In this document: positions 1 through 64,000 of the stretch, one piece after another
How the letters are laid out: the number at the start of each line of letters is the position of its first letter
Position numbering within the stretch: the first letter of the stretch is position 1
Assembly: GCA_964511175.1 (NCBI GenBank)
Contig: CAZEEI010000002.1
Location: 66,063 to 130,062, forward strand
Direction: 5' to 3'
DNA length: 64,000 nucleotides
DNA from: an uncultured Pseudomonadales bacterium
Lineage (GTDB): Bacteria; Patescibacteriota; Microgenomatia; UBA1400; UBA1396
Translations under genes and position numbers: made by a program
Notes under the pieces: model-generated
Databases searched by the model: none
Seen by the model: only the letters and a program-made list of their open reading frames with translations
What the model was told of the DNA's origin: nothing

Positions 1-1056
1 CGGGTCATGAAGATTTTGGTTTTGCCGCCGGACATCAACCGTTCCAGCGTTGGCTTCACTTTAGAAGAAAACCAAAAGTCACGTAATAATTTGGCTATCC
101 GTTTTGGTTTAGGGGCGATTAAAAATGTTGGTACCGCGGCAATTGAAGCTATTTTGGCTGCTCGGGAGCCGGGTGACTTCACTTCCGTAACTGACTTTTT
201 CCAGCGAGTAGATGCGCGTAAAGTTAATAAAAAAGTAGTCGAAAGTTTAGTACGGGTGGGAGGGTTTGACGTTTTTAGCACGCGCTCCAGCATTCTAGAA
301 AACTTAGAACAAATTCGCGCCACCGCCGCTCAATTTCAGAGTGGGATTGAGGGGCAGGATACTTTATTTACCGCCGCCGCCACCGTTACCAAAGTGGAAG
401 TCAAAGACACTTTTCCCCAATTGGCGGAGTACCCCCAAGCCGAACTGCTTTCTTACGAAAAAGAACTGTTAGGTTTCTATTTGACCGATCACCCGATGTC
501 GCGAGTGCTGAAACAAATTACCCAACAAGCAGAGCGCAAAATCGGTGACATTGATCCGGATATTCATCGCGACCAAACTTTAGTACTGGGCGGTATTTTA
601 ACCGGCATCAAACAAGTTAGGACTAAGAAGAATAATGACAAAATGGCTTTTGGCAACTTGGAAGACCAATCGGGTTCAATCCGGGTGGTGTGTTTCCCCA
701 AATGTTACAGTGTTTGCGAAAAATATTTTCAGAATGACGCTGCCGTACTAGTGCGCGGCAAGTTGGATATGCGGGATGACGAACCCCAAATTGTGGCGGA
801 AAAAGTTTGGTCGCCAGTGGTTAACGGTCAAGCGGTTGAGTCTGAACAAAAGAGTGTGGAGGTGACTATCCCCCGCGGTGTTAGCCAAGATAAATTACAG
901 AAGTTGGGCGATCTCTTAAAACATAGTCCCGGCGATACGCCAATTACTTTACTTATCCCGGCCGTTAATAATGATCACATTACTAAACTTAGGCTACCTT
1001 ATACCGTTAATTGGAATGATGAGTTGGCTAAGTATGTCCGGGAATTACTGGTATAG
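1..1056 (+). CDS. dnaE: DNA polymerase III alpha subunit, C-terminal approx. 350 aa (5' end lies outside the window)
   Basis: The reading frame is open from nt 1 (cgg gtc atg...). The translation aligns by eye with the E. coli DnaE C-terminal region (KILVLPPDINRS...AIKNVGTAAIEAILAAR...FTSVTDFFQRVDARKVNKKVVESLVRVGGFD), i.e. the HhH/OB/tau-binding tail. Confidence 0.8.
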   Translation, partial: RVMKILVLPPDINRSSVGFTLEENQKSRNNLAIRFGLGAIKNVGTAAIEAILAAREPGDFTSVTDFFQRVDARKVNKKVVESLVRVGGFDVFSTRSSILENLEQIRATAAQFQSGIEGQDTLFTAAATVTKVEVKDTFPQLAEYPQAELLSYEKELLGFYLTDHPMSRVLKQITQQAERKIGDIDPDIHRDQTLVLGGILTGIKQVRTKKNNDKMAFGNLEDQSGSIRVVCFPKCYSVCEKYFQNDAAVLVRGKLDMRDDEPQIVAEKVWSPVVNGQAVESEQKSVEVTIPRGVSQDKLQKLGDLLKHSPGDTPITLLIPAVNNDHITKLRLPYTVNWNDELAKYVRELLV

Positions 1057-2409
1057 CTCGCGACAGCCGCCTTCCAACCAAAGTGTATCCAAAGGCCAAC
1101 GTTGCTGACCGATAATAGCTAGCGCTTCGTCAAGTGTATAGGCTTCGGCATAACGAAAATCCTTATTTTTTTGAGCGTATTGACTAAGAATGTCGCGTAA
1201 AGATTGATTGGCCTGAGTGCGTAAAATAACTACGCCACTGGCTAAACCGATAATGTCACGGGCAAACTTAGTGTGTTCCTGCCGAGTAGTTTCGGGATCA
1301 AGCTCCACAAATCCAGCCGTAACAAGCGCCACTTTCCCAAGCGAAAGCGATGACCATAGTGGTTTAATCTCTTGCCAAGAACCAGGGTTGCTATTGTAAC
1401 TGTTGTCGATTACGGTAGTGCCGTTGGGATTATGGTGCACTTCTAAACGGCGCGGTGTGGGCGAGGCGTATTGCAGAGCACGAGTGATAGAGCCCAGTGT
1501 TGGATCGAGACTAAGCACAATGATTCCCGGCAAAGCGTTGACTAATTGATGCGTACCTAAGAGAGGAGTACTTATTTTAACTGTGGCGGCTGGTGTATGT
1601 AGTTGACCGCTCGTGCCGGCGATGGTTGATTTAATCTGGGTTAAGTGGAAAGGCGAGGTTGTATTCGTGCCATACCAGATGGTTTCAGCCGAGGGTTTAA
1701 AGACGTTTTGATTGCGATCGTCCACGATGAACAGAGTTGGTCGGTGGGGAGAGTCGGCAATTTCCTGAAAAGATTGTTGTAGTTGTTTTTCTGAACCAAA
1801 GTGGGCTAAGTGGGCAAAACCCAGCGGTGTAATTACCGCGATATCCGGCCGAATGAACCCAGTTAAACGAGCAATATCACCTGGTTTTTGTTCGCCAAAC
1901 TCGACGATGAGGGCGGCGTGTTTAGGAGTTAGTTGCTGTCGAATAATACCAGCGATGCCGAGTGGTGTGTTGACACTCTCTGGCGTCATTAGGGTGTAGT
2001 GGTGAATCGAAAGCAAGTGGTGCAGTAAATGTTTAACCGATGTCTTGCCGTAACTGCCAACTACAGCAATAACGGTCAGACCGTTGGCTTGCAGGTGATG
2101 CAGGCGCTGCGCCGCGCGCCAAAGAAGCCAGCTTTTCAGGATTTTTTCCGGTAATTGCACTAAATTGGTGCTAAACACCACCGCGCGCGGCGCACCCACT
2201 AGTGGTGCCAACCAAACCGCTAGTGAACGGATTAATTTCAGTTTAGCTGTCCAGCGTTCCGGTTCGGCTTGATTAACGTGCTGCCAATCAACATCACTAC
2301 GTGGTTGTCTAATCCAGGCTCGAAAAACAGTCAGGTCATATTCAGATTGTTGCAGGATAGCCAGGAGTGCAATTAAGCGGTACTTCATAAACCGTGTGCC
2401 TCCAACCAA
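1045..2409 (-). CDS. Mur ligase family protein (MurF-like UDP-MurNAc-peptide ligase)
   Basis: P-loop of the Mur ligase central domain (IAVVGSYGKTSVKHLL) and the overall length fit. The exact paralogue (MurF versus another Mur ligase) cannot be decided from sequence alone. Confidence 0.55.
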   Translation of the reverse strand: MVGGTRFMKYRLIALLAILQQSEYDLTVFRAWIRQPRSDVDWQHVNQAEPERWTAKLKLIRSLAVWLAPLVGAPRAVVFSTNLVQLPEKILKSWLLWRAAQRLHHLQANGLTVIAVVGSYGKTSVKHLLHHLLSIHHYTLMTPESVNTPLGIAGIIRQQLTPKHAALIVEFGEQKPGDIARLTGFIRPDIAVITPLGFAHLAHFGSEKQLQQSFQEIADSPHRPTLFIVDDRNQNVFKPSAETIWYGTNTTSPFHLTQIKSTIAGTSGQLHTPAATVKISTPLLGTHQLVNALPGIIVLSLDPTLGSITRALQYASPTPRRLEVHHNPNGTTVIDNSYNSNPGSWQEIKPLWSSLSLGKVALVTAGFVELDPETTRQEHTKFARDIIGLASGVVILRTQANQSLRDILSQYAQKNKDFRYAEAYTLDEALAIIGQQRWPLDTLWLEGGCRELYQ

Positions 2410-3152
2410 CTCAGAATTAGTGGTGTTCGTTCCTGGTGGGGGAAGTGGCCAGCTTGAGGTACCACAAAGACGTCGCTATGGTTAGCAATTGTGGCAAACT
2501 CATAAGCCATCCACAGAGGTGTGGCTTGATCATTAGCTCCCCAGGCTAAGTGCAGCGGCAAATCCTGTGTCTGAGTGTTTAGGCGAATATCTTCAAGCAA
2601 AATGTGGTTCAAAGTTTCCTCTTGGAAGGAATTGGCGGCATAGTAGTCAGTCTCGTGTAGGAGGCGGGTGTAAAGAGTGCGACGCAATTGAGCTAGTGCG
2701 CCGCGCTTGAGCTGGCGCGGCACCACACGGATTGCTGACCGCAGCGCGCGGCGCCCCCAAGGCAATTCATTAGTAATACCAGAGGGATCCAATAGAAAGA
2801 AACCTTTGGTAACGACTGGTAAGGCAACATTTTCACCCCACCAGCCGAAAGCCGCCAGTTTTCCGCCCAAGGAGTGTCCTAAAACACCAGTCAATGTTTC
2901 AATTTTGAGTTCCGCCAAAAAAGCAGCTAACCACACCTGGTACTTACTCATATCCCAGCCAGTGTTTGGCGACTGCGACTGACCAAATCCGGGCAGATCA
3001 GGGATAATCAAGCGGTGGCGACGACTCAGCTCAGGGATTAAAGGTGCCCAAGCTTCCCAGTTATTATTCCAACCGTGAAGCAGTAGCAGAGTACTGGTAT
3101 GGCGGCCAATCGACTGGTAATAAGTAGAGAGATGATTAAGCTCAACGCGCAT
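2385..3152 (-). CDS. alpha/beta-fold hydrolase
   Basis: HGW..NW motif near the N-terminus, nucleophile-elbow-like GHSLGG, and an acid/His pair towards the C-terminus (AGH). Confidence 0.6.
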   Translation of the reverse strand: MRVELNHLSTYYQSIGRHTSTLLLLHGWNNNWEAWAPLIPELSRRHRLIIPDLPGFGQSQSPNTGWDMSKYQVWLAAFLAELKIETLTGVLGHSLGGKLAAFGWWGENVALPVVTKGFFLLDPSGITNELPWGRRALRSAIRVVPRQLKRGALAQLRRTLYTRLLHETDYYAANSFQEETLNHILLEDIRLNTQTQDLPLHLAWGANDQATPLWMAYEFATIANHSDVFVVPQAGHFPHQERTPLILSWLEAHGL

Positions 3153-3175
3153 AGGACTAAGCTTATTGTACAGGT

Positions 3176-4378
3176 TTACTCGTACCGCAGGGCTTCAATC
3201 GGCGAGAGATTGGCGGCTCGCTTAGCCGGTGCCGCGCCAAAGATCAATCCCACCGCGGTCGATACGCCAAAAGCCAACATCACCGCTTCCCAAGTAATTT
3301 TAGCCGGGAAATATGGCTGGATAATTAGAGCGCCAATAAAGGCAATTAATAAACCAATTAATCCGCCTAGTACGGAAAGCAGAGCCGCCTCGATCAGAAA
3401 CTGGAACATAATTAAATTAGGAGTAGCTCCCAGTGCTTTCCGCAAACCAATTTCGCGGGTACGTTCGGTTACTGAAACCAGCATGATGTTCATAATGCCG
3501 ATGCCACCCACTACCAGGGAAATAGCCGCAATACCGCCTAAACCAATGGTTAATACACCTAATATCTGATTAATGGTGCTAAGCATTTTAGCTTGGTCTA
3601 CCACACTAAACTCATCTTCCTTTAGAACTTTTAGCATGGTTTTTTCGATTCTTTTCTGGGCTTCTTCCACATAATCCTTGTCACGTACTTGAAGGGTAAA
3701 ATGGTCAATCAGTTCCGAATTAACAAGATCAAATAACGTGTGTAGGGGAAGAAAAACGTAATTATCTATTCCTTCTGCGCCAAAGCCGCCCTTTTCTTCT
3801 AAAACGCCGACTACCTTAAAAGTTTGACCCTCCAGCTTCATTTTTTTATTAACCGGATCAACGCTACCGAAAAGCTCCGTGGCCACCTTATGACCCAGAA
3901 CCGCAACCCGTTCTTTGCGCTCATCATCGGCGTCAGTAAACCACTGCCCTCGCGCTATTTTGATGTCACCAATGTCCTTATAATCAATAGTAATACCCAG
4001 TAAAGTAACCACTTTAGTAGTTTCGCGGTATTTGCCATCAGCGACGTTGGTCGCCGCCACCGCTCCATTACTCAGTAGATCGGAGTTTTCCCGTAGAATC
4101 ATGTTGAGGTAACGTGGTTTGAGTGTCGGCTTCATAGACTCAAGAAAGGTTGACTGACCAAAGCCACCACTTTCGCCAAAAGGGTTTCCTGGGACAACGT
4201 AAATGGTGTTGGTTCCTAAACTAGCGAATTGATCGGTAATGTAGGCCTGGAGACCGGTACCGATACTAGTTAACAGAACTACCGAGCCCACGCCGATCAC
4301 CACCCCCAGCATGGTTAAAAAGGAGCGGGTTTTATTAGCGAGTATGGCCTTCAGGGCGATTAGGACGATGTCTTTCAT
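3176..4378 (-). CDS. ABC transporter permease, MacB/FtsX-like
   Basis: An N-terminal TM helix, a large extracytoplasmic domain and then 3 C-terminal TM helices (FtsX-like fold). It overlaps the upstream ATPase gene by 4 nt. Confidence 0.7.
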   Translation of the reverse strand: MKDIVLIALKAILANKTRSFLTMLGVVIGVGSVVLLTSIGTGLQAYITDQFASLGTNTIYVVPGNPFGESGGFGQSTFLESMKPTLKPRYLNMILRENSDLLSNGAVAATNVADGKYRETTKVVTLLGITIDYKDIGDIKIARGQWFTDADDERKERVAVLGHKVATELFGSVDPVNKKMKLEGQTFKVVGVLEEKGGFGAEGIDNYVFLPLHTLFDLVNSELIDHFTLQVRDKDYVEEAQKRIEKTMLKVLKEDEFSVVDQAKMLSTINQILGVLTIGLGGIAAISLVVGGIGIMNIMLVSVTERTREIGLRKALGATPNLIMFQFLIEAALLSVLGGLIGLLIAFIGALIIQPYFPAKITWEAVMLAFGVSTAVGLIFGAAPAKRAANLSPIEALRYE

Positions 4379-5106
4379 TTTTTCTTCTTAGCTTGTTTAG
4401 CAGCCAGGTGCCGGAGCTCGGTCTGATTTTTTACTTTTTGATCACCCGTAACGTGGCCGTCTCTAAAGGTAATCAACCGGCGGGCCATTTCGGCGGTTTC
4501 CAGTTCGTGGGTGACCACAATGACGGTTTTACCTTCGTGGTATAGATCGCTCAACAACTTAATGATATCTTCACCGCTTTTGGAATCCAGGTTACCGGTG
4601 GGTTCGTCGGCAAAAATAATTGATGGATCATTAATGAGAGCCCGGGCAATGGCGACTCTTTGCTGCTGACCGCCGGAAAGTTGAGATGGTTGATTATTGA
4701 TCCGATCAGCCAAATCAACCTTAGCCAACATGGCCAGCGCGCGCTGCCGACGTTCACGGCTGGAAACACCGGCGTAAACCAGCGGCAAAGCCACGTTTTC
4801 CCAAGCGGAGGTGCGGGGTAGCAGGTTAAATTGCTGGAAGATGAAACCAATTTCGCGGTTTCGCAAGCGCGCCCGCTCAACTTCGTTGTATTCGGTTACT
4901 TTTTTGTCCTTAAGGTAAATTTCGCCGGTCGAAGGATGAGCCAACATACTGGCAATCTGCAGGAAAGTAGATTTGCCGGAACCGGAGGGACCCATGACTG
5001 CGACAAACTCACCCTCACCCACCGACAAGGAAATATCGTCGAGCGCCTTAATGGTAGTCTCGCCTAGAGTGTAGAGCTTGGAGACTTTCTCTAGTTGCAA
5101 CAGCAT
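4375..5106 (-). CDS. ABC transporter ATP-binding protein (MacB/LolD class)
   Basis: Walker A GPSGSGKST, ABC signature LSGGQQQRVAIARAL and Walker B IIFADEPTGNLD. Confidence 0.85.
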   Translation of the reverse strand: MLLQLEKVSKLYTLGETTIKALDDISLSVGEGEFVAVMGPSGSGKSTFLQIASMLAHPSTGEIYLKDKKVTEYNEVERARLRNREIGFIFQQFNLLPRTSAWENVALPLVYAGVSSRERRQRALAMLAKVDLADRINNQPSQLSGGQQQRVAIARALINDPSIIFADEPTGNLDSKSGEDIIKLLSDLYHEGKTVIVVTHELETAEMARRLITFRDGHVTGDQKVKNQTELRHLAAKQAKKKK

Positions 5107-5108
5107 GT

Positions 5109-6161
5109 TTACTCGGGTACCACGATTTCGTCTTGTTCACTCAGTCCAGAAGTAACCTCAATCTTGTCTTCATTTTCCAGTCCCGTGGTAATTTCCCTAT
5201 CTTCAGTAGTATCTGGGCCGGTTTTAACACTGACGTAGGTTTTACCATCACGTTGCTTGATGGCAATTAAAGGGATGGCCAGAACCGATTGGTGTGTATC
5301 GATCGTAATCGCTACATCGCCATTCATACCAATTTTGAATTGCTGTAATTGTGGGTCCTGCAGCGGAAATTCGACGATAAAAACCGTACCGGTAGTGGCT
5401 TGACTGCTGGTATAGGCAACATAAGTGATGGTGCTGGAAAAATCTTGATCCGGAAAAGCATCAAGAGAAATGTTAGCTGATTGGCCAATTTTCACCTGGC
5501 TGATATCAGCCTCATCTACAGCTGCTCGGAAGACTAAAGTCTTAGGGTTGACTACTTCAAAATAATCAGTGGCTAACAGTTGCACTCCTGGAACGAGAGT
5601 TGGCGTATGGGTTAGCAAACCATCCATTGGTGAAAACAGAGAAGTGTTTTTAATGGCGATATCGCGAATTTCCACATCGAGCACAGTGTTAGTTAGATCC
5701 CACTGCTCCTGATCTTTTTCCCGCCGTTCATTTTGGGGCAGGGCGCGATCCTTACTGTCGTCCAAGGTCTGGTCCCAGTCCCAGCGTTCCTGCATATAAG
5801 CATTAAGATCTTGCTGCAGTTCTTTTTGTAAAGTAGCTCGGTCAATAGTGGCAATGGTTTGGTACTTTTTGACAAATTCACCCTCTTTAGCGCCGACGTA
5901 AACTACTTTGCCGCCCGCAATAAAACGCAGGTTGGCTTTTTCCTTAGCATCGATTAGGCCGGATACCTCGAGAGTTTGAGTAATATCTTCAATCTGCGGC
6001 TTAGCAAAGATTAATTGGGGTTTACTTTTCTGCTGCTGCCGATACCGCCAAAAAACAACTAAACCGATGATAATAAGCAATGAAAGTAATAATTTCCAAT
6101 GCCGTTGAATGAAGGCTATAACCCATTTAAATGGTCGAATTAACAAATTAATCATAATCAT
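5109..6161 (-). CDS. HlyD-family periplasmic adaptor (membrane fusion protein)
   Basis: An N-terminal TM anchor, a coiled-coil-rich middle and a beta-barrel-like C-terminus. It is the first gene of a 3-gene operon with the ABC ATPase and permease. Confidence 0.6.
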   Translation of the reverse strand: MIMINLLIRPFKWVIAFIQRHWKLLLSLLIIIGLVVFWRYRQQQKSKPQLIFAKPQIEDITQTLEVSGLIDAKEKANLRFIAGGKVVYVGAKEGEFVKKYQTIATIDRATLQKELQQDLNAYMQERWDWDQTLDDSKDRALPQNERREKDQEQWDLTNTVLDVEIRDIAIKNTSLFSPMDGLLTHTPTLVPGVQLLATDYFEVVNPKTLVFRAAVDEADISQVKIGQSANISLDAFPDQDFSSTITYVAYTSSQATTGTVFIVEFPLQDPQLQQFKIGMNGDVAITIDTHQSVLAIPLIAIKQRDGKTYVSVKTGPDTTEDREITTGLENEDKIEVTSGLSEQDEIVVPE

Positions 6162-6251
6162 TTTCTACACAACAAACTGGTCGTGACCGACCAGATTGAT
6201 TATAACAACAAACGGTGATTGTAGCACAGTTGCTATACTGTGAAGGAGATT

Positions 6252-6695
6252 ATGAAACGGTTGCGCTTACTACTAGCCCTGCTCCTTACGATTGGCAGCG
6301 GCGCGCTTTTATGGTGGATACAGTTTTCGCCCCAGAATCCAAGTGCTTCTCTGGCTCAATTTAAACCTGTTTTGCCAGGTTGGCAGGAAACAATCAGTAA
6401 TGCGGATCAAACAGTGGCTCAAGGCATTCGCGAAGTTGCCGCTGGCCGGATAAAGTTGGGGGATATCCTACCCGTCACGGCTTGGCAGCAAGTTAGTAAC
6501 GCCACTTTGTCAGCTGAGATTGTTACTTCGCCGGACGAACTATGGCGAACTTGGCGCGAGCAGGGTAGTCAGGCGGTGTTGCAATCTTTAGGCAATAACG
6601 TCGAGTACAAAGTTAACGATGTTTCTGCCGCCACGGTTAACGAGGTGCGCTACCAGTACTGTAAGGGTGTAGTCGAAGAGTACGAGAAACATTAG
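6252..6695 (+). CDS. hypothetical secreted/membrane-anchored protein
   Basis: The ORF track starts at GTG 6240, but the ATG at 6252 is preceded by AAGGAG. There is a hydrophobic N-terminal signal-like segment (LLLALLLTIGSGALLWW). Confidence 0.4.
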   Translation: MKRLRLLLALLLTIGSGALLWWIQFSPQNPSASLAQFKPVLPGWQETISNADQTVAQGIREVAAGRIKLGDILPVTAWQQVSNATLSAEIVTSPDELWRTWREQGSQAVLQSLGNNVEYKVNDVSAATVNEVRYQYCKGVVEEYEKH

Positions 6696-6821
6696 GGTTA
6701 AGCCGAATCGGATTCGTTAGGTACAATATATCGAAATGGCCGAAACCAACAGTTGTACAACTATTGGTTTTACGGTTTTTTCACTCTACCTCAAGAGGGA
6801 AGCTCCCGCTATACTATACCC

Positions 6822-7922
6822 ATGATTCTGGATAAAACTCTTACCGATCGTTGGGATAGCGCCCAGCAAAAAGCACTCGATCTACAGCACTCGATTTCCC
6901 GTCAAGCCAAACACAATGAGCTAGCCGATTTACAAAAAGAAACTCTCCAACCTGATTTTTGGCAGGATCAGAGTCGAGCCGCCGCGATTAATCAGCAAAT
7001 TGCGGCCGCCCAAAATGAACTAGATATTTTAATCGAACAAGACCAATTATTAGCCGATATCCAAGCTTCACTGGAACTACTGGCTGAAGCCGCTGATGAA
7101 ACACTGCGTAGTGATGTGGCCAGACAGATAGGTCGGCTCGAAAAAATTAATAAAGAGATTGAATTAAAAACTTATTTAAACGGTCCCTATGATGCCAATG
7201 ACGCTATTTTAGCGATCCACGCCGGACAAGGTGGTACCGAGGCCATGGATTGGGCCAGCATGCTACAGCGGATGTATACCCGCTACTTTGAACGCCGCGG
7301 TTGGTCAGCGGAATTGATCGATGAAAACCAGGGAGAGGAAGCGGGGATCAAATCGGTAGCCTACCTAGTTTCGGCGCCTTATGCTTATGGTTATCTGAAG
7401 GGAGAAAAGGGAACCCACCGTTTAGTACGTCAAAGTCCTTTTAACGCGGATGCACTTCGTCAAACCTCTTTTGCCGGCGTGGAAGTGACGCCGGTTTTAC
7501 CAGAGGAAGATGCTTCGATTGAGCTTAGCCTGGACGACTTAGAGTGGCAGTTCACCCGCGCTGGCGGGCATGGCGGCCAAAACGTCAACAAGGTTAATAC
7601 CGCGGTGCGCCTAACTCACTTGCCCAGCGGCATTATTGTAGAAACACGTCAGGAGCGTAGCCAGGAACAGAATAAAAAATTGGCCCTTCAGTTACTAAAG
7701 GGTAAACTGGCCGAAAAACAGGAAGCGCAGCGCGAGCAAGAGCTAGCCGCCGTCAAGGGGATACATAAGCAGGCTTCGTGGGGAAACCAGATTCGCAATT
7801 ACGTTTTACACCCATATCATTTGGTTAAAGACACCCGCACCGAAGTTGAAACCAGCGATACCGCCGGAGTTTTAGATGGTGATTTGGACGAATTTATTTT
7901 TGCCGAAGTAACTCTTTTGTAA
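6822..7922 (+). CDS. prfB: peptide chain release factor 2
   Basis: GGQ motif ([13 protein letters not shown]) and the RF2-specific SPF motif (QSPFNA). The N-terminus MILDKTL... aligns with the RF2 N-terminus in a single frame. Confidence 0.85.
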
Positions 7923-8603
7923 TTGGTCGCTCGCTGGTATATTGAATCCATGTCATTCAATCGCGTCTCACTTTCCCACAAAACTAGTGAAAAAACTAGC
8001 GATGAACCGGCCGAGAAACCGATTTCTTTTCGTTCGCGAGTGGTGATTGAACCGGACGGGGACGCGGCCATAACCGATCATTTTCAGGAGGTAGATAGCG
8101 ATATGTTCACTGGAGTTTCACGGCGGGTGGTAATTGGTGTACTAATTGCAGTCGTACTGCTGGGTACGGGTAGTGGCTATGGTGTAGCTCGCTTAATGGC
8201 TGCGGGTGGCGCAAATTATCAAGTAGAGACTTCAACGCCCGAGGAAGTGGAAAATAAGATTCAGGCCGGTGCCGTCTTTGGTGTACCAGACGAAAAAACC
8301 TTTAAGGATGATGCTGAAGGCGTCTTGATTAAAGGTGGTTTGTCCGGTGAGGGGTCGCATACCCTACTGCGCCCAGGTGGAGAATCACAGAACGTTTACC
8401 TAACTTCCTCCGTAGTTGATTTAGATCAGTTTGTGGATGCCCGCGTTCAGGTGTGGGGAGAAACTTTTAAAGGTCAAAAAGCCGGTTGGCTAATGGACGT
8501 TGGCCGCTTAGAAATTAAAGAACTAGCTGCAGCCAAGCCAGACTGGTACCAGGCCGATCAAGAAGAAAAAACCAGCCAAGAAGATCAAGAAAATAACGAG
8601 TAG
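7923..8603 (+). CDS. hypothetical membrane-anchored protein (start uncertain, possibly at internal MFTGVS)
   Basis: A single TM helix (VVIGVLIAVVLLGTGSGYGVARLMAAGG) is followed by a roughly 130-aa acidic extracytoplasmic region. Confidence 0.35.
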   Translation: MVARWYIESMSFNRVSLSHKTSEKTSDEPAEKPISFRSRVVIEPDGDAAITDHFQEVDSDMFTGVSRRVVIGVLIAVVLLGTGSGYGVARLMAAGGANYQVETSTPEEVENKIQAGAVFGVPDEKTFKDDAEGVLIKGGLSGEGSHTLLRPGGESQNVYLTSSVVDLDQFVDARVQVWGETFKGQKAGWLMDVGRLEIKELAAAKPDWYQADQEEKTSQEDQENNE

Positions 8604-8616
8604 TGGTGATACAACC

Positions 8617-9345
8617 ATGGTCAAGTTCGAAAAGGTTAGCAAGATTTTTGCCAATGGTTATATCGGTTTGCAGGACGTTTCCTTTATCATTGAGCCTCAG
8701 ACCTTAACTTATTTAGTCGGTGAGTCTGGCGCGGGCAAAACTACCTTGATGCGCCTATTGATTCGGGAAATGCCGGTTTCGGAAGGGGAAATTTGGATTG
8801 ACGACTGGTCGGTGACACAGTTGCCTAACAAAGAAATACCGCACCTGCGCCGGAAAGTAGCGGTGGTTTTTCAAGACTACAAGTTAATAGCCGACCGCAA
8901 TGTTTGGGAGAATGTCGCCTTACCTCTGGAAATTGTCGGTACATCGGCGGCGGTTTTAAACCAGCAAGTGCAGGATGTTTTAGACCTAGTTGGCTTGGCT
9001 GATCGGGGCGACATGTTTCCTACCCAATTATCAGGGGGAGAGTTACAGAGAGTATCTTTAGCCCGTTCGCTAATTACTTCGCCTAAAGTTTTATTTGCCG
9101 ACGAACCAACCGGCAACTTAGATCCAAAAACCTCACGCGCCATTGGTGAGTTGCTCCACAAGATTAGTGAGTTGGGCACGACCGTCATTATTGCCACCCA
9201 CGATCAAGTCTTGCTGCAAGATTTTCCGGCCAGGGAACTCCATCTACATAAGGGCAAATTGGTCAAAGATACCGGCACACGATCTAAACCAGCTCCCGCC
9301 ACCCAATCCAAACAGCGGAAAAAAGAGAAAAAGGAAAAGTTATGA
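8617..9345 (+). CDS. ftsE: cell division ATP-binding protein FtsE
   Basis: Walker A GESGAGKTT, signature LSGGELQRVSLARSL, Walker B LFADEPTGNLD. It is followed by an FtsX-like permease with a 4-nt overlap. Confidence 0.85.
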   Translation: MVKFEKVSKIFANGYIGLQDVSFIIEPQTLTYLVGESGAGKTTLMRLLIREMPVSEGEIWIDDWSVTQLPNKEIPHLRRKVAVVFQDYKLIADRNVWENVALPLEIVGTSAAVLNQQVQDVLDLVGLADRGDMFPTQLSGGELQRVSLARSLITSPKVLFADEPTGNLDPKTSRAIGELLHKISELGTTVIIATHDQVLLQDFPARELHLHKGKLVKDTGTRSKPAPATQSKQRKKEKKEKL

Positions 9346-10211
9346 ATTCCTTCAGCCAAGCGGTGAAAAGCATCCGTCGTTCGCCTTATCAGGCTATGGC
9401 GGCTACTATCATCCTCTTCTTAACTTTTTTTATCGGTTACAGTTTAGCCCTTTTTCTGCTTGGTTCCCACCAGGTTTTGCTTTACTTTGAAACCCGCCCG
9501 CAGGTTACTGCCTTCTTCCGCCAAGATACCACTTTGCCGCAATTACAAAGCTACGCTGAAGCTCTCAAGCAAAAGAGCTACGTCAAAAACGTCAAATTGG
9601 TTTCCCAAGAGGAAGCGTTGGAGATTTATCGCCAGCAGTCAAGTAACGATCCAGTTATGCTCGAGTTAGTAACAGCTGATATTTTGCCGCCCTCCCTGGA
9701 AGTTTCAACCTTTGCGCTGGACCAGTTAGCCCAAGTGGCTGCCGATTTACAGCAGTTGGCGGGCATTGACGAAGTAGTGTACCAGGAGGATGTGATCGCT
9801 GGTTTACGTCATTGGGCAACATTGTTGCGTCAGATTGGTTTGGCCATCATGGCAATCTTTACCGTTACGTCATTGCTGGTGATTCTGGTTATTACTAGCA
9901 TCCGGATCGCGAGCAAAAAGTTGGAAATTAGGGTACTGCGCCTAATGGGAGCTACTAAATGGTATATTCAGCGCCCCTTTTTATTGGAAGGAATGTTCTA
10001 CGGCGTGCTGGGATCGGTTTTGTCCTGGGGTGCGGTATATATTATTCTGCTTTACGCCAGTCCCAGCATTCAACAGTTTTTCGGCGAAGTACAATTATTA
10101 CCCGTGCCGGCAGAACTGATGCTAGCTCTACTAGCGGCTGGTACTGGCTTAGGCTTAATTTTAGGTATGTTGGCTAGCTTGTTAAGTGCGCGTCGGTTGT
10201 ACCGTATCTAG
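9342..10211 (+). CDS. ftsX: cell division permease FtsX
   Basis: An N-terminal TM helix, an extracellular loop domain and 3 C-terminal TM helices. The start overlaps ftsE as ATGA. Confidence 0.8.
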   Translation: MNSFSQAVKSIRRSPYQAMAATIILFLTFFIGYSLALFLLGSHQVLLYFETRPQVTAFFRQDTTLPQLQSYAEALKQKSYVKNVKLVSQEEALEIYRQQSSNDPVMLELVTADILPPSLEVSTFALDQLAQVAADLQQLAGIDEVVYQEDVIAGLRHWATLLRQIGLAIMAIFTVTSLLVILVITSIRIASKKLEIRVLRLMGATKWYIQRPFLLEGMFYGVLGSVLSWGAVYIILLYASPSIQQFFGEVQLLPVPAELMLALLAAGTGLGLILGMLASLLSARRLYRI

Positions 10212-10232
10212 AACCCTTTATACTGCTAATAC

Positions 10233-11468
10233 ATGCGTAAGATCTGGTCTGCTTGGCTATCTGGTTTAGTAATGATCCTGCTGGTGGGTTTTGCTTTGGC
10301 AGCCACTCAGCCCGTCCTGGCCGAAGAGTCAACCAGTGCTAGTACCGAAAAACAGAGCGCCATCGACAGGCTAAATCAAGAAATTCAAGATTTACAAAAT
10401 AAAATCAAGGACGCGCAGAACGAACAGAATACTTTAGCCAGCACGATTAAGTTTTTGGATAGCAAGATTTTGTTGACCGGTAAGGAAATTGAAAAATCCG
10501 AACGGGAAATTGAATTGTTGGAAGCGGCGATCGATGATCTAGGGCAGCGTATTCAAGGGCTAGAAGTTAATCTGCACGATCTCTCTGCCGAGTTGATCGA
10601 ACGCGTCCAAGAGCAATACAAACGCAGCTCGACCGATGCCGTCTCGGTGATTTTTGCCACGACCGGTTTTACCGATTTATTTAAAGAACATAAATATCTG
10701 GTCCAACTACGGGCTCATACCCAACGGTTGCTTTTGGATACAGAGACTAAGCGCCAACAATACGATGCGGAAAAGGGTAATAAGGAGGCCAAGCAAAAGG
10801 AGGTGGAGGCCTTGCGGCGTAAGTTGGAGGCTAACCGGCGTGATTTGTTAAGTCAGCAGGCGGCCAAAAAACAATTACTAGTTGAAACCCAGAATAGTGA
10901 GGCTAAGTACCAAAGTTTGTTGGCCCAGGCCAAATCGCAATTGGCTGCTCTCCACCGCTTCGTAGTGGGTCAAGGTGGCGCCAGTATTTTGCAGAATCAA
11001 ACTAAATGTGACGATTGGGGTTGTTACTATAACCAGCGGGATTCCCAGTGGGGTAATATCAGTTTAGGCGGTTCGTCATACTCGGTGGCGGAATACGGCT
11101 GTTTGGTTAGTTCGGTAGCGATGGTAGCCACTCATTACGGCAAAAATATTAAACCAGCCGACATTGCGGTAATATCTGCGGCTTTTGTACCAGGGTACGG
11201 TTGGCTTTATCATTCGTTTGCGGTTAACGGTACACAAGTTAACCTAACTAGTGCTTCCCGTAGTCTGCTGGATAACGAACTAGCGGCTGGGCGGCCGGTG
11301 ATCGCCGGTTTATACTCTGGTCCGGATCACTTTATCGTTATTGTGCGCAAAGAAGGGGATAACTACATCATGCATGACCCCTTTTTAGAGAATGGCAGTT
11401 ATCGATCGCTGACCGACAAATACAATGTCGCCGACATTCGCAGTTTGCGCCTAGTACGGTTCAATTAG
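10233..11468 (+). CDS. secreted coiled-coil protein with a C-terminal papain-like (Peptidase_C39_2-like) cysteine peptidase domain; PcsB/EnvC-type FtsEX partner candidate
   Basis: Signal peptide, then roughly 200 aa of heptad-rich coiled coil (LQNKIKDAQNEQNTLASTIKFLDSKI...). The C-terminus carries Cys in YGCLVSSVAMVATHYG and His in HFIVIVRKEGDNYIMHDPF, matching the C39-like Cys/His layout. Confidence 0.5.
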   Translation: MRKIWSAWLSGLVMILLVGFALAATQPVLAEESTSASTEKQSAIDRLNQEIQDLQNKIKDAQNEQNTLASTIKFLDSKILLTGKEIEKSEREIELLEAAIDDLGQRIQGLEVNLHDLSAELIERVQEQYKRSSTDAVSVIFATTGFTDLFKEHKYLVQLRAHTQRLLLDTETKRQQYDAEKGNKEAKQKEVEALRRKLEANRRDLLSQQAAKKQLLVETQNSEAKYQSLLAQAKSQLAALHRFVVGQGGASILQNQTKCDDWGCYYNQRDSQWGNISLGGSSYSVAEYGCLVSSVAMVATHYGKNIKPADIAVISAAFVPGYGWLYHSFAVNGTQVNLTSASRSLLDNELAAGRPVIAGLYSGPDHFIVIVRKEGDNYIMHDPFLENGSYRSLTDKYNVADIRSLRLVRFN

Positions 11469-11506
11469 TCAGTATTTGGTCACTTTTACCCCCTATCGTA
11501 TAAAGA

Positions 11507-12370
11507 GTGCGAAGCTACGGGTGGTGGTTGGCCGGTTTGGTTTTCTTTGGTCTAGCGGGGCGGGTTTGGGCCGCCGAATTGCACCTGCGGGCAATCTATC
11601 CCAATCCGCCGGGTAACGATACCGGCGAATGGCTGGCTGTAGAAAATAACGGTACAGCTTCCGTGGCCGCCGGTTTGGCTAGTTTGCGCGATAAATTCGG
11701 GTCGACTAAAACCTACCTCTTACCAGCTCTTTCGGCCCAGGAATTAAAAATTATTACCGCCAGCGAATCCGGCATTACTCTCAACAATACCCGCGAGGCG
11801 GTGGAACTGCTGAAGCAAAACGTAGTGATTGATGCCTCACCGGAGTTTGTGGCTAGCCAAGAAGGAATGGTATTTATCCAGTTAAACGAAGGCTGGCGGG
11901 AAATTAGTTTGGCCGAGTATTTGGAGAGACAATTGAATCGCAACTGGTCAACTGTCGCGGTAACAGAAGATGATGATAGTACGGAACCGGATACCACAAC
12001 AGCCACAGTCAGCGCTACTTTTACTCCTTTACCCTGGGCAACACTCATTGCACCGGCACCTGACCGTGCGGCAAAACAAGTTGAACTTTCGTCGGATTTG
12101 CCAACTCAGGCCAGCCCTGCGCCGCTGCCTTATCGTGTCCCGCATTTGTTTACCGGTTCGCCTGCCCGTGCTTCACCAGCCGGAGAGTTAAACTGGCCTT
12201 TGCCGCCGGAGCCGGATTATGATGCCGAAATGCAGGTTTTCCTTGATTGGAAACGACGTGCTCTGTTTGGTTCACTGGCTTTGGTTTGGGGTGGTCTATG
12301 TTGGTTGCTACTGGTGATACCGCCGCCGCCAGTCCTGTGGCACTGGTTGCGGGATGAACTTTTACTGTAG
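11507..12370 (+). CDS. lamin-tail-domain (LTD) protein with a C-terminal Pro-rich TM anchor
   Basis: Signal peptide, then an LTD-like motif IYPNPPGNDTGEWLAVENNGTASV. There is a Thr/Pro-rich linker and a C-terminal hydrophobic helix plus PPPP. Confidence 0.4.
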   Translation: MRSYGWWLAGLVFFGLAGRVWAAELHLRAIYPNPPGNDTGEWLAVENNGTASVAAGLASLRDKFGSTKTYLLPALSAQELKIITASESGITLNNTREAVELLKQNVVIDASPEFVASQEGMVFIQLNEGWREISLAEYLERQLNRNWSTVAVTEDDDSTEPDTTTATVSATFTPLPWATLIAPAPDRAAKQVELSSDLPTQASPAPLPYRVPHLFTGSPARASPAGELNWPLPPEPDYDAEMQVFLDWKRRALFGSLALVWGGLCWLLLVIPPPPVLWHWLRDELLL

Positions 12371-12379
12371 GATAAACAA

Positions 12380-12772
12380 GTGTCTAGTTGGCAGAAATGG
12401 TTTTCTTTTGGACCGGCGGCGGCGTGGTACGCCTTCATTTTTTGGCTTTCCAGCCAGCCCAAACTGCCTGGTCCTGAAAATACTTTAGCGCAATTGTTAT
12501 GGTTTAAAACCGCCCACCTGATTTTTTACGCCATTCTCACTTGTTTATTAATTTGGGCCCTGCGACAGACAATGCACTGGCGAGCCGCCACTTACCGCTG
12601 GTTACTGTTGCTGGCTTTTTGGTTAGTGGTATTCCCGGCTGGACTAGACGAGCTTCACCAGGGTTTAGTGCCGGGGCGCCATATGCGTTGGCGAGACATA
12701 GTAGTTGACGCATCGGCAGCTGCGGCTGTAATCCTGGTATTCTCGCGGTATAATCGCCCTGGTAAGCCTTAA
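12380..12772 (+). CDS. VanZ-like family membrane protein
   Basis: Four TM helices and a conserved C-terminal acidic/Arg region (GRHMRWRDIVVDA), typical of the VanZ-like family. Confidence 0.45.
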   Translation: MSSWQKWFSFGPAAAWYAFIFWLSSQPKLPGPENTLAQLLWFKTAHLIFYAILTCLLIWALRQTMHWRAATYRWLLLLAFWLVVFPAGLDELHQGLVPGRHMRWRDIVVDASAAAAVILVFSRYNRPGKP

Positions 12773-12774
12773 TT

Positions 12775-12852
12775 CGGGATGTAGCTCAGATGGCTTAGAG
12801 CGCACGCATGGGGTGCGTGAGGTCGCTGGTTCGAGTCCAGTCATCCCGACCA
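12775..12852 (+). tRNA. tRNA-Pro (anticodon GGG), 3' CCA encoded
   Basis: Manual cloverleaf: acceptor CGGGATG/CATCCCG, D-arm GCTC..GAGC, anticodon stem CACGC/GCGTG with loop AUGGGGU (U33, anticodon GGG, G37). T-arm GCTGG-TTCGAGT-CCAGT, discriminator A, then CCA. Confidence 0.8.
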
Positions 12853-12991
12853 TAAGCAGCCGTTCAAAAACGGTCACCTGTTTTCTGTGGAATTATAAGA
12901 GAGGTTGTTTTATCAGTAACTATTTTGCAAACTTGGACATACTCTTCTTATCGGTTTAGAATCTACTCAGTACAAAATTAACGGAGGTACG

Positions 12992-13201
12992 ATGTCTGAA
13001 ACTCAACCAAAGGTGTTGAGCGACCAGGACACAACGCGCAATGTCCAATTCTATGACAACCTCATGCCCATGTTGCCTGAAGATGGGGTTACCCGATATT
13101 TAGTCAAAGATGGTGAAAGACACGAGCTTTCTGAGCTCAATAGGGTCGACTGGTTGATTCTCAACGCCCTGTTTCCACAAGGTCCTCAAGTACTGTCCTA
13201 A
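12992..13201 (+). CDS. small hypothetical protein (69 aa)
   Basis: An ORF with GGAGG-like RBS (aacggaggtacgATG). No recognisable motifs. It is the first gene after tRNA-Pro, in an AT-richer block. Confidence 0.3.
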   Translation: MSETQPKVLSDQDTTRNVQFYDNLMPMLPEDGVTRYLVKDGERHELSELNRVDWLILNALFPQGPQVLS

Positions 13202-13237
13202 ACCAATAGCCAACAAATTAGGAAGAAACCATCGACC

Positions 13238-14002
13238 ATGGGTATAAAAATTGTCTGTTTAAACTTATGGAATGGTGGCTTTCTCTTTGAGTCAATGGTG
13301 GAGTACCTACAAAGAGAAAAAGCCGATATTTATTTACTGCAAGAAGTTTTTAATGGGACTGATCCTCATTTACCGCCGCAACATAGGACATTCACCGAGC
13401 TTCAGCAGCAACTTGATTTACCCCACGGACATTTTGCACCATGCTTTAATGAAAATATTAATGGAGCTGTCATTGTTCAAGGTAACGCAATTTTTAGTAG
13501 ATTTCCCCTACAAGAAGTTTCGGTAACGTTCTATGATGTTCCGTTTGGAGCACGCGACAATACCAGAGAAGCATTTCCCTTTTCGCCGCGCAATCTGCAG
13601 CACGTCAAAACCGCAGTTGGTTCTCACGAACTCCATTTATTGAACACACAAGGGATTTGGGGTGAAGATGGTCAGGATTCACCAAGACGCTTGAATATGG
13701 CGACATACATCATACGAGAGATAGATGGTTGTACGCCATTAGTTTTAGCCGGGGATTTCAATGTACAGCCGGAAACTCAAGCCATTGCCTTGATTGAAAG
13801 TAAGCTACACAACGTATTCAAAGGTGAATTGGACACATCATTCAACCTTAAGCGGAAAGATCTGGTTAGGGATCCAGGCTTTACTTCGGCCGTGGTGGAT
13901 ATGTTTTTTATAACTCCTGACTTGAAAGTAACTAAGCAGGTTTGTCCTAAAGTTGACGTATCCGATCACTACCCCTTAGTGGTGGAACTAGACATCGGCT
14001 AG
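13238..14002 (+). CDS. endonuclease/exonuclease/phosphatase (EEP) family protein
   Basis: EEP hallmarks: N-terminal LNLWNGG, catalytic Glu in LLQEV, and C-terminal GDFN...SDHYPLVVELD. No signal peptide is evident. Confidence 0.65.
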   Translation: MGIKIVCLNLWNGGFLFESMVEYLQREKADIYLLQEVFNGTDPHLPPQHRTFTELQQQLDLPHGHFAPCFNENINGAVIVQGNAIFSRFPLQEVSVTFYDVPFGARDNTREAFPFSPRNLQHVKTAVGSHELHLLNTQGIWGEDGQDSPRRLNMATYIIREIDGCTPLVLAGDFNVQPETQAIALIESKLHNVFKGELDTSFNLKRKDLVRDPGFTSAVVDMFFITPDLKVTKQVCPKVDVSDHYPLVVELDIG

Positions 14003-14071
14003 TTTAAGTATCATCCTTGGTTGTGCTATAGTTTTAGATATAGATATAACAAAATATCTAGAAAGGGCGTT

Positions 14072-14398
14072 ATGCCAATAGGTTGGGGTAGAAAAAAAGA
14101 ACACCAAGCAGCAGTTCCAGAAGTTCTTAGTGTCGATGCCCGAGCGCAGGCATTGCTTGATCAGTCAGTGCCTGAGGGACAGCGGTGGTATACAGCCTTT
14201 TTTAAAGTAGTGCTGATAGTTGAGGGCGCCGTACTCAGGGTTGGACCCGTTCCAATTACCGTTCAATCGGTTGAGCTTGATAAGTTAGGCGGTATTATCC
14301 ACACAGTGGATGGTGTTGAGGTGGCTTTTCGTTATGCCGGCGGCGATAAGAGTTTTGTCAAAGTGCATTGTTTGCAAGACCAAAATCGTCAGAGATAG
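14072..14398 (+). CDS. hypothetical protein
   Basis: The ORF track starts at 14021. The internal ATG (MPIGWG) sits downstream of an AGAAAGGG RBS-like stretch. No motifs were recognised. Confidence 0.3.
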   Translation: MPIGWGRKKEHQAAVPEVLSVDARAQALLDQSVPEGQRWYTAFFKVVLIVEGAVLRVGPVPITVQSVELDKLGGIIHTVDGVEVAFRYAGGDKSFVKVHCLQDQNRQR

Positions 14399-14470
14399 CC
14401 AAGATGGGGCTTAGAGCGCCGGGTGTTGTTTTGTATTCATCATTGATACCGAATGATACAATAGGAGCCT

Positions 14471-14851
14471 ATGCCACGAAAAATAGAAGTACCTCAACCC
14501 CTTGACGATTCAATGTCCTTGCCGGATGCCATGCGTGCTTTGGGTTGGTTTGATGCCAGTAAACCGACAATTAATAATTTGTACTCGATTCATCGACATA
14601 TTAACAATCTTTTGAGTTTTATAGATACTTTGCCGGCCAGTGTGGTTACCATCCAAAAATCAATAGATATGCTTTCGGTTTTGGTCATTATTTTGAACAA
14701 ACACTTAAGCTCAATGCCTCCGATTATTAAATCGACAACTATAGAATTAGGTGTTCGCAACAAGATTGAGGAAGCAATTGGGGCTCTTTCCTTTTACCAG
14801 CGCGGTTTTGCGCGGGCGGCTAGTTTATCCGGGGATAAATCGGTAAGATAA
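14471..14851 (+). CDS. hypothetical protein, paralogue A of a duplicated small-protein pair
   Basis: Its N-terminus (PLDDSMSLPDAMRALGWFDASKP) is shared with the ORF at 15720..16091. The stop lies 4 nt before the next ORF. Confidence 0.4.
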   Translation: MPRKIEVPQPLDDSMSLPDAMRALGWFDASKPTINNLYSIHRHINNLLSFIDTLPASVVTIQKSIDMLSVLVIILNKHLSSMPPIIKSTTIELGVRNKIEEAIGALSFYQRGFARAASLSGDKSVR

Positions 14852-14855
14852 AAAA

Positions 14856-15713
14856 ATGTCAACGGAATTGCTGCGTTACCCCGAACATCTCCGTCAATCT
14901 CTAAAATTAGATGGACTAGAACTTGCCAATTTTAATTTTTCGTTAGGATTGAGAGAAATTTTGCAAAAACGCGGTATCAGCGCCCTACCCTTGATTTATT
15001 TGGGTGCCGGCGGCGATTGGTGGACAGCAGCGCTGATTTCGGGCTCATCGCATCTTGTTTTAGTTGATTCGCATCCGTTTTTGAGCAAAGGAGACGTTGA
15101 AGACGGACTTTTTGCCAGTCTAGACGAATTGTTTAGGGCGGTTAATCCAGAGCGTGAACGTTTGGGTGCCACGCGGGCAGGGAAAGATGTGCAACCGGCT
15201 GTGCAGATGGTGGCTAATTTATTCAGGATCGGCATCGGTCGAAATAATATTCGTATCACTACCAATGACGGCCGGGATGCTCGCGTCAAAATTAAACTAG
15301 GTAAGCAGGAAATGCGGGTAGATTTTTGTTCCCGAATCGTTAAGAGTGCGGCTGAGCTTGGGATTCTACTGCATGATCAGGATATCGATGGCGAATACGG
15401 CATAATGGCTAAGGGGGGAGCCGACCGCGCTTTAACCACGATTATTAATCAATTAAGTCAGCAACCCGATTTTCAACCCCTCTATTTTGTGGTGGATGAC
15501 CCGCGATCCATGGCAGGAAAAACTTTGACGGTGGCCGAAGAGGCAAAGTTGTTTTCGGGATATGATTTGCAGGAGAGGAAGTCTGATCAAGAAACTGGCT
15601 GGGGTTATTCCTGGAATGAAGAACCGGGTGGCCAGGCTGGACCGGCAGCCAATGAGTTTGATTACCGTACGCGGGCTGTGGTGGGGATTCGCCGGCCTAA
15701 TTTACCTTACTAA
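14856..15713 (+). CDS. hypothetical protein (285 aa), possible Rossmann-like fold
   Basis: LIYLGAGGDWWTAALISGSSHLVLVDSHP resembles a Gly-rich nucleotide-binding loop followed by an acidic beta2 end. No secure family assignment is possible. Confidence 0.35.
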   Translation: MSTELLRYPEHLRQSLKLDGLELANFNFSLGLREILQKRGISALPLIYLGAGGDWWTAALISGSSHLVLVDSHPFLSKGDVEDGLFASLDELFRAVNPERERLGATRAGKDVQPAVQMVANLFRIGIGRNNIRITTNDGRDARVKIKLGKQEMRVDFCSRIVKSAAELGILLHDQDIDGEYGIMAKGGADRALTTIINQLSQQPDFQPLYFVVDDPRSMAGKTLTVAEEAKLFSGYDLQERKSDQETGWGYSWNEEPGGQAGPAANEFDYRTRAVVGIRRPNLPY

Positions 15714-15719
15714 GCTAGT

Positions 15720-16091
15720 GTGATATTCTCGGCAATAGTTATGGCTACAAAAGAAGGATATTTACCTATTGATCGATCTATGTCGCTAGAGACGGCTTTG
15801 TCCGTGCTTGGCTTGTTTGATTCAAAACAAGGGTTGTTCGTGGTTGATGCCACCATGGAAGCACTAATCGAGCAAACGAGTCGATTTTTGCGTGCTAGAA
15901 CAACTGATTTGGCTCGACTGCATATTGATGATCTTTATGTATTAAGGGACATTTTGAGTCGAACAAAAGGGGAAGAAAAGCGAAGCGCACCAGAGTTGGC
16001 TCATATCCGGGATGCCTATATCACCGTTAACACTTATCTTCGGGGTTTAGTCGATGGCCGCTTGTTTCAGAGCAAAGAGATGGTGCGCTAG
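15720..16091 (+). CDS. hypothetical protein, paralogue B of the duplicated small-protein pair
   Basis: Its N-terminus (LPIDRSMSLETALSVLGLFDSKQG) matches paralogue A, and the C-terminal two-thirds diverge. It ends 5 nt before the convergent gdh stop. Confidence 0.4.
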   Translation: MIFSAIVMATKEGYLPIDRSMSLETALSVLGLFDSKQGLFVVDATMEALIEQTSRFLRARTTDLARLHIDDLYVLRDILSRTKGEEKRSAPELAHIRDAYITVNTYLRGLVDGRLFQSKEMVR

Positions 16092-16096
16092 AAGCT

Positions 16097-17365
16097 CTAA
16101 GCCACGCCCCGCAATAGCATCGCCTCAATAACGCGTTTCACGCCCAAAACATATGCCGCCTGTCGGTAGGAAAGTGAACGTTGCTCTGCCAGCTGGGCAA
16201 TCGCCTGCCAGGCGGTGAGTTGATGTTCCTGCAGTTCGGTTTGCACGCGCTCCAGTGTCCAACGGTAGCCATGCAGGTTTTGCACCCACTCAAAATAACT
16301 AACTGTGACACCACCAGCGTTACAGAGCACGTCAGGAAGCACGTCAATATGACGTTTTTGTAGCGCCTCATCTGCTTCTGGTGTGGTGGGTCCGTTAGCC
16401 ATTTCTAAGATGGTTTTGGCTTGAATCTGCTCCACATTATCAGCATGAATAGTGTTTTCCAACGCCGCCGGCACCAGGATGTCGACCGGTAGAGCCAATA
16501 ATTTTTGGTTGGTGATATATTCCCAGCCCAATTCTTGTGCCGCTTTTTCCAGAGAGCCGAGCCGCTGTTTGGCCTCAATCGCCATGGTGGGGTTAAGGCC
16601 AGTGGCGAGGTAAACGGCGCCGCGGGAATCAGAGAGAGCTACAATTTTGAAACCGCGCTGGTAGGCAAACTCAGCAAACCAGGAACCAACGTTACCCATG
16701 CCTTGGATCGCTACACTGGTTGAACTTGGTTCGAGCTTTTTTGATCGCGCGTAGGCTTCTAGGATATGAACACCACCTTGGCCGGTAGCCTCAGTGCGGC
16801 CCAGTGAACCACCAAGCTCAATAGGTTTGCCAGTAAATGTGGCTGGAGCCAACTGGCCAATAGTTTTTTCGTAAGCATCCAGCATCCAGGCCATAATTTG
16901 ACCATTAGTGTTAACATCTGGGGCAGGTACATCTTGCCATGGCCCGATATGAGGTGCCAACCATTGAGCGTAGGCCTGAGCCAAACGCTGGAGTTCAGTG
17001 CGGGACAAAGTATGAGGATCAACCGCAATTCCTCCTTTAGAGCCACCAAAGGGAATGTCGGCAATGGCGCACTTCCAGGTCATCCACATGGAAAGGGCTT
17101 GTACTTCTTCCACCGATACTTGAGGGTGAAAACGTAAACCACCTTTATACGGGCCGCGGGCCGCGTTATGTTGGCTGCGGTAAGCTGGGAAAGTAGCAGT
17201 TTCACCATTATCCAGTTTGATGGTTAATTGCTCCGACCAAAGGTGTTCTGGTTTTTGTAAAAGAGCAACAGCCTGACGGAATCGTTCCTGGTCGGCAAAC
17301 TCACTCGCCAGAAGAGGGACGATAGCGCTAAGCTGCTGTTGGGCGACAGCGAGCGGCGAATCCAT
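16097..17365 (-). CDS. gdhA: Glu/Leu/Phe/Val-family glutamate dehydrogenase
   Basis: Catalytic Lys motif GGSKGGIAVDP, Rossmann motif GMGNVG, and a length (422 aa) typical of GdhA. Confidence 0.85.
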   Translation of the reverse strand: MDSPLAVAQQQLSAIVPLLASEFADQERFRQAVALLQKPEHLWSEQLTIKLDNGETATFPAYRSQHNAARGPYKGGLRFHPQVSVEEVQALSMWMTWKCAIADIPFGGSKGGIAVDPHTLSRTELQRLAQAYAQWLAPHIGPWQDVPAPDVNTNGQIMAWMLDAYEKTIGQLAPATFTGKPIELGGSLGRTEATGQGGVHILEAYARSKKLEPSSTSVAIQGMGNVGSWFAEFAYQRGFKIVALSDSRGAVYLATGLNPTMAIEAKQRLGSLEKAAQELGWEYITNQKLLALPVDILVPAALENTIHADNVEQIQAKTILEMANGPTTPEADEALQKRHIDVLPDVLCNAGGVTVSYFEWVQNLHGYRWTLERVQTELQEHQLTAWQAIAQLAEQRSLSYRQAAYVLGVKRVIEAMLLRGVA

Positions 17366-17410
17366 GATTCCTTTCTATATTTTTAACGAAAATCATCATA
17401 GCATGTATAT

Positions 17411-18451
17411 GTGTTAACAAACGACTTAACTTTAATCGATGCGGCTTGGTGGGTGGGCGGGAACCGACGCCGTGGTATCGGTAAATACTTGGCTTATTTC
17501 TTTGAATATGTCTTTCCAGTTAAAGCGGCGGCGCGGGTTTGGTTGTTTCCGGCGACGGTTCCCGCCCGCGAGATAGCTGACTTTACGGCGCGTTTTGGCG
17601 GTAAAGCTGAGATTATCAACACTGCTGATTCGGCCGAACAACAGGCTCAGTGGCTCACTGAACTAATCGAACGTTATTCAGTTAAACGAGTTCTATTTAG
17701 CTCGCCGTTTGAGCGGCCTTGGTCATTGCTAGACCACGTCCCACTATTTATTGCCCACAAAATCCCTACACAGGCGATTGTTTTTGATCTTTTGCCGCTA
17801 CAGTTTACCAAAGAAATCTTGGCCACTTGGCCTCTAGCCGAACAGAAGATCTACCGCACGCGCGCCAGTCACTTGCGGTTGCTAGACGCCTATTGGGCCA
17901 TCTCACCCCAAACTGCCCATTCTCTGGAACGTTTGCTGGCGGTGGCAGCGGACCGAATTCAAATTTTGAAGTTTGGTTTAACGACTGCTTGGTTAAAGCC
18001 GCCGCCCCGCGGTACACCGCCAACCTGGCCGCATCCGGAAAAAAAAGCTGCTTTAACTATTTCCGGCGGTGAGTGGCGCAAAAATTTAGCCGGAACTTTA
18101 GCCTATTTTGCCCGCAAACTAATGAACAGCCACGATTTAGCGATTATCTGCCGTCTAAGTTTACGCGAACATTTTCGTTTGCGCCGGCAGACTTTGCAGT
18201 CGGATTCTTATAACGCCGTACGTTTTTTGGGCGAAGTAAACGAGCGGGACAAATGGCGCTACTTGTACAGTACTGATATCTTTCTGTTTTTGTCTTTAGC
18301 CGAAGGTTTGGGGATTCCATTACTAGAGGCGCGCGCCGCTGGTGTGCCTCGTGTGATCATTAGTCAGGAATTATATGACCAGGGATTTCACAAACTAGTA
18401 CCAGGTTGTGAGGTGGTAAAAACTACACCAACTCGCGGATCAATTGGTTAA
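17411..18451 (+). CDS. GT4-family (GT-B) glycosyltransferase-like protein, divergent
   Basis: N-terminal G.GKY motif (GIGKYL) and the C-terminal GT4 E-x7-E region (LAEGLGIPLLEARAAGVPRVI). The core is divergent. Confidence 0.4.
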   Translation: MLTNDLTLIDAAWWVGGNRRRGIGKYLAYFFEYVFPVKAAARVWLFPATVPAREIADFTARFGGKAEIINTADSAEQQAQWLTELIERYSVKRVLFSSPFERPWSLLDHVPLFIAHKIPTQAIVFDLLPLQFTKEILATWPLAEQKIYRTRASHLRLLDAYWAISPQTAHSLERLLAVAADRIQILKFGLTTAWLKPPPRGTPPTWPHPEKKAALTISGGEWRKNLAGTLAYFARKLMNSHDLAIICRLSLREHFRLRRQTLQSDSYNAVRFLGEVNERDKWRYLYSTDIFLFLSLAEGLGIPLLEARAAGVPRVIISQELYDQGFHKLVPGCEVVKTTPTRGSIG

Positions 18452-18860
18452 CCCGACCGCCATCCGCGCGACCCGCGGCTTGTTGCATAACTTTGCCGGT
18501 GAGTGGTCCAGGCTGGATGTTCGGATTTTCACCTTTGATTTGGGTGATTAAAGCCTTAAGCTCATCATCGCTGAGAGCTGGCGGCAGATAACCGCGCATT
18601 AGGGCTAATTTTTCCGTTTCTTCTTCAACTAAATCGGCTCGGCCACCTGCCGCGTATTGTTCGATGGCTTCTTCGGTGTTTTTGACGACCCGTTTCACCA
18701 CCTGCTGAAATTCGGCAGTAGTGAGCGGTGCGTGATCAGGCTTATCGATTTGAAAGTTCTTAACCTGAGCCAAGAGGTAACGTACGGCTTCCAAACCGCG
18801 CTTATTGCCGCTACGGAGCGCTTTTTTGAGGTCTTCGGTAAGAGTAGCGGTGACGTCCAT
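18423..18860 (-). CDS. GatB/YqeY domain protein
   Basis: The full-length pattern (LTEDLKKALRSGNKRGLEAVRYLLAQVKN...GKVMQQ) matches the YqeY family. It overlaps the upstream convergent gene by 29 nt. Confidence 0.7.
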   Translation of the reverse strand: MDVTATLTEDLKKALRSGNKRGLEAVRYLLAQVKNFQIDKPDHAPLTTAEFQQVVKRVVKNTEEAIEQYAAGGRADLVEEETEKLALMRGYLPPALSDDELKALITQIKGENPNIQPGPLTGKVMQQAAGRADGGRVNQLIRELV

Positions 18861-18894
18861 ATCGCCTTAGTATAGCAGATGCTATGATGAAATT

Positions 18895-19881
18895 ATGAGC
18901 GAAGGGATCTTTGACCGGGTTCTCTTAACCGGTGGTGGTGGTTTTATCGGTTCTAACCTTTTGGGGGAAATTCGCCGCCGGTATTCTGGCAGCCACGTGA
19001 CCGTAATCGATAATTGGCTGACTGGCCGGCCGGAAAACCTGGAACCATGGCGAACCGATCCACAAGTTGAGTTAATTGAACATGATTTAACTGACGCGGT
19101 GTGGTTAACTTCCTGGTTGAACCAGTCAACTGAGCAGCCCTTTACGCTCATTCTCCATTTTGCTTCGCCCGCCAGTCCGCCCCGCTATCGGGTTGAACCG
19201 ATTCGCACTTATTTAGTCAATACTCTCGCCACACATCAGTTATGCCAGTACGCTTGGTCGGCTGGCGCGCGCCTCCTCTTTGCTTCTACTTCCGAAGTTT
19301 ACGGTGATCCGCTAATTCATCCCCAAGCTGAATCTTATTGGGGCAATGTTAATCCCAATGGACCACGCTCCTGTTATGATGAGGCAAAACGCCTGGGTGA
19401 AACTATTTGTGGCGTGCACTACCGCGATTTTGGTGTTGATACCCGTATTGTTCGCATTTTTAACACCTATGGCCCCAATATGGATCCCTATGATGGGCGA
19501 GTCATTCCCGATTTTTGCCTAAATGCTTTACAAGGCCAGCCGCTGGCGGTATTTGGTGACGGGCAGCAGACTCGCTCTTTTTGCTACATCGACGATTTGG
19601 TAGCAGGGATTTTAGCCTTCGCACAGCGTGAGGGTTTGGCTGGGGAGACGATTAATTTGGGCAACACACACGAATTTACCATCCAAGAATTAGCGGCCGA
19701 ATTAGAAAAAATTATTGGACATGAGCTCGAAAGAGAACGTTGTCCTCTACCCACCGATGATCCCCAACGCCGTCGGCCGCAAATTACTAAAGCTCAACAG
19801 TTATTGGGCTGGGAGCCGCAAATTGACCTTGCTACTGGTTTACGTCGCACTTACCGTTACTTTGCTGGACTATTGGCATGA
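18895..19881 (+). CDS. UDP-glucuronate decarboxylase (UDP-xylose synthase)-like extended SDR
   Basis: NAD loop TGGGGFIGSNL, HFASPASP, the catalytic YDEAKR triad and TSEVYGDP are all characteristic of UXS/ArnA-decarboxylase-type SDRs. Confidence 0.7.
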   Translation: MSEGIFDRVLLTGGGGFIGSNLLGEIRRRYSGSHVTVIDNWLTGRPENLEPWRTDPQVELIEHDLTDAVWLTSWLNQSTEQPFTLILHFASPASPPRYRVEPIRTYLVNTLATHQLCQYAWSAGARLLFASTSEVYGDPLIHPQAESYWGNVNPNGPRSCYDEAKRLGETICGVHYRDFGVDTRIVRIFNTYGPNMDPYDGRVIPDFCLNALQGQPLAVFGDGQQTRSFCYIDDLVAGILAFAQREGLAGETINLGNTHEFTIQELAAELEKIIGHELERERCPLPTDDPQRRRPQITKAQQLLGWEPQIDLATGLRRTYRYFAGLLA

Positions 19882-21335
19882 AGAAGTTAACCGACAGTCG
19901 TTTTACTTACGGGGTAGGAGTATTACTGCTCGTAGCTTTGGTATTACGTTGGCCTTTTCTGTCGGGGTCATTTTGGTTAGATGAGGCCGCCCAAGCTTTA
20001 GAAAGCGCCCGCCCGCTGGCGCAGCAGTTGGCAATTAGTGCTGATTTTCAACCGCCTTTGTTTCATTTAGTGGTTTATGTTTTAGCGCGTTTTTCTCACC
20101 AAGAGTGGTGGTTGCGCTTAGCCTCGCTTGCGCCAGGTCTGTTAAGCATTGTTTGGACAGTTCGTTTGGCCCGTCGCCGCCTGGATAATGAATCAGCTTT
20201 GGTGGCTGGGGCAGTCTTAACCTTTTCTGCCCTGCATATTTTTTTCTCACAGGAACTACGGCCCTACTCCTTGGCAGTTTGGTGGGCGGTGGCCTCTTGG
20301 GATGCCCTAGACCGCCGCCGTTGGCGTTGCTTGGCCTTAACTACCGCGGCCGGACTATATACTTCCTATGTTTTTATTTTTTGGCCATTGGCTCTGTTGG
20401 TACTAGCAGTACTGCAGCGTTCCTGGCGGATCGCGTGGCGTTCTTTGGCGGTAAGCGGTATCTTTTTTTTGGCCTGGTACCCCTTTTTGCGCGCCCAGCT
20501 GGCGGCTGGGGCAGCGCTGCGCCAAAGTTTACCTGGCTGGGAGCAGGTGGTTTCTTTGCCGCAAGCTAAAGCGCTATTGCTCACCATTACTAAGTTTTTG
20601 GTGGGTCCCATGCTGGTTGATTTCACCTGGCTCTACCTTGTAGTCATAGGTGGTACGGTAGCAGGGGGTGGTTTAGTCTTAGTTTGGCTTTGGTGCCGCG
20701 GCACGACTGCATCTCGGCAGAAATGGTTGGAATTAAATCTAGTTTTAATTTTGCCTTTGTTGGCCGCCTGGTTGTTTTCCTTTTTGGTGCCGGTGGTACA
20801 GCCCAAACGTGTGCTTTTTCTTTACCCGGCCTTAGCACTGTTACTGGCTCATTTTTGGTTCAGTCGGCACTGGGCGGCGCGTTGGTTAGTAGCTGTTTTC
20901 TTTGTCTGGCAAATGGTCGCCATTGGGGGTTATTGGTTGCAACCAGCTTGGCAGCGTGAAAATTGGCGATCGGCCATCACCACGATCGAAGATAATTTTT
21001 CGACTGCCAACACAGCGATTATTTTTAGTTTTAATGCCCCTTTTGCTCCCTGGGATTGGTATTCGCGAGAGGAGTTTACTACCTATCAAACTGGCCTAGC
21101 CCCATTGCAGAGTTTAGCCGAACTCGACAGTAAGCTGGTTGGTATGGAACGCTACCGCTACGTGATCGTGTTCGATTATTTGCGTGACCTAACCGATCCC
21201 TACCGCCTAATTGATGCTTATCTCCAACAAAAGGAATACCGTGAACTTGGTAGTTATACTTATGCTAATCTGGGTGTAATCCGGGTATGGGAACAAAGTA
21301 AGCTGTATGCAGGAATTAGCCATGAACCGTCTTGA
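19878..21335 (+). CDS. GT-C fold membrane glycosyltransferase (GT39/GT83 PMT/ArnT-like)
   Basis: More than 10 TM helices. The first extracytoplasmic loop carries the acidic DE motif (SFWLDEAAQA) typical of polyprenyl-phosphate-sugar-dependent GT-C enzymes. Confidence 0.55.
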   Translation: MKKLTDSRFTYGVGVLLLVALVLRWPFLSGSFWLDEAAQALESARPLAQQLAISADFQPPLFHLVVYVLARFSHQEWWLRLASLAPGLLSIVWTVRLARRRLDNESALVAGAVLTFSALHIFFSQELRPYSLAVWWAVASWDALDRRRWRCLALTTAAGLYTSYVFIFWPLALLVLAVLQRSWRIAWRSLAVSGIFFLAWYPFLRAQLAAGAALRQSLPGWEQVVSLPQAKALLLTITKFLVGPMLVDFTWLYLVVIGGTVAGGGLVLVWLWCRGTTASRQKWLELNLVLILPLLAAWLFSFLVPVVQPKRVLFLYPALALLLAHFWFSRHWAARWLVAVFFVWQMVAIGGYWLQPAWQRENWRSAITTIEDNFSTANTAIIFSFNAPFAPWDWYSREEFTTYQTGLAPLQSLAELDSKLVGMERYRYVIVFDYLRDLTDPYRLIDAYLQQKEYRELGSYTYANLGVIRVWEQSKLYAGISHEPS

Positions 21336-22440
21336 CCAAGTTAAGGTTTTAATCGATGTTTCAGCCCTACCATATGGACGGGGGGTGTCGCGCTATACCA
21401 GCAATCTGGTTCAGTCTTTGGCCGCACGACCAGATATTAAACTCAGTCTTTTTGGCACAGCTTACCAACATTACCAAGAGTTGGCGCAGTGGTCTGACCA
21501 GTTTGGTGCAGATGTAACCAAACATATTTGGCGGTGTCCGCCGCGGGTCTTACAGGCCAGTTGGCGACTAGCCGGTGTTCCCAAGATAGAGTGGATTGAT
21601 GCCGCAACCGAAGTTTTTCACGCCTGGGATTGGCAGTTAGCACCACTAGGTCGTGTCCCACAGGTAGTAACGATTCACGATTTAGCCTACAAGCTTTTTC
21701 CGGAAACAGCTCACACGGCAGTTAGACAGCAGTATGATCGCTTACTACATACACTCGAGCAGTATACTGATCTGCAGATTATTGCGGTATCCCACGCCAC
21801 CAAAGCTGACATTGTTAACTTAACTGCCATCAGCCCGGAACGTATCCATGTTGTCTATGAAGCCTTGCCGGAGGAAGCTCGTTATGTCCCCTCGGAAGAA
21901 GAACGTAGTGCGGTTTTAGTGCAAAAGAATCTCCATCGTCCTTTCCTGTTAACCGTTGGCACCACCGAACCCCGTAAGAACTTAAGACGGGTCATTGAAG
22001 CTTGGCAGCGGTTACGTGATCGCTTTGATTTAGTTATTGCCGGTGCGGCCGGTTGGGAGGTGCTTGCGCCTGAACCAGGCATCCACTTTTTGGGATATGT
22101 TTCGCCAGAGGAATTAGCTAGCCTCTACCGCAGTGCTCATGCTTTGGTTTATGTCTCCCTGTATGAAGGTTTTGGTTTGCCGATCTTAGAAGCTTATTTT
22201 CACCGTTGTCCGGTGGTGAGTTCCAATGTGTCCAGTATGGCGGAAATTGCTGGTTCGCCAGCCATTTTAGTTGATCCTTATAATGTGGAAATGATTGCTG
22301 AGGCCTGCTTAGCTATTGAAGATGCCGATAGTGCGGCGCGTAAACGTCGTATTAAGGATATGGATTTGGTGCTTCAGAATTTTTCTTGGACTCGGGCGGC
22401 TGAGGATACGGTTAATGTATATCAGATTACTCGAAGGTGA
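21322..22440 (+). CDS. GT4-family glycosyltransferase
   Basis: N-terminal GVSRYT motif and C-terminal EGFGLPILEA. Start chosen at the internal MNRLDQ to limit overlap. Confidence 0.7.
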   Translation: MNRLDQVKVLIDVSALPYGRGVSRYTSNLVQSLAARPDIKLSLFGTAYQHYQELAQWSDQFGADVTKHIWRCPPRVLQASWRLAGVPKIEWIDAATEVFHAWDWQLAPLGRVPQVVTIHDLAYKLFPETAHTAVRQQYDRLLHTLEQYTDLQIIAVSHATKADIVNLTAISPERIHVVYEALPEEARYVPSEEERSAVLVQKNLHRPFLLTVGTTEPRKNLRRVIEAWQRLRDRFDLVIAGAAGWEVLAPEPGIHFLGYVSPEELASLYRSAHALVYVSLYEGFGLPILEAYFHRCPVVSSNVSSMAEIAGSPAILVDPYNVEMIAEACLAIEDADSAARKRRIKDMDLVLQNFSWTRAAEDTVNVYQITRR

Positions 22441-22445
22441 AAAAT

Positions 22446-23585
22446 ATGAAAATATATCGATTAGGCATTGACGGCAATGAGGCTAACGTTATTAACCGGG
22501 TAGGTAGCAATGTTTTTGCTTGGGAGTTACTGCAGGCTTTATATCGTTATTGGGCTAAAACTCAGAATTGGGCAGTAACCATTTATTTAAGTACCCCGCC
22601 AGTCAATGGTTGGCCGCAACCAACTAGTTGGTGGCGGTACCGAGTGATTCCGCCAGCTAAGTTATGGACTCAGTGGCGATTACCGTTGGAGTTATACCAG
22701 CATTGTCAGCTTGATCTTTTTTTCTCGCCTGGACATTACCTGCCGCGCTGGTCACCTGTACCCACTGTACCCACGATTATGGATTTAGCTTTTGAGTACT
22801 ATCCTACTTATTTCCGTCAAGCGGATTATTTACAGTTACACAACTGGACACGTCGTAGTGTAGAGCAAGCGCGGCACATTTTTGCCATCTCCGAATCAAC
22901 GCGTCAGGATATCAGTCAGCACTATGGTCGGCGCAAAAGCGACATTACGGTAATTTACCCGGCAGTGAAAAGTATGAAAAAACTAAATGCCGCTGAAGTA
23001 AAACAGTCTTTGGCCAAACTAAAACTCGAACCCCCTTATTTGTTATACGTTGGCACTTTGCAGCCGCGCAAAAATATTGAACGCCTAATTGGCGCTTTTG
23101 AACAATTGGCTCAAAAAAATTGGCCAGGATCTTTGGTTTTGGCTGGCAAAAATGGTTGGTTGAGTGAACCAATTCAGGCTAGGATTGCCGCTTCGCCCTA
23201 CCGCGAACGCATTCGGCAAACTGGTTTTGTTGACGAAATAACCAAAAGAGCCTTAATTCAGGGAGCAGAGTGTAGTGTACTGGTTAGTTTGTATGAAGGT
23301 TTCGGCATCCCACCTTTGGAGTCAATTCAACTGGGCACCATTCCGGTAGTGAGCAGTAATTCTTCTTTGCCCGAAGTAGTGGGGACGGGCGGCTCCTTTG
23401 TGGATCCGTTGGTGGAAAGCGATATTGCCCGTGGTTTGGAAGAGGTGATTAATCTAGATCATAACGAACGTGATAAACGTTTAGGACAGATGCTGGCTCA
23501 TACCTCCCAGTTTTCTTGGGAAGCCAGTGCTCAACGGGCCGATGCGGTGCTGTTAAGTCTGGTCAGCGGCACGCATGTACTATGA
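22446..23585 (+). CDS. GT4-family glycosyltransferase
   Basis: C-terminal EGFGIPPLES motif and G-rich N-terminal domain. Tandem with the previous GT4. Confidence 0.7.
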   Translation: MKIYRLGIDGNEANVINRVGSNVFAWELLQALYRYWAKTQNWAVTIYLSTPPVNGWPQPTSWWRYRVIPPAKLWTQWRLPLELYQHCQLDLFFSPGHYLPRWSPVPTVPTIMDLAFEYYPTYFRQADYLQLHNWTRRSVEQARHIFAISESTRQDISQHYGRRKSDITVIYPAVKSMKKLNAAEVKQSLAKLKLEPPYLLYVGTLQPRKNIERLIGAFEQLAQKNWPGSLVLAGKNGWLSEPIQARIAASPYRERIRQTGFVDEITKRALIQGAECSVLVSLYEGFGIPPLESIQLGTIPVVSSNSSLPEVVGTGGSFVDPLVESDIARGLEEVINLDHNERDKRLGQMLAHTSQFSWEASAQRADAVLLSLVSGTHVL

Positions 23586-24067
23586 AAGTAATTGGTATTG
23601 ACCCAGGCTATGACCGTTGTGGCTGGGCAGTGGTTGAGCAATCAGGTAATCGCTACCAAGCTCTTGATTGCGGTTGTTGGCAAACCAATCGTCAGGACGA
23701 CAAATGGCATCGTTATGACCAACTACGAATTGCTTTTGCCAAATTAATTGATCAATACCAGCCGGAGGTGATGGCGATTGAATCACTTTATTTTTCGCGT
23801 AACGTCTCTACCGCTTTGCCGGTGAGTGAAGTACGCGGCCTTCTATTTGGTTTAGCTCTAGCCGCCCAGATACCGATCGTTGAGTACACGCCAGCCACGG
23901 TAAAATTAGCGGTCACCGGCTATGGTCGGGCGGATAAGACGCAAGTGACTAAAATGGTGATTTTGTTACTCAAACTTGCCAAAACTCCCTTGATTGACGA
24001 TACTGGGGATGCTCTGGCGGTAGCCCTAACCCATTTGTTACAGCACCGTCCTGACCAAAAGTTATGA
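23582..24067 (+). CDS. ruvC: crossover junction endodeoxyribonuclease RuvC
   Basis: MKVIGIDPGYDRCGWAV with the catalytic Asp in IGIDPG. The ATG overlaps the GT4 stop as ATGA. Confidence 0.85.
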   Translation: MKVIGIDPGYDRCGWAVVEQSGNRYQALDCGCWQTNRQDDKWHRYDQLRIAFAKLIDQYQPEVMAIESLYFSRNVSTALPVSEVRGLLFGLALAAQIPIVEYTPATVKLAVTGYGRADKTQVTKMVILLLKLAKTPLIDDTGDALAVALTHLLQHRPDQKL

Positions 24068-24639
24068 TTCGCTTACTAACCGGCACCATTGTTGAAACCT
24101 TCGGCGAAGGGATAATTCTGGATGTGCAGGGAGTGGGGTACGAGATTTGGCTTGGCCCCCAGGCACGGCAACAGTTACTGGTTGGTCAGACAGCATCACT
24201 GCCGATTTATTGCCACGTGCGGCAAGACGTTCTGCAGCTGTTTGGTTTTTTGGATACCGATCAGCGACAGTTATTCACCCAATTACTGGCAGTAAGCGGC
24301 GTTGGTCCCAAATCCGCCTTGCAGATTACCGATCGGGGCGGCGAGGCGGTGCGGCAGGCTCTACGCGCCTCCAATGTGGCCTTTTTCCAAAGCATTCCGC
24401 GCTTGGGTAAAAAGACGGCTCAGAAGATCATTGTGGAATTGCAGTCTAAATTTGGTGCTACTACCGAGTGGTCTTTACCACCTATCGATTCAATTCAGTA
24501 TGATGTGCGGGAAGCGTTGCTGGGATTGGGCTATAGTGAAGCGGCAATTCAGGCGGTCCTACCTCAACTGGAACAAGATTGGCCGCTGGCGCAAGCGATT
24601 AAGTTTGCCCTCAAGCAACTAGGGAGTAAGCATGGATAA
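24064..24639 (+). CDS. ruvA: Holliday junction branch migration protein RuvA
   Basis: The N-terminal OB domain (MIRLLTGTIVE...GVGYEI) and HhH motifs (VSGVGPKSALQI) match RuvA. Confidence 0.85.
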   Translation: MIRLLTGTIVETFGEGIILDVQGVGYEIWLGPQARQQLLVGQTASLPIYCHVRQDVLQLFGFLDTDQRQLFTQLLAVSGVGPKSALQITDRGGEAVRQALRASNVAFFQSIPRLGKKTAQKIIVELQSKFGATTEWSLPPIDSIQYDVREALLGLGYSEAAIQAVLPQLEQDWPLAQAIKFALKQLGSKHG

Positions 24640-25588
24640 GTTACTGGTTAGCGGTGTAACACCGGAAGAGGAACGGCTATTTACCTCTTTGCGGGCGGCC
24701 GCGTGGGATGAGTTTCAGGGGCAAATTAAAGTTAAGGAAGCGCTACAGGTTGCCGTCGCGGCCGCCCGCCAACGCCAGGAAGCTTTAGAACACACCTTGT
24801 TTTACGGTCCGCCGGGATTAGGTAAAACGACGTTGTCGCACCTCATCGCTCAGGAGATGAAAGGCAATTTGCGTACGGCAACCGGTACCAGTCTCACCAA
24901 GATCGGTGACTTGGCGGCCATTCTAACCAACCTGGAGCCGTACGACATTTTATTTATCGATGAAATCCACCGCCTACCCCAAGCGATTGAAGAGACGCTT
25001 TATCCAGCCATGGAAGATTTTGTATTGGATATTGTGCTGGGCAAAGGACCGGCGGCGCGGGTGGTACGTATCGATTTACCACCGTTTACCTTAGTGGGAG
25101 CGACGACGCGTTTTGGTGCTTTATCCGGTCCATTCCGCGACCGCTTTGGCATGGTGCACCGCGTGACTTACTATGAACCAAGCGATCTAGCCAGTATTAT
25201 TCGTCAGGCAGCCGCTAAGTTGAAGATTAAAATTAACGAACCGGAAAGCCGTTTATTGGCTCAGCGTTCGCGTGGTACACCGCGGATTGCCCTGCGTTTG
25301 CTCAAACGGGTGCGGGACGTAATGCAGTTGGCTGGCAAGGATACCATCGATCAACAGCACATCAACGAAGCGTTGCGCCTGCAACAAGTCGACGCCGAAG
25401 GATTGGACGAACCTGATCGGCGCTATCTACAAGTGTTAACTAAACAGTTTGGCGGTGGTCCAGTCGGTTTGCAAACCATGGCGGCCGCACTATCGGAAGA
25501 TACTGGTACTTTGGAGGAAGTGATTGAACCCTACTTAATGCAGATTGGTAAGATTAAGCGGACCGCGCGCGGCCGTATGTTAATATAG
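24632..25588 (+). CDS. ruvB: Holliday junction ATP-dependent DNA helicase RuvB
   Basis: Walker A GPPGLGKTT, Walker B LFIDEIHRL, the sensor and the winged-helix C-terminus. Confidence 0.9.
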   Translation: MDKLLVSGVTPEEERLFTSLRAAAWDEFQGQIKVKEALQVAVAAARQRQEALEHTLFYGPPGLGKTTLSHLIAQEMKGNLRTATGTSLTKIGDLAAILTNLEPYDILFIDEIHRLPQAIEETLYPAMEDFVLDIVLGKGPAARVVRIDLPPFTLVGATTRFGALSGPFRDRFGMVHRVTYYEPSDLASIIRQAAAKLKIKINEPESRLLAQRSRGTPRIALRLLKRVRDVMQLAGKDTIDQQHINEALRLQQVDAEGLDEPDRRYLQVLTKQFGGGPVGLQTMAAALSEDTGTLEEVIEPYLMQIGKIKRTARGRMLI

Positions 25589-25634
25589 GGGCCAATATCA
25601 CCTTTAGCCGAAGAGGTGGTACGATAAAGCAAAT

Positions 25635-26240
25635 ATGTCCTCACCTTTTCATGACCGCATGGGTCAATCCCTATCTTGGAGTCAAGCCGTCCGCAAAATT
25701 CTACGCCGCTGGTGGTCTTATTTGGAAGATTTAGAACTACTGTGGTTGTCGCTGGTAGCGGTAGTGCCGCTCCATTGGTTCCGCCGTTTGTTCTTTCGTC
25801 TCTCGGGAGTGAAAATCGGGAAAAACAGTACCATTCACATTGGTGCCCGCTTTTACGCGCCGCGCGGAGTGCGTATTGGTGAGGGGACTCTGGTGGGCGA
25901 CCACGTGGTTTTAGACGGTCGGGCGCCGCTGCAAATTGGTAATCACGTTGATATTGCTTCAGAGGTGATGATTTACAACGGTGAGCACAATATCCAAGCG
26001 GAAGATTTCCGGCCGGTTGAAGCGCCGGTTACGATTGGTGATTACGTGTTTATCGGGCCACGAGCCATTGTTTTGCCAGGGGTGAAAGTCGGCCGCGGGG
26101 CAGTTGTGGCGGCGGGTGCGGTAGTTACCAAGGATGTGCCGGAACAGGCGATGGTGGGTGGTGTGCCGGCTAAAGTTATCGGCGAACGGTCTTTGACCGA
26201 TTTTCACTACCGCCTCGGGCGGCCGCGACTGTTTCAGTAA
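25635..26240 (+). CDS. hexapeptide-repeat (LbH) acetyltransferase, WcaF/maltose-O-acetyltransferase-like
   Basis: Repeated [LIV]G.... hexapeptides ([52 protein letters not shown]). Confidence 0.7.
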
Positions 26241-26973
26241 AATTTTTACCTGGGTAGAACGCGCAGAGATTCCAGCTACGGCTTTCGTCAGTCATAAATA
26301 AAGTTGCTTCATTTAGTTGAGATGTCGTAATTTGACGTAATAAATCTTTGGCGATGGAGTCTGATGGATCGCTTAAATCAATCCAACCACGTCGACTTTG
26401 TTTAACATGAAAAAGGTGTCCGATAAGACCTTCTTCAGTAGTAAAACACAGAGCCAGAGTAGTTTGCCAACCACGGTGCTGATAATCGGCAACTTGGTCT
26501 AGGGTAGCCCGTTGAAAACAAAGTGCTGCATCGGCTGGTAATAAATTCTGTTTTTGCAAAGAAGATAATTCTTGCCGATATAAATACTGAGCCAATTTGT
26601 TTTCATAGCGAATAGCAGCTGACAAAATTTTAGGAGCTCGGGTTAGTTCATGAAAGAGGAAAGCACCCGGAGATAAATAAGCAACGGCTATTTGTTTTTT
26701 ACGTAGATGGTCGTGCTGTAAACGGTTAGTGGCGACTATTTGTTGTTGACGCTGCCGCCGCATTGATTGGGGCGGGTAGAGGTTCAGCGGCAATCCAGCC
26801 TGTTTGAGCATAGAGCGCCAGGCACGAACCACGCAAAGTCCAGATTGACCTTCGCGGGCTTGTTGCATTTCTGCCAGGCCCTGTTCAATTAAAGCTAGAG
26901 TTTCAGAATTATGGGCTTTAGACACAGTGCTTATTTTAACACCATCTTCGCCTTTTCTTAGTGTTGCTATCAC
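26176..26973 (-). CDS. hypothetical protein
   Basis: A long ORF on the minus strand with no recognised motif. Its 3' end overlaps the convergent acetyltransferase by 65 nt. Confidence 0.3.
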
Positions 26974-27038
26974 GCCTTTTTGCGTTTATAACTATCAATA
27001 GGGAGAAAAAGGAAAAAAGTCCTAGAATAAAATACGAG

Positions 27039-27479
27039 ATGTTAATCGGCAAATCCTACCACCTACTTGATTCGCAGCGGCGGGTGACTATTCCCAAAAA
27101 CCTGCGTGGTGAACTAGGATCACAGCCTATTTTGACGCGCGGCCTGGATGGGGGTATTTTCCTTTTGCCGGAAGTTTTTTGGTTCACCCTAGTTAACAAC
27201 CTTGAAAATCAAACCTTTACCAAAAAGAAAGCGCGTGACTTTTTGCGCTTGATGAGCAACGACGCTTACCCGGTGGAGCCGGATCGATTAGGGCGCATCA
27301 CGATTGCCGAATCACTGGCTACTCTGGCCGGTTTACGTAAAGAAGTGGTGGTAGTCGGTTCCCTGCAGTATGCCGAAATCTGGGATCGGGATAAATACCA
27401 TCAGTATTTAGACTCATTGTCCGGTGAAACGGAGAACATCGCCGAGTCGCTGGAGTGGGGAGAGACTTATGCATGTTAG
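27039..27479 (+). CDS. mraZ: transcriptional regulator MraZ
   Basis: Duplicated MraZ half-domains with DxxxR motifs (LDSQRRVTIP..., VEPDRLGRITIA). Start set at the internal MLIGKSYH. Confidence 0.8.
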   Translation: MLIGKSYHLLDSQRRVTIPKNLRGELGSQPILTRGLDGGIFLLPEVFWFTLVNNLENQTFTKKKARDFLRLMSNDAYPVEPDRLGRITIAESLATLAGLRKEVVVVGSLQYAEIWDRDKYHQYLDSLSGETENIAESLEWGETYAC

Positions 27480-28350
27480 TGTCTTAACCAAAGAGGCCGT
27501 AGATGCCTTGCAAGTCCAATCCGGACAGTGGTACTTAGATGGTACTTTCGGCCGAGGTGGACATACCCGTCATATTTTGGCAGCTGGTGGCAAGGTAATT
27601 GCCTTTGACGTTGATAGCGACGCGATCGCCTACGGTCAAACCGAATTAGCAACCGAGATTAAAGCCAAGCAATTAGTATTGGTCAATAGTAATTTTGCTA
27701 ATTTGAGCCGAGAACTATTCGGCCTAGGGCGCGAACAACACTCGTTGTCCGGAGCCATTTTTGATCTAGGCATGAGCTCCAATCAACTGGAGGAGTCGGG
27801 CCGCGGCTTTAGTTTTCAAAAAGATGAGCCACTCGATATGCGCATGAGTACCGAATTGGGCGTTACTGCTGCCGATTTGGTTAATGCTCTGCCGGAAAAG
27901 CATTTGAAAAATCTGTTTTGGGAGAATGCCCAAGAGAGTTTTGCCAGCGCTATTGCCCGAGCAATTGTGGAACAGCGTCAAAAACAGCCCTTCCACACTA
28001 CCACGGAATTAGCTGATCTTATTACCAAAGTTAAGCGCGGCCGCCAGGGATCACATCTACACCCGGCGACCAAAGTGTTCCAGGCGCTACGAATCGCCGT
28101 TAACATGGAACTAGATAATTTAACCGTTTTGCTGGATCAGGTACGCAACTGGCTTAAGCCGCACGGACGGTTGGTGATTATTTCCTTTCACGAAGGTGAA
28201 GACCGCCTGGTCAAACAGCGTTTCCAAACTTGGGAGGAAATGGGACGCGGTACTCAGATTACCGCTAAACCTATGGTTCCCAGTGAAGCGGAGTTGCAGG
28301 CCAACCCGCGTAGCCGCAGTGCCAAATTACGCGTATTGGAGGTAAAGTGA
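27469..28350 (+). CDS. rsmH: 16S rRNA (cytosine1402-N4)-methyltransferase RsmH
   Basis: HVSVL start, SAM loop DGTFGRGGH and FDLGMSS motif. It lies immediately downstream of mraZ. Confidence 0.85.
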   Translation: MHVSVLTKEAVDALQVQSGQWYLDGTFGRGGHTRHILAAGGKVIAFDVDSDAIAYGQTELATEIKAKQLVLVNSNFANLSRELFGLGREQHSLSGAIFDLGMSSNQLEESGRGFSFQKDEPLDMRMSTELGVTAADLVNALPEKHLKNLFWENAQESFASAIARAIVEQRQKQPFHTTTELADLITKVKRGRQGSHLHPATKVFQALRIAVNMELDNLTVLLDQVRNWLKPHGRLVIISFHEGEDRLVKQRFQTWEEMGRGTQITAKPMVPSEAELQANPRSRSAKLRVLEVK

Positions 28351-28616
28351 TCGGCAAAGTTGGCGGCGGCATCGTCCTGTTTACCCTTCTAATTGGAGCA
28401 GTTTTGGCGGCCGGCAGTACCGTGCACGCTTCCTATTTTTCCGCTCAGCTGGCGCGGCGGGAGCAAGCGGCGCTAGCCAAACAACGTCTCCTGCGCGAAG
28501 AATTAGCCCAAGCCCAATCCTTGCAGGAAGTGGTACGCTATGCCGCAGCGAATGGTTTAGAGCGTACTGAGGTTTTGGCTTCGCTCGACCTCAGTGCGTC
28601 GTTGGCCCAACGCTAG
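28347..28616 (+). CDS. ftsL: FtsL-like cell division protein
   Basis: An 89-aa single-TM protein with a short coiled coil, positioned between rsmH and ftsI as in canonical dcw clusters. Confidence 0.45.
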   Translation: MIGKVGGGIVLFTLLIGAVLAAGSTVHASYFSAQLARREQAALAKQRLLREELAQAQSLQEVVRYAAANGLERTEVLASLDLSASLAQR

Positions 28617-28618
28617 TT

Positions 28619-30367
28619 ATGCGTGATTTTAATCAAGGTTTATCACTAATCGAACAACGCCTGCGGTTGGGGCGTCTGGTTTTTGGTCTAGTTGTTTTAC
28701 TACTGTTGGGGCGTTTGGCTTACTGGCAATTATGGCAGCATGTGACTTTGTCTCAGGCAGCAGAGGCACAGTATGCCACCTCGCGAGCCATTCAAACTCA
28801 GCGCGGCACTATTTTTGACCGACATGGCCAAGTGATGGCCACTAACCAAGAGCGATATACTTTATTTGCCGAACCGCCGGTTCTGACGGCCGATCCGCCC
28901 ACTATTGTAGATAAGTTGTGGCCGATTTTAGCTACTTCGCTGGAGATTCCAGCCGAACGTGCGTCCGATGAAGCTTGGTTAAAAACCCAATCTCAAAATT
29001 GGCAAAACGAATTAGTTTCGACCTTAAGCGCTACGGATCGCAAGTGGTTGCCGCTCTGGCACCGTCTGGACCGCACCCAGCGTGACCAGATTAACGGTTT
29101 ATCTCTGACTGGTTTGGGTTTTGATCCCCGGGAGTATCGCTTGTATCCAGACGCGTCGGTATCGGCTCACATTTTAGGATTTGTCGGCAAGAATGAACAG
29201 GGCGAAGATCAAGGGTATTTTGGGGTAGAAGGTTACTATGATTTGGAGTTGCGCGGCCGGGCAGGGCGCGAAGAGCGCCAAACCACTGCCTTGGGTTTGC
29301 CGATCGCTCTAGGTCAAAGTCAGCAGTTGCGCGCCCAGCCCGGCCGCGACTTAGTACTAACCATCGACAAGGCCCTGCAATTTCGGGTTGAACAAGCCTT
29401 GCTAGCTGGTATTGAGCGTTATGGTGCCGCCAGTGGTGAGGTGGTAATTATGGATCCCCACAACGGTGAGATTTTAGCGATGGCGGCTTTTCCTAATTAC
29501 GACCCCAGCCATTTTCTCGATTTTGATCCCAAAGATTATCGTAATCCGGCGATTGCCGACCTTTATGAACCAGGTTCGACCTTTAAGATTCTAACGGTCG
29601 CGGCTGGTTTGGAAGAGGGGGTGATTACGCCGGAAACCCAGTGTCCAGACTGTGATGGCCCGCGCCTCATTTCCGGTTCCCCCATCCGCACCTGGGATGA
29701 ACAGTATCACCCCAACATCAACATTCGTGACGCGCTGGCCTTATCCGACAACACAGCTATGGTTTTTGTACAGGAACAGTTGGGTAAAGAATCTTTTCTG
29801 TCCTGGTTGCGCCGATTTGGTTTAGACCAGAAGACAGGAATTGATTTGCAGGGCGAAGAACAATACCTTTTCCGGCCGGATGACCAGTGGCGAACCATCG
29901 ACATAGCTACCGCCTCGTTTGGGCAAGGGATTGCTGTTTCCAGCCTAAGTCTAGTGAGAGCGGCGAGCGCGATTGCCAACGGTGGTTTTTTGATTCAACC
30001 TCACGTAGTGCAATCGGTTATTGATCAGGGTGTAACCCTGCCGGTGGAAACCGATCCGCCTCAAACCATTTTGTCGCCGGAAACGACCCGCACCGTTACC
30101 GACTTAATGATCAACGCTGTCCAAAAAGGTGATGCTAAATGGGTGGCTCCCCAGGATATGGTGGTGGCCGGTAAGACTGGCACTGCCCAAATTGCGGAAA
30201 AGGGGAAGTATTTAGAAGACAAAACGATTGCCAGTTTTATTGGTTTTGCGCCGGCCGATCATCCCGAATTTGTAATGTTGGTTAAACTGCGCGAACCAAC
30301 TACTTCACCTTGGGGTTCGGAGACGGCCGCACCGCTTTGGTTCCAGATTGCTCACTTTTTACGGTAA
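28619..30367 (+). CDS. ftsI: penicillin-binding protein 2/3 (FtsI-type transpeptidase)
   Basis: A TM anchor, a PBP dimerisation domain, and transpeptidase motifs SxxK (STFK), SxN (SDN) and KTG(T) (KTGTAQ). Confidence 0.85.
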   Translation: MRDFNQGLSLIEQRLRLGRLVFGLVVLLLLGRLAYWQLWQHVTLSQAAEAQYATSRAIQTQRGTIFDRHGQVMATNQERYTLFAEPPVLTADPPTIVDKLWPILATSLEIPAERASDEAWLKTQSQNWQNELVSTLSATDRKWLPLWHRLDRTQRDQINGLSLTGLGFDPREYRLYPDASVSAHILGFVGKNEQGEDQGYFGVEGYYDLELRGRAGREERQTTALGLPIALGQSQQLRAQPGRDLVLTIDKALQFRVEQALLAGIERYGAASGEVVIMDPHNGEILAMAAFPNYDPSHFLDFDPKDYRNPAIADLYEPGSTFKILTVAAGLEEGVITPETQCPDCDGPRLISGSPIRTWDEQYHPNINIRDALALSDNTAMVFVQEQLGKESFLSWLRRFGLDQKTGIDLQGEEQYLFRPDDQWRTIDIATASFGQGIAVSSLSLVRAASAIANGGFLIQPHVVQSVIDQGVTLPVETDPPQTILSPETTRTVTDLMINAVQKGDAKWVAPQDMVVAGKTGTAQIAEKGKYLEDKTIASFIGFAPADHPEFVMLVKLREPTTSPWGSETAAPLWFQIAHFLR

Positions 30368-30399
30368 TTTGCTATGCTAAGTGGCGAAAGGTTTAAAGT

Positions 30400-31644
30400 A
30401 TGAGGGTTGGCAAAGCAAGCACGGGCGAATCAGGATTAGGTAGAACTCAATTATTAACCGAAAAGCTTAAGCCGCAAAAAGAAAGAAAAATCCGCTGGTT
30501 CCGTTGGTGGAAAATTCTTTTAGGTTTAATTTTAGTAGGAGTGGTGACGGCGCCCAGCGGGAGTGAAAAAGTTTCCGCATTTGATCCGAATAATCAAGAG
30601 ATTCCAAGCGGGTGGGGGCTAGCCAGCTTGCTTGTTGACGCTGTCCGACAAGAGGCAGAAGCCGAAGCCAAAAAAATTGAAGATACCCTGGCCAGTGAGG
30701 TTGGAGAACGGGTTAATCCCTACTACCAACCCTACAGCGAAATAATGGCGCAGGGAATAGAAGAGTTTAAAGCGGCCCACCCAGATATACCAGTGGTCTG
30801 GCATAAATCTGAACAATATTTTGATGATACCGATCTGATCCGCATACTACTGACACCAATTACCGCAGAGGAGGTTTGGACTGACGAGGATGTTGGTACA
30901 TTACCAATCAAATATTTAGCCTCAGCAGCCACTAATAGTAGTACTGAAGACATGTCTAAACTTTCCTTGTTGATAAAGCATCGTTTACCTCCAGAAATAC
31001 TTGAGACTATTTTGCTTGCCGAGAGTCAAATACCAGTTGTCCCGGGGACTGATTTATATAACCAAGCAGGCGATCTTTATGACGAGAGTAGTTGGCAGCT
31101 TTTTGAGACATACTACAACGAAATTAAGCAAGATTTAGAAACAATATATCAAGAGAGAGGTGGTGGGGAGCCATTGTCCCAGTCTGCGGTCTTAGCTTAT
31201 TTTTTGGACAAATATAACGGTGATCTCAATGCTGCCCTGAGCGATTTATCCGGATTTATGAAGCAAATGAGATTCCAAATTAATTGGTTGCGAAAATATA
31301 TTCAGGATCAACATAATCCCTATTTTTCCCTCAATGATTTACCTCCTTTTGGTGAAACTACGGATTTTCCGGGCAAACATTTTGCCCAAAGTGATTTACT
31401 ACTCTATGACACAATGCCTGGGGAACAGCAGGATTGGGCCACCAGTATTTGGGGTCTGAGCTATCACTCACCATATATGGTAAAGCTTTTGTCGGACTCT
31501 TCGCCAGAAGTAATTAAATTGTTTTGTCTCTACGAATACATAAACTATGATCATGTAGCCGAGCCATACAAAGAAATTTATGATTTTCTTATGCTGGACG
31601 AACTTTACGAGATACTCGCCCTGCTTGAGTCCTATAGTCGATAG
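30400..31644 (+). CDS. hypothetical membrane-anchored protein (414 aa)
   Basis: A basic cytoplasmic N-terminus, one TM helix (WKILLGLILVGVVTA) and an approx. 350-aa acidic ectodomain with no recognised motif. It sits in an AT-richer segment. Confidence 0.4.
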   Translation: MRVGKASTGESGLGRTQLLTEKLKPQKERKIRWFRWWKILLGLILVGVVTAPSGSEKVSAFDPNNQEIPSGWGLASLLVDAVRQEAEAEAKKIEDTLASEVGERVNPYYQPYSEIMAQGIEEFKAAHPDIPVVWHKSEQYFDDTDLIRILLTPITAEEVWTDEDVGTLPIKYLASAATNSSTEDMSKLSLLIKHRLPPEILETILLAESQIPVVPGTDLYNQAGDLYDESSWQLFETYYNEIKQDLETIYQERGGGEPLSQSAVLAYFLDKYNGDLNAALSDLSGFMKQMRFQINWLRKYIQDQHNPYFSLNDLPPFGETTDFPGKHFAQSDLLLYDTMPGEQQDWATSIWGLSYHSPYMVKLLSDSSPEVIKLFCLYEYINYDHVAEPYKEIYDFLMLDELYEILALLESYSR

Positions 31645-31731
31645 GTATTCCTGTAAAAGGGATGAAGTTGTATAGGGATATAGACCAATACCGAGAATTG
31701 TAATAGGATGAATGTATTGTAAGGGAGTGTT

Positions 31732-33819
31732 ATGCCAGAAAAAAATGGGCCTGATTTTGATAATCCAGGAATGACACCACAGCTCTATGAGGGTCCGGTT
31801 GCCTATACTCTGGATACACAAAAGCATTCGGTGAAAATTGGTGCTACAGATCTGGATTCTATAGAAACTACGCGCATAACTAATGAATCTTCTCCAGAAA
31901 GCCAGCAAGCCTTTGTCGAACAACGTCAGCATATGGCTGAGATGGAAAATGCCATGATGGATGCATCAGTGCTTATTACTGCAGAGGGTGTGGATCCGGC
32001 AGTTAAAGCTGAATTGCGAGCCTATCTACAGTCAATTGGGAAAAGCATTCAAACACTTGTTGCCAAGATGCCAAAGTTGAAAGAAACATATGCCTATATT
32101 TTTAAGGCACAAAAGAGACAGCTCGAACCGCACAGACCATCGCTTACAGTTGCCCCGGAAGTGGTTTTACCCGTAGATTTGGCAAGGGAAGCCAAACAAC
32201 ATGTCCAGGATTTTCTGTTTGGGGGCGAGGGGTCTTCTGGCACGCCGCGCATTAACATTAAAGAGAATACCACTACACAAAAACTGGAGATAAGTTCCTA
32301 TCGGTATATTCCTGATCCCGGCGGAAATCCTCATTTAGATAGAGAAGAGGTTGTTCCTCTCGGATGGAGAGGTAATGTTGATTGGCAACCAGATAGCGGG
32401 GTGCGACGCAAATATCCCGATCTAGACAAGCTTTGTTTAGCTTTAAAACCGATTCTAGAGAGAGAAGTAGCCAGTATTTTGCCGAGTTTATCAACAGAGC
32501 CCTTGGCCAAGGCAACTAGGGCAAAAATTGAAGCCTGTTGTGCCAATAAAACGGCTAATGTTTTGTATACCCTTGATAGTGCCTTTGACTCCAAGAGTTT
32601 GGTGACCGATATATCCCTAGAGGGGCCGGACAAATCAGGCATAGTAGAGGCTGTGATGTTGCGACGGGAACAAGGGGTAGGAAAAAAGAAAGCCGACCGT
32701 TTACATTTGCCTGAAACGGCTTATCTAGATAGAAAACGAGTTGAGCCTCAAGATCTGTCTGACCCCCAACTACGAGCTGATTTGAGTGATCTACACGGTT
32801 CGGGCGTGTCAGAGGCTGAGTTGATGGGGTTATATGCTCCTCTGCCTGATTATGCACTACGAGCGTTGGAAGGCTTGCTGGACGACGAGGGGAATGTGGT
32901 GAGTTTGGTGTCGCGTGATCAGATTATGGCGCTGTTTGATGTTTCATCAGGAGCTCCACATCAGTCGAAAAATACTTTGTTAGACCAAATAAGTAAAGAT
33001 GTGGCCGATATTGTCATCCTAAAAGAAAAAAGGAAACATCAAGCTGATGTTGATTTAAAATCTACGCTTGATCGGCAACAAAACGGTTTATATCAGGAGA
33101 TTAGGAGTTTTCTGGCTAAATTAAATCCGCCCGCTTCTCGACTAGAGGATGTAGTGGCGCGAAAAGGAAGACTTGGCTTAGGTGGCGTAACCAATCAAGC
33201 CGATGTCGAAGCCAGGGAAGATTTTGAACGCCGCCAGACTGAATTGAGCGAACAGCAACGAGTGGTTAGTGAAAGGTTGAAGGCCTATAAGCCACAGACT
33301 GTTTATGGTTCGCAGGATGAGGGACAAGTTATGGCAGGGATTCAGAGACAGCTTGATCGTGCTGTCACGCTTACCTACAAAGCGGGGTCCTTACCAATCA
33401 TTTTGGACCAAGATTTATTTAAGGGTGTGACATCGGAACCGATGGAAACTTTAGTTGACCGATTACGGGAAAAACTTGATCAGCAAGCACAAAAGATAGC
33501 GTCGACCGTAGCGGCTGAAACGGCAGCGACGATAGATAAATTGACACAGGACTTTGCCAGAACTAAGGCTCTTTTAGAAAGAGTGATGGAAACCCCGGAT
33601 CAATCAAGGATGCAGGAGGCTGTTTTAGCCTATATTCAGGGAAGAATGTACAATTTTTCAGATGATCGGTTGTCTATGTATAAACCTGAGCAAAGAATCT
33701 TCTATTATGCTGGCCAAAGAAGCCGGGCAACGGCGGCGAGGTGGTCTGTTTCGTCGGTTCCTGAGAATATCCGAGAGAGAGTGCGGCTTTTTGATGTTTT
33801 GCCTCAAGATGCGGTATAG
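31732..33819 (+). CDS. large hypothetical protein (695 aa)
   Basis: A long uninterrupted ORF with an RBS-like GGGAG upstream. No TM segments or motifs were recognised. The composition is similar to the preceding ORF. Confidence 0.45.
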   Translation: MPEKNGPDFDNPGMTPQLYEGPVAYTLDTQKHSVKIGATDLDSIETTRITNESSPESQQAFVEQRQHMAEMENAMMDASVLITAEGVDPAVKAELRAYLQSIGKSIQTLVAKMPKLKETYAYIFKAQKRQLEPHRPSLTVAPEVVLPVDLAREAKQHVQDFLFGGEGSSGTPRINIKENTTTQKLEISSYRYIPDPGGNPHLDREEVVPLGWRGNVDWQPDSGVRRKYPDLDKLCLALKPILEREVASILPSLSTEPLAKATRAKIEACCANKTANVLYTLDSAFDSKSLVTDISLEGPDKSGIVEAVMLRREQGVGKKKADRLHLPETAYLDRKRVEPQDLSDPQLRADLSDLHGSGVSEAELMGLYAPLPDYALRALEGLLDDEGNVVSLVSRDQIMALFDVSSGAPHQSKNTLLDQISKDVADIVILKEKRKHQADVDLKSTLDRQQNGLYQEIRSFLAKLNPPASRLEDVVARKGRLGLGGVTNQADVEAREDFERRQTELSEQQRVVSERLKAYKPQTVYGSQDEGQVMAGIQRQLDRAVTLTYKAGSLPIILDQDLFKGVTSEPMETLVDRLREKLDQQAQKIASTVAAETAATIDKLTQDFARTKALLERVMETPDQSRMQEAVLAYIQGRMYNFSDDRLSMYKPEQRIFYYAGQRSRATAARWSVSSVPENIRERVRLFDVLPQDAV

Positions 33820-33860
33820 CTTGTTTATCTACTTCGCTGAGGTGCTATTCTATAAAAGTA

Positions 33861-35054
33861 ATGTTGAGTTTATTGCGTGTCCGCCGCATTCACCACTGGT
33901 TTAGTTCTTTTCTGTTTAGGGCTTTACCAGCCAATCTGTATTATGGTTTCCCAGGTCGAAGGCTGAAAATCTACGGCATTACCGGTACAGATGGTAAAAC
34001 GACTAGTGCCACTTTGCTTTATCAAGTACTTAAAACGGCTGGTTATAAAGTGGCACTAATTTCGACCGTGGCGGCTTTTATCGGCAATGAGGAAATCGAT
34101 ACCGGCTTCCACGTGACTTCGCCGGAGCCGTGGGCGCTGCAGCGATTGTTGCGCCGTTGTTTGGATCGTGGAATCGAACATGTAGTGCTGGAGGTAACTT
34201 CGCATGGTTTTTTTCAGTACCGAACGTGGGGCACTGAGTTTGCTGTGGCTGGTTTGACCAATATCACTCCGGAGCACCTCGATTATTTTGAAACTTATGA
34301 GCGATATGCACGAGTAAAAGGCGAATTTTTATTATCAGCTAAACAAGCGATTCTTAATAAATCCGATCGTTCCTTTTCTTTACTGCAGCTGATGTTTAAC
34401 CGACACCATCACACCTATTTAATTTATGATCAGAAACTAAGCAGTAATGAGGTTGATCGTGCCATTAGTGATCGTTTTACCGAACCCTACAATTGCTGGA
34501 ATGCCAAATTGGTGTGGGCCATGGCGGAGCAACTAGGTATTACCACTAATGTTTTTACCCAAGCCTCAACCTCTTTTACTGGTGTGCGCGGCCGGATGGA
34601 AGAGATTGCCAACCGAACCGGTAAGCGGGTGATTGTTGATTTTGCCCATACACCCAACGGACTAGAGCAAGCCCTGACCGCTTTGCGCCCGCAAGCCAAA
34701 CAACAACTAATTGCGGTTTATGGGTGCGCGGGTTTTCGCGACCGTAGTAAACGGGCGCCGATGGGACGAATTGGCACCGAGATTGCTGATCTTTGCGTTT
34801 TCACCAGCGAAGACCCGCGCACGGAAGATATCCAAGTAATCATGCGCCAGATGAAAGAGGGAGTGCAGCCGCCCCACCACCGCAAGATCGTTACTATTCC
34901 CGATCGACGCGCCGCCATCGCTTTTGCTCTCCAACAAGCCAAACGCGGTGACGTGGTAGGCATCTTTGGTAAGGGTCACGAAAAGTCTTTGTGTATCGGT
35001 AAAAAGGAATATCCCTGGTCGGATCAGGAAACGGTGCGGGAGTTGTTAGGCTAG
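33861..35054 (+). CDS. murE: UDP-N-acetylmuramoyl-L-alanyl-D-glutamate--2,6-diaminopimelate ligase
   Basis: Mur ligase P-loop GITGTDGKTT and the DxR/HTP C-terminal region (DFAHTPNGL) match MurE. The N-terminal domain is short. Confidence 0.75.
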   Translation: MLSLLRVRRIHHWFSSFLFRALPANLYYGFPGRRLKIYGITGTDGKTTSATLLYQVLKTAGYKVALISTVAAFIGNEEIDTGFHVTSPEPWALQRLLRRCLDRGIEHVVLEVTSHGFFQYRTWGTEFAVAGLTNITPEHLDYFETYERYARVKGEFLLSAKQAILNKSDRSFSLLQLMFNRHHHTYLIYDQKLSSNEVDRAISDRFTEPYNCWNAKLVWAMAEQLGITTNVFTQASTSFTGVRGRMEEIANRTGKRVIVDFAHTPNGLEQALTALRPQAKQQLIAVYGCAGFRDRSKRAPMGRIGTEIADLCVFTSEDPRTEDIQVIMRQMKEGVQPPHHRKIVTIPDRRAAIAFALQQAKRGDVVGIFGKGHEKSLCIGKKEYPWSDQETVRELLG

Positions 35055-35087
35055 TTTAGTCGGGATTAACCGAATGTTTAAGATAAG

Positions 35088-35906
35088 ATGGTAAAGAATA
35101 AACTGACAGCAATCACTCGCTGGTTTATTGGCACCTTCTTTGTTCTAGCAATTCTCTCGGTCTGTCAACCGAAATCCGCTCCGACACCTGTTCTCGAAGT
35201 TATTCAGCCAGAAACGACACCAACCCTCACTAGCGAACCACCCACCCAGCCAGAAAGCAACAAACAAGAAGCCACTTTAATTCGGGTAATTGATGGCGAT
35301 ACGGTGGAGGCTTCAATCAGTGGCAGTAAGCAGACAATTCGGGTTATTGGCATTGATACTCCTGAGACGGTTGATCCTCGGAAAAGGGTTGAGTGTTTTG
35401 GCACTGAGGCATCTAAGCAAGCCAAACTTTACTTTGAAGGTAATGAACAAATTTGGCTGGAGTCAGATTCGACTCAGAGTGATAGGGACAAATACGGCCG
35501 ATTGTTGCGTTATATTTTTACCGATGATGGTTCGGTGGATTATGGCCGGGTAATGATTACTCTTGGCTATGCGAACGAATACACCTACAGCAATCCTTAT
35601 AAATATCAATCAATTTATCAGCAAGCCGAACAAGAGGCTCGAGACGGCAAGAAAGGGTTGTGGGCAGATGATGCTTGCGTGGCTACGCCGAATCCAACTG
35701 CTAAACCAATTACTAATTCACAACCAGTCGCGCCGGCAACGAGTGTTGGGAAAAAAAGTTGCTCTGGACCAGATTTAGACTGCGGTGATTTTTCTTCGCG
35801 TTCCGAAGTCCGCCAATTTTGGAACGCTTGTGGATTTTCAGCCAGTAATGATCCGCATAGACTTGATGGTAGTGACCAAGATGGTCAACCCTGTGAGAGT
35901 TTATAA
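35088..35906 (+). CDS. secreted thermonuclease (SNase-like) with a C-terminal Excalibur Ca-binding domain
   Basis: A signal/anchor segment. The SNase core is VIDGDTV...IRVIGIDTPE...GRLLRYIF...GYA. The C-terminus DCGDFSSRSEVRQFWNACG...DPHRLDGSDQDGQPCE matches the Excalibur consensus. Confidence 0.7.
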   Translation: MVKNKLTAITRWFIGTFFVLAILSVCQPKSAPTPVLEVIQPETTPTLTSEPPTQPESNKQEATLIRVIDGDTVEASISGSKQTIRVIGIDTPETVDPRKRVECFGTEASKQAKLYFEGNEQIWLESDSTQSDRDKYGRLLRYIFTDDGSVDYGRVMITLGYANEYTYSNPYKYQSIYQQAEQEARDGKKGLWADDACVATPNPTAKPITNSQPVAPATSVGKKSCSGPDLDCGDFSSRSEVRQFWNACGFSASNDPHRLDGSDQDGQPCESL

Positions 35907-35981
35907 AACCTGATTAGAGACCGCAGGCTAGGGCGATGTATAATTTTCTTGTATCACTACGCTACTACATAGAAAAAAGAC

Positions 35982-36476
35982 ATGGTCAGCCAGTCAGTTT
36001 CCGTTACCCGCAAGCCAGTTTTCTCCGGCGAACGTCAGTTTACGGTTTCGGTCTGGTTGTTAACCAAAAGCCGGCCGGCCAAGGTTTTACTGGTTCATCA
36101 CCGCAAGTTAGGTAGCTGGCTGCAGCCAGGCGGCCATATCGAACCGGCGGAAAACCCAAGACAAGCGGCTATTCGGGAAGTAAAGGAAGAAACTAATTTG
36201 GATATTTCTCAACAACTTAAGCCCAGCAGCCAAGCCAGCGAGGACGCCCTGCTATTATCAGTGCCGCGTTTTATTATGGAACAGCCAATTCCGGCGCATG
36301 GCGATCAACCGGCGCATTTTCATATCGATTTAGAATATGTAGTGATCCTGCCAGAGCAAACCGTCACCCATCAAGCCGAAGAGGCGCACGATATCGGCTG
36401 GTTTACGTTGGCCCAAACCAAGCCGCTCCACCTATTTGCCAATACCCGTTTCATCTTGCAAAAACTCTTGGCTTGA
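35982..36476 (+). CDS. NUDIX hydrolase
   Basis: Nudix box GGHIEPAENPRQAAIREVKEETNL (GX5EX7REVXEEXGL). Confidence 0.7.
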   Translation: MVSQSVSVTRKPVFSGERQFTVSVWLLTKSRPAKVLLVHHRKLGSWLQPGGHIEPAENPRQAAIREVKEETNLDISQQLKPSSQASEDALLLSVPRFIMEQPIPAHGDQPAHFHIDLEYVVILPEQTVTHQAEEAHDIGWFTLAQTKPLHLFANTRFILQKLLA

Positions 36477-36492
36477 AGTAGCCTGGCAGCAT

Positions 36493-37497
36493 ATGGTTAA
36501 ACGTCCCGCGGTGGTGGTTTTGGGTGGTGGTACCGGTACCTTCATGATGTTAACGGCGCTCAAACGACTACCAGTTGACTTGACCGCGATCCTCACCATG
36601 GTTGACGAAGGCGGCTCTAATAAAATTCTCCGTGATCAGTTTGGGCTATTACCAACCTCGGGTATTAGACAGGCGATTGTGGCTCTGTCCGAAGATGATT
36701 CCTTGTTGCGTGATCTCTTCAACTACCGTTTCCATCAGGGCGAAGGGATTAGCGGCATGACTTTTGGCAATCTCTTTATGGCGGCACTAACCGACATTGT
36801 TGGTTCGCAGAAAAAGGCCATTGTGGAGACGCAGAACTTACTGCGTGTCCGGGGTAAGATTTTACCGATTTCTTACGATGATGTTCGCCTAATTGCCCAT
36901 TATGCCGACGGCACGGAAGCGGTGGGCGAGCACCTCATTGATGAACCAACTCACACTGAGGCGAAACGGATTATTTCTTTGCACACCGAGCCGATCGCTC
37001 ATCTTTCCACGGAAGCCCAGCAAGCCATTAGTGCGGCCGATTTTATCGTGATCGGGCCGGGCGACTTTTTCACCAACACGATAGCTAACTTTGTGGTTGA
37101 CGGCGTACCAGAGGCTCTGCACCAGAGCCAAGCTAAAAAAATGTTTATCCTTAACTTAATGACCAAATTTGGCGAGACTCCCAGTTACACCACCACCACC
37201 TTTTTAAACGATATTGATCAATATTATGGTTTAGCTGGCCTTGACTACGCCGTGGTTAACAACAACCACGCGTTTCCAACGGCAGCTCTCCAGCTTTATG
37301 CGCAGGAAAAGGCTGAACCAATTCAGGATGATATTGGGGGTGATGCCTACCGTGGCGTGAAAATATTGCGCACCGATTTGTTGGCTGAACAGGTTTTTAC
37401 TAAAGCCCCAGGTGATGCCATTGCCCGCAGTATTTTGCGTCACGATCCGGAAAAATTTGCCCGTTTCTTTGCCGATCAATTTTTAACCGTGCTATGA
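36493..37497 (+). CDS. YvcK/CofD-family gluconeogenesis-factor-like protein (UPF0052)
   Basis: N-terminal VVVLGGGTG and MVDEGGS motifs characteristic of the YvcK/2-phospho-L-lactate-transferase fold. Start set at the internal MVKRPAVVV. Confidence 0.65.
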   Translation: MVKRPAVVVLGGGTGTFMMLTALKRLPVDLTAILTMVDEGGSNKILRDQFGLLPTSGIRQAIVALSEDDSLLRDLFNYRFHQGEGISGMTFGNLFMAALTDIVGSQKKAIVETQNLLRVRGKILPISYDDVRLIAHYADGTEAVGEHLIDEPTHTEAKRIISLHTEPIAHLSTEAQQAISAADFIVIGPGDFFTNTIANFVVDGVPEALHQSQAKKMFILNLMTKFGETPSYTTTTFLNDIDQYYGLAGLDYAVVNNNHAFPTAALQLYAQEKAEPIQDDIGGDAYRGVKILRTDLLAEQVFTKAPGDAIARSILRHDPEKFARFFADQFLTVL

Positions 37498-38960
37498 ACT
37501 TTACTGCTCCTCTGCCATCGCTTCGCCTCAGTCAGTGCCGACACGCTTATTTAGTCGGTATTAAGGGAGTGGGTATGACTTCCTTAGCCGTTTTACTGCA
37601 ACAGGCCGGTCTGACCGTAGCGGGCGCCGACACAGAAGAAACTTTTGTGACCGACCAACTATTAGCGCAGCACCAGATTGTGCCAGATAGCTTTGCCAGC
37701 GCCATTTTGCCGGATAAAACAGATGTAGTGATTTATTCGGGCGCTCACCAGGGTGCTAACAATCCGCTGGTAAAACTCGCCCGCACAAAAAAGATACCCA
37801 CTTTATCTCAAGCCGAAGCACTGGGCTTGCTTTCGGTGCGCAAGGAAACAATTGCGGTGGCTGGAGTGGGCGGCAAATCAACTACCGCCGCTCTACTCAG
37901 TTGGATTTTGGAAGTGGGTGGCCAAGATCCATCCTACTCGGTGGGAGTGGGTAATATTCCCAACCTCGGTTCATCCGGGCGCTGGCGGAAAAATCGGGGA
38001 CCCTTTGTCGTGGAGGCTGATGAGTATGTAGCCGACCCAACCCAAAATTTGACCCCGCGTTTTCTCTACCTTCGGCCCAAACACCTAATCTGTACTTCCC
38101 TTAGTTACGATCACCCGGATGTCTATCAATCTTTGGCTGATACGCAGCAGGCCTTCAGTAGTTTGCTGGCCTATTTGACCCCGGAGAGTATTTTGGTTTA
38201 CAACGGTGATTTGCCGGTGTTGGTCGAATTGGTGCGCAACCATCCTGGTCAATTTCGGCGTTTATCAGTGGGTGAAGGTAAACACAATCAAGTACGAATT
38301 AACGATTTCCAAGTAGTGGCTGGTGTGGGTCTAGCCACCATTATTGCTCCAGGCTTACCGTTGGATCATCAATTAATACGCTCACCCATTCCAGGCAAAC
38401 ATAATCTGCTTAATGCAGTTTATGCCGCAGTGATGGCGGCGGAACTGGGTGTTGATCTATCCGCTATTGATCAGGCAATAACTAGTTTCCGCTCTACCCA
38501 ACGCCGTTTTGAGTATATTGGTCGCACGCTGGCTGGTTGTGAGTGTTACGACGACTACGCGCACCACCCGCGGGAAATTGTGGCCATCGGTGAAACCCTA
38601 CACGACTGGTTTCCTGGCAAAAAATTGGCCGTCGCTTTTGAGCCGCATACTTTTTCCCGCACCAAGGCCTTGTATGCTGATTTTCTTAATGCCTTGGAAG
38701 GTCTCAAGGCGCAGGTATTTTTGTTACCGATTTTTGCCTCGGCTCGGGAAACAGAGGACGCCAGTATTAGTTCAGTGATGATGGCGGATGATCTAACCCG
38801 CCGCGGCGTTGAGGTTCGCTACTGTCCCGATCAAACGACTTTGCTAGAATACATCCAGGCTTTGGATGCCGATACCGTGCTAATAACCTTAGGAGCCGGT
38901 ACGATCTATAAGGTGTATGCCAAACTCACTTTTAACCCAACTACAGAATCACTTTCCTGA
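37494..38960 (+). CDS. murC: UDP-N-acetylmuramate--L-alanine ligase
   Basis: An N-terminal Rossmann domain (YLVGIKGVGMTSLA), Mur ligase P-loop AGVGGKSTT and a C-terminal domain. Confidence 0.8.
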   Translation: MNFTAPLPSLRLSQCRHAYLVGIKGVGMTSLAVLLQQAGLTVAGADTEETFVTDQLLAQHQIVPDSFASAILPDKTDVVIYSGAHQGANNPLVKLARTKKIPTLSQAEALGLLSVRKETIAVAGVGGKSTTAALLSWILEVGGQDPSYSVGVGNIPNLGSSGRWRKNRGPFVVEADEYVADPTQNLTPRFLYLRPKHLICTSLSYDHPDVYQSLADTQQAFSSLLAYLTPESILVYNGDLPVLVELVRNHPGQFRRLSVGEGKHNQVRINDFQVVAGVGLATIIAPGLPLDHQLIRSPIPGKHNLLNAVYAAVMAAELGVDLSAIDQAITSFRSTQRRFEYIGRTLAGCECYDDYAHHPREIVAIGETLHDWFPGKKLAVAFEPHTFSRTKALYADFLNALEGLKAQVFLLPIFASARETEDASISSVMMADDLTRRGVEVRYCPDQTTLLEYIQALDADTVLITLGAGTIYKVYAKLTFNPTTESLS

Positions 38961-39927
38961 ATTATCCTTTCAGGGTGAAGTGGCATTGGCTGCCTACACT
39001 TACATGCGGGTGGGCGGTCCTGCCGAGGTTTTATGGCGCGCCCAGCGGTTAACCGATTTAGTCGACGTGGTTAGATTTGTCCGCCAGCGGCATTGGCCGC
39101 TGACTGTTTTTGGTGGAGCCAGCAATGTGGTAATCCGCGATGGTGGGATTCGGGGTTTAGTGATTATTAACGAATGTAACCAGGTGCAGATTCCGGCTGA
39201 TTTGACCCAACTCGATCTGCCAGCGGAGTCAGTAACTAAGACGGCGGGTACCAAACAATTTGTTTTAGCCGAATCAGGAATTAAAACGGCTTTACTGATA
39301 CGTGCCACCATCGACGCTGGTTTGACCGGGCTGGAACCTTTTTTAGGTGTGCCTGGTACCTTGGGGGGAGCAATTTATAACAATTCGCACTACACGGAAG
39401 AATTGATTGGTAACTATGTGGTGGCGGTGGAAGTAGCGGCCGAGGACGGTCACTCTTATTGGTTGCCGGCCAGCGTTTGTGAGTTTAGTTATGACCACTC
39501 CCGCTTTCATCACACCCAGGAAATAATTTTGCGTGTTTTGTTTGCTCTGTCCAAAGGCGACGCACCCACTTCACTGCAAAAAATAACCACTGCCACTCAG
39601 AAAAGAGCGGCCACCCAGCCTTTAGGCGAAGCTAGTTCAGGCTGTATGTTTCAAAACGTAACTTTAACGCCAGCCCAACAAGAACGGTTTGGCAAAAAGG
39701 TGCTTTCGGCCGGCTGGCTGATTGATCAGGCCGGGCTGAAAGGCCTGCGGGTGGGCGACGCATCGGTTTCGACTAAGCACGCTAACTTTGTGATTAATGA
39801 AGGCCGCGCCAGTTACCGCGATATTGAACAACTGATCCAAAAAGTGCAACAAGCCGTGGAACAACAATTCGGGATTCACCTCGAACCAGAGGTTTTCTTT
39901 CTCGGAGAACCAAAGAAAGGATCGTAA
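38917..39927 (+). CDS. murB: UDP-N-acetylenolpyruvoylglucosamine reductase
   Basis: FAD-binding domain (YMRVGGPAEV...FGGASNV) and the MurB C-terminal domain (SGCMFQN...GWLID). The start is uncertain, with a 44-nt overlap with murC if 38917 is used. Confidence 0.75.
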   Translation: MPNSLLTQLQNHFPELSFQGEVALAAYTYMRVGGPAEVLWRAQRLTDLVDVVRFVRQRHWPLTVFGGASNVVIRDGGIRGLVIINECNQVQIPADLTQLDLPAESVTKTAGTKQFVLAESGIKTALLIRATIDAGLTGLEPFLGVPGTLGGAIYNNSHYTEELIGNYVVAVEVAAEDGHSYWLPASVCEFSYDHSRFHHTQEIILRVLFALSKGDAPTSLQKITTATQKRAATQPLGEASSGCMFQNVTLTPAQQERFGKKVLSAGWLIDQAGLKGLRVGDASVSTKHANFVINEGRASYRDIEQLIQKVQQAVEQQFGIHLEPEVFFLGEPKKGS

Positions 39928-41259
39928 ATGCCAGTATATGTGGTGACCGGAGGTACGCCCCTACATGGCTCGGTCCGTCTAGGTGGGGCCAAGAATGTTA
40001 GTTACAAATTGATGATTGCGGCGCTGTTAGGAGAAGAAGAATCGCGTATTCTCAATTTTTCCCACATTAGCGATGTTGATCTGGTGCGTCAGGCGATTAA
40101 TGATTTGGGGGCGAAGGCCTACAGTGCCGGGGAGCGCACGATGTTTGTTGATCCTCAAGGACTAAAGGGTTGGCAGATAGCGGCGCGTTATGGCGAAGGT
40201 TCGCGTGCCTCCACGATGTTTTTACCAGCTCTATTGCATAAGTTTGGCCGAGCGAGCGTGCCGCTTCCTGGAGGAGATAAAATCGGCGCGCGGCCGATTG
40301 ACCGCCATTTGGAGGCGCTGAAAGCCATGGGTGTTCGCTTTAATACGACTAAGGGTGTGTTGGAGGCCTACGCCGATGCGGGTCTAACCGGGGCGACCAT
40401 TCGTTTTGCTAAGAATACCCACACCGGTACGGAAACTGTTTTAATGGCGGCGGCGGTGGCGCGCGGGACTACTATTTTGGAAAATGCAGCGGAAGAGCCG
40501 GAAGTCGACGACCTTATTGCTTTTCTCAACGCGATGGGCGCGCACATCCGCCGCCGCGCTCACCGGGTCATTGAGGTGGAAGGAGTGCCGCACCTGAGTC
40601 GAGCCGTTCATAAAATCATGCCGGACCAAAACGAAGCCGTTTCCTATGCAGTAGCAGCGGTGGTTACCAAGGGCGACATTATTGTGGAAAATGCCAAGCA
40701 CCAACACATGCAGGCTTTTTTGGATAAACTCGAGGAAATAGGTGGCGGTTTTGAAGTTGGCTCCTACGGTATCCGCTTTTTTTACCGCGGGCCACTGCGA
40801 GCCACTGACGTAGTGACCGATGTCCATCCCGGCTTCAAAACTGACTGGCAGCCACTCTGGGCCGTTTTATTAACCCAAGCTGAAGGTACTAGCGAAATTC
40901 ACGAAACAGTTTCAGCCAATCGTTTCCAGTATGCCTCTGCTCTGGAAACCATGGGTGCCCAAATCGAAAAATATAATCCGGAAGTGAAGGATCCGGACAA
41001 GGTTTATAACTTCAACCTAGCCGATGATCAGCCAAATTTTTACCACGCCTTGCGAGTGACCGGTCCGACCCGCTTGCGGCCCATCGAATATACCGTGCCC
41101 GATTTACGGGCAGGGGCGACAATTATTTTGGCGTCTTTAATTGCCGACGGCACTTCGACAATCCATGATTTAGAACGTCATGTAGAGCGTGGCTATGAGG
41201 CGGTGACCGACCGGCTCAATAGTATGGGCGCTAATATTAAGCGGAGTGATCCGGAGTGA
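39928..41259 (+). CDS. murA: UDP-N-acetylglucosamine 1-carboxyvinyltransferase
   Basis: GGAKN, the catalytic Cys/Asp loop region and the EPT-fold length. Confidence 0.85.
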   Translation: MPVYVVTGGTPLHGSVRLGGAKNVSYKLMIAALLGEEESRILNFSHISDVDLVRQAINDLGAKAYSAGERTMFVDPQGLKGWQIAARYGEGSRASTMFLPALLHKFGRASVPLPGGDKIGARPIDRHLEALKAMGVRFNTTKGVLEAYADAGLTGATIRFAKNTHTGTETVLMAAAVARGTTILENAAEEPEVDDLIAFLNAMGAHIRRRAHRVIEVEGVPHLSRAVHKIMPDQNEAVSYAVAAVVTKGDIIVENAKHQHMQAFLDKLEEIGGGFEVGSYGIRFFYRGPLRATDVVTDVHPGFKTDWQPLWAVLLTQAEGTSEIHETVSANRFQYASALETMGAQIEKYNPEVKDPDKVYNFNLADDQPNFYHALRVTGPTRLRPIEYTVPDLRAGATIILASLIADGTSTIHDLERHVERGYEAVTDRLNSMGANIKRSDPE

Positions 41260-41274
41260 AGTACAATACAACCC

Positions 41275-42027
41275 ATGGCCACTATCCATTCTAAATTCGC
41301 ATTAGACCAAATACGTATGGCGGGTCGCATGGCTGCCGAAATTGTGGAAAGTTTGTCGCACCAACTGGAACCAGGTGTTTCGGCTGATTGGATCGATCAG
41401 GAAGCACGGCGTTTGTGCCGCGAGCGCGGTGTGGAGCCGGCCTTCTTGGGCTACCAGGGTTTTCCGGGGGCAATTTGTTTGAGTGTTAATGATGAAGTGG
41501 TGCACGGTATTCCGGCTGCCCAGAAGATTTTGGCGGTCGGCGATTTAGTAAAACTCGATTTTGGGGTGAAATATAACGGTTACTATTCGGATCACTGCCG
41601 GACCTTTGCAGTAGGGCAGGTTAGTCCGATTCACCAAAAACTGTTAACCATTGGTCAGGCAGCCACAAATAATGCGGTTAAACTAGTGCGTCCGGACAAC
41701 CGGATTGGCGACTTGTCTTGGGCTATGCAGTCGACGGCGGAAGAAGCCGGTTTTTCCGTGGTGCGGCTTTACATTGGGCACGGCATTGGTAAACATCTGC
41801 ACGAAGATCCGGAGATTCCAGCTTTTGGGCGACCTGGCACCGGTCCTACTTTACATCCAGATATGGTGATTTGTGTGGAGTGCCAAGTTTGTGAAAAAGG
41901 CTACGCCATCACGCATGATCGCGACGGTTGGACTAGCCGAACCAAAGACGGTGGTTACGTAGTGATGTTTGAGCACATGGTTCATATTACGGCTGGCGAT
42001 CCAGAAATTCTTACGAAGCTGGATTGA
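41275..42027 (+). CDS. map: type I methionine aminopeptidase
   Basis: Metal ligands in [15 protein letters not shown] and the C-terminal E..H pattern. The length of 250 aa fits. Confidence 0.85.
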
Positions 42028-43492
42028 TTTTCGTTAAACGCAAAATATCGACGCCCCAATAATGCAGCCGCGCGTAGCCCATACCGGCAATATTTTTTAA
42101 GTCCTGCCAGGTTTGCGGCGGCTGAGCAGCCAAGCGATGTAAGGTTTGATTAGTTCCCAAAAAATAGGGTGGTATTTGTAAGTTCTGGGCTTTGCGCCGC
42201 CGCAGTTCGCGTAGTTGGGCGAATAATTCCGGCGATGGTTGACTGATCGGTGGTGGTATCCAGGGACGGACATTTTGACAACGGCAGCAGCCGCAGCCAG
42301 GAGTAGTGATTTTAACCAGTGGATTGAGTGAGAAATAGTTAGCCAGCAACTCGGATGCACAGCGGGGTGATTGGGCAAAACGTTGGACCTGGTGGGCGAG
42401 GCGGCGCAAGTGATTGCGACGACCGGGGGCCGCGGCGGACAGAGTGAATTGGTAATTACGCAGTAGATCGTTGTCGCGGTAAAGCAGAACGCACCAGGCT
42501 TCCAGACCATCCCGGCCGCCGCGGCCCGACTCTTGGGCAAAAGCAGCTAAAGAAGTGGGCGGAGTGTGGTGAATAACCAAGCGCACATTGGGTTTATCTA
42601 CTCCCATGCCAAAAGCACTGGTCGCTACCAGAAGAGCGCGTGGTTCGGTTAAGAAACGGTGTAAATGGCGCTGTCTGATTGGGGTGCTCAGGCCAGCGTG
42701 GTAGGGTCGGGTCTGCCTAAAGCCAAATTTTTTAATCAGCTGGGTTAACTCTTCCGTTTCGGAACGGGTAGCCGCGTAAACAATAGCGCTTCCCCAAAGT
42801 TCTTTTTGCCACCAGCGCAAAATACCCAATAATATTGAACGTTTTTGGGCTTCGCTGGTAGGTGTTTCAATAACATAACGCAGATTGGGACGGTAAAAAG
42901 GCAGAGTGAAAAGTTGGGGTTTAATTAGCTGTAGGGAATGACTGATTTCTTTAATGGTGGCAGCTGTAGCCGTGGCGGTCAGAGCGGCTACAACTGGCCG
43001 GTGCGGTAAAGCAGTCAGGAAGTCATGGATTAGCAAATACTCTGGTCGAAAATCGTGTCCCCACTGGCTCAGGCAGTGTGCTTCATCAACACAAACTAGG
43101 GCGATATTTTGCCGCATCAGCAACTGGTGGACTAAAGCAGAATGTAACTTCTCTGGGCTTAGATACAGAATTTTAATGTTTCCCGACTGAATTTTTTGTT
43201 GAACCAGCTGACTCTGCTGTGGTGAAAGTGTACTGTTCCAGGTTACCGAGGGAATATTATGTTTGGTTAATTTGGCGAGTTGATCCTGCATGAGGGATAA
43301 AAGCGGGGAAATGACAATCGTTAGACCATCCAGCAGTGTGGCGGGAAATTGGTAACAAAGTGATTTACCGCCGCCGGTTGGCAAAACGGCCAATGTGTCG
43401 TGGCCGCTAAGGATAGCGTTAATAATTTCTTTTTGAGGCGGGCGGAACGATTGGAGGTGAAAAGTATCGCGGAGGTGGTTTTCTAAATTCAT
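42011..43492 (-). CDS. recQ: RecQ-family ATP-dependent DNA helicase
   Basis: Motif [17 protein letters not shown] box [16 protein letters not shown], the Zn-binding CxxC cluster and a C-terminal HRDC-like tail. Confidence 0.8.
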
Positions 43493-43540
43493 ATTTTCAA
43501 ACTACCGCACAATTCTGACCAAACCTGTACAATAAAAGCT

Positions 43541-45190
43541 ATGCGCAAGGCGCGTACCTGGTTAGTAGCCATTGTTTTGCTGGGGGCAATTTTGCGTCTG
43601 GTTGGTTTTGGGCACGTTCCCGTGGCACCATATTGGGACGAGATGGCGATTTGGGATGACGCCCAGTCGATTTTGGCGACGGGTCGCGACATGCACCACC
43701 GCTCTTGGCTGCAGCCGCTGTTTATTTCCTATGGCGATTTTAAGTTGCCGGTTTATATCTGGCTAACGGCGCTGGGTAGTAATTTAACCCAGGACATCTT
43801 AACGGCGGTGCGTTTGCCTAGTTTGGTGGCTGGCATCCTAAGCATTCCGGTTTTATATTATTTAGCTATTTGGCTTTGGCCACGGCAACGCGGTATTGGT
43901 TTAGCAGCGGCGGGAATAGCGGCGATATTGCCTTGGTCGCTGCATTTTTCGCGGGTTGGTTATGAGGGGCACGTGGGAATGGTTTGGTTACTTAGTTCAG
44001 CAGCGGCATTGTGGTGGAGTCGGCGGCAAAAAATAGGATCGCGGCAGTGGTTGGGTGTTCTGCTTAGTGCGGGTTTAGGTACTTTAGCGGTTTATACCTA
44101 TTTTAGTGTCCGCTTTGTTTTTCCGGTGGTTTTTTTGGGGGTGGCCGGTATCGAATGGCCTCACTGGCGACGCCGCTGGCCGCAGTTAGCCCTAGCTTTA
44201 CTGCTTTGGCTGGCTCTATTGATGCCAATGACACGTGCCGATTTTTACCAAGCCAGCAATCAATTTAGGCTTAGTGCGACCAATATTCTTAATAATCCCG
44301 ACCAGCCCAACATCATTAATTTGTGGCGGTTTCGGTCCGGCAACAACTTATTTAGTCGCCTGGTCTTCAACCGTTATACTTTTACAGCTCACAGTTTAAT
44401 GGTGAACTATGCCACATTTTTAAGTCCTAACTATTTGTGGTTTCAGGGCGACACTAATGTGCGTCATAGCTCTGGTGTGACTGGTATTATGCTGGTGACA
44501 ATGTTCCCACTTTGGGTAGTCGGGTGGCTGTCATTAGTGCGCCGGCAACCCAAACTCGCGATTTATTTTGGTCTTTGGTGGGCAGCCGGCATTCTGCCGG
44601 CCGCCGTACCTACTGATGTCCCGCACGCTCTGCGTTCGCTCAACACCTTGCCAGTGGTGGTTTTAGTTTTGGCTTGGGGCTTGGTAACCATTGCTCAGTG
44701 GTGGCAAACGATGGTGTCTCGTTTTGGTCGTTATCAAATTATCGGTAAATGGGTTGGCGCAGTGGCGCTGTCTTTAGCTATCGGCTTGGAACTGATTCGC
44801 TACGAGCATCACTGGCTCACCGTTTATCCCACTGTTTCGGCGCAAGAGTGGCAGGACGGCTACCTCGCGGCTGCCCGGTATGTTGCTCAAATACGCAATC
44901 AGTACACGTTTGTTTACGTCGATGCCTTTGATGATCGTTTTTTCTTGTATTACCTTCCTTATTCTGGTTTGAGCTGGTCGGCAATTCAAGATTCGCCCAG
45001 CGATGGTTTTAAACGCAGTATCTTCGACAATGTCCGAATTAGTAACATTGATAACTGGGAAGCGTTAGAGCACAATTCGTTAGTGGTTACTACGCCGGAT
45101 CGATTGCCGGCCGACCAAATGGTCGCGGCGACATTAGCCGACTCAACCGGAAAGGACCAATTTGTTACCGTGGTCACGCCTCGCGACTAA
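43541..45190 (+). CDS. GT-C fold membrane glycosyltransferase (GT39/GT83-like)
   Basis: More than 10 TM helices. The first-loop acidic motif is PYWDEMAIWDDAQSI. It is similar to the next ORF. Confidence 0.6.
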   Translation: MRKARTWLVAIVLLGAILRLVGFGHVPVAPYWDEMAIWDDAQSILATGRDMHHRSWLQPLFISYGDFKLPVYIWLTALGSNLTQDILTAVRLPSLVAGILSIPVLYYLAIWLWPRQRGIGLAAAGIAAILPWSLHFSRVGYEGHVGMVWLLSSAAALWWSRRQKIGSRQWLGVLLSAGLGTLAVYTYFSVRFVFPVVFLGVAGIEWPHWRRRWPQLALALLLWLALLMPMTRADFYQASNQFRLSATNILNNPDQPNIINLWRFRSGNNLFSRLVFNRYTFTAHSLMVNYATFLSPNYLWFQGDTNVRHSSGVTGIMLVTMFPLWVVGWLSLVRRQPKLAIYFGLWWAAGILPAAVPTDVPHALRSLNTLPVVVLVLAWGLVTIAQWWQTMVSRFGRYQIIGKWVGAVALSLAIGLELIRYEHHWLTVYPTVSAQEWQDGYLAAARYVAQIRNQYTFVYVDAFDDRFFLYYLPYSGLSWSAIQDSPSDGFKRSIFDNVRISNIDNWEALEHNSLVVTTPDRLPADQMVAATLADSTGKDQFVTVVTPRD

Positions 45191-46751
45191 GCGGCAGTTA
45201 ATTTTCTGGCTAGGTTTGGTTTTGGTGATGGTGGGGCGTTTGTTTTACTATCATTACACCGCTCCCCAGATTTTAAACCAGGATGAGGCGGCCATTCTAC
45301 TTAACGCCCGCTTAATCGCTGAAGCCGGACTTGACGAATGGGGGGTAGCTTGGCCGCTTACCTTTCGTTCCTTTGGTGATTTTAAGTTGCCGGGATACAT
45401 CTACCTGGTGGCTGGTTTGGGTAAAATAATTGGTTTTACCAATTTAACGGTACGTTTGCCTTCTTTGGTGGCTGGGGTAGTACTGTTGTGGCTAGTTTGG
45501 CGTGTCGCCGCCAAATTAACCAACTCGCCTGTGGTAGGATTGGCCGCTGCTTTACTTTTGGCTGTTTCTCCTTGGAGTTGGCACTATGGTACTTTAGGTT
45601 ACGAAGCTCATCTGGGCTTAGTATGGTGGTTGGGTGCTTTATGGTTAATTCTCACCAGCCGTCGATGGCCGGCTTATGTACTAGGCGGATTGATCCTGAC
45701 TTTAGCCTTGTTTACTTATAATGCGCCGCTGATCTTGCTGCCAATTTTGGTGGTAGCAGTAGTTTGTCAAGATTGGGGGCGATGGCGTTTGTTTGGCGCT
45801 AAACTAGTGGTCATTGTGGCAGCCGGCTTGATCGACAGTTGGCTAACTCTACCCGCTACACTACAAAAAGGGGGAATCGCCATTTTTCAGGATCCAACTC
45901 TGCTTGATGCCTATCCGCTCTACCGCGCCAGTTGGTTTGGTTTAGTCCAGACCTGGCTAGGTAACAAGTACGTTTACTTTATCGGTATTGCGATCAGTCA
46001 TTGGTGGCAACATTTCTCCTGGCAGTTCTTGGTTATGCAAGGCGGCAACAATCCTTGGCACACCATTCCCCAGACCGGACACTTAGTTTTCCTTTTACCG
46101 CTTTTACTAGCGATCGGTTTAGGGACGACTGGCCGACGTCTTTACTTAGCTTTGGTGCAGCGGCGCTGGTGGGTCGTCCGCCGGGAAGTAATACTGTTGG
46201 TTTTGTTCATTGGGAGTCTGGCCCCGGCGGCAATTACGGCGGACGCCCCGCACGCCACCCGCAGTTTATTTTTTTTCGTGATGGCTACCGTGTTGGGAGC
46301 CAGGGGACTAGTTGATGCACAAGACCGTTACTGCCGTTCTGGTTTACCCGCCAAATTAAAACACGTCCTAACTTTGATTTTGGCCGGCAGCTTAATTCTT
46401 GGTTTCACTTGGTGGTGGGTGCCAGCAACTCAGCACTGGCAACGCTCAGCTCAGGCTCGCTGGAATATTGGTTTAGAGACAGCCTTGCACGACTCCCGAA
46501 TTGACCAAGCCCAACGCGTTTTTATCGTTGATCCTAATGGGGTGCTGTATACGCTGGTGGCTACCACTAAGATGGTGCCGGCCAGTGTGTTCTACCAAAC
46601 GGTTAAACGTTCGCCGCCGGATACGGCTGGTTTGGTACGCGTGGAGAGTTTAGATCGTTACGAATTTATTTTCCAAACTAGCGACGCCCGCGCCCCCGGA
46701 TTGCTTTTGCAGCCCCGCAGTAACACCCAGTGGGATATCATCGAATTATGA
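45162..46751 (+). CDS. GT-C fold membrane glycosyltransferase (GT39/GT83-like), tandem paralogue
   Basis: The first loop NQDEAAILLNARLIAEAGLDEWG...FGDFKLPGYIYL parallels ...FISYGDFKLPVYIWL in the preceding gene. Confidence 0.6.
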   Translation: MLPWSRLATKRQLIFWLGLVLVMVGRLFYYHYTAPQILNQDEAAILLNARLIAEAGLDEWGVAWPLTFRSFGDFKLPGYIYLVAGLGKIIGFTNLTVRLPSLVAGVVLLWLVWRVAAKLTNSPVVGLAAALLLAVSPWSWHYGTLGYEAHLGLVWWLGALWLILTSRRWPAYVLGGLILTLALFTYNAPLILLPILVVAVVCQDWGRWRLFGAKLVVIVAAGLIDSWLTLPATLQKGGIAIFQDPTLLDAYPLYRASWFGLVQTWLGNKYVYFIGIAISHWWQHFSWQFLVMQGGNNPWHTIPQTGHLVFLLPLLLAIGLGTTGRRLYLALVQRRWWVVRREVILLVLFIGSLAPAAITADAPHATRSLFFFVMATVLGARGLVDAQDRYCRSGLPAKLKHVLTLILAGSLILGFTWWWVPATQHWQRSAQARWNIGLETALHDSRIDQAQRVFIVDPNGVLYTLVATTKMVPASVFYQTVKRSPPDTAGLVRVESLDRYEFIFQTSDARAPGLLLQPRSNTQWDIIEL

Positions 46752-47539
46752 AAACAAAGCACCAACATTCTTTATCAGTGGTTTACGCCGTCTACAATGA
46801 AGCAGCCAACTTGGCTCGTTCGCTGGACAGCATTAAGGATTTAGCCGATGAAATCATTGTGGTAGACGGTTCTTCCACCGACCAAACCAGGGAAATTGCC
46901 AAACAATACGGCGCTCAGATTATTAAGACGACCAATAAACCTATTTTTCACATCAACAAACAGATGGCCATGGCCGCGGCGCGAGGCGAGTGGACGCTGC
47001 AGATGGATGCCGACGAGGTAGTGGATGGTGAGATGCGGCAAGACATTAAACGCTTGGTTAATGCACCGTTGGACGCGCAACCGGCTGCTTTTTGGCTGCG
47101 GCGGCGCAACTGGTTTTTGGGTCGGTTTTTGACCAAAGGCGGACAGTATCCAGATCCGGTGATTCGTTTTTACCAAACTGGACGTGCCCATTTGCCCATG
47201 AAATCGGTTCACGAACAAATGGCAGTGGACGGTGAAGTCGGCTGGTTGGCTGGCCATCTTTTGCACTATAACGCCCCCAGTTTTAGTGACTACTTGCGCA
47301 AGGCCAACACCTATACTTCACTAACGGCTGGGGAAATGCTGGAACATAAAGTACCGCTTAATCTTTTCACCTTCGGCCGTTATTGGTATTGGTTGCCACT
47401 GAAAACTTTTTTCTCTCTTTATTTTCGCCATCTGGGTTTAGTCGACGGTTTTCCCGGCCTGATGTTTGCCCTTTTTTCCGGATTACACTACCGATTGGCC
47501 TACATTAAGTATTGGGAGAAGAAACGGACGACGACGTGA
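46748..47539 (+). CDS. GT2-family glycosyltransferase
   Basis: SVVYAVYNEA...VVDGSSTDQT...DAD(E) DxD motif. The ATG overlaps the upstream stop as ATGA. Confidence 0.7.
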   Translation: MKTKHQHSLSVVYAVYNEAANLARSLDSIKDLADEIIVVDGSSTDQTREIAKQYGAQIIKTTNKPIFHINKQMAMAAARGEWTLQMDADEVVDGEMRQDIKRLVNAPLDAQPAAFWLRRRNWFLGRFLTKGGQYPDPVIRFYQTGRAHLPMKSVHEQMAVDGEVGWLAGHLLHYNAPSFSDYLRKANTYTSLTAGEMLEHKVPLNLFTFGRYWYWLPLKTFFSLYFRHLGLVDGFPGLMFALFSGLHYRLAYIKYWEKKRTTT

Positions 47540-48615
47540 GAGTTTTACTGGATACTACACCGTTACTAAATCAGAATCGCGCACGCGGTGTGGGTCGCTA
47601 TACGCAAGAACTATTGCAAGCTTTGCGACAATTAACGGATACGGATGAGCCGCTAATAGTCCAAGCGACCCATGAGGTAGGAATCATACTTGATCCTAGT
47701 CAAGATTTCGACTTAATTCATTATCCCTACTTTGATTTGTTTTTTAGTACCCTACCCAAACCATCGCGTTTGCCGGTGGTAGTAACCGTCCATGATGTCA
47801 TCCCGCTTTTGTTCCCCCAACATTATCCACCCGGTCTGAAGGGCAAATGGCGCTTTTGGCAACAAAAACGCCACTTACAACAAGCTACCGCTGTGATTAC
47901 CGACTCGGAAAATTCCAAACGGGATATTAACCAATACTTGGATATTCCGGCGGCGCGGATTTACGTTACGCCCTTGGCCGCTAATCCAGCATTGCAACCG
48001 CCCACCGAATACGCGCAACAAAAAGCCAAACAAGCACTAAATTTGCCCAGCCAGTATGTTTTGTATATCGGCGATATTAACTACAACAAAAATTTGCCAA
48101 CCTTATTGTTGGCCCTCACCCAGTTGCCGGCCGAAATTCACCTCGGTGTGGTGAGCCAAACTTTTAATGACACTACCATTCCGGAAGGGCAAATGTTGGC
48201 GGAATTAATTCACAAAAATGATTTGGCAGAAAGAGTACACGTTTGGTCCATTCCGCCGGAAGATACTAATACTTTGGCGGCAGTAATCGCCGCCGCTAAA
48301 TGTTTGGTCCAGCCATCCTTATACGAAGGTTTTGGTTTGCCGGTTTTAGAAGCGATGCAAGTAGGAACAGTGGTGGTAGCGGCTAACACCTCCTCTTTAC
48401 CGGAAGTGGCGGGAGAAGCAGCTTTACTAGTTGAACCCACTATTGTTGGCCTAACTAACGGTTTGCAGGAAGCAGTAAGCTGGCGTGGGGAAGAACGAGA
48501 GAAAAGAATAAAATCAGGTCAACAACAGGCGGCTCGTTTCTCTTGGGAACAGACAGCCCGTTTAACTTACCAGGTTTATCAGGAGGCGCAGCGACTGGCT
48601 GGGCGGGGAAAATGA
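47536..48615 (+). CDS. GT4-family glycosyltransferase
   Basis: N-terminal GVGRYT motif and C-terminal EGFGLPVLEA. A GTG start overlapping the upstream stop (GTGA) is proposed. Confidence 0.65.
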   Translation: MRVLLDTTPLLNQNRARGVGRYTQELLQALRQLTDTDEPLIVQATHEVGIILDPSQDFDLIHYPYFDLFFSTLPKPSRLPVVVTVHDVIPLLFPQHYPPGLKGKWRFWQQKRHLQQATAVITDSENSKRDINQYLDIPAARIYVTPLAANPALQPPTEYAQQKAKQALNLPSQYVLYIGDINYNKNLPTLLLALTQLPAEIHLGVVSQTFNDTTIPEGQMLAELIHKNDLAERVHVWSIPPEDTNTLAAVIAAAKCLVQPSLYEGFGLPVLEAMQVGTVVVAANTSSLPEVAGEAALLVEPTIVGLTNGLQEAVSWRGEEREKRIKSGQQQAARFSWEQTARLTYQVYQEAQRLAGRGK

Positions 48616-50300
48616 TGAAAAAGATAATTAAAATCAACTGGTCAGTGGTTTGGGTTTGGCTATTGGCGTTGCTGTTGGCGGTAGTCTTAACGAAAGTTTA
48701 CTGGGGAAACGCTTTTCCCTACACGCACGATGGAGCCAATCATTTAGCGCGTTTCGTTAATTATGCCGCCGCTTTGCGGGAAGGCCAGTTTCCGCCGCGT
48801 TTTGCTCCTTATATCTATTCCGGCTATGGTTTTCCCATCTTTAATTATAACTACCCGCTGGCCAACATTTTGGCTTTACCTTGGTTAGCGATCGGTTTTC
48901 ATACGGAGCGCGTGTTTGCGATTCTCATTACCAGTAGTTTAACCGTCGGCATTGTGGCTGTGTTTTATTCCCTGCGTCACTATTTTAAGCGCAGCGCTAG
49001 CGTAATTGGCACGCTGACTTACGCCTTGTCTTGGTACTTAAATATCGGTTTAGTTTACCGGGGCGGAATTGGGGAAGTTATCGCCTACGCCCTAACGCCG
49101 ATAGTTTTTTGGTGTTTGTACCGTTGGCAGAAAAAACCACAACTTTACGCCTGGTTTTTGGCTACTTTTAGTTTGGCCGTTTTACTTTTGGCTCATAATG
49201 TTATGTCCTTGTTTAGTTTCGGTTTACTGGGTTTATTTAGTTTGAATTGGCTAATTGACCACCGCCTTACTTGGCGATCTTGGCTCTTATTGTGGCTGGT
49301 ACCGGTTGGCTTGACGCTCTGGTTTTGGTTGCCGGCCTTAGCCGAAATGAATCTTGTCGCTCTAGCGGGTGATGCTTTGCAAACCGAAACCAGCCAACAC
49401 GTGGTGCCACTGTCCCAACTGCTTTTTTCACCTTGGCGATTCGGTTTTTCGCGCACGGGGTCACTCAAATCATTGGGTTTTGGTCAGGGATCGCTGTTTA
49501 TTACGGTGGCGTTTTGGGCAATTGTCGGGCTAATTCAAGAGAGTTGGGAGTGGTCTTGGCGTAGGGCAACCTGGCCGTCGGCGCAGGGTCGTTTACGCTG
49601 GATACTGGCAGTGGTGTTGGCGGGCAGTTTTTGGCTCGCCAGTGATTGGTCGCAAATTGTTTGGCAGACGGTGAGCCCACTGGCCGTTTTGCAGTTTCCG
49701 TGGCGCTGCTTATTTATCACGAGCTTATTATTAGCTCCGACCGCCGCTTGGGTTTACCAGCGCTATACTTCAGGTTGGATTAAACTTGGCTTATTGGTTG
49801 CCGTGGTTTGGCAGATGCGGTGGGTGATTAACTTAAAGCCGGTTGATTATTTCCATTATGATCAGCAGTATTATCTCCAATTTCCCCATAGTACGACCGC
49901 CCGCAATGAGAACCGACCACTGACTTTTTCGCCAGATGCCATAGTTTCCTGGCAACCTCAACCAACTGTTGCCACCGGTGCCGCCACAACTAATGTTTTG
50001 GTTTGGCTTGGTTCCCGGCGTGAGTATACGGTTCAGGTAACCACTGACGCTATTCTCACCGAACCAACGGTTTATTTTCCTGGCTGGCAAGTTAAAGCCG
50101 ATGACCAGTTGCTCACGCCGGAATTAACACCTCAATTGGGTGGTCTGGTAGCGTATCGTTTGCCAGCTCGCCGCGAACCTTACCTAATTACTTCCGGTTT
50201 TACCGGCCGTACGATGGCGCGCCAGTGGGGGGAAATTATTTCCGTTCTGACAGCGGTTAGTTTACTAGTAGCACTAGTTTGGCGGGGGAGGCGACGGTGA
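48612..50300 (+). CDS. polytopic membrane protein, GT-C-like putative glycosyltransferase
   Basis: More than 12 TM helices. A conserved-looking first loop (THDGANHLARF...GQFPPRFAPYIYSGYGFPIFNYNYPL) is reminiscent of GT-C/YfhO-type enzymes. The ATG overlaps the upstream stop. Confidence 0.4.
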   Translation: MMKKIIKINWSVVWVWLLALLLAVVLTKVYWGNAFPYTHDGANHLARFVNYAAALREGQFPPRFAPYIYSGYGFPIFNYNYPLANILALPWLAIGFHTERVFAILITSSLTVGIVAVFYSLRHYFKRSASVIGTLTYALSWYLNIGLVYRGGIGEVIAYALTPIVFWCLYRWQKKPQLYAWFLATFSLAVLLLAHNVMSLFSFGLLGLFSLNWLIDHRLTWRSWLLLWLVPVGLTLWFWLPALAEMNLVALAGDALQTETSQHVVPLSQLLFSPWRFGFSRTGSLKSLGFGQGSLFITVAFWAIVGLIQESWEWSWRRATWPSAQGRLRWILAVVLAGSFWLASDWSQIVWQTVSPLAVLQFPWRCLFITSLLLAPTAAWVYQRYTSGWIKLGLLVAVVWQMRWVINLKPVDYFHYDQQYYLQFPHSTTARNENRPLTFSPDAIVSWQPQPTVATGAATTNVLVWLGSRREYTVQVTTDAILTEPTVYFPGWQVKADDQLLTPELTPQLGGLVAYRLPARREPYLITSGFTGRTMARQWGEIISVLTAVSLLVALVWRGRRR

Positions 50301-51694
50301 GCAAATGGTCCCAAATTTGGTCGCGGCAGTTAATTATTCCGGTTGTCTTGGTGTTACTTGGTATCTTTTTGCGCAGTTGGCAATATTGGTCTTTACCCGT
50401 GATTGGCGAGACCCAAGATGAAGCAGCCTGGACGATGCTTGGCGCCAGCTTGCTACAAACTGGCCAGCCAGCTAGTTGGTCTTTTTTTGCGGGTTACCAG
50501 ACTTACGCCGTACTAGAAAGTGATGGCGCCAAGTTTCGGGTAGTTCGTCCGGTTTTGGATCACCCGCCGTTATTTAGTTTACTGCCAGGTGCCGTCCAAA
50601 CCATCATGGGCCATCCTTGGTTAAGTATCCCGTCAATCAAATTGGCGCGTTTCCCCCTCATCGTACTTGGTGCGCTGAATTTGATTCTTTTCGCCGTTTG
50701 GCTTTATCGTTTACCAACCAAAATGATTGGTAATTTTGGTCGAGCGGCGGCCCTCCTGGTTTGGGCGACTGCCCCCAGTTTTGTTCTGCTTTCCCGTTTA
50801 GTAGTGAGTGAAAACTTAATCGTTACTGGAACGCTAGGTTTATTATTAGCCACCACAATTAAATCAGCCCGCGGTCGGTGGCTACAGTGGGTAATTTTGC
50901 TTTTACTACCGCTGACCAAAATATCTGGTCTGGCGCTAGCCGCTGGCGAAGTAGTAGCCAATTGGTTAATCCAGCCTACTCGCCGTTGGTCGGTAATAAT
51001 CGTTGCCGCCGCTGGTTTGGGTTTACTATTACTTTACGCAGGGCTAATCGACTTTAATCTATTTTGGCAAATTCAGGTACAACAAGCCCAACGCGATACC
51101 GGTTTATTAACCCTGTTTAGTTCCCAGCTCTGGCAGCCGACCCTAGTCCAAAAGCAGTTCGCCGATGTTTGGATTACGCTGGGTTATCTAGCCACCTTTG
51201 GTTGGCTGTTATTGAGCGCCAAAGAAGATAAACACGAAAGGCAATTGGCAATCCTTTTTATAGCACAATTGTCGTTTATGGTTCTCAGCGTTGGTGAGTT
51301 AACAGTACATGGTTGGTACCGGATTGTTTTATTGCCGTTTTTTGCTTACAGTCTAGGTTGGCTGGCCGAACGAGTTAACCGGGAACAAAACTGGTTAGGT
51401 TTAGCACTGGCTTGGTTATTAATGATGCCGGTAGTACGCTTGGGTTGGCTATCTTGGGACAATCAGTCCTTATTTGCCCATCAAGCTGTAGCGGGCAAAG
51501 TGATATTACTTTTAGCGGGCGTTAGCTTAGCGGGGATGACCTTCCCCCTGATTTGGCGTCGTCGTCTTTGGCAGGGATTGGGTTTGGTCTTGGTGCTGGC
51601 GGTTCTTTCTAGTAACATACTGACGATACTCTGTTTGCGCGATACTACCCTGTGGCAAGACGCGCTATATTTGGAGCAAGGTATTCGACCTTAA
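50297..51694 (+). CDS. GT-C fold membrane glycosyltransferase (PMT_2/ArnT-like)
   Basis: A multi-TM protein with a first-loop acidic motif (GETQDEAAWTM). A GTG start overlapping the upstream TGA is proposed. The ORF track gives a TTG at 50279. Confidence 0.45.
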   Translation: MSKWSQIWSRQLIIPVVLVLLGIFLRSWQYWSLPVIGETQDEAAWTMLGASLLQTGQPASWSFFAGYQTYAVLESDGAKFRVVRPVLDHPPLFSLLPGAVQTIMGHPWLSIPSIKLARFPLIVLGALNLILFAVWLYRLPTKMIGNFGRAAALLVWATAPSFVLLSRLVVSENLIVTGTLGLLLATTIKSARGRWLQWVILLLLPLTKISGLALAAGEVVANWLIQPTRRWSVIIVAAAGLGLLLLYAGLIDFNLFWQIQVQQAQRDTGLLTLFSSQLWQPTLVQKQFADVWITLGYLATFGWLLLSAKEDKHERQLAILFIAQLSFMVLSVGELTVHGWYRIVLLPFFAYSLGWLAERVNREQNWLGLALAWLLMMPVVRLGWLSWDNQSLFAHQAVAGKVILLLAGVSLAGMTFPLIWRRRLWQGLGLVLVLAVLSSNILTILCLRDTTLWQDALYLEQGIRP

Positions 51695-51709
51695 GAAGGG
51701 GGAGAGTTT

Positions 51710-52636
51710 ATGGCTAGGATTATAGTTACCGGTGGTGCCGGTTTTATTGCTTCGCACGTAGCCGATGCTTACGTGGCGGCTGGACACACCGTGTTTATTT
51801 TAGATAATCTTTCGACCGGTAAAAAGGAATACGTTAATCCCCAAGCTCAGTTTTACCAAGTCGATATTACCGACCGCGAACAGGTTACCCAGGTTTTGCG
51901 GGAAATTAGGCCGGAAGTAATTAACCACCATGCCGCCCACATCCAAGTCGGTCATTCGGTGGAAGATCCCCATTTTGATGCCCAGGCTAATATTTTGGGT
52001 GTACTCAACATTATGGAAGCAGTGAAAGATTTGGGAACAGTGCAGCGGGTTATTATGGCTTCCACCGGTGGTGCCATGTATGGCCACCAGAGCGTGCCTT
52101 TTAACGAAACGATGTTGCCGCAGCCGCTGGCTCCTTACGGTATTTCCAAGCGGGCGGGCGAAATGTACCTTTATTTCTACCAGGAGCAGTACGGTATTCC
52201 CTACGTGGTGCTGCGTTACTCCAACGTCTACGGACCGCGGCAGAATCCCCACGGTGAATCAGGAGTGATTGCTATTTTCTTGGATCGTCTCCTGCGCGGT
52301 GAGCAGCCGATTATTTTGGGCGATGGCAGCCATACTCGTGATTATGTTTTTATTGAAGATGTCGTGCAGGCCAACGTTTTAGCTTTAAGTACCGATCAAA
52401 CTGGTGAATTTAACATTGGTACTAATACCGAAACTAGTACGAACGAAGTTTTCCACAAAGTGATTGCCGCTATGCAGGCTAATGTACCGGAGCAGCATGG
52501 GGAGCCGCGTCCGGGAGAACAAGTACGTAGTGTTTTGGATTATACTAAGGCCCAACGTGAGCTGGGCTGGTCGCCCACCGTGAGTTTTGACGACGGCGTG
52601 GCCAGGACAGTGCAGTACTTTTTAGCGCAAAAATGA
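51710..52636 (+). CDS. NAD-dependent sugar-nucleotide epimerase/dehydratase (GalE-like)
   Basis: TGGAGFIASH NAD loop and catalytic YxxxK (YGISKRAGE). Confidence 0.75.
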   Translation: MARIIVTGGAGFIASHVADAYVAAGHTVFILDNLSTGKKEYVNPQAQFYQVDITDREQVTQVLREIRPEVINHHAAHIQVGHSVEDPHFDAQANILGVLNIMEAVKDLGTVQRVIMASTGGAMYGHQSVPFNETMLPQPLAPYGISKRAGEMYLYFYQEQYGIPYVVLRYSNVYGPRQNPHGESGVIAIFLDRLLRGEQPIILGDGSHTRDYVFIEDVVQANVLALSTDQTGEFNIGTNTETSTNEVFHKVIAAMQANVPEQHGEPRPGEQVRSVLDYTKAQRELGWSPTVSFDDGVARTVQYFLAQK

Positions 52637-53313
52637 ACGGTTCGATTGCCGTCATCATCCCTGCCTACAACGAAGCCGCCACTTTAGGGGCGGTGTTGCA
52701 GGTAGTGCGGTCGCTGGTTTGGCCCGTGATAGTGGTGGATGATGGTTCAACCGATAACACTTACCAGATCGCTCAACAGGCGGGTGTCCACCTTTTGGCC
52801 CACCGCTCCAATTTAGGTAAAGGGGCGGCTATGACCACTGGCGCCGAATATGCTTTTCAACACCTAGGTGCGGCGGCAATCATCTTTTTGGACGGTGACG
52901 GCCAGCATGATCCGCAAGAGTTGCCGCGTTTTGTCGAACTACTGGAAAATGGGGAGCCGGTGGTTTTGGGGGTCCGTCAATTAGGTGGTGCCATGCCGCG
53001 GAGTCGTATTTTGGGTAATTATCTAATTTCGCTGGTTAATTGTTGGTTGTTCGGTGTTCATATTCCCGATATTCCCAGTGGCTATAAAGCTTTTTCACGG
53101 GAAGCCTACCAACAGCTGGATTGGGAGGCCAGTGGGTATCAAGTGGAGATGGAAATTGCCGCCCGCCTAGCAGTTTCAGGCTTATCTTTTGGTGTAGTAC
53201 CGATCAAAACACTTTACTTTGATCTACAGCGTGGTATGAATTTTCTTGATTCCTGGCAAGCCATAATGCACCTGCTGATTTTGCGTTTGCGCCTGCGTAT
53301 ACTAAGAGGGTGA
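52633..53313 (+). CDS. GT2-family polyprenyl-phosphate glycosyltransferase (Dpm1/GtrB-like)
   Basis: VIIPAYNEA...VVDDGSTDNT...DGDGQHD, typical of Dpm1/GtrB-type enzymes that make lipid-linked monosaccharide donors. The gene is short, at 226 aa. Confidence 0.65.
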   Translation: MNGSIAVIIPAYNEAATLGAVLQVVRSLVWPVIVVDDGSTDNTYQIAQQAGVHLLAHRSNLGKGAAMTTGAEYAFQHLGAAAIIFLDGDGQHDPQELPRFVELLENGEPVVLGVRQLGGAMPRSRILGNYLISLVNCWLFGVHIPDIPSGYKAFSREAYQQLDWEASGYQVEMEIAARLAVSGLSFGVVPIKTLYFDLQRGMNFLDSWQAIMHLLILRLRLRILRG

Positions 53314-54491
53314 AAGTGTGGTCCAAAGTACTTGGCTGGATAGTTATTTGGCGGGTGGTTTTGCTGATGGTGGCGGGGTTGGCGGCTCGGTATGTGCCAC
53401 TAGTGGTTGATTTTACTCCTTCTTGGACTGTGTTTGGCATGTACGAACCTTATTGGGCCTGGATTTGGGGCAACTTTGATGGGGTGGTTTTCATGTTAAT
53501 CGCCCAGTCCGGTTACTCAGCCGAGCAGTTGCCGTTTTTTCCACTGCTGCCCCTCCTGATTGCCGCTACTCACTACTTGTTGGCTTTGCCGCACTTATAC
53601 GCCGGCATACTGGTTTCTGCCATGGTTTTTTTGGTGGCCCAGTATTACTTGTGGCAATTGTTAAAGCTGGATAAAAAAACGAACCTATACTGGTTGTTGT
53701 TAGCCGTCATGTTATTTTTCCCTACCTCACTTTTTTATACGGCAATTTATGCCGACGCCCTCTTTTTGGCTTTAGCTAGTGCCACGCTATACTACGCGCG
53801 ACGGCAACAGTGGGGGTGGGCGTCGGTAGTGGGAATGCTGGCCGCGCTGGCACGCTTGAACGGTTTGGCGCTAATTGCGGTAGTTGGTATGGAGTATCTC
53901 TTGACACAGTCGCCGCAGCTGGCTAAACACTGGGATTGGCGTTTACTTGGTCAAACGACGGTAAAGGCTTTACAGCCGCGTCGACTTTGGCGCAGCGGCA
54001 TCTTATGGTGTTTACTGATTCCAGCCGCCTTGGTTGGTTACTTAATTTATATCCAGTTGTCTTTTGGCGACTGGCACCTTTTCTTCACCGGGGTGACGGT
54101 TTGGCACCGGGATCACTTAGTTTTCCCACTACAGACTTTTTGGCGTTACTTTAAGATACTGGTACTTTACCCGCGTTGGTCGTTTACCTACGCGGTGGCC
54201 GCGCTAGAGGCCGGTTTTACCGGCTTATATCTGTCGGCAATGGCTTGGTCGTGGGGTAAGATTCGGTTGAGTTATTGGTTAATGATTTTCTGTCATTTAC
54301 TAATTCCGGTGGTAACCGGCACCCTGCAAGGTATGCCGCGTTACGGCCTACACCTCTATCCCTTGTTTCTCATTTACGCTCTATGGCTACACTCCAAGCC
54401 GCGGTGGGTGAAAATTGGTTGGTTGGCTCTATCGGCTTTAATTTCGATCTTTTATCTAGCCGGTTATACACGCGGTTATTTTGTGGCGTAA
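53310..54491 (+). CDS. polytopic membrane protein, Mannosyl_trans2 (PIG-V-like, GT76-type) candidate
   Basis: More than 9 TM helices. The first loop WGNFDGVVFMLIAQSGY resembles the WD..HYL.IA..GY signature of PIG-V-type mannosyltransferases. Confidence 0.4.
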   Translation: MKVWSKVLGWIVIWRVVLLMVAGLAARYVPLVVDFTPSWTVFGMYEPYWAWIWGNFDGVVFMLIAQSGYSAEQLPFFPLLPLLIAATHYLLALPHLYAGILVSAMVFLVAQYYLWQLLKLDKKTNLYWLLLAVMLFFPTSLFYTAIYADALFLALASATLYYARRQQWGWASVVGMLAALARLNGLALIAVVGMEYLLTQSPQLAKHWDWRLLGQTTVKALQPRRLWRSGILWCLLIPAALVGYLIYIQLSFGDWHLFFTGVTVWHRDHLVFPLQTFWRYFKILVLYPRWSFTYAVAALEAGFTGLYLSAMAWSWGKIRLSYWLMIFCHLLIPVVTGTLQGMPRYGLHLYPLFLIYALWLHSKPRWVKIGWLALSALISIFYLAGYTRGYFVA

Positions 54492-54493
54492 GT

Positions 54494-55075
54494 TTAAGGT
54501 CGAAAAAGTTTCCGTAACTTAGTTAATTCGGTTTTATTTTTGCTGAGCCGCAAAATCTGTAATGCTATGTCCCAGTCGCGGAAATTTTCTTGAGTTGTTA
54601 AGTCGACAAATTGGTCAAAGGTAAACTCCAGGAGCTTAATTTTTTCACCCACATCAAGTGATGGTGGTTGTATCTGCCGACAGCCTTTGGCGATAAAGTT
54701 ATAAATAGCCCAGTCGATTTTTTCCAGTGGCTGTTCGGCTTGCCAGAGAATCCAGTGGTCGGCAACCATCCCGGCTTCTTCCAAGAGTTCGCGCTGGGCA
54801 GCGGCCAAGGGAGTTTCCTGGGGATCCAGGCGTCCGCCCAAAGTGCCAATGAATGGTTCAACACCCGGCTGGCTTTGTTCGGATAAAATTAGCCGACCAT
54901 CATCGGTGATGGGAATGACACCAACCGTATCGGTACGTCTTACCTTTTCAAAGATGGCCTTACTGCCGTCGAACATAGTTTGTTCCCACTGGTAGATGGT
55001 AAAGACCTGGCCGCTAAACACTTTTTTAGCGTGATTCGGGATAGGTTGACGGGAAAGAGGGCGTTTAAGATCCAT
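54494..55075 (-). CDS. NUDIX hydrolase
   Basis: Nudix box GGRLDPQETPLAAAQRELLEEAGM. Confidence 0.65.
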   Translation of the reverse strand: MDLKRPLSRQPIPNHAKKVFSGQVFTIYQWEQTMFDGSKAIFEKVRRTDTVGVIPITDDGRLILSEQSQPGVEPFIGTLGGRLDPQETPLAAAQRELLEEAGMVADHWILWQAEQPLEKIDWAIYNFIAKGCRQIQPPSLDVGEKIKLLEFTFDQFVDLTTQENFRDWDIALQILRLSKNKTELTKLRKLFRP

Positions 55076-55089
55076 AGTGTTTATTTTTT

Positions 55090-55581
55090 TTAAATCTTTT
55101 TATAAAGTGAGTACTGCCGGGTAACGAATCCGGTTTTTTGGTAAAAATCTAAACCCTGACGATTAAAAGACGAACACTGCAAGCTAATATAATTCAAGCC
55201 CAGATTGCGCAAGAAAGTTTCCACCTCAGTCATTAGTTTTTGGCCGACACCCCTGCGGCGATAATTAGGGCTGACGTATAGCTCAATAACCTCGCCGTAT
55301 TTAGTAATATTGGTGTCAAAATAATGGTCGGTGACTTTTTTGAAAGTGACAAAGCCAATCAGTTTGCTACCGCTTTCGGCTAATAAAACGTAAGGATCAC
55401 TCTTAGTAATGGCTTTTTTGAGATACTGTGTGAACTTCCGATTCAATTGTGGGGAACTGGGCACATAGTAAACCGGATCGAGGTCGTAGTGGTAATCGCA
55501 TTGACCCTGCCAGAGAGTAAGCAAATCCGGTAAATCACTAAGGCTGGGTTTCCTAATATTGATTTTATAGTCGCGGCTCAT
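55090..55581 (-). CDS. GNAT-family N-acetyltransferase
   Basis: Acetyl-CoA motif A RRRGVGQKLM (R/Q-x-x-G-x-G/A) and GNAT-size length of 163 aa. Confidence 0.7.
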   Translation of the reverse strand: MSRDYKINIRKPSLSDLPDLLTLWQGQCDYHYDLDPVYYVPSSPQLNRKFTQYLKKAITKSDPYVLLAESGSKLIGFVTFKKVTDHYFDTNITKYGEVIELYVSPNYRRRGVGQKLMTEVETFLRNLGLNYISLQCSSFNRQGLDFYQKTGFVTRQYSLYKKI

Positions 55582-55583
55582 AG

Positions 55584-55904
55584 TTATTTGGTGAGTTTGG
55601 CCAAATATTCTCTACCCAGGAAAAGCCCGCCGATAACCATCAAGAGAACAGATAAAATCATTGATTCCCAACGAGAGAAAATCAACAGCAACAATCCCAC
55701 AGCGATAAAAACCAATCCTCCCAAGCGTTCGTATTTCCAGGCAAGAGCGGTCAACAGAGCCAAGATGAAATTGGGGATTAAGTGCATTAATAAAGCGATG
55801 GGCCATTGGGGTTGATCAAAAACATCCAGGGCGAATAAAGCGAGGAAGGCATTAAATAAGATTGCTAGGACGCGGGGGAGGTAGTAGAGAGTTTTTTTGA
55901 GCAT
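55584..55904 (-). CDS. small hypothetical membrane protein (3 TM)
   Basis: A hydrophobic 106-aa ORF with no motifs. Confidence 0.3.
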   Translation of the reverse strand: MLKKTLYYLPRVLAILFNAFLALFALDVFDQPQWPIALLMHLIPNFILALLTALAWKYERLGGLVFIAVGLLLLIFSRWESMILSVLLMVIGGLFLGREYLAKLTK

Positions 55905-55938
55905 GATTCCATTCTACCACTTGGGAAAAATTAACAAG

Positions 55939-56682
55939 TTAGGATGACTTTCTGGTTATCTTTATCCATTTTCCAGCAGGCTCCACTTTTTCTATCATTG
56001 CAAAGGCTTTAGAACCAATTTTATCAGCCATTCTTTGAAGATCATTTGGCTTGCAGCTGATATATAAAACACCACCAGGTTTCGCTAGCATAAGTTGTGC
56101 CTCAAGAGTTTCATCACTAGGTCCAAAAGCATTGACAATAACATCTCCGGTTCCATTTAGGTTCGCAAAATCATCTTTACCGATAAGACCGGTTTGCATA
56201 CTCAATTCTTCCTCTTTTCGCATCGAAGCTTCTACTAACGTCTGGATACGTTCTCTTTGTTTACCGATGTCAAAAGTATCGGTAAATCCCATTTTATTAA
56301 GCTGTGACTCAATGGATTTTAAATCTTCCAGTAACAATTCAAGGTTTACCTGATCGATAATGACTTTAGTATTAGGGGAATGCCCTCTTTCCCTTTGTTT
56401 TTGCGATATTTCTAGTGGAACTAAACTTGAACCATTGCCTAAAAATATTGTTGTTCCACGATTGTCAGTTATATCTTGTACAACCTGATCGCCAAATTCA
56501 TGACCAAACATTTCAAGAGTTCTTGCTGTGATGCCGCTACCCATACTAAAAGCATCAAGTTCATGTTGCGGTCTCAAGGATAATCCATCTAATTCGATAC
56601 CGCTTTTCATGGGGGTATTCAAAGCTATTTGTTGAAGAGCTTCAGAAATTGCGTAGATATCTTTAGGTTGTTCGTCTGACAT
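55939..56682 (-). CDS. hypothetical protein, possible SAM-MTase-like Rossmann fold
   Basis: TIFLGNGSS and DVIVNAFGP...LAKPGGVLYI resemble methyltransferase motifs I and post-III. This is weak. Confidence 0.3.
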   Translation of the reverse strand: MSDEQPKDIYAISEALQQIALNTPMKSGIELDGLSLRPQHELDAFSMGSGITARTLEMFGHEFGDQVVQDITDNRGTTIFLGNGSSLVPLEISQKQRERGHSPNTKVIIDQVNLELLLEDLKSIESQLNKMGFTDTFDIGKQRERIQTLVEASMRKEEELSMQTGLIGKDDFANLNGTGDVIVNAFGPSDETLEAQLMLAKPGGVLYISCKPNDLQRMADKIGSKAFAMIEKVEPAGKWIKITRKSS

Positions 56683-56689
56683 AAATATC

Positions 56690-56968
56690 CTATTTTGAGT
56701 TCGATTGCCGCGCTTTATTTAATAATTCCGGGATAAAGTACATAGCCAGTCCAGTTGTTGCCATAATTATCAGGGCAACCGAAAACAAAACACTCATTTC
56801 CCGATGAATATATCTAATCAACCCTAGATCAATGTTAACGATTTCTCCTAAATTAGGATATTTTAGCAACATTCCCGTACTACCCATTATCAAAGTAAGT
56901 AAAACGGTAACCAGCAGGCTCCAACGGTGGATTTTTTTCGATAATAGAAACAATTGTGATAGGGACAT
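56690..56968 (-). CDS. small 2-TM membrane protein with His residues in both helices
   Basis: A 92-aa ORF with a TM helix after KIHRW and a second after IRYIHREM. It lies directly downstream of the cyt-b5-like gene. Confidence 0.3.
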   Translation of the reverse strand: MSLSQLFLLSKKIHRWSLLVTVLLTLIMGSTGMLLKYPNLGEIVNIDLGLIRYIHREMSVLFSVALIIMATTGLAMYFIPELLNKARQSNSK

Positions 56969-56969
56969 A

Positions 56970-57356
56970 TTATTTTAAGGTTCCTAGATAGTAGTTGGTT
57001 AATAATTCGCGGGCGGTGTTGGAATGAACCCGACCTTTCTTAATGGAGTTGTAGGCTTGGGTGGCATCTTGGCCGCAAAATTGAATAATATTTGCGCCCC
57101 CGGGGTGCTGATCAATAAAGCTGGTTAGGTTATACACCTTGCCCTCAATGGCCTGCCAGCAATCTGTGGGAGAACTATGCTGCTGCAGTTCGGCTAATGA
57201 ATGGGTAGTAGCTGTACTGAGGGGTAAAGATGAGGTCTGGATACCGCTTTGGTTATTAATCGATCGGGCGTTGCCGGGATAGTGCTGCACGACCAAAATC
57301 AAAAAAACCAGGGCAAACACACATAAAACGCTGCCGATGATGATCTCTTTCTTCAT
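56970..57356 (-). CDS. membrane-anchored cytochrome b5-like heme-binding domain protein
   Basis: An N-terminal TM anchor. The C-terminal domain carries the b5 HPGG motif (FIDQHPGGANIIQFCGQDATQAY) and an upstream WxAIxGKVYN pattern. Confidence 0.55.
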   Translation of the reverse strand: MKKEIIIGSVLCVFALVFLILVVQHYPGNARSINNQSGIQTSSLPLSTATTHSLAELQQHSSPTDCWQAIEGKVYNLTSFIDQHPGGANIIQFCGQDATQAYNSIKKGRVHSNTARELLTNYYLGTLK

Positions 57357-57387
57357 ACCTACTTAAAAGTATACTATACAGAGCCGA

Positions 57388-57636
57388 ATGCGGCGCCGGG
57401 CCTGTATCCTTGTGTTATACTTGGCTGATATGAGCCGAAAAAAGGAATTATTAAGCGAAGGCGACGCAGATTCAGTTGTTTCCGAAGCGGAAATAAACAG
57501 GGAAATTCGAGAACATTTGGAAAGACATGGATGTGGGGAAACTTTTATTGCTACAGAGTATCGCCGATGGCGATTAGCGGGATATTCTCAACAACAACTC
57601 GAAGAAGATTACGATATGTGTCATATCTGGAGATGA
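57388..57636 (+). CDS. small hypothetical protein (82 aa)
   Basis: An ORF in an AT-rich segment with no motifs. Confidence 0.25.
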   Translation: MRRRACILVLYLADMSRKKELLSEGDADSVVSEAEINREIREHLERHGCGETFIATEYRRWRLAGYSQQQLEEDYDMCHIWR

Positions 57637-57667
57637 TTTTAGAAGGAGATGTTAGGCCATAGCTTTT

Positions 57668-58015
57668 TTACAGTAAGCCACCTTTAAGTAACCTGAATTC
57701 TTTTTTGCTTTCCCAAAGCTTCTGCAACTCTTCAAAATTGGCGTCTGGATCAAGCATGAGTTTTGCTAGCTCATCAATTTGCTTGGCATCTTGTTCGTTA
57801 ATTGGTTGTTGGGCATCAAATAGGCTCTTAGTCTTTGCGCTCCCATCTTGGCGAATGCGTCCAATATAATAACAAACACCAACCAATTTTTGTGATCGAG
57901 AAAGTAACTGAACAAATTTGGTGAAGTTAAGTAGAAGAAGTTTTTGGAGCTTGAGATCCTTAAGCTTGAAGTAAAAACTACTACCATCTATGAGAACAAG
58001 ACATCGTTCACTCAT
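57668..58015 (-). CDS. hypothetical protein, weak NYN/LabA-like N-terminus
   Basis: CLVLIDGSSFYF resembles the first strand and acidic residue of NYN-domain nucleases. The ORF is short for that fold. Confidence 0.25.
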   Translation of the reverse strand: MSERCLVLIDGSSFYFKLKDLKLQKLLLLNFTKFVQLLSRSQKLVGVCYYIGRIRQDGSAKTKSLFDAQQPINEQDAKQIDELAKLMLDPDANFEELQKLWESKKEFRLLKGGLL

Positions 58016-58331
58016 TTACCAATACTACCAAATAAAAGGCGAAAATAAAGCCCTGCAAATGTCTTTCGACCTCACAGGGCGGTTTAGTGTTCACATACTA
58101 TCAAATTGATCTGGGAAAGTCAACCAATCATCTGGTTTCGCTTGGATAGAATCCAAATCTAGTTTGATTGATCAGGTAATTTATCCTTTTTTGATTTTCA
58201 GTACACTCTGGAGCTGGGGACGGTACTCAGCTCGAACCTGCCACTACCATCATGGCTTTTTCTCAACTTGTATCGTCTTATAACTCCTGAACTGATTTTA
58301 CAACTTGCCACGTTAAAAGATCATTTAGGAA

Positions 58332-58952
58332 TTAAATCTTTTGCCAACCAACTCTAATTGACCACTTTTCAAAAGACTTTTGTCTCTCAAGTCTATCTTT
58401 TGGCGGTTTTTCATTACTTTCTTCAACAAGTTTTCTCTGTTTTGTTATCGTTTCGGATAATGGAGGCAATCCCATTCCTTTTCTAAGAATGTCTACTTTT
58501 TCAGGATTTTCAATCGGATTAGGCGACATTTGGTTATTTTCATCCCAATCAAATTGAGTACCGTAGATTTGCTTTTTTCCTTCAAAAATTCTGATTCTAT
58601 CTTCTAACATAGCTATTTGGTCTAGCGGAACCTCACCTTTGTTTGCTTGGACCTTCAGTATTTTCAGACAATTTCTCTGCAGTTCAGGCAAACTAATGGC
58701 ATGTTGGGCAATAAGCCAAGCATTTCTTGCACCAGTTTCACCAACTAAACTTTTCCCTGGCCAGCCATACTGATTAATAATTTCCAAAAGTCTTTCACCG
58801 TTTCTGTTGTGAACTTTTTCCATTTCAGGGTGATACCCCTCAAACAAACTTCCATCTTTTGCAAGTTCGTCACGTAATCGATAGTCCTCATCTATCATTT
58901 TTTGAAGTTCAAACGAGATAGTTTTCCAATTAGAATCGTAAGGAGTTGTCAT
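58332..58952 (-). CDS. hypothetical protein (206 aa)
   Basis: A clean ORF with a Lys/Glu-rich C-terminus and no motif recognised. Confidence 0.35.
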   Translation of the reverse strand: MTTPYDSNWKTISFELQKMIDEDYRLRDELAKDGSLFEGYHPEMEKVHNRNGERLLEIINQYGWPGKSLVGETGARNAWLIAQHAISLPELQRNCLKILKVQANKGEVPLDQIAMLEDRIRIFEGKKQIYGTQFDWDENNQMSPNPIENPEKVDILRKGMGLPPLSETITKQRKLVEESNEKPPKDRLERQKSFEKWSIRVGWQKI

Positions 58953-59009
58953 TTATTGTATTCTTATGTAATTTCCTAGTAACTTTGCGGTTATTTCTGT
59001 CACTTTATG

Positions 59010-59080
59010 AGCGGGTGAAGGGAATCGGACCCTCGTATTCTGCTTGGAAGGCAGACGCTCTACCACTGAGCTACACCCGC
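59010..59080 (-). tRNA. tRNA-Gly (anticodon TCC), no encoded CCA
   Basis: The minus-strand cloverleaf has acceptor GCGGGTG/CACCCGC and D-arm GCTC-AGTGGTA-GAGC. The anticodon stem is TCTGC/GCAGA with loop CUUCCAA. There is a 4-nt variable loop, T-arm GAGGG-TCCGATT-CCCTT and discriminator U. Confidence 0.8.
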
Positions 59081-59110
59081 AGGGGTTGATTCAATTATAC
59101 AGGATTAACT

Positions 59111-59482
59111 TTAACGATTTCTGTTGCTCAACCAGTGGGCTGCTTCATCTTGATCCAACTCAGCTGCCAGACGACGTTTTTCAGCGCTCGCGGCAAACCG
59201 ATCGCGTCGTTTGGTAACCGAATCATCACCGGTTACTCCCGGAATTGGTCTGTCGTCCAGAGCACGACAGGTAGCCATCGATTCAACTGTGAGATTTTCC
59301 CCGGCGCCATCTATTTCGATAGCGGCCCTAAGCATAGCTGTACGCGGATCTTCACCTTCGGCCACCAACTCATCTACCAGTTGCCACGCACCCCTCGCAC
59401 TTCGGGGGCTATACCCTAGGAGGTAATCTTTACGGCTCATCTTGCCAGGTATTATAACAAATGGGGTTTTAACTCCGGTCAA
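59111..59482 (-). CDS. hypothetical protein (123 aa)
   Basis: An ORF with a charged C-terminus and no motif recognised. Confidence 0.3.
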   Translation of the reverse strand: MTGVKTPFVIIPGKMSRKDYLLGYSPRSARGAWQLVDELVAEGEDPRTAMLRAAIEIDGAGENLTVESMATCRALDDRPIPGVTGDDSVTKRRDRFAASAEKRRLAAELDQDEAAHWLSNRNR

Positions 59483-61103
59483 AAAACTCTTTTCGGGAAA
59501 AAGGATCCGGTTTTTGCTCTGACGGCAGCACTACTGCTGATAGAAGTGGATCGATTTTAGCTGCCTGCTGGGAAAGTTCGTAGGCTAGGCTACGGTAGTT
59601 TATGTGCCCACCGGGACGGATACGCAATTGGGGTAGGTAGGAAAGTTCTTTGGGCCCACCAGTAAGATAATAGCGAATGTAGTGGGCGTTAGGCAGAAGG
59701 GACAAGAGCAGACGCGGTGATACGTCGGCTGGTAATGTTTGACTAAACTTGAGCAGATCGCGGTAATGTTGCTGAAGAACTTGAGTGAAAGCTTTTTTCA
59801 GGGCACGACAGCGGGGGTGATCCAGGTAAAGCGGTAAGGTATAGCCGTCGCGGATGAGAGTGGCTACGTCTTGAGTTTCCAGAAAAGGCGTAAACCTGCC
59901 CCAAGCGCGGTGGCGGTTAAAGTCGATCATTTCGGACAAGGAAGCTTTGAGTTCAAAAGTGTAACCGCCGGTGCGCGCGTAGAGCGGCAAGTGATGATGG
60001 TGGGTATAGCGGTCAAAGAGGATGTGGGAGAGGCGGCGTTTAGTGTAACCGCTCAAAGTCTGGTACCAGGCAGTGAACTTACCAACCGTCAATTGGGGAT
60101 GGAGGCGGACTAAGCTAAAGAAGAGATAGGTGCTGGCCGGATCAAGTAAGTCATTTAAGTGGCGGACTTTTTGGGAATGCAGATTGGGTTTTTTGCCAGG
60201 ACCGGCAATTGCGGTGGCCAGGTCGACGGCAATGGGAGCTAATTCAGTTAAAACCTCTGTGGTGCGGGAGTCGGCTTCGGTATGGCGCAGTAAATCGGGC
60301 GCCTCTGGTACATAGCCTAGTTTGGCGGCAACTGCCGCCGGGGGAGAAAAAAGCGTTTCCAGTTGTTCGGCTAAGCAGCACAATGAGCGGTCGGGCGAGG
60401 CCTTAAATAGTGTTATCAGCCGCGCCCATTCGCGGGCGGCGGTGATGTAGGCACCAGAGGTGCTGGCGCCAGCTGGCAGGAGAGCACGAATGGTGTCAAA
60501 AGAGCGGGCTTGGAGGGCCGCCGCCTGTTGTTTATCGTCAGGTTCGGGTCGGTAGATCTTTGTAAAAGTGCTGACCACTTCCGGTAAAAGTGTTTTATAA
60601 CTATGGATCAGGCTGGTGTAAAGCTGTTGGTATTCGGTTTCAATATCCGGTAGAGCTTGATCGGTAAAGAGCGAAAAAAGCGGTGGTTGGGAGGCGGCAA
60701 AGTTTTGGTAGCGGGAGGAGCGTTCTTGGCCGCCGCCCAGTGCTGTGGAATAGAGAAATTGAAAAAGCAGGTAACGCGGCACGTTTTCGATATAAGCAAA
60801 CAGCATGGCCATATCGCCCACGGAAGCGTGGCCGTAGTTGTGAAAGATATTGGCCAGCTTTTTTTGGGCGGAAACGGCACTGGTGTTGATTTCGGCAAAT
60901 AATTCTTCTGCGGTCAAGGCTGAGCGGGAAAAACGGGCGCCGGCAAAAGCCATGATGGCTGGGACTTGGAGGCCGTCGTTGGCCAAGGCGGTGCGGACAG
61001 TAAAACCAGTGCGAGCGTCGTAGAGGGCAACTAGTTTGAGCGCGGTTTGCCGAGCGTTGGAGCAAGTAAAGTGAAAGTGGGAAGGAAGAGTGTTGGTAGA
61101 CAT
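59469..61103 (-). CDS. ThyX (Thy1 / flavin-dependent thymidylate synthase)-fold protein, double length and divergent
   Basis: The first half has FAGARFSRSA (cf. ThyX FAGRACYQS), HNYGHASVGDMAM (cf. GHFSVLEHASV) and ERSSRY (cf. SQRY). The RHRxxS position reads PRYLLFQF instead. The second half has NRHRAWGRF. Confidence 0.4.
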   Translation of the reverse strand: MSTNTLPSHFHFTCSNARQTALKLVALYDARTGFTVRTALANDGLQVPAIMAFAGARFSRSALTAEELFAEINTSAVSAQKKLANIFHNYGHASVGDMAMLFAYIENVPRYLLFQFLYSTALGGGQERSSRYQNFAASQPPLFSLFTDQALPDIETEYQQLYTSLIHSYKTLLPEVVSTFTKIYRPEPDDKQQAAALQARSFDTIRALLPAGASTSGAYITAAREWARLITLFKASPDRSLCCLAEQLETLFSPPAAVAAKLGYVPEAPDLLRHTEADSRTTEVLTELAPIAVDLATAIAGPGKKPNLHSQKVRHLNDLLDPASTYLFFSLVRLHPQLTVGKFTAWYQTLSGYTKRRLSHILFDRYTHHHHLPLYARTGGYTFELKASLSEMIDFNRHRAWGRFTPFLETQDVATLIRDGYTLPLYLDHPRCRALKKAFTQVLQQHYRDLLKFSQTLPADVSPRLLLSLLPNAHYIRYYLTGGPKELSYLPQLRIRPGGHINYRSLAYELSQQAAKIDPLLSAVVLPSEQKPDPFSRKEFFDRS

Positions 61104-61170
61104 ATTGGGAACATCATACCGCACCTTCTGTACTTCTTGACATATGTGACATATATGACACAATGATGCA

Positions 61171-61488
61171 GTGAAGAAAGAGGTGTTGGTTGATTCGCGG
61201 GCGGCTAGAGAGCTTAAAAAATTCCCCCGACCGATTCAGCTGAAATTTAAAGCACTGTTTGAATTATTGGGGGAAGCAGGAAAATTAGAAGAACCATTTG
61301 CCAAGAAACTAAAGGGTTCAACAGACTTGTTTGAGATTCGGGTTAAATATGAAGGACAATGGCGGGCAATTTATGCCTATCTACATCAAGATGTAGCGAT
61401 TATCTTAAGTGCCTTCGCTAAAAAAACGCAAAAAACACCTTTGACAGAGTTGGAAAAAGCACACAAGAGGAGGAGAGACTATGAATAA
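61171..61488 (+). CDS. higB: type II toxin, HigB/RelE-like (phage Gp49-like 'killer protein' family)
   Basis: LFEIRVKYEGQWRAIYAYLHQDVAIILSAFAKKTQKTP matches the conserved ...YRiiY...FxKKTQKTP core of this family. The toxin-first order is typical of higBA. Confidence 0.6.
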   Translation: MKKEVLVDSRAARELKKFPRPIQLKFKALFELLGEAGKLEEPFAKKLKGSTDLFEIRVKYEGQWRAIYAYLHQDVAIILSAFAKKTQKTPLTELEKAHKRRRDYE

Positions 61489-61768
61489 GAAGCAAGTAAA
61501 AGCAATCAGTCTGAAAGATTTTAATCGAGATATCAATCAAGAAGAGCGAACTTTCATTGAGGTAGAGAAAAAATACTACCAAATAGTTGTGGCCTTAAAA
61601 CAAAAACGGGAAAGATTGGGTTTAACCCAAACCCAATTGGCATTAATGGCCAAAGTACCGCGTACCACCATTACTAGGGTCGAATCTGGTTCACGCAATG
61701 CTACATTGCAGACAGTCATGGCTTTAGCCCAGGCGATGGGTAAGACTGTAGAGTTGCGTTTGGTTTAA
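61481..61768 (+). CDS. higA: HTH XRE-family antitoxin (HigA-like)
   Basis: Helix-turn-helix LGLTQTQLALMAKVPRTTITRVESG. It overlaps the toxin gene by 8 nt. Confidence 0.65.
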   Translation: MNKKQVKAISLKDFNRDINQEERTFIEVEKKYYQIVVALKQKRERLGLTQTQLALMAKVPRTTITRVESGSRNATLQTVMALAQAMGKTVELRLV

Positions 61769-61920
61769 TTAACGTTTTTTAGAATCTGAACCGTGATTGG
61801 CGGCATAAGCTAGAAAGAGCAAAAATCCTGTGATACCGACCAGAAAAAATGATGTAATTCCAAGGAAGCGTAGATAGAAAAGCTAACATCGTTTAATCCC
61901 CTGATTTCGATTGATCTTAG

Positions 61921-62004
61921 TGCCGAGGAAGGGAATCGAACCCATACTCCCTTGCAGGAACGAGATTTTAAGTCTCGCGCGTCTACCAATTCCGCCACCC
62001 CGGC
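61921..62004 (-). tRNA. tRNA-Leu (anticodon TAA), type II with long variable arm, no encoded CCA
   Basis: The minus-strand fold has acceptor GCCGGGG/CCTCGGC (one G-U) and D-arm GCGGAATTGGTAGACGC. The anticodon stem is CGAGA/TCTCG with loop CUUAAAA. There is a long variable arm TCCTGCAAGGGAGT and a T-loop TTCGATT. Confidence 0.8.
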
Positions 62005-62018
62005 TAGAGTCTAGGAAA

Positions 62019-63293
62019 TTATACCATCTCCTGTTCGCGTTTTTCTTTGAGCGCGGTATGGTCTGGTACGCTATCGTAAACTACGGTGGCTGGGTAAACA
62101 ACCGCCTGAGTACCAACGCAAACGCCTGGCATTAGCGAAGTATTCACCCCGATTTCGGTGCCGGCGGCGATGAGTGCCCCCAGCTTGTTACGACTGCTGT
62201 CCAGTTCGTTTTCTCCCCACTTCACCTTAATCGATTGTTGATCCAGACGGTAATTAGCCGTATGGGCGTTAAAGCCAAAGTGCACTTGCCGTTCCAGTAC
62301 CGAATCACCGATATAGGCGTGGTGTAAATCGCACTGGGGCCCAACGTAGCTGCGTACAATCTCACAGCCAAAACCGATGGTTGTCCCAGCTTCGACGATA
62401 CTTTGGCGCACCAAAGCGTTATTGCCGATAATCACGTCGGGGCCAATCCAGCATGGTCCCTGAATAATGGCGCCATCGAGTACTTGGGCACCTGCCTCAA
62501 TAACAACTTCGCCGTTAAGAGTGGCGCCAGCGGCGATTTTTGCCTCTGGTGAGATAAAATGCTGCAGTGGTTGGAGCAGATAGTTGACCATATCTAAAAC
62601 GTGGTGGCCGTATTTAAGTTTTTGCCAGGGGCCGTCGTAGCGGTAAACCTCGACGCCACCCTGCTCAATCAGGCGGTTGAGAGCCTGTTCGTAGACGTCG
62701 TCGGTGGCAGCGGTAGCAATTTGCTGCTGAGCAGCCACTAGGTCGATAAATTGGCGGGCTTCGTGAAAATAATGGAACACTAGGTTGGCTAGATCGCTGG
62801 GCATTTGGTCAGCACCTGGTTTTTCCTGAATGCCAGTAATCTGTCCGGCTTGATTGAGGGAGAAATAGCCCAGCGGCTGATAAGTTGGTGTGACGCGGCC
62901 GGTTAGAACGGCGGGTTTGCCAGGAGTTAGAGTAAGGAGTTCGGTTAAAAGATGCGATTCGACCATGTCGCCCGCGTTCATAATGAGAATATCTTGGGAC
63001 GGTAAGAGAGAGCGGATGGCTAGTAAAGCGTCGCCCATACCCTGCGGTTGCGGCTGTACCCCGACTTTGATCGACAGTTCCGGAAAAAGAGCTGGTGCCT
63101 CTTGGGTTAACCACGCTTCGTTATAGCGGTTGGCGGCCACCACTACTTGGGTGATGCCAGCTTTGGCCACCATGCTGAGAGTGCGAGCCAGCAAAGATTG
63201 GCCCAAGAAAGGAAAAAGGGTTTTGTCGGTGACAAAAGGAACAAAACGTTTGCCAATTCCTCCTGCCAAAATGACTGCGGTTACCGTGCTCAT
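62019..63293 (-). CDS. sugar-1-phosphate nucleotidyltransferase with C-terminal LbH domain (GlmU/GCD1-like)
   Basis: N-terminal NTP-transferase loop ILAGGIGKRF, then C-terminal hexapeptide repeats. Start set at the internal MSTVTAV, giving a 4-nt gap to the downstream gene. Confidence 0.65.
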   Translation of the reverse strand: MSTVTAVILAGGIGKRFVPFVTDKTLFPFLGQSLLARTLSMVAKAGITQVVVAANRYNEAWLTQEAPALFPELSIKVGVQPQPQGMGDALLAIRSLLPSQDILIMNAGDMVESHLLTELLTLTPGKPAVLTGRVTPTYQPLGYFSLNQAGQITGIQEKPGADQMPSDLANLVFHYFHEARQFIDLVAAQQQIATAATDDVYEQALNRLIEQGGVEVYRYDGPWQKLKYGHHVLDMVNYLLQPLQHFISPEAKIAAGATLNGEVVIEAGAQVLDGAIIQGPCWIGPDVIIGNNALVRQSIVEAGTTIGFGCEIVRSYVGPQCDLHHAYIGDSVLERQVHFGFNAHTANYRLDQQSIKVKWGENELDSSRNKLGALIAAGTEIGVNTSLMPGVCVGTQAVVYPATVVYDSVPDHTALKEKREQEMV

Positions 63294-63297
63294 ATTT

Positions 63298-64000
63298 TTA
63301 CTCCTGTGGTGTGGTCGAGCCGGGGCGGATAAAAGTAATATCCGCCTCATCGATGCGGCGCACTGGTTTTTCTTGATACTCTTCCAAAATATGGGCGATC
63401 ATGCCACCGCAGCGGGCGAGGGCGAAGAGACCGTTACCGGCTTGAGGCGGGAAACCTAGGTCTAACAGGAGCGCCGCGATGGCGCCGTCGATATTAATGA
63501 TGAGATGCTTGCCTAATCGTTCATAAATACTTTTTTGAATGAGGAAAGCGATTTCCTGATACTTGGTACCAATTGATTGTTGGCGGGCCAGATCAAAAAG
63601 CTGATCGGCGCGCGGGTCGTTGTGTTTGTAGTGCGGGTGACCAAAACCTAAAAGACGCTTTTTAGCTACAAAGTGTGTTTCTTCTAAGGAGTTGATACCC
63701 TGATCGGCTACCTGTTGAAAAATTTGGGCAGCACCTTCGATAGCGCCGCCATGGTAGGGTCCTAGCGCCATTAAACCAGCGGCAAGGGAATGAATAATGG
63801 GGTTGCCGGTACTAGCGACCACCCGCGGCACAAAACCAGAGGCCGGGCTAAGTCCGTGATCTAGGCTGGCTACTAGTAAAGCGTTAAACACTACTTCTTG
63901 GTTGGGGTTGGGCATTTGGCCGGTGATCATGTAAAACACGGCGGCGGCAAACGAAACTTGACCAACCAATTCGGCCAAAGGAAGGTTGCGGACGTAATGA
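63298..64000 (-). CDS. citrate synthase family protein, C-terminal part (5' end beyond window)
   Basis: Citrate-synthase signature GFGHPHYKHNDPR and upstream LGPYHGGA. The ORF-track 'M' at 63978 is a TTG, and the frame runs open to the window edge. Confidence 0.6.
   Translation of the reverse strand, partial: HYVRNLPLAELVGQVSFAAAVFYMITGQMPNPNQEVVFNALLVASLDHGLSPASGFVPRVVASTGNPIIHSLAAGLMALGPYHGGAIEGAAQIFQQVADQGINSLEETHFVAKKRLLGFGHPHYKHNDPRADQLFDLARQQSIGTKYQEIAFLIQKSIYERLGKHLIINIDGAIAALLLDLGFPPQAGNGLFALARCGGMIAHILEEYQEKPVRRIDEADITFIRPGSTTPQE

Follow-up and report, generated by a model that had tools for sequence, protein, structure and literature searches.

A candidate FtsEX-controlled peptidoglycan hydrolase with a C39-like cysteine head in a Microgenomates bacterium (Patescibacteria)

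FtsEX is a conserved switch that licenses the cutting of the cell wall at division. In the stretch of DNA analysed here, a window of 64,000 nucleotides from a bacterium of the Microgenomates (Patescibacteria), an extensive lineage of ultrasmall cells among the 'candidate phyla', ftsE and ftsX are directly followed by a gene encoding a secreted 411-aa protein, and this arrangement raises the question of what kind of protein the switch would control in such a cell. The window also encodes Mur ligases, a class B PBP, and MurA, which indicates that murein is made. The explanation regarded here as probable is that the 411-aa protein is a peptidoglycan hydrolase directly controlled by FtsEX in a monoderm-type cell, carrying a C39-like head and being the equivalent of PcsB, CwlO, or RipC.

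The features of the locus are collected in Table 1. The FtsE protein scores 260.7 bits against TIGR02673, slightly below the cut-off of 264.85, and its top PDB matches are FtsE chains throughout (E about 1e-55). In the same line, FtsX exceeds the Pfam gathering thresholds both for its extracellular domain (FtsX_ECD, 60.8 bits) and for its permease domain, and its top PDB matches are all FtsX chains, taken from solved FtsEX complexes. The two genes overlap by 4 nt, and the third open reading frame is identical to the public gene call P0001; all three genes are on the forward strand, and their succession is the one described in the initial annotation of this DNA. Throughout the cluster the genes are tightly spaced (-4 to 38 nt). 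A promoter and terminator scan of the cluster gave nothing interpretably above background and no convincing internal signals, so that operon status rests on gene spacing and synteny.

Table 1. Coordinates of the features of the ftsEX locus in the window, with the basis of each assignment.
Feature	Position	Strand	Basis or remark
prfB (peptide chain release factor 2)	6753..7922	+	PCRF and RF-1 domains; opens the conserved cluster
Conserved uncharacterised bitopic membrane protein	7923..8603	+	No Pfam or PDB match
ftsE, ATPase of the FtsEX complex	8617..9345	+	TIGR02673 FtsE match; PDB FtsE chains
ftsX, membrane subunit with extracellular domain (residues ~54-145)	9342..10211	+	PF18075 FtsX_ECD and PF02687
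Secreted coiled-coil protein with C39-like cysteine hydrolase head, 411 aa	10233..11468	+	ORF, Pfam, AlphaFold2, relatives
Sec-type signal peptide, residues 1-30 (MRK, hydrophobic core, VLA/EE)	10233..10322	+	Direct reading, hydropathy, N-termini of relatives
Antiparallel coiled-coil hairpin	10341..10973	+	AlphaFold2, heptads, profile and fold matches, conserved tip motif
Flexible linker, residues 248-258	10974..11006	+	pLDDT <50 for residues 246-253
Papain-like C39-type catalytic domain, residues 259-411	11007..11465	+	Pfam C39_2 and C39, invariant residues, fold
Gln268	11034-11036		
Cys290	11100-11102		
His366	11328-11330		
Asp382	11376-11378		
Secreted/membrane protein downstream of the hydrolase gene	11507..12370	+	Weak lamin-tail-domain match (PF00932, E 0.008)
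VanZ-family membrane protein, last coding gene of the cluster	12380..12772	+	PF04892
tRNA-Pro	12775-12852		Right after the VanZ gene

The association of the 411-aa protein with FtsEX is a genetic linkage. In 73 of 74 related species-level loci, the gene directly preceding the hydrolase gene, in the same orientation, is ftsX (median gap ~22 nt), and 67 of 68 loci contain ftsE. Besides, the distant members P0232 and P0196 share the ftsEX-hydrolase operon, and distant paralogue-like members adjoin the division genes ftsW and murG. The linkage is not absolute, since locus L070, one of the 74 close loci, has no ftsX upstream and since some distant coiled-coil/C39 relatives (P0249, P0242) follow gltX and not ftsEX. 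Cluster entries for distant representatives carry hardly any names or taxonomy.

As regards the N-terminal half of the 411-aa protein, Sec-type signal peptides are found in all 30 relatives whose N-termini were inspected, and the AlphaFold2 model places a helix over residues 2-23, in the signal peptide region; alternatively, this segment may be an uncleaved anchor. The hairpin spans ~210 residues in the model and consists of a first helix (residues 37-132), a tip (133-145) whose motif is conserved among relatives, and a second helix (146-247), the heptad periodicity reaching significance in the first of them (z up to 5) and being less marked in the second. Both the signal peptide and the coiled coil of about 200 residues announced by the initial annotation are therefore recovered.

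A PDB search with the family profile returned EnvC from four species as the best matches (1.3e-7 to 1e-3) and PcsB at 1.2e-3, over ~200 residues each, only ~70 residues being matched in generic coiled coils. The Pfam model CC_PcsB is matched by 37 of the 52 family members (best 1e-7) and is not reached by the 411-aa protein itself at E <= 0.1. The top whole-chain fold matches are EnvC in the FtsEX complex (1.4e-4), PcsB (E 9e-4), EnvC-FtsX ECD, and Cg1735, and weak matches to the NCBIfam RipA model and to the PDB entries of RipA/Cg1735 run across the coiled coil. Judged from these matches, homology links the coiled coil to those of known FtsEX partners, and part of the similarity can be compositional. 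By analogy with these partners, the hairpin is presumed to dock on the extracellular domain (ECD) of FtsX and to transmit its signal.

With respect to the head, Peptidase_C39_2 (PF13529; gathering threshold 24) is matched with 30.1 bits by the full protein and 32.7 bits by the domain alone, Peptidase_C39 (PF03412; gathering threshold 22) with 24.5 and 26.6 bits, respectively, and both families exceed gathering in all 52 relatives. Neither 20 domain sequences, compared at E up to 10, nor the 52 full-length relatives, compared at E up to 0.01, gave a match to CHAP (PF05257), NlpC/P60 (PF00877), or Peptidase_M23 (PF01551), in agreement with the earlier proposal of a C39-like rather than an M23 or CHAP head. 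The Cys and His motifs on which this proposal was based, YGCLVSS and HFIVIV...HDPF, are present as YGC290LVSS and PDH366FIVIV...H381D382PF; the assignment is corrected in that the third catalytic residue is the invariant Asp382, the adjacent His381 being variable (H/N/R/Y). Together with Gln268, Cys290, and His366, this residue is unchanged in about 150 divergent representatives with identities as low as ~32%, and the four residues occur in the canonical order for Peptidase_C39_2. In the AlphaFold2 model, Cys290 sits at a helix N-terminus, His366 begins a strand, and Asp382 comes after the following one, which fits a papain-like fold. At the level of its sequence, the catalytic machinery of the head is intact. 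In addition, the Cys259/Cys264 pair may form a disulfide.

This invariance bears on the possibility that the head would, as in EnvC, activate a distinct amidase by binding to it, with no cutting activity of its own. EnvC, the Gram-negative FtsEX partner (PDB 6TPI, 8TZL, 8HD0), matches the coiled coil best, both by sequence profile and by fold, and two long antiparallel helices are common to both proteins, the tip of EnvC binding the FtsX ECD dimer (PMC11627006). However, the head of EnvC is a degenerate, non-catalytic LytM (M23) domain that activates separate amidases (PMC11627006), whereas the cysteine hydrolase head found here has an intact active site whose Gln/Cys/His/Asp set is invariant, which argues for retained catalysis. 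The non-catalytic reading is rejected because of this invariant triad, and its probability is considered extremely low. Two outcomes had been named at the outset as speaking against an FtsEX partner of the PcsB/EnvC type with a hydrolase head, namely a non-catalytic fold of the head and a failure to predict the coiled coil; what was found is a catalytic-type fold with its triad intact and a predicted coiled coil, and architecture, coiled-coil homology, and conserved gene order all agree with such a partner.

Since PDB searches by sequence, with the full protein and with the head profile, found no relative of the head, only fold comparison is informative in this respect. The fold neighbours are the C39 domains of PCAT1, ComA, and LahT, papain-like toxins, Tse1, and PeiR, all matches being weak (TM about 0.45-0.5, E 1e-3 to 1e-2). 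In a viral structure library, the matches are also weak (E >= 1e-3), concern multidomain phage proteins labelled 'peptidase', 'lysozyme', or 'morphogenesis hydrolase', and are given no weight here. Classical C39 domains are cytoplasmic, lie at the N-terminus of ABC exporters, and cut double-glycine leader peptides. The head resembles the Peptidase C39/C39_2 proteins, among which the peptidase domains of ComA, PCAT1, and LahT and the C39-like B. anthracis protein 3ERV, in its Pfam matches above gathering, in its Gln...Cys...His...Asp order, and in its nearest solved folds. It differs from the bacteriocin-processing enzymes of MEROPS family C39 in being C-terminal on a secreted coiled coil of PcsB type, linked to FtsEX and free of any exporter fusion.

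In this context, the 411-aa protein could be a secreted protease acting on a protein or peptide substrate, for instance in double-glycine-type leader removal or surface-protein maturation, its coiled coil acting as a stalk or for oligomerisation, with an ftsEX link that would be incidental or only regulatory. Such a role would fit the leader-cutting activity of the characterised C39 peptidases and the closest solved folds, and also the classification of the papain-like superfamily, in which C39_2 is given no wall function (PMC10318531). Nevertheless, the protein is extracytoplasmic and carries no exporter fusion, its coiled coil is homologous to those of EnvC and PcsB, ftsX adjacency is nearly universal, and relatives within the same head clade are fused to two LysM domains (P0268, P0245) or to PG_binding_1 (P0260), these fusions indicating peptidoglycan as the substrate. 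A protease of this kind is thus deemed very unlikely, and its variant as a bacteriocin-leader peptidase is rejected, topology and gene context being against it. From the gene context and the fusions of the relatives, murein would be the substrate of the head. In the literature covered, no biochemical or genetic demonstration of peptidoglycan cleavage by any Peptidase_C39_2 protein was found, and phage-lysin surveys include this domain on bioinformatic grounds only.

The preferred reading as a peptidoglycan hydrolase is supported by the succession of signal peptide, two-helix hairpin, linker, and globular head, which is the layout of PcsB (PMC11627006). Like the 411-aa protein, PcsB of Streptococcus pneumoniae, an FtsEX-dependent CHAP hydrolase (PDB 4CGK), is a secreted protein of ~400 aa whose coiled coil (~210-225 residues) is joined by a short linker to a papain-fold head with Cys and His at the C-terminus; a monoderm-type envelope and an FtsEX partnership, presumed for the 411-aa protein, are common to both. 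The differences lie in the head, which is CHAP in PcsB and Peptidase_C39_2/C39 here, with no CHAP match even at E <= 10, and in the coiled coil, made of five helices in PcsB and modelled here as a simple two-helix hairpin. Besides, the gene of the 411-aa protein directly follows ftsX, whereas pcsB is not known to be linked to ftsEX in pneumococcus. The triad proposed for PcsB is Cys-His-Glu (PMC11627006), compared to Cys-His-Asp here.

The other cysteine hydrolases to be considered, CwlO of Bacillus subtilis and RipC of Mycobacterium/Corynebacterium, also combine an N-terminal coiled coil with a papain-fold head and are directly activated by FtsEX. Their heads are NlpC/P60 endopeptidases, whereas the family of the 411-aa protein shows no NLPC_P60 match, and the 411-aa protein is devoid of a proline-rich linker. 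On the CwlO/RipC side, the accessory factors are SweC/SweD or SteA/SteB, whereas an unrelated bitopic protein is conserved upstream of ftsE here.

Taken together, these data suggest a mechanism in four steps. The protein would be exported by Sec, as read from its signal peptide, and the tip of its hairpin would then dock on the FtsX dimer at its extracellular domains, a step proposed because EnvC and PcsB have homologous coiled coils and because gene adjacency is near-universal. On the model of the solved complexes of EnvC and RipC, FtsE would bind and hydrolyse ATP and so alter the conformation of FtsX, and this change would run along the hairpin and free an autoinhibited head. Finally, the Cys290-His366-Asp382 triad, with Gln268 as oxyanion hole, would cut an amide or peptide bond of murein, in septation or wall growth. 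Both FtsX binding and peptidoglycan hydrolysis by the 411-aa protein are what we infer.

As to which of these two processes is served, the same FtsEX-coupled hydrolase could act in wall expansion during growth, as CwlO does, and not in septal splitting and daughter-cell separation, as PcsB and RipC do. Public pipelines label the relatives either 'CwlO-like' (JGI) or 'C39 family peptidase', the tip motif has what we take to be a resemblance to the COG3883 type common to CwlO and PcsB, and no feature of the locus points specifically to the septum. On the other hand, the matching Pfam model, CC_PcsB, was built on PcsB, and the distant paralogue-like members lie beside division genes. A role in expansion is considered unlikely, and the present data do not discriminate between the two processes.

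Of the known outputs of FtsEX, EnvC is an activator with a degenerate LytM domain, PcsB is a CHAP enzyme, and CwlO and RipC are NlpC/P60 enzymes; a C39-like head would now be added to these. The initial annotation presented it as a third structural solution, a count in which the NlpC/P60-headed partners reviewed in PMC11627006, CwlO and RipC, were omitted; it would be the fourth head family. Nor does it represent a new structural solution, the C39-like, CHAP, and NlpC/P60 enzymes all being papain-like cysteine hydrolases of the same fold, although the C39-like head falls in another cluster of this superfamily (PMC10318531). The known FtsEX design is extended, it is not a new design, and no concept is overturned. 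In the literature, nothing was found that links FtsEX to a C39-type hydrolase or describes FtsEX partners in Patescibacteria, subscription journals being mostly outside the coverage, and searches on the COG3883 label and on papain-like cell-wall hydrolases found no title on an FtsEX/C39 pairing. A coiled-coil adaptor with a C39-like head is the rule across hundreds of Microgenomates species, and this favours seeing the system as modular, with a conserved stalk for mechanotransmission and a cutter that can be exchanged. The arrangement also provides a plausible physiological role for part of the poorly understood Peptidase_C39_2 family, and a concrete candidate division hydrolase for uncultivated CPR bacteria, a group in which the wall has hardly been studied.

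The neighbouring genes extend the conserved context on both sides. The prfB gene, for which the ATG at 6822 (MILDKT...) is likely the true start, precedes the other genes in 58 of 63 related loci. The bitopic protein, which starts at ATG 7950 in the public call (217 aa), crosses the membrane with one TM segment, between a cytoplasmic N-terminus and an extracytoplasmic domain of ~120 aa; none of its 3069 homologues carries a name, and its gene adjoins ftsE on the upstream side in 64 of 66 loci. Speculatively, it might be an FtsEX accessory factor. A more encompassing and rather doubtful reading would join prfB, the bitopic protein, ftsE, ftsX, and the coiled-coil/C39 hydrolase into a dedicated, lineage-wide module of the Microgenomates, in which the bitopic protein would be a new FtsEX cofactor and the head the first housekeeping murein hydrolase of the papain/C39 cluster, whose bond specificity might differ from that of CHAP and NlpC/P60 enzymes (e.g., a cross-bridge cut recalling the double-glycine specificity of C39). 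If true, this module would represent a distinct division-hydrolase machine and a way into the wall chemistry of CPR bacteria. Downstream, VanZ is found in about 30 of 80 loci, and in at least one distant relative (L083) the hydrolase gene is followed by an LTD protein and VanZ, the LTD protein occupying the same position as the gene with the weak lamin-tail-domain match here.

Three co-directional ORFs occupy positions 8617-11468, and the first two encode FtsE and FtsX, as the initial annotation had proposed. FtsE scores 260.7 bits against TIGR02673, whose cut-off is 264.85, and the PDB sequences that it matches best are all FtsE chains (E about 1e-55). FtsX is recognized by Pfam FtsX_ECD at 60.8 bits and by the FtsX permease domain, and its PDB matches are FtsX chains from solved FtsEX complexes, save for one weak match to the YtrF permease. 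The third protein has the same sequence as a public gene call, P0001, from a contig of 201 kb. From prfB through VanZ to tRNA-Pro, intergenic spacing ranges from -4 to 38 nt, and no convincing internal signals were found between these genes.

Features of the window discussed in the text
Feature	Coordinates	Strand	Remark
MacB_PCD/FtsX-type permease	3176-4378	-	
ABC ATPase	4375-5106	-	
HlyD-like adaptor	5109-6161	-	
Bitopic membrane protein, uncharacterised	7923-8603 (public call from 7950)	+	between prfB and ftsE
ftsE	8617-9345	+	TIGR02673 and PDB sequence matches
ftsX	9342-10211	+	Pfam FtsX_ECD, FtsX permease domain and PDB matches
Coiled-coil/C39 protein, 411 aa (putative hydrolase gene)	10233-11468	+	
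Secreted/membrane protein with weak lamin-tail-domain (LTD) match, then VanZ-family protein	11507-12772	+	3' of hydrolase gene
dcw-type wall-synthesis cluster	28619-41259	+	
Class B PBP	28619-30367	+	
Mur ligases	33861-35054 and 37494-38960	+	
MurA	39928-41259	+	

The signal peptide and coiled coil previously read in the third protein were borne out: a Sec-type signal sequence takes up residues 1-30 and is found likewise in all relatives inspected, and an AlphaFold2 model from 52 homologues (mean pLDDT 78.9) predicts a hairpin of two long helices (37-132 and 146-247) with a short tip between them, followed by a low-confidence linker (246-253) and a confident globular domain. Helix 1 shows significant heptad periodicity (z up to 5), helix 2 a weaker one, and the hairpin tip bears a motif conserved throughout the family. 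When the family profile was compared with all PDB sequences, EnvC from four species came out on top (1.3e-7, 7.8e-6, 4e-4 and 1.1e-3), with PcsB matched at 1.2e-3 and RipA at 0.047; similarity among coiled coils is partly compositional, and the EnvC and PcsB alignments each cover about 200 residues, those of the generic coiled coils GCN4 and tropomyosin only about 70. Pfam CC_PcsB is matched in 37 of 52 relatives (best 1e-7), the more diverged copy of the window giving no match at E 0.1. In the same line, a Foldseek search with the whole model retrieved first EnvC within the V. cholerae FtsEX-EnvC complex (1.4e-4), then PcsB (9e-4) and an EnvC-FtsX ECD complex and, lower down, Cg1735 and the RipA N-terminal domain.

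The C-terminal head had been assigned to a C39-like rather than an M23 or CHAP type, and the Pfam search agrees: it exceeds the gathering threshold for Peptidase_C39_2 (30.1 bits for the full protein and 32.7 for the domain alone; threshold 24) and for Peptidase_C39 (24.5 and 26.6 bits; threshold 22), both being matched in all 52 aligned relatives, none of which matches the CHAP, NlpC/P60 or M23 models. The motifs quoted in that assignment are present as YGC290LVSS and PDH366FIVIV...H381D382PF; Cys290 and His366 are invariant in the family alignment, together with Asp382 and Gln268 of an upstream NQRD motif, whereas His381, perhaps the histidine then meant, varies across relatives. Barring fragment gaps, the four invariant residues also stay unchanged across about 150 cluster representatives, collected by exhaustive search with the head domain alone and reaching down to about 32% identity. 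In the model, Cys290 lies at a helix N-terminus, a β-strand begins at His366 and Asp382 stands directly past the following strand, a predicted placement that is papain-like. Such an invariant active site disfavours an EnvC-like, non-catalytic activator. The head also begins with TKCDDWGC (C-x4-C; Cys259 and Cys264; window 11007-11024), a pair invariant in the close family, found in only about one third of distant representatives and possibly forming a disulfide; a second Cys pair, possibly another disulfide, occurs just past the signal peptide in many relatives and is absent from the window's copy. A sequence search of the PDB with the head found no relative. The closest folds to the domain-only model (pTM 0.82) are the C39 peptidase domains of PCAT1, ComA and LahT, besides the CdiA-CT papain-like toxin, the C39-like protein 3ERV and the wall enzymes Tse1/Tae1 and PeiR, with modest scores (TM about 0.45-0.5, E 1e-3 to 1e-2).

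The idea that this head represents a third structural solution for FtsEX partners is overstated, since a review lists LytM (EnvC), CHAP (PcsB) and also NlpC/P60 (RipC, CwlO) heads, C39 being unmentioned (PMC11627006), and since the papain fold is common to C39-like, CHAP and NlpC/P60 domains, which makes the fold class a known one. When papain-like proteases were classified in 2023, C39 and C39_2 were put in a papain/cathepsin cluster, separate from the NlpC/P60-CHAP-amidase cluster, with no wall function attributed to C39_2 (PMC10318531); the head swap thus crosses major clusters of the superfamily. Peptidase_C39_2 is counted among the putative catalytic domains in phage-lysin surveys, from bioinformatics alone, and relatives carry the automated labels "peptidoglycan hydrolase CwlO-like protein" (JGI) and "C39 family peptidase" (NCBI). 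A full-text literature search returned no paper tying FtsEX to a C39-type hydrolase, or on FtsEX partners in Patescibacteria, and searches on the COG3883 label and on papain-like cell-wall hydrolases gave no title on an FtsEX-C39 pairing.

The pairing is widespread in one CPR class. With each GTDB species represented by one genome, a scan found a relative in 312 genomes; among the best 80 loci, counting those with sufficient upstream DNA, 73 of 74 have ftsX as the co-directional gene directly upstream (median gap about 22 nt), ftsE is present in 67/68, the bitopic membrane protein gene in 64/66 and prfB in 58/63. Many record titles look unreliable as taxonomy; those that give a CPR lineage name Woesebacteria, Collierbacteria, Levybacteria, Shapirobacteria, Pacebacteria and Microgenomates. 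About 35 of the 80 loci (L001-L080) bear MAG titles of the type 'uncultured Gammaproteobacteria/Pseudomonadales bacterium', and one is the isolate HK-STAS-PATE-15; the loci so titled show 40-54% identity to Woesebacteria, Collierbacteria and Levybacteria records and share with them the full prfB-unknown-ftsEX-C39 order, and this title-based taxonomy looks unreliable. The operon is kept in two distant members (P0232, P0196), the former (locus L083) also retaining the downstream LTD-domain and VanZ genes. Since the close locus L070 has no ftsX upstream, and since two distant coiled-coil/C39 proteins of 446-457 aa (P0249 and P0242; L081 and L082) directly follow gltX instead, linkage to ftsEX is very strong in the window's clade without being universal for the architecture. 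The gltX-linked subgroup, whose gene in L081 adjoins ftsW and murG, may represent a second, FtsEX-unlinked paralogue class.

With the parts, their conservation and their linkage observed, the best-supported reading, by analogy, is that of a murein hydrolase directly activated by FtsEX. The hairpin tip would dock on the FtsX ECD dimer, the ATP cycle of FtsE would be passed through the coiled-coil stalk, and the Cys-His-Asp head would thereby be set free to cut the wall; docking and activation, as well as autoinhibition and the bond to be cut, are proposed after the EnvC, RipC and PcsB systems (PMC11627006). The observations would fit a growth-phase, CwlO-like role for such a hydrolase as well as a septal one. 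Murein is favoured as substrate on indirect points: the head occupies the position of CHAP, NlpC/P60 or LytM, the rest of the protein being PcsB/EnvC-like; genes for Mur ligases, a class B PBP and MurA lie in the window; and proteins related to the head (with E about 1e-11 to 1e-12 against the window's domain) are fused, without a coiled coil, to two LysM repeats (P0268, at L085 5001-6353, and P0245) or to PG_binding_1 (P0260). These fusions, together with topology, coiled-coil homology and synteny, disfavour a protease dedicated to protein processing. Among 148 head representatives, 99 have the coiled-coil architecture of about 400 aa, 40 are short (fragments or stand-alone), 5 have other layouts and 4 are giant multidomain proteins (1090-4234 aa), of which P0262 carries dockerin, PA14 and NHL domains.

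The bitopic protein has one TM segment and an extracytoplasmic domain of about 120 aa; among more than 3000 homologues none is named or has a Pfam domain, and a sequence search of the PDB gave no match. The protein could act as an accessory factor of FtsEX, with a role like that of SweC/SweD or SteA/SteB. VanZ lies downstream of the hydrolase gene in about 30 of the 80 loci, and this recurrence, with the LTD and VanZ genes of L083, suggests that the conserved block may extend past the hydrolase gene. Programmed +1 frameshifting in prfB is common in bacteria. The mechanical ORF of the window's prfB (6753-6822 region) opens with a TTG start and 23 implausible residues, and from the ATG at 6822 an RF2 N-terminus of normal length is read in one frame, so that this gene seems to lack the frameshift. 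Within the dcw-type cluster, the PBP gene is separated from the first Mur ligase gene by two large ORFs (30400-31644, 414 aa; 31732-33819, 695 aa) that have no Pfam match. Divergent from the ftsEX cluster, the genes at 3176-6161 (-) form a second type VII ABC system, MacB-like and tripartite-style, in a presumably monoderm host.

Follow-up and report, generated by a model that had tools for sequence, protein, structure and literature searches.

A probable small, integrase-free variable islet at the 3' end of tRNA-Pro(GGG) in a Woesebacteria-like Patescibacteria genome

The window (the whole stretch of 64,000 nucleotides analysed here) contains a tRNA-Pro(GGG) gene followed by six open reading frames, ORF1 to ORF6. 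These occupy positions 12992–16091, all on the + strand, and extend up to the stop codon of gdh, a glutamate dehydrogenase gene that runs towards them. The features of the locus are collected in Table 1. ARAGORN and Rfam, the gene calls and Pfam bore out the original prediction of six co-oriented ORFs between the 3' end of tRNA-Pro and the convergent gdh, and the gene calls for ORF1 to ORF6 were identical on the public contigs. The six had also been described as having no recognisable housekeeping homologues; no clear housekeeping annotation was obtained for any of them. When ORF1 was subjected to family searches (Pfam, PADLOC, and PHROGs), no significant match was found, and nothing like it was present in any related locus. 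Similarly, ORF3 gave no match in the family searches and had no counterpart in the related loci. It may be noted that the promoter candidate is sensibly placed, 30 nt ahead of the ORF1 start region.

Table 1. Features of the tRNA-Pro(GGG) locus, with positions numbered along the window.
Feature	Position	Strand	Evidence and remarks
VanZ-like membrane protein gene	12380..12772	+	Pfam VanZ, E = 3.8e-8; conserved left anchor
tRNA-Pro(GGG)	12775-12852	+	ARAGORN; Rfam tRNA, 59 bits; left boundary of the variable interval
Terminator-like hairpin with T-rich tail, just 3' of the tRNA	12859..12884	+	Consensus match only; regional count of such sites at or below shuffle expectation
Sigma-70-like promoter candidate upstream of ORF1	12934..12962	+	TGGACA-17-TAGAAT, 10/12; consensus match only
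ORF1, 69 aa, orphan	12992..13201	+	Gene call; GGAGG 5 nt upstream of ATG
ORF2, 254 aa, EEP superfamily	13238..14002	+	Pfam PF03372, 52.5 bits
ORF3, 108 aa, orphan	14072..14398	+	Gene call
ORF4, 126 aa, orphan helical protein, N-terminal motif in common with ORF6	14471..14851	+	
ORF5, 285 aa, member of a rare family with a divergent methyltransferase fold of class I (Rossmann-like)	14856..15713	+	
ORF6, 116 aa (or 123 aa with GTG 15720 as start), helical orphan linked to ORF4 by the N-terminal motif	15741..16091	+	
Glutamate dehydrogenase gene gdh, convergent	16097..17365	-	Glu/Leu/Phe/Val dehydrogenase, PF02812 and PF00208
Glycosyltransferase (GT) gene, conserved right anchor (GT-YqeY-epimerase block)	17411..18451	+	Pfam Glycos_transf_1

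The site was compared with that in five related contigs (L003 and L092–L095), four of which keep sequence 3' of the tRNA. The closest available genome is L003, a Candidatus Woesebacteria MAG whose gdh product is 71% identical to that of the window; L092–L095 were found by scanning with the 3' 50 nt of the tRNA, and all have the same upstream synteny. The gene order in L003 is that of the window (RF2-...-FtsE-FtsX-peptidase-LTD-like-VanZ-tRNA-Pro ... gdh-GT-YqeY-epimerase). The proteins are 44–80% identical, the tRNA is 100% identical, and both flanks are syntenic. Homology between the two stops exactly at the last base of the tRNA and at the gdh stop. Between these points L003 has 4.2 kb with six other genes on mixed strands, including one of 486 aa. 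None of the six had a Pfam match, and tblastn gave no match between them and any of ORF1 to ORF6. In the more distant L092 and L093, which have an arrangement in common, a VTT/DedA-type membrane gene stands alone between the tRNA and the GT gene, gdh and all the cargo being absent from the site. L095 has different small ORFs 3' of the tRNA. Four occupancy states were thus observed (window, L003, L092/L093, and L095), and an 'empty site', with gdh straight after the tRNA, was not found among the related contigs compared. The anchors are shared: the VanZ-like gene is directly 5' of the tRNA in L003, L092, L094, and L095, and the GT gene is syntenic in L003, L092, and L093.

The same six genes are therefore absent from the corresponding sites of the relatives, and the interval is non-core and variable, as had been proposed. 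Since its content differs between relatives, we consider it a gene-turnover hotspot. The comparators (the nearest at ~71% amino acid identity for conserved proteins) are too few and too distant to show when genes came or went and in which direction. Every protein of the source organism, even among the core set, is a singleton when clustered at 90% identity, and the poor sampling of the lineage inflates the apparent orphan status of the ORFs.

After that of L003, the best matches to gdh were 44–52% identical and scattered over archaea and many bacterial phyla. It is the right boundary of the youngest layer and probably itself an older acquisition; this earlier layer would have been gained before the window lineage and L003 split. 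Because L092 and L093 lack gdh at the site, the variation that starts at the tRNA likely extends as far as the GT gene, and the tRNA-to-gdh span first given for the island is probably too narrow.

The GC content of the interval was 44.4%, compared with 48.2% for the whole window and ~52% for the immediate flanks. Hence, the compositional shift for which the interval had been called an AT-rich island is real, but it is modest. Against all segments of equal length the interval gave z = -1.6, and 7.7% of them were equally low or lower. All of these lie inside ~30–34 kb and 53.5–60 kb, two stretches of the window that are more extreme than the interval. The tetranucleotide distance was unremarkable (z = +1.0). 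GC3, examined for the five ORFs that reach 100 codons (ORF2 to ORF6), was 0.38–0.45, compared with 0.474 +/- 0.065 for 63 crude gene calls. In total GC, ORF5 (48.4%), ORF3 (48.0%), and ORF1 (47.1%) hardly depart from the genome average. A drop of ~4 points in the cargo was seen in three genomes, namely that of the window, L003 (47.5% against 51–53% in the flanks), and L095 (42.1% against 46.3%). The L092 interval, with its single VTT-domain gene, showed no drop relative to its flanks. Such a weak deviation could stem from weakly constrained orphan genes instead of a foreign origin.

The small size of this shift fits an account in which no horizontal transfer took place. The interval would then be an ancestral one of weakly constrained, lineage-specific genes with rapid divergence, death and birth; its lower GC would be due to relaxed selection or low expression, and the differences between genomes would reflect differential loss and divergence to the point where homology is no longer recognisable. 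In favour of this account, orphans without Pfam matches fill the interval in L003 as they do in the window, sampling of the whole lineage is poor, and the ORF5 family is demonstrably fast-evolving (the L114 and L116 homologues described below). However, gene number, sizes and orientations are wholly unlike between the window (six genes on the + strand) and L003 (mixed strands). The EEP protein encoded by ORF2 is well conserved and would remain recognisable in the L003 interval if an orthologue were there, yet it is absent. Moreover, gdh and all the cargo are missing at the site in L092 and L093. We consider descent without transfer to be quite improbable.

Domain searches of the six proteins did not reveal an integrase. 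When the window was scanned for the 3' end of the tRNA, no copy appeared anywhere, even with 3 mismatches allowed in 25 nt, and blastn-short at word size 7 gave no tRNA 3'-end repeat, the only matches being chance-level ones of 7–12 nt to the D-arm. The absence of both integrase and repeat, which the original prediction had noted, was thus confirmed. The interval had at the same time been taken to carry the classic signature of horizontally acquired DNA. Abutment on a tRNA 3' end and variable content were upheld, but the signature is incomplete, with a modest shift in composition and neither an integrase nor an att repeat.

These results bear on the possibility that the interval is a decayed integrative element, either a prophage or an island, which a tyrosine recombinase inserted at the 3' end of tRNA-Pro and of which the integrase, the distal att repeat, and most genes have since disappeared. 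The non-homologous DNA does start precisely where the tRNA ends, with co-oriented genes and a slightly AT-rich composition. Elsewhere, tRNA-Pro(GGG) genes with the same 3' end are real integration targets. In the IMG/VR contigs L099, L100, and L111, a tRNA fragment of ~44 nt, from the anticodon loop to the 3' end, lies directly beside a tyrosine integrase, and in L104 and L113 the full tRNA is followed by an integrase. But these viral-contig integrases have an Arm-DNA-bind_5 / Phage_int_SAM_5 architecture, and the tRNAs beside them differ in the anticodon loop and therefore come from other hosts. In the window, the interval has no integrase, excisionase or phage-like gene, no partial copy of the tRNA was present, and the genes form a mosaic such as is typical of the candidate phyla radiation and do not resemble those of mobile elements. 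An origin as a decayed integrative element is, in our view, unlikely. The absence of integrase, repeat, and mobility genes implies that the turnover mechanism is not the canonical site-specific one, or that its traces are gone.

ORF2 matched Pfam Exo_endo_phos (PF03372) over residues 9–244, well above the cut-off of 24.5 bits. Residues N9, E36, D173, N175, D243, and H244 were invariant in 37 homologues. Like members of the EEP superfamily (ExoIII/APE1, DNase I, TDP2, and sphingomyelinase/beta-hemolysin), ORF2 thus shows a full-length Pfam match, all the canonical catalytic and metal-binding residues, and a size of ~250 aa. As the catalytic Asn is residue 9, the protein has no N-terminal signal sequence, and the extra length of longer homologues consists of internal insertions, not leader peptides. 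The best PDB profile match was 3g6s (2e-9), an uncharacterised Bacteroides EEP protein and the nearest solved structure; the next were sphingomyelinase, TDP2, and ExoIII, with E-values from 1e-4 to 1e-2. With characterised members matching at 1e-4 or worse, ORF2 may belong to the nuclease, the lipid phosphodiesterase, or the phosphatase branch. Judged from its sequence, ORF2 is predicted to be a cytoplasmic, metal-dependent phosphodiesterase or nuclease of the EEP superfamily with intact catalytic residues. Of the original designation as a cytoplasmic EEP nuclease, the superfamily is solid, but 'nuclease' is not established, the marginal matches being split between sphingomyelinase, TDP2, and ExoIII. 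The family has 198 homologues at 40–71% identity. It stands apart from other EEP members in that all its source-named representatives are Patescibacteria and lack signal peptides, and a mean column identity of 44% over the aligned Patescibacteria homologues indicates a slowly evolving, well-conserved family.

ORF4, ORF5, and ORF6 are taken together as one gene unit. ORF4 and ORF6, both helical, have a 22-residue N-terminal motif in common and bracket ORF5; apart from each other, no homologues were found for them. Just 4 nt lie between ORF4 and ORF5, a spacing suggestive of translational coupling. The ORF5 protein has a divergent, Rossmann-like methyltransferase fold of class I, nearest to that of the KsgA/Erm rRNA methyltransferases; its binding of SAM and its methyl transfer are putative. 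Motif I, YIGSGGD, follows strand beta-1, with G50 and G52 invariant and S51 and G53 nearly so (GSGG), and strand beta-2 ends in LVD70 with its acidic residue. When aligned by hhalign, motif I and strand beta-2 lined up with those of KsgA (E = 0.16). The glycine-rich motif I and the acidic residue of beta-2 are features of class I SAM-dependent methyltransferases such as the KsgA/Erm rRNA adenine dimethyltransferases and catechol O-methyltransferase. Unlike these, ORF5 has long insertions at ~residues 72–160, and an unusual conserved DDPR motif stands where amino-methyltransferases have (D/N)PP(Y/F). Searches of ORF5 gave no Pfam or NCBIfam match, no PDB profile match, and none to DNA methyltransferases.

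The ORF5 family is rare, with 12 relatives among 1.84 billion representatives (clusters). Homologues occur in five other contexts, all without ORF4 or ORF6 homologues, and in another clade the gene lies inside the S10 operon, between rpsJ and rplC. Between L114 and L116 the flanks have 75–80% nucleotide identity and the ORF5 homologues are 32% identical, marking a fast-evolving family. It is conceivable, though very unlikely, that ORF4-ORF5-ORF6 is a new translation-directed modification cassette, in which an ORF5-family methyltransferase would act on the ribosome or a ribosomal protein, the helical proteins would serve as adaptors or regulators, and hotspots such as the tRNA-Pro flank would provide mobility. 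This proposal takes the family to be rapidly diversifying and restricted to genomes of the candidate-phyla-radiation type. The placement in the S10 operon, the KsgA/Erm-like fold, and the 32% identity despite syntenic flanks are compatible with it.

The presence of both an EEP protein and a methyltransferase-fold protein in one gene string bears on the original suggestion of a toxin/immunity or anti-phage module. In such a module the EEP protein would be the effector nuclease, the small neighbours an antitoxin, immunity protein or sensor, and ORF5 perhaps a protective methyltransferase, as in a restriction-modification pair. The EEP protein is cytoplasmic with intact catalytic residues, and its gene lies among small unknown neighbours in a variable, slightly AT-rich region. 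In one contig (L086), a homologue lies beside PLD, AAA_13, ResIII, and HTH genes resembling a defence island. The suggestion was not supported, however. PADLOC-DB v2 gave zero matches for all six proteins even at E <= 1, the best PHROGs value was a non-significant E = 0.098, and neither the EEP family nor the ORF5 family had viral relatives in IMG/VR. Across Patescibacteria the EEP gene is conserved as a solitary gene of ~250 aa. Its neighbours (KsgA, NUDIX, and PLD genes, or an unrelated 97-aa protein) resemble neither ORF1 and ORF3 nor, except in the near-identical L083/L086 pair, one another. No partner gene recurs, and adjacency to a cognate small partner, as in a toxin–antitoxin or toxin–immunity pair, is not kept. 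As for restriction-modification, two other genes stand between ORF2 and ORF5, ORF5 lacks a DNA-methyltransferase profile match, and in the contigs examined its homologues never accompany an EEP, ORF4 or ORF6 homologue. A defence or toxin/immunity function for the interval is thus highly improbable.

The interval is best explained, with good but not full confidence, as a small integrase-free variable islet, or plasticity zone, 3' of tRNA-Pro(GGG) in Woesebacteria-like Patescibacteria (candidate phyla radiation), a mosaic of independent gene units and not one functional system. Four units (ORF1, the EEP hydrolase, ORF3, and ORF4-ORF5-ORF6) are distributed independently; no two of the six ORFs were found together elsewhere, and the content looks like an unrelated mix of lineage-specific genes. 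As the ORFs are closely spaced and all run in one direction, they would also be compatible with one operon whose common function is hidden from homology searches. The six genes would probably be transcribed rightward from a promoter of their own near 12.95 kb. Gains and losses may have occurred by recombination anchored in the conserved flanks; the genomes have an identical tRNA although their proteins are just ~70% identical. Alternatively, older site-specific insertions may have lost their integrase and att scars. Like tRNA-linked genomic islands, the islet has variable DNA whose start coincides precisely with the end of a tRNA gene (its 3' end), content that differs between relatives with conserved flanks, and a somewhat AT-richer composition than its surroundings. 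It differs from them in being just 3.2 kb long, in its modest compositional shift, and in having no integrase, tRNA-end direct repeat, mobility or phage genes.

The result is a clean negative for what might be propagated as a defence system: what was read as an AT-rich, nuclease-bearing island next to a tRNA is here an ordinary gene-turnover hotspot. Two protein families emerge from it. One is a conserved cytoplasmic EEP family that is widespread in Patescibacteria; the other is a very rare, fast-evolving methyltransferase-fold family, present in the S10 ribosomal operon of some organisms, which could merit biochemical follow-up. The flanks of tRNA-Pro(GGG) are documented as plasticity zones in Woesebacteria-like genomes, even without integrases, and such zones bear on how the reduced genomes of the candidate phyla radiation exchange genes.

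Gene calling bore out the original prediction of six co-oriented ORFs between tRNA-Pro(GGG) and a convergent gdh; the observation behind it is largely correct. The spacers between the ORFs were short, with a 4-nt gap between ORF4 and ORF5, and identical gene calls and identical proteins were obtained on two public contigs. A terminator-like hairpin and a candidate promoter-like site preceded ORF1; promoter-like sites in the region were not in excess of those in shuffled sequence. An Rfam scan of 12.5–16.4 kb for non-coding RNAs returned the tRNA alone. The tRNA-Pro gene ends in an encoded CCA (12850–12852), which is absent after the otherwise identical gene of L003, the closest genome found through gdh (a Candidatus Woesebacteria MAG). 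In public assemblies, the contigs of this organism are broken within tRNA-Pro: L001 begins at about window position 12823, and L002, of 3.2 kb, spans about 13110–16316, essentially the islet alone. Such breaks at the islet borders could reflect strain heterogeneity, or simply low coverage.

Coordinates of the features described (window positions unless a contig is named)
Feature	Sequence	Position	Strand	Remark
tRNA-Pro(GGG)	window	12775–12852	+	ARAGORN; confirmed by Rfam
Terminator-like hairpin	window	12859–12874		3' of tRNA-Pro; consensus match
Promoter-like site (candidate)	window	12934–12962		just upstream of ORF1; 10/12 matches, top-scoring in region
ORF1	window	12992–13201	+	69 aa
ORF2	window	13238–14002	+	254 aa
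ORF3	window	14072–14398	+	108 aa
ORF4	window	14471–14851	+	126 aa
ORF5	window	14856–15713	+	285 aa
ORF6	window	15741–16091	+	116 aa; 123 aa if start is GTG 15720
gdh	window	16097–17365	convergent to ORF6	Glu/Leu/Phe/Val dehydrogenase; ends at 16097, 5 nt past ORF6 stop
Low-GC stretch	window	55000–59010	−	GNAT acetyltransferase, DUF7670, cytochrome b5-like, DUF6624, two without Pfam match
tRNA-Pro fragment (~44 nt)	L099	9144–9165		
tRNA-Pro fragment (~44 nt)	L100	10359–10380		
tRNA-Pro fragment (~44 nt)	L111	3068–3089		
tRNA-Pro fragment (~44 nt)	L096	2042–2063		
Full tRNA-Pro(GGG) before integrase	L104	159–234		
Full tRNA-Pro(GGG) before integrase	L113	159–234		
S10-operon ORF5 locus	L116	650–3199		
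S10-operon ORF5 locus	L117			
S10-operon ORF5 locus	L114	1–1345		

Since the GTDB species representatives that were scanned leave out the source genome, L003 was the single reasonably close comparator. It shares with the window the left flank (RF2, a 226-aa gene, FtsE, FtsX, a coiled-coil peptidase, an LTD-like gene, VanZ and tRNA-Pro(GGG)) and the right flank (gdh, glycosyltransferase, YqeY and epimerase), with identities of 44–80% for the flank genes and 100% for the tRNA. The alignment breaks directly past the last base of the tRNA; its right-hand break falls at the gdh stop. The L003 interval is 4.2 kb long and carries six ORFs of 92–486 aa on both strands, none of which matched the six ORFs of the window by tblastn or any family in Pfam. 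Metagenome contigs searched with the terminal 50 nt (3' end) of the tRNA as query gave four more loci (L092–L095), all with the same upstream block. In L092 and L093 the tRNA is followed by one VTT-domain (DedA-type) membrane gene and then directly by glycosyltransferase, YqeY and epimerase; L095 has other small ORFs downstream, and the L094 contig stops at the tRNA, leaving nothing downstream to compare. The conserved site has at least four occupancy states. The content of the interval was variable among relatives, and the arrangement in which gdh directly follows the tRNA was found in none of the compared loci.

All 10 proteins tested, flanking core genes included, were singletons at 90% identity, and the nearest relative of gdh was that of L003 (71% identity). 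Judged by these comparisons, the window belongs to a poorly sampled, Woesebacteria-like lineage of the Patescibacteria, and orphan status in such a lineage has to be read cautiously. The next best relatives of gdh (44–52%) were spread among Woesearchaeota, Nanoarchaeia, Gracilibacteria, Thermoplasmatota, Acidobacteria and others, and at this site the gene was present only in the window and L003, being absent in L092 and L093. Both this spread and this absence point to gdh being an accessory gene that was itself acquired. The variable zone is better delimited as 12853 to ~17410, gdh included as an older layer.

The interval had been described as visibly more AT-rich than the flanking genes. This holds relative to the flanks (51–52% GC) but not as a statistical outlier, because the GC of the interval (44.4%, vs 48.2% for the window) had a z of −1.6 against all same-length windows, 7.7% of which were equally low or lower, and its strand-symmetric tetranucleotide distance was ordinary (z = +1.0). 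The windows with GC as low all fell within two other stretches, at ~30–34 kb and 53.5–60 kb. GC3 of the islet ORFs was 0.38–0.45 (the five with 100 codons or more), as compared to 0.474 ± 0.065 for 63 crude gene calls; the overall GC of ORF1, ORF3 and ORF5 was near the genome average, the low ones being ORF2 and ORF4. In the window, L003 and L095 the variable cargo lay ~4 GC points below the flanks, and the L092 cargo, the single VTT-domain gene, was not lower than its flanks.

A stronger low-GC stretch, with genes of 37–47% GC, was observed directly 3' of tRNA-Gly(TCC) (59009–59080, − strand). By composition, this stretch makes a better candidate island than the tRNA-Pro islet does. A third low-GC patch (30400–33819, 41–46%) holds two large ORFs on the + strand (414 and 695 aa), for which a Pfam search gave no match.

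The reported absence of an integrase and of a tRNA 3'-end repeat was confirmed. Profile searches detected no integrase among the six islet proteins, and no tRNA-end repeat was found across the window by exact or 3-mismatch search, nor by blastn-short as the sensitive search; other notable repeats were also absent. The viral contigs of IMG/VR, scanned with a 22-nt T-arm/acceptor sequence, supplied a positive control for canonical mobility signatures. Four contigs carried only a ~44-nt fragment of tRNA-Pro(GGG), from anticodon loop to 3' end, with no tRNA called, and a tyrosine integrase directly adjoined the fragment in three of them (L099, L100 and L111). In two others a complete tRNA-Pro(GGG) was followed by an integrase. 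The 3' 38 nt of the viral-contig tRNA were almost identical to those of the window, and these fragments and genes are canonical att sites. Unlike the integrase-linked viral contigs, which have a tRNA fragment or a tRNA with an integrase, the window islet has neither signature. The reading as horizontally acquired DNA is supported in a weaker, integrase-free form, as acquired or variable DNA, on the strength of synteny and the occupancy states.

Two short sequences match the tRNA D-arm exactly, one of 12 nt (GGCTTAGAGCGC) in the ORF3–ORF4 spacer, within 14402–14419 (14408–14419; E = 0.017), and one of 11 nt where ORF6 meets gdh (16094–16104), on the opposite strand. L003 showed matches of only 8–9 nt, in a different orientation. 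All were treated as chance matches; those of the window are no better, or hardly better, than chance would give, and their orientation is not the one that att scars would have.

The proposal of a toxin/immunity or anti-phage module was unsupported. HMM searches of the six proteins (Pfam, PADLOC, PHROGs, NCBIfam) gave the EEP match of ORF2 and nothing beyond it; ORF2 itself had neither a PADLOC match nor a significant PHROGs match. The neighbours of EEP homologues at 69–71% identity vary (KsgA; NUDIX; PLD/HTH/AAA_13), and none is related to ORF1 or ORF3. A restriction-modification pair of the EEP protein and the methyltransferase-fold protein was rejected, as homologues of the two do not co-occur in the contigs examined.

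ORF2 matches Pfam Exo_endo_phos above threshold and had 198 homologues at E ≤ 1e-3, mostly of ~250 aa and 40–71% identical, those with a named source all being from Patescibacteria, Woesebacteria or Parcubacteria. Across 37 homologues the six canonical catalytic residues are invariant. No leader peptide was present among the members examined, the length differences being internal insertions. The only good match of the family profile was an uncharacterised Bacteroides EEP structure (3g6s, 2e-9), followed by sphingomyelinase/beta-hemolysin, TDP2 and ExoIII at 1e-4 to 1e-2. Hence, of the label 'EEP-family nuclease', the EEP part is sound and nuclease is a candidate assignment. On L083 and L086, two related contigs that a single JGI project recovered from sister samples, a module of a 97-aa gene and the EEP gene is shared at 94% nucleotide identity (L083 4978–7197, L086 7587–9187). 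The two differ upstream of the module, and a KsgA gene lies past the EEP gene in L083 only; here also the EEP gene is at the edge of strain-variable DNA. The 97-aa gene, identical in both contigs, was discarded as a conserved EEP partner, as it is unrelated to ORF1.

A word-indexed search with ORF5 returned only itself, and HMMER, run exhaustively over 1.84 billion representatives, gave 12 relatives, with the aligned motifs PL(I/V)Y(I/L)GSGGD, (I/L)(I/L)(I/V)D..PF and Y(F/I)V.DDPR. No significant match to Pfam or PDB was obtained by sequence or profile, and hhalign placed residues 47–72 on motif I and strand beta-2 of KsgA non-significantly (E = 0.16). Structure prediction alone was informative: the AlphaFold2 model from the 12-sequence alignment was confident (pLDDT 86.9, pTM 0.87). 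From this model we conclude that ORF5 has a predicted methyltransferase fold, in which a SAM site is plausible. ORF5 residues 21–53 (window 14916–15014), in the motif I region, weakly resemble the dinucleotide-binding part of the neighbouring gdh (16310–16408; 45% over 33 aa, E = 0.05), and gdh in other loci too. This fits a Rossmann-type beta-alpha-beta element common to both, and not gene homology. In other contexts neither ORF4 or ORF6 homologues nor an EEP gene stood beside ORF5 homologues. Two of these (L114, L116/L117) lie within the S10 ribosomal operon, where rpsJ is followed by the gene of an 87-aa membrane protein, the ORF5 homologue and then rplC. The family evolves fast, since the homologues of L114 and L116 are only 32% identical as proteins despite flanks of 75–80% nucleotide identity. 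It is unusual for the rpsJ–rplC junction to contain an additional gene of this kind, fast-evolving and with a methyltransferase fold. No viral relatives of the ORF5 and EEP families were found in IMG/VR.

ORF4 and ORF6, similar in length, have a common N-terminal motif, P(L/I)D.SMSL..A...LG.FD (BLASTP E = 2e-5), and their score was reached in none of 2000 shuffles (z = 6.5). The similarity is wholly N-terminal, the remaining parts giving z = 0.1. ORF4 was predicted with moderate confidence (pLDDT 70) as three long helices, and its fold matches were generic helical bundles. No further homologues of either were found among 5.8 billion proteins, and the ORF4–ORF5–ORF6 arrangement occurs in this genome only. 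Their position on either side of ORF5 hints at a local functional link, for example as adaptors or regulators.

Most likely, the islet is a hotspot of gene turnover flanking a tRNA, and its content a mosaic of candidate phyla radiation-specific genes in units distributed independently. Turnover may have proceeded by flank-mediated homologous recombination; alternatively, a site-specific insertion would since have decayed. As such, the islet adds one more example to a type of feature that is already well known. Two minor leads come with it: the uncharacterised EEP family, found widely in Patescibacteria, and the family with a predicted methyltransferase fold, which is rare and evolves fast.

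Follow-up and report, generated by a model that had tools for sequence, protein, structure and literature searches.

Introduction

Integration hotspots, or variable islets, are a familiar concept in bacterial pangenomics, and to our knowledge the genomes of CPR bacteria are not known for classic islands. Among the proteins of the divisome, FtsQ, FtsL, FtsB and FtsN typically share a bitopic N-in/C-out topology. In Mycobacterium tuberculosis, genes that do not belong to the dcw cluster lie just upstream of murE, and pbpB/ftsI (Rv2163c) is presumably located on the other side of them. They comprise PE_PGRS38 (Rv2162c), Rv2161c, Rv2160c and Rv2159c, directly upstream of murE (Rv2158c), and the promoter of murE was found inside Rv2159c, while RT-PCR showed a lack of co-transcription (PMC3605390). 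The history of the dcw cluster as a whole has been described as one of gene loss and dispersal with 'likely no gene gain' (PMC8871954).

The locus studied here, in which two ORFs designated X and Y separate ftsI from murE, resembles that of M. tuberculosis in that non-dcw, lineage-restricted genes, one of them of (here, predicted) surface type, are found just upstream of murE and are tolerated in an otherwise conserved cluster; furthermore, murE has its own promoter there, and here a -10-like box precedes the murE ATG. The two loci belong to different phyla and differ in their cargo, which codes for PE_PGRS, oxidoreductase, TetR and AhpD-like proteins in M. tuberculosis, in contrast to the orphan X and the family member Y described below. 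Transcription was assayed by RT-PCR in M. tuberculosis, whereas here it is predicted from sequence signals.

Genomic context of X and Y

In the window, i.e. the whole stretch of 64,000 nucleotides analysed, the genes upstream of X are mraZ, rsmH, an 89-aa ORF at the FtsL position and ftsI. The last of these (28619..30367, plus strand) codes for a class B PBP with the Pfam domains PBP_dimer and Transpeptidase; the NCBIfam models spoVD_pbp, pbp2_mrdA and FtsI all match its product, each under the curated cut-off. It is followed on the same strand by a spacer of 32 nt (30368..30399), X (30400..31644; 414 aa), a spacer of 87 nt (31645..31731), Y (31732..33819; 695 aa), a spacer of 41 nt (33820..33860) and murE (33861..35054; 397 aa; TIGR01085, E 1.9e-101), X and Y both starting with ATG. 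The distance from ftsI to murE is thus 3,493 nt. The sequence-only reading had reported two unknown ORFs between ftsI and murE, equally oriented and tightly spaced; its coordinates proved exact, and Pfam and NCBIfam searches bore out the identity of the flanking genes. In alignments, the C-terminus of FtsI and the N-terminus of MurE are both intact and collinear with those of the relatives. MurE lacks the N-terminal Mur-ligase domain here, as it does in all relatives of the clade, where the protein is 398–434 aa long and consists of the M and C domains only.

As the same reading had noted, neither X nor Y contains a recognisable motif: no Pfam family was matched, and no significant match to NCBIfam, PHROG, PADLOC or PDB sequences was obtained. 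The sole NCBIfam match, TIGR00750 (E 0.0067; 15.6 bits versus a cut-off of 240), is not meaningful. With 0 Pfam families at E<=0.01, the identification of X or Y as MurF, MraY, MurD, FtsW, MurG, FtsQ, FtsA, FtsZ or Ddl was rejected.

Variability of the ftsI–murE junction

The junction was compared with that of eight relatives, whose FtsI is 53–68% identical, giving nine genomes including the window. The eight relatives share a largely conserved array of two GT genes, ruvCAB, a hexapeptide-repeat gene, a slot, mraZ, rsmH, ftsL, ftsI, murE, a NUDIX gene, cofD, murC, murB, murA, map, recQ (minus strand) and PMT_2, with small local differences. In six of them (L016, L017, L027, L018, L024 and L026) ftsI is joined directly to murE; these include the three nearest relatives (FtsI 67–68% identical in a common alignment), with SD-containing spacers of 5–12 nt, as well as three more distant ones. 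The expectation that ftsI is followed directly by murE thus holds in this clade, and X and Y, found in none of the eight relatives and so the opposite of universally carried, represent a genuine insertion, as had been proposed.

The two remaining relatives carry other cargo at the same junction, namely a 525-aa ORF in L019 and, in L025, ORFs of 165 and 757 aa together with an antisense Ser/Thr kinase gene. No relationship of this cargo to X, to Y or between the two genomes was detected by BLASTP, profile hmmsearch --max or hhalign. In the neighbour-joining tree of FtsI, the window groups with three genomes having the direct junction, and L019 and L025 are placed in other branches. Furthermore, the spacer of the direct junction in L024 consists of a MITE-like palindrome of 137 nt (fold z -4.15). 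Cargo is therefore present in three of nine genomes and a palindromic element in a fourth, which is the sample on which the claim of a hotspot rests. Because of the direct junctions in six relatives, the unrelated cargo in two and the palindrome, X and Y together are, as judged from synteny, a lineage-specific, cleanly intergenic insertion of 3.5 kb at a recurrently variable slot. The survival of the insert inside such a conserved operon had been taken to suggest co-transcription with division and wall genes; since the junction is not inviolate, this survival reflects a permissive slot rather than a functional tie to division.

Composition, coding status and neighbouring variable sites

X and Y had been described as AT-richer than their surroundings. 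Their GC3 (0.398 for X, with GC 0.426; 0.394 for Y, with GC 0.457) is indeed lower than the mean of the window genes (0.481, sd 0.064), and among 56 genes they rank 6th and 7th from the bottom, but the difference is modest (z about -1.3) and the codon usage is native-like. Scored with the genome's own codon model, both genes are mid-range (z -0.54 and -0.66) and clearly in frame, frame 0 giving +0.28 to +0.29 and the shifted frames -0.40 to -0.66. Such near-native codon usage indicates that X and Y are not very recent arrivals, or that they came from a similar genome.

That the insert is an assembly chimera, or that the two ORFs are non-coding, is hardly credible. X has no homologue and a very poor structure prediction, as such an artefact might have; nevertheless, synteny picks up exactly at the murE start codon, the in-frame codon signal is strong for X and Y, a chance open frame of 414 codons is very unlikely, and Y has homologues of similar size that match it from end to end. 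Moreover, the identical sequence is present in two assemblies: both ORFs, for which frameshifts had been a concern, are unbroken in a 36.8-kb contig of the Logan SRR8925802 assembly, probably from the same sample, as they are in the 201-kb NCBI contig.

Two further variable sites are located close by. The slot between the hexapeptide-repeat gene and mraZ is occupied by a 265-aa ORF without a Pfam match (26176..26973, minus strand; GC3 0.331); of the relatives, only L017 has a homologue there (~30% identical), the others having different genes or none. Between murE and the NUDIX gene lies a gene for a 272-aa protein with a staphylococcal nuclease (SNase) domain and an N-terminal hydrophobic segment (35088..35906, plus strand; GC3 0.381), which is missing in all eight relatives. 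The 265-aa ORF, X, Y and the SNase gene are all among the seven lowest-GC3 genes of the 56 (hypergeometric P 9.5e-5).

These observations raise the question of whether an integration hotspot has here received a mobile element, of which the insert is what remains, or an islet serving defence or competition (e.g. anti-phage or toxin/immunity functions), which we regard as unlikely. Variable occupation of the slot by unrelated cargo in different genomes, the MITE-like palindrome at the L024 junction, the low GC3 of all local lineage-specific genes and the nuclease gene inserted one gene downstream are in its favour, as is the match of the L025 Ser/Thr kinase to PADLOC models of the PD-T4-6 kinase (E 2.5e-29); however, both this match and that of the SNase are to generic domains. 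The insert has two ORFs only, neither of which matches a recombinase family in Pfam, and no integrase, transposase, terminal repeats, att-like duplication or adjacent tRNA were found; the flanks of the insert contain no significant repeats, and the tRNA genes closest to it are located at 12775 and 59009. The manner of insertion has thus left no visible trace. Searches of phage records (n=50,697; X and Y), plasmid records (n=72,556; Y only) and IMG/VR (X only) gave no match. Lacking a recombinase, repeats, a tRNA site and phage-family proteins, the insert was not classed as an IS, transposon, prophage or integrative element. Assignment to a known anti-phage defence system of PADLOC-DB was likewise rejected, there being no significant match for X, Y or the Y homologues (only match of X, the weak PDC-M02B, E 0.012, 12.5 bits; none for Y); PHROG likewise gave no significant match for the Y homologues. 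The locus is like known hotspots in having the same core-gene flanks around accessory genes that are unrelated from genome to genome, lower in GC3 and in many cases of no known function. It differs from them in the missing integrase, tRNA and repeats, in the position of the slot inside a co-directional array with no obvious operon boundary, and in the small size of the cargo (1–3 genes).

Properties of protein X

X has a basic N-terminal tail (aa 1–36; net charge +8 over the first 50 residues) and one weakly hydrophobic segment (maximum KD19 1.52, residues ~33–52), the hydrophobic stretch proper being only ~13–15 residues long (aa ~39–51, nt 30514–30552). Beyond residue 50 the protein is acidic (pI 4.57), with a C-terminal domain of ~355 aa that is predicted to be helical. 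From the basic tail, the weak hydrophobic segment and the acidic C-terminal domain, X is probably exported or membrane-anchored, and the earlier description of a single-pass membrane protein with a large acidic ectodomain is borne out by hydropathy and charge to the extent of an extracytoplasmic or anchored acidic protein. Since the hydrophobic segment is short and is followed by a possible signal-peptidase site, VSA/F (aa 58–61), X may instead be secreted. A search for an alternative in-frame start ahead of the hydrophobic segment found none. Inspection of the translations and of the hydropathy plots showed neither an LPXTG motif nor a C-terminal hydrophobic segment in X or Y, and sortase anchoring at the surface was rejected for both.

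In a word-indexed search of a database of 5.8 billion clusters X matched itself only, and an X-like ORF is absent near every Y homologue and in every relative's locus examined. Because the search made for X missed the 30%-identical homologues of Y, distant relatives of X may exist. The AF2 model of X is all-helical, with a pLDDT of 39; like that of Y (47), it is too poor to support or exclude any fold. X is similar to the bitopic divisome proteins FtsQ/DivIB, FtsL, FtsB/DivIC and FtsN in its short basic cytoplasmic tail, single hydrophobic segment and extracytoplasmic domain, as well as in its dcw location beside ftsI, but it matches them neither in sequence nor by family and is missing from close relatives. 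FtsQ has a POTRA/beta domain, whereas the ectodomain of X is acidic and, at low confidence, predicted to be all-helical. An FtsQ/DivIB-type identity was therefore discarded: the topology fits, but there is no POTRA or FtsQ match and X is missing in all eight relatives.

Protein Y and its homologues

Y is a soluble protein with neither a hydrophobic segment (maximum KD19 0.95) nor a signal peptide. An exhaustive phmmer search of 1.84 billion representative proteins revealed three distant homologues, P0123, P0124 and P0125 (E values of 6.4e-61, 4.8e-57 and 1.7e-10 among the three), which are 685–713 aa long and similar to Y over the full length at 26–31% identity. Y and these three proteins thus make up a very small family without a name, whose members share the absence of TM segments and signal peptides and an acidic pI. 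No member is annotated, and none has a solved or confidently modelled structure. The family alignment contains 30 invariant columns and is best conserved at roughly residues 170–400 of Y. All members resemble Y in the motif PILEREV (conserved P240, L242, R244 and E245), in KxKA...Y (K318, K320, A321 and Y331) and in P..L...E...D..G (P370, E380, D384 and G387). The AF2 model of Y (pLDDT 46.6) consists of long helices and a small alpha/beta region at residues 150–285.

The homologues are found on CPR-type metagenomic contigs, in the arrangements sortase-Y (L020), ftsK-HTH_25-alaS-Y-geneD (L021) and alaS-Y-geneD (L023). In this they differ from Y: none of the three lies in a dcw cluster or beside an X-like gene. 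P0123 adjoins the sortase gene, yet it has no C-terminal sorting signal. Both X and Y had been suspected to be surface or host-interaction proteins; for Y this fails, as it lacks an export signal and has homologues in loci devoid of X, so that the suggestion, speculative as regards host interaction and episymbiosis, may fit X at most. The neighbourhoods of the family include ftsK, an HTH_25 (RodZ-like) gene, a sortase gene and glycosyltransferases, and since such envelope and division genes lie near several members, a wall-related role may still be considered.

Two family members share the orthologous position alaS-Y-geneD despite only ~21% identity, from which it follows that the Y family is of old origin and has evolved fast in at least one lineage. 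The same pair could be taken to mean that the clade inherited X and Y from its ancestor and that the relatives have since lost them by precise deletion. We consider this very improbable, as it needs several independent precise deletions leaving SD-containing spacers of 5–12 nt, the nearest relatives all lack X and Y, the remaining occupants of the junction are unrelated, the GC3 of X and Y is low, and none of the three Y homologue clusters in the whole database is at a dcw junction.

Expression signals and the relation to division

Neither a convincing terminator nor a convincing promoter was found in the spacers between ftsI and murE. Both X and Y are preceded by SD-like motifs and by no -10 box: a weak AAAGG (30387–30391) lies ahead of X, and AAGGGAG (31721–31727), the strongest Shine-Dalgarno site of the window, lies ahead of Y, in a spacer in which Rfam recognised no family at the gathering threshold. 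With the shared strand and short spacers, these signals are compatible with read-through from ftsI, which is plausible. murE has no SD, and a -10-like TATAAA (33851–33856) ends 4 nt ahead of its ATG; this box may be the promoter of a leaderless or short-leader murE transcript, so that the insertion may have divided one transcription unit into two, as happens in M. tuberculosis (PMC3605390). Such boxes, that of murE included, are located 3–6 nt ahead of the starts of the murE, SNase and NUDIX genes, and in total 12 of 42 genes have a -10-like box 3–9 nt before the start codon, versus 2.7 ± 1.6 at random positions, an indication that leaderless-type promoters are widespread in this genome.

Alternatively, X and/or Y could be lineage-specific accessory factors of the divisome or cell wall, functionally coupled to FtsI and MurE and for this reason co-expressed with them. 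In favour of this, the two genes run in the same direction as ftsI and murE on either side, at short distances and with no terminator in between, the predicted N-in/C-out topology of X is that of FtsQ, FtsL, FtsB and FtsN, the low-confidence model of Y is rich in long helices, as are many division scaffolds, and Y homologues occur near ftsK and the RodZ-like gene or near sortase and glycosyltransferase genes. Such a role is nevertheless unlikely: X and Y are missing in the three nearest and three other relatives with the same dcw array and never occur together elsewhere, the junction holds unrelated cargo in other genomes, an antisense kinase included, two of the Y homologues are flanked by alaS, and no POTRA, FtsQ, FtsB, FtsL or other divisome Pfam family was matched.

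Discussion

Since the ftsI–murE junction is recurrently variable, we favour, with moderate confidence, the explanation that X and Y are lineage-specific accessory passengers and not parts of the division or wall machinery, brought in by a clean 3.5-kb insertion at an insertion-tolerant slot of a dcw sub-cluster that is otherwise rigidly conserved in a Microgenomates-like CPR clade. X and Y would then be internal cistrons, translated from their SD sites on a read-through transcript from ftsI, and murE would be transcribed anew from the -10 box just ahead of its ATG. X would either span the membrane with its N-terminus inside and its C-terminus outside or be secreted upon cleavage at VSA/F; in both cases a domain that is acidic, helical and rich in aromatic residues would be exposed outside the cell, and X would be a niche-specific protein of the envelope or surface. 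Y may act in the cytoplasm independently of X, as a fast-evolving, helix-rich protein relocated between loci in CPR genomes.

A bolder version would see in the junction a plug-in expression slot, to which lineages repeatedly add fast-evolving, lineage-specific proteins so that their production keeps pace with the synthesis of septal wall. In an ultra-small, possibly episymbiotic bacterium, the surface protein X and the cytoplasmic, helical Y would in that case serve as new envelope or attachment factors coupled to division, and the unrelated occupants of L019 and L025 would be their functional analogues; we hold this to be quite improbable. On present evidence, a new division mechanism is not revealed.

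What the locus offers is a dcw junction with clean, independent gains of unrelated genes, a case built also on the cargo of two relatives, the palindrome of a third and the precedent of M. tuberculosis. Given such gains, the ftsI–murE boundary may be a soft spot of the cluster, at which it can be split harmlessly into separately promoted units. For the biology of the CPR bacteria, the insert provides one predicted exported orphan and one member of a very rare family, both of them candidates for niche-specific functions.

Two genes between ftsI and murE

Two open reading frames (ORFs), X (30400–31644, forward strand, 414 aa) and Y (31732–33819, forward strand, 695 aa), lie between ftsI and murE, exactly where the sequence-only reading had placed them. 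The identities of the flanking genes were checked against profile libraries. Upstream of X are mraZ (PF02381), rsmH (PF01795, E 1.5e-90), an 89-aa ORF at the place of ftsL and, directly adjacent, ftsI with PBP_dimer and Transpeptidase domains. Downstream of Y is murE (33861–35054; TIGR01085, E 1.9e-101), followed by a staphylococcal-nuclease-domain (SNase-domain) gene, a NUDIX gene, a cofD/yvcK-like gene and murC; the next ORFs, by position murB, murA and map, were assigned from precomputed Pfam matches of the identical Logan contig, a second assembly of the locus. The spacers ftsI–X, X–Y and Y–murE measure 32, 87 and 41 nt. Called from their longest ORFs, mraZ (26961–27479) and rsmH (27424–28350) overlap; the Logan gene calls give them shorter products of 146 aa and 293 aa, so that mraZ probably begins near 27039. 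An antisense ORF of 154 aa (31468–31932, reverse strand) across the X–Y spacer was taken as probably spurious.

Both genes had been described as AT-richer than their neighbours. The shift is real but of modest size: by GC3 (X 0.398, Y 0.394; window mean 0.481 ± 0.064) X and Y rank 6th and 7th from the bottom among 56 window genes, and codon usage is near-native. In a leave-one-out codon model built on the window genes both score mid-range and clearly in frame (X z −0.54, Y z −0.66). X and Y are thus real genes with near-native codon usage, and the idea that they are an artefact or non-coding sequence is scarcely credible beside these scores.

The ftsI–murE junction in relatives

The FtsI homology search placed the window with Patescibacteria/CPR; the named matches were Microgenomates, Pacebacteria, Cerribacteria and Saccharimonadia at about 46–49% identity, and other relatives reached 54–70%. 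Eight relatives for synteny came from this search and from contig look-ups; scans of genome and metagenome contigs with the FtsI peptide returned only distant phyla (26–33% identity), of no use for synteny. Gene order is near-invariant in the eight, running from glycosyltransferases through ruvC, ruvA, ruvB, a hexapeptide-repeat gene, a variable slot, mraZ, rsmH, ftsL and ftsI to murE, NUDIX, cofD, murC, murB, murA, map, recQ (reverse strand) and PMT_2.

As had been expected, murE normally follows ftsI directly: this is the arrangement in six of the eight loci, and X and Y were found in none. With FtsI identities to the window taken from a common FtsI alignment, the direct junctions are those of L016 (68%, spacer 12 nt), L017 (67%, 5 nt), L027 (67%, 12 nt), L018 (61%, overlapping genes), L024 (58%, 137 nt) and L026 (53%, 106 nt). 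The junction of L019 (60%) holds a 525-aa ORF without Pfam match, and that of L025 (62%) a 165-aa ORF, a 757-aa ORF and an antisense Ser/Thr kinase gene. Because the C-terminus of FtsI and the N-terminus of MurE in the window are collinear with those of the relatives, the intervening 3,493 nt constitute a clean intergenic insertion.

In a neighbour-joining tree of FtsI the window groups with three genomes having the direct junction, and L019 and L025 stand on separate branches. The cargo sets of the window, L019 and L025 are mutually unrelated by BLASTP, unfiltered Y-family profile search and hhalign. The simplest reading of these sequence comparisons is three independent gains at the same junction. 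That X and Y are instead ancestral genes lost elsewhere is very improbable given the tree. The 757-aa protein of L025 shares the pI of Y and is most hydrophobic at residue 235, and so was suspected to be a hidden Y homologue, but was rejected on comparison with the Y family (hmmsearch --max E 1.4, hhalign probability 0.3%); the 525-aa protein of L019 was likewise rejected, after comparison, as a relative of X or Y.

The 137-nt spacer of L024 (L024:7786–7922) is a near-perfect palindrome with terminal arms of ~18 bp (GGGTCGAACCCTCTTCAC...), folding at −47 kcal/mol (z −4.15), and TATAAT lies 3′ of it, 6 nt ahead of the murE GTG. This palindrome, perhaps MITE-like or regulatory in nature, is a fourth indication that foreign DNA can enter the junction. 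In L025 the Ser/Thr protein kinase gene (L025:10470–11687, reverse strand) lies antisense directly 5′ of murE within the dcw array; murE there must rely on a promoter of its own.

MurE is short throughout the clade (397–434 aa in the window, L016–L019 and L024–L027). It matches its model from position ~74 on, with Mur_ligase_M and C domains and without the N-terminal (UDP-MurNAc-binding) domain, which MurC in the same loci retains. Loss of this domain through the insertion was rejected because MurE is equally short in all relatives (398–434 aa) and the N-termini align; its encoding in an overlapping 80-aa ORF (33662–33904) was rejected on the same grounds.

Other variable sites near the cluster

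The variable slot that separates mraZ from the hexapeptide-repeat gene differs in almost every genome (window, L016–L019, L024–L026). In the window it holds a 265-aa ORF (26176–26973, reverse strand) whose only homologue is the 202-aa occupant in L017 (~30% identity); other occupants are a 339-aa ORF (L025), a 280-aa ORF (L019), an ABC transporter (L024), a NUDIX gene (L026) and two tiny ORFs (L016), and L018 has none. Between murE and NUDIX the window carries the SNase-domain gene (35088–35906, 272 aa, GC3 0.381), missing from all eight relatives; its product has a hydrophobic segment at the N-terminus and a C-terminal tail with Cys, and may be a secreted nuclease. The 265-aa ORF, X, Y and the nuclease gene are all among the seven lowest-GC3 genes of the 56 (P 9.5e-5). 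The lowest GC3 in the window (0.28) belongs to two reverse-strand genes at 55939–56682 and 58332–58952, one without Pfam match and the other encoding a DUF6624 protein; lying near tRNA-Gly (59009–59080), the pair may be another accessory patch.

Properties and homologues of X and Y

X had been proposed to be a single-pass membrane protein with a large acidic ectodomain. One weakly hydrophobic segment (residues ~39–51) is indeed present, preceded by a basic tail (net charge +8 over the first 50 residues), and the remainder of the protein is acidic (pI 4.6). No in-frame alternative start lies between the ATG and this segment. A word-indexed search of a 5.8-billion-cluster database returned only X itself, and no counterpart was found in any fetched locus, even by phmmer --max. 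The same word-indexed search also returned only the query for Y, for which exhaustive phmmer exposed its sensitivity limit, so that distant relatives of X may exist.

Y has neither a hydrophobic segment nor a signal peptide. Exhaustive phmmer against 1.84 billion representatives gave three homologues: P0123 (713 aa, E 6e-61), P0124 (693 aa, E 5e-57) and P0125 (685 aa, E 2e-10). The four sequences align over their full length with 30 invariant positions, and Y belongs solely to this unnamed four-cluster family. The gene of P0123 lies 3′ of a sortase gene and several genes for exported hypothetical proteins; that of P0124 lies in the order ftsK, HTH_25, small TM protein, alaS, Y, geneD, and that of P0125 in the order alaS, Y, geneD. 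From these contexts, Y exists without X and has no tie to dcw. The alaS–Y–geneD arrangement thus recurs in two unrelated contigs; geneD (L021:8006–8458 and L023:3849–4412) has no Pfam match, and its products are 31% identical (E 5e-14). Since position is kept in one lineage at ~21% identity, the Y family evolves fast.

The absence of recognisable motifs was borne out: X and Y gave nothing significant in Pfam, NCBIfam, PHROGs or PADLOC, with only far-below-threshold rows (TIGR00750 for Y, PDC-M02B for X). PHROGs and PADLOC were equally silent for the Y homologues and yielded nothing beyond generic kinase and nuclease domains for the cargo of the other junctions, and Pfam gave sub-threshold noise only on all Y-family members. 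PDB sequence searches with X and Y found no match; the best PDB match of the Y-family profile, ClpX (E 0.06, 55 residues), was taken as chance. Structure prediction reached pLDDT 39 for X (from its sequence alone) and 46.6 for Y (from the four-sequence alignment), the latter with long helices and a somewhat better predicted alpha/beta region at residues 150–285. Neither model was usable, so that the Foldseek comparison with PDB and BFVD (no hit at E<=0.001, TM about 0.1) carries no weight.

A degenerate islet of mobile, defence or competition origin would suit a low-GC3 insertion, and the L025 kinase does match PADLOC kinase models and the window nuclease an SNc model; these are generic domain matches. 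Around the insert there are no significant flanking repeats and no nearby tRNA, and neither X nor Y matches a recombinase family. No match was found by tblastn in phage records (X and Y) or plasmid records (Y), nor by an IMG/VR scan with X. Neither protein could be placed among dcw/divisome families, mobile elements or defence systems, and an islet of this kind is considered unlikely.

Expression signals

No convincing terminator or sigma-70-like promoter was found in the three spacers from ftsI to murE, and the region has fewer sites of either kind than its shuffled counterpart. A terminator-like hairpin within the X coding sequence (30491–30511) was taken as chance, since the 8 sites of this sort fall short of the 13.5 seen after shuffling. 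Shine-Dalgarno sites are scarce (12 of 43 window genes, lenient 4-mers included). A -10-like TAnnnT box ending 3–9 nt before the start codon precedes 12 of 42 genes (2.7 ± 1.6 expected at random positions, maximum 9 in 2,000 trials), examples being 33851–33856, 35079–35084, 35970–35975, 41262–41267 and 43528–43533, which suggests many leaderless or short-leader mRNAs in this genome. The murE gene has TATAAA 4 nt ahead of its ATG, and a box of this type precedes the nuclease and NUDIX genes as well; X and Y lack one, X carrying the Shine-Dalgarno-like AAAGG and Y the site AAGGGAG, the strongest in the window. These signals would fit a transcript running on from ftsI with X and Y as internal cistrons, and a separate promoter restarting murE. 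The 5–12-nt ftsI–murE spacer of the nearest relatives includes GGAG or GAAGA, which suggests that translation of the two genes is coupled there, a link that the insertion would have severed. Mycobacterium tuberculosis offers a published precedent, with PE_PGRS38-Rv2161c-Rv2160c-Rv2159c directly 5′ of murE; Rv2159c and murE were not co-transcribed by RT-PCR, and the murE promoter lies within Rv2159c (PMC3605390).

A genuine accessory function of X or Y in division or the wall would agree with such read-through from ftsI; it too is judged improbable.

Interpretation

Taken as a whole, the account we favour, with some reservation, is that X and Y would be a lineage-specific accessory insertion in a permissive and recurrently variable slot, expressed by piggy-backing on the mraZ–ftsI transcript; X would be an acidic surface protein, exported or N-anchored, and Y a fast-evolving cytoplasmic protein acting independently of X. 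The evolutionary part of this account is held with much greater confidence. A bolder reading, in which the junction is a 'plug-in' slot that ties the production of lineage-specific envelope factors to division, is considered improbable. Documented gene gains in the dcw cluster are of some interest. However, gain at the ftsI–murE junction itself is already known from M. tuberculosis, where pbpB/ftsI (Rv2163c) lies on the other side of the inserted genes; orphan genes are common in CPR genomes, and the insertion is of a type already known, accessory genes entering a variable slot.
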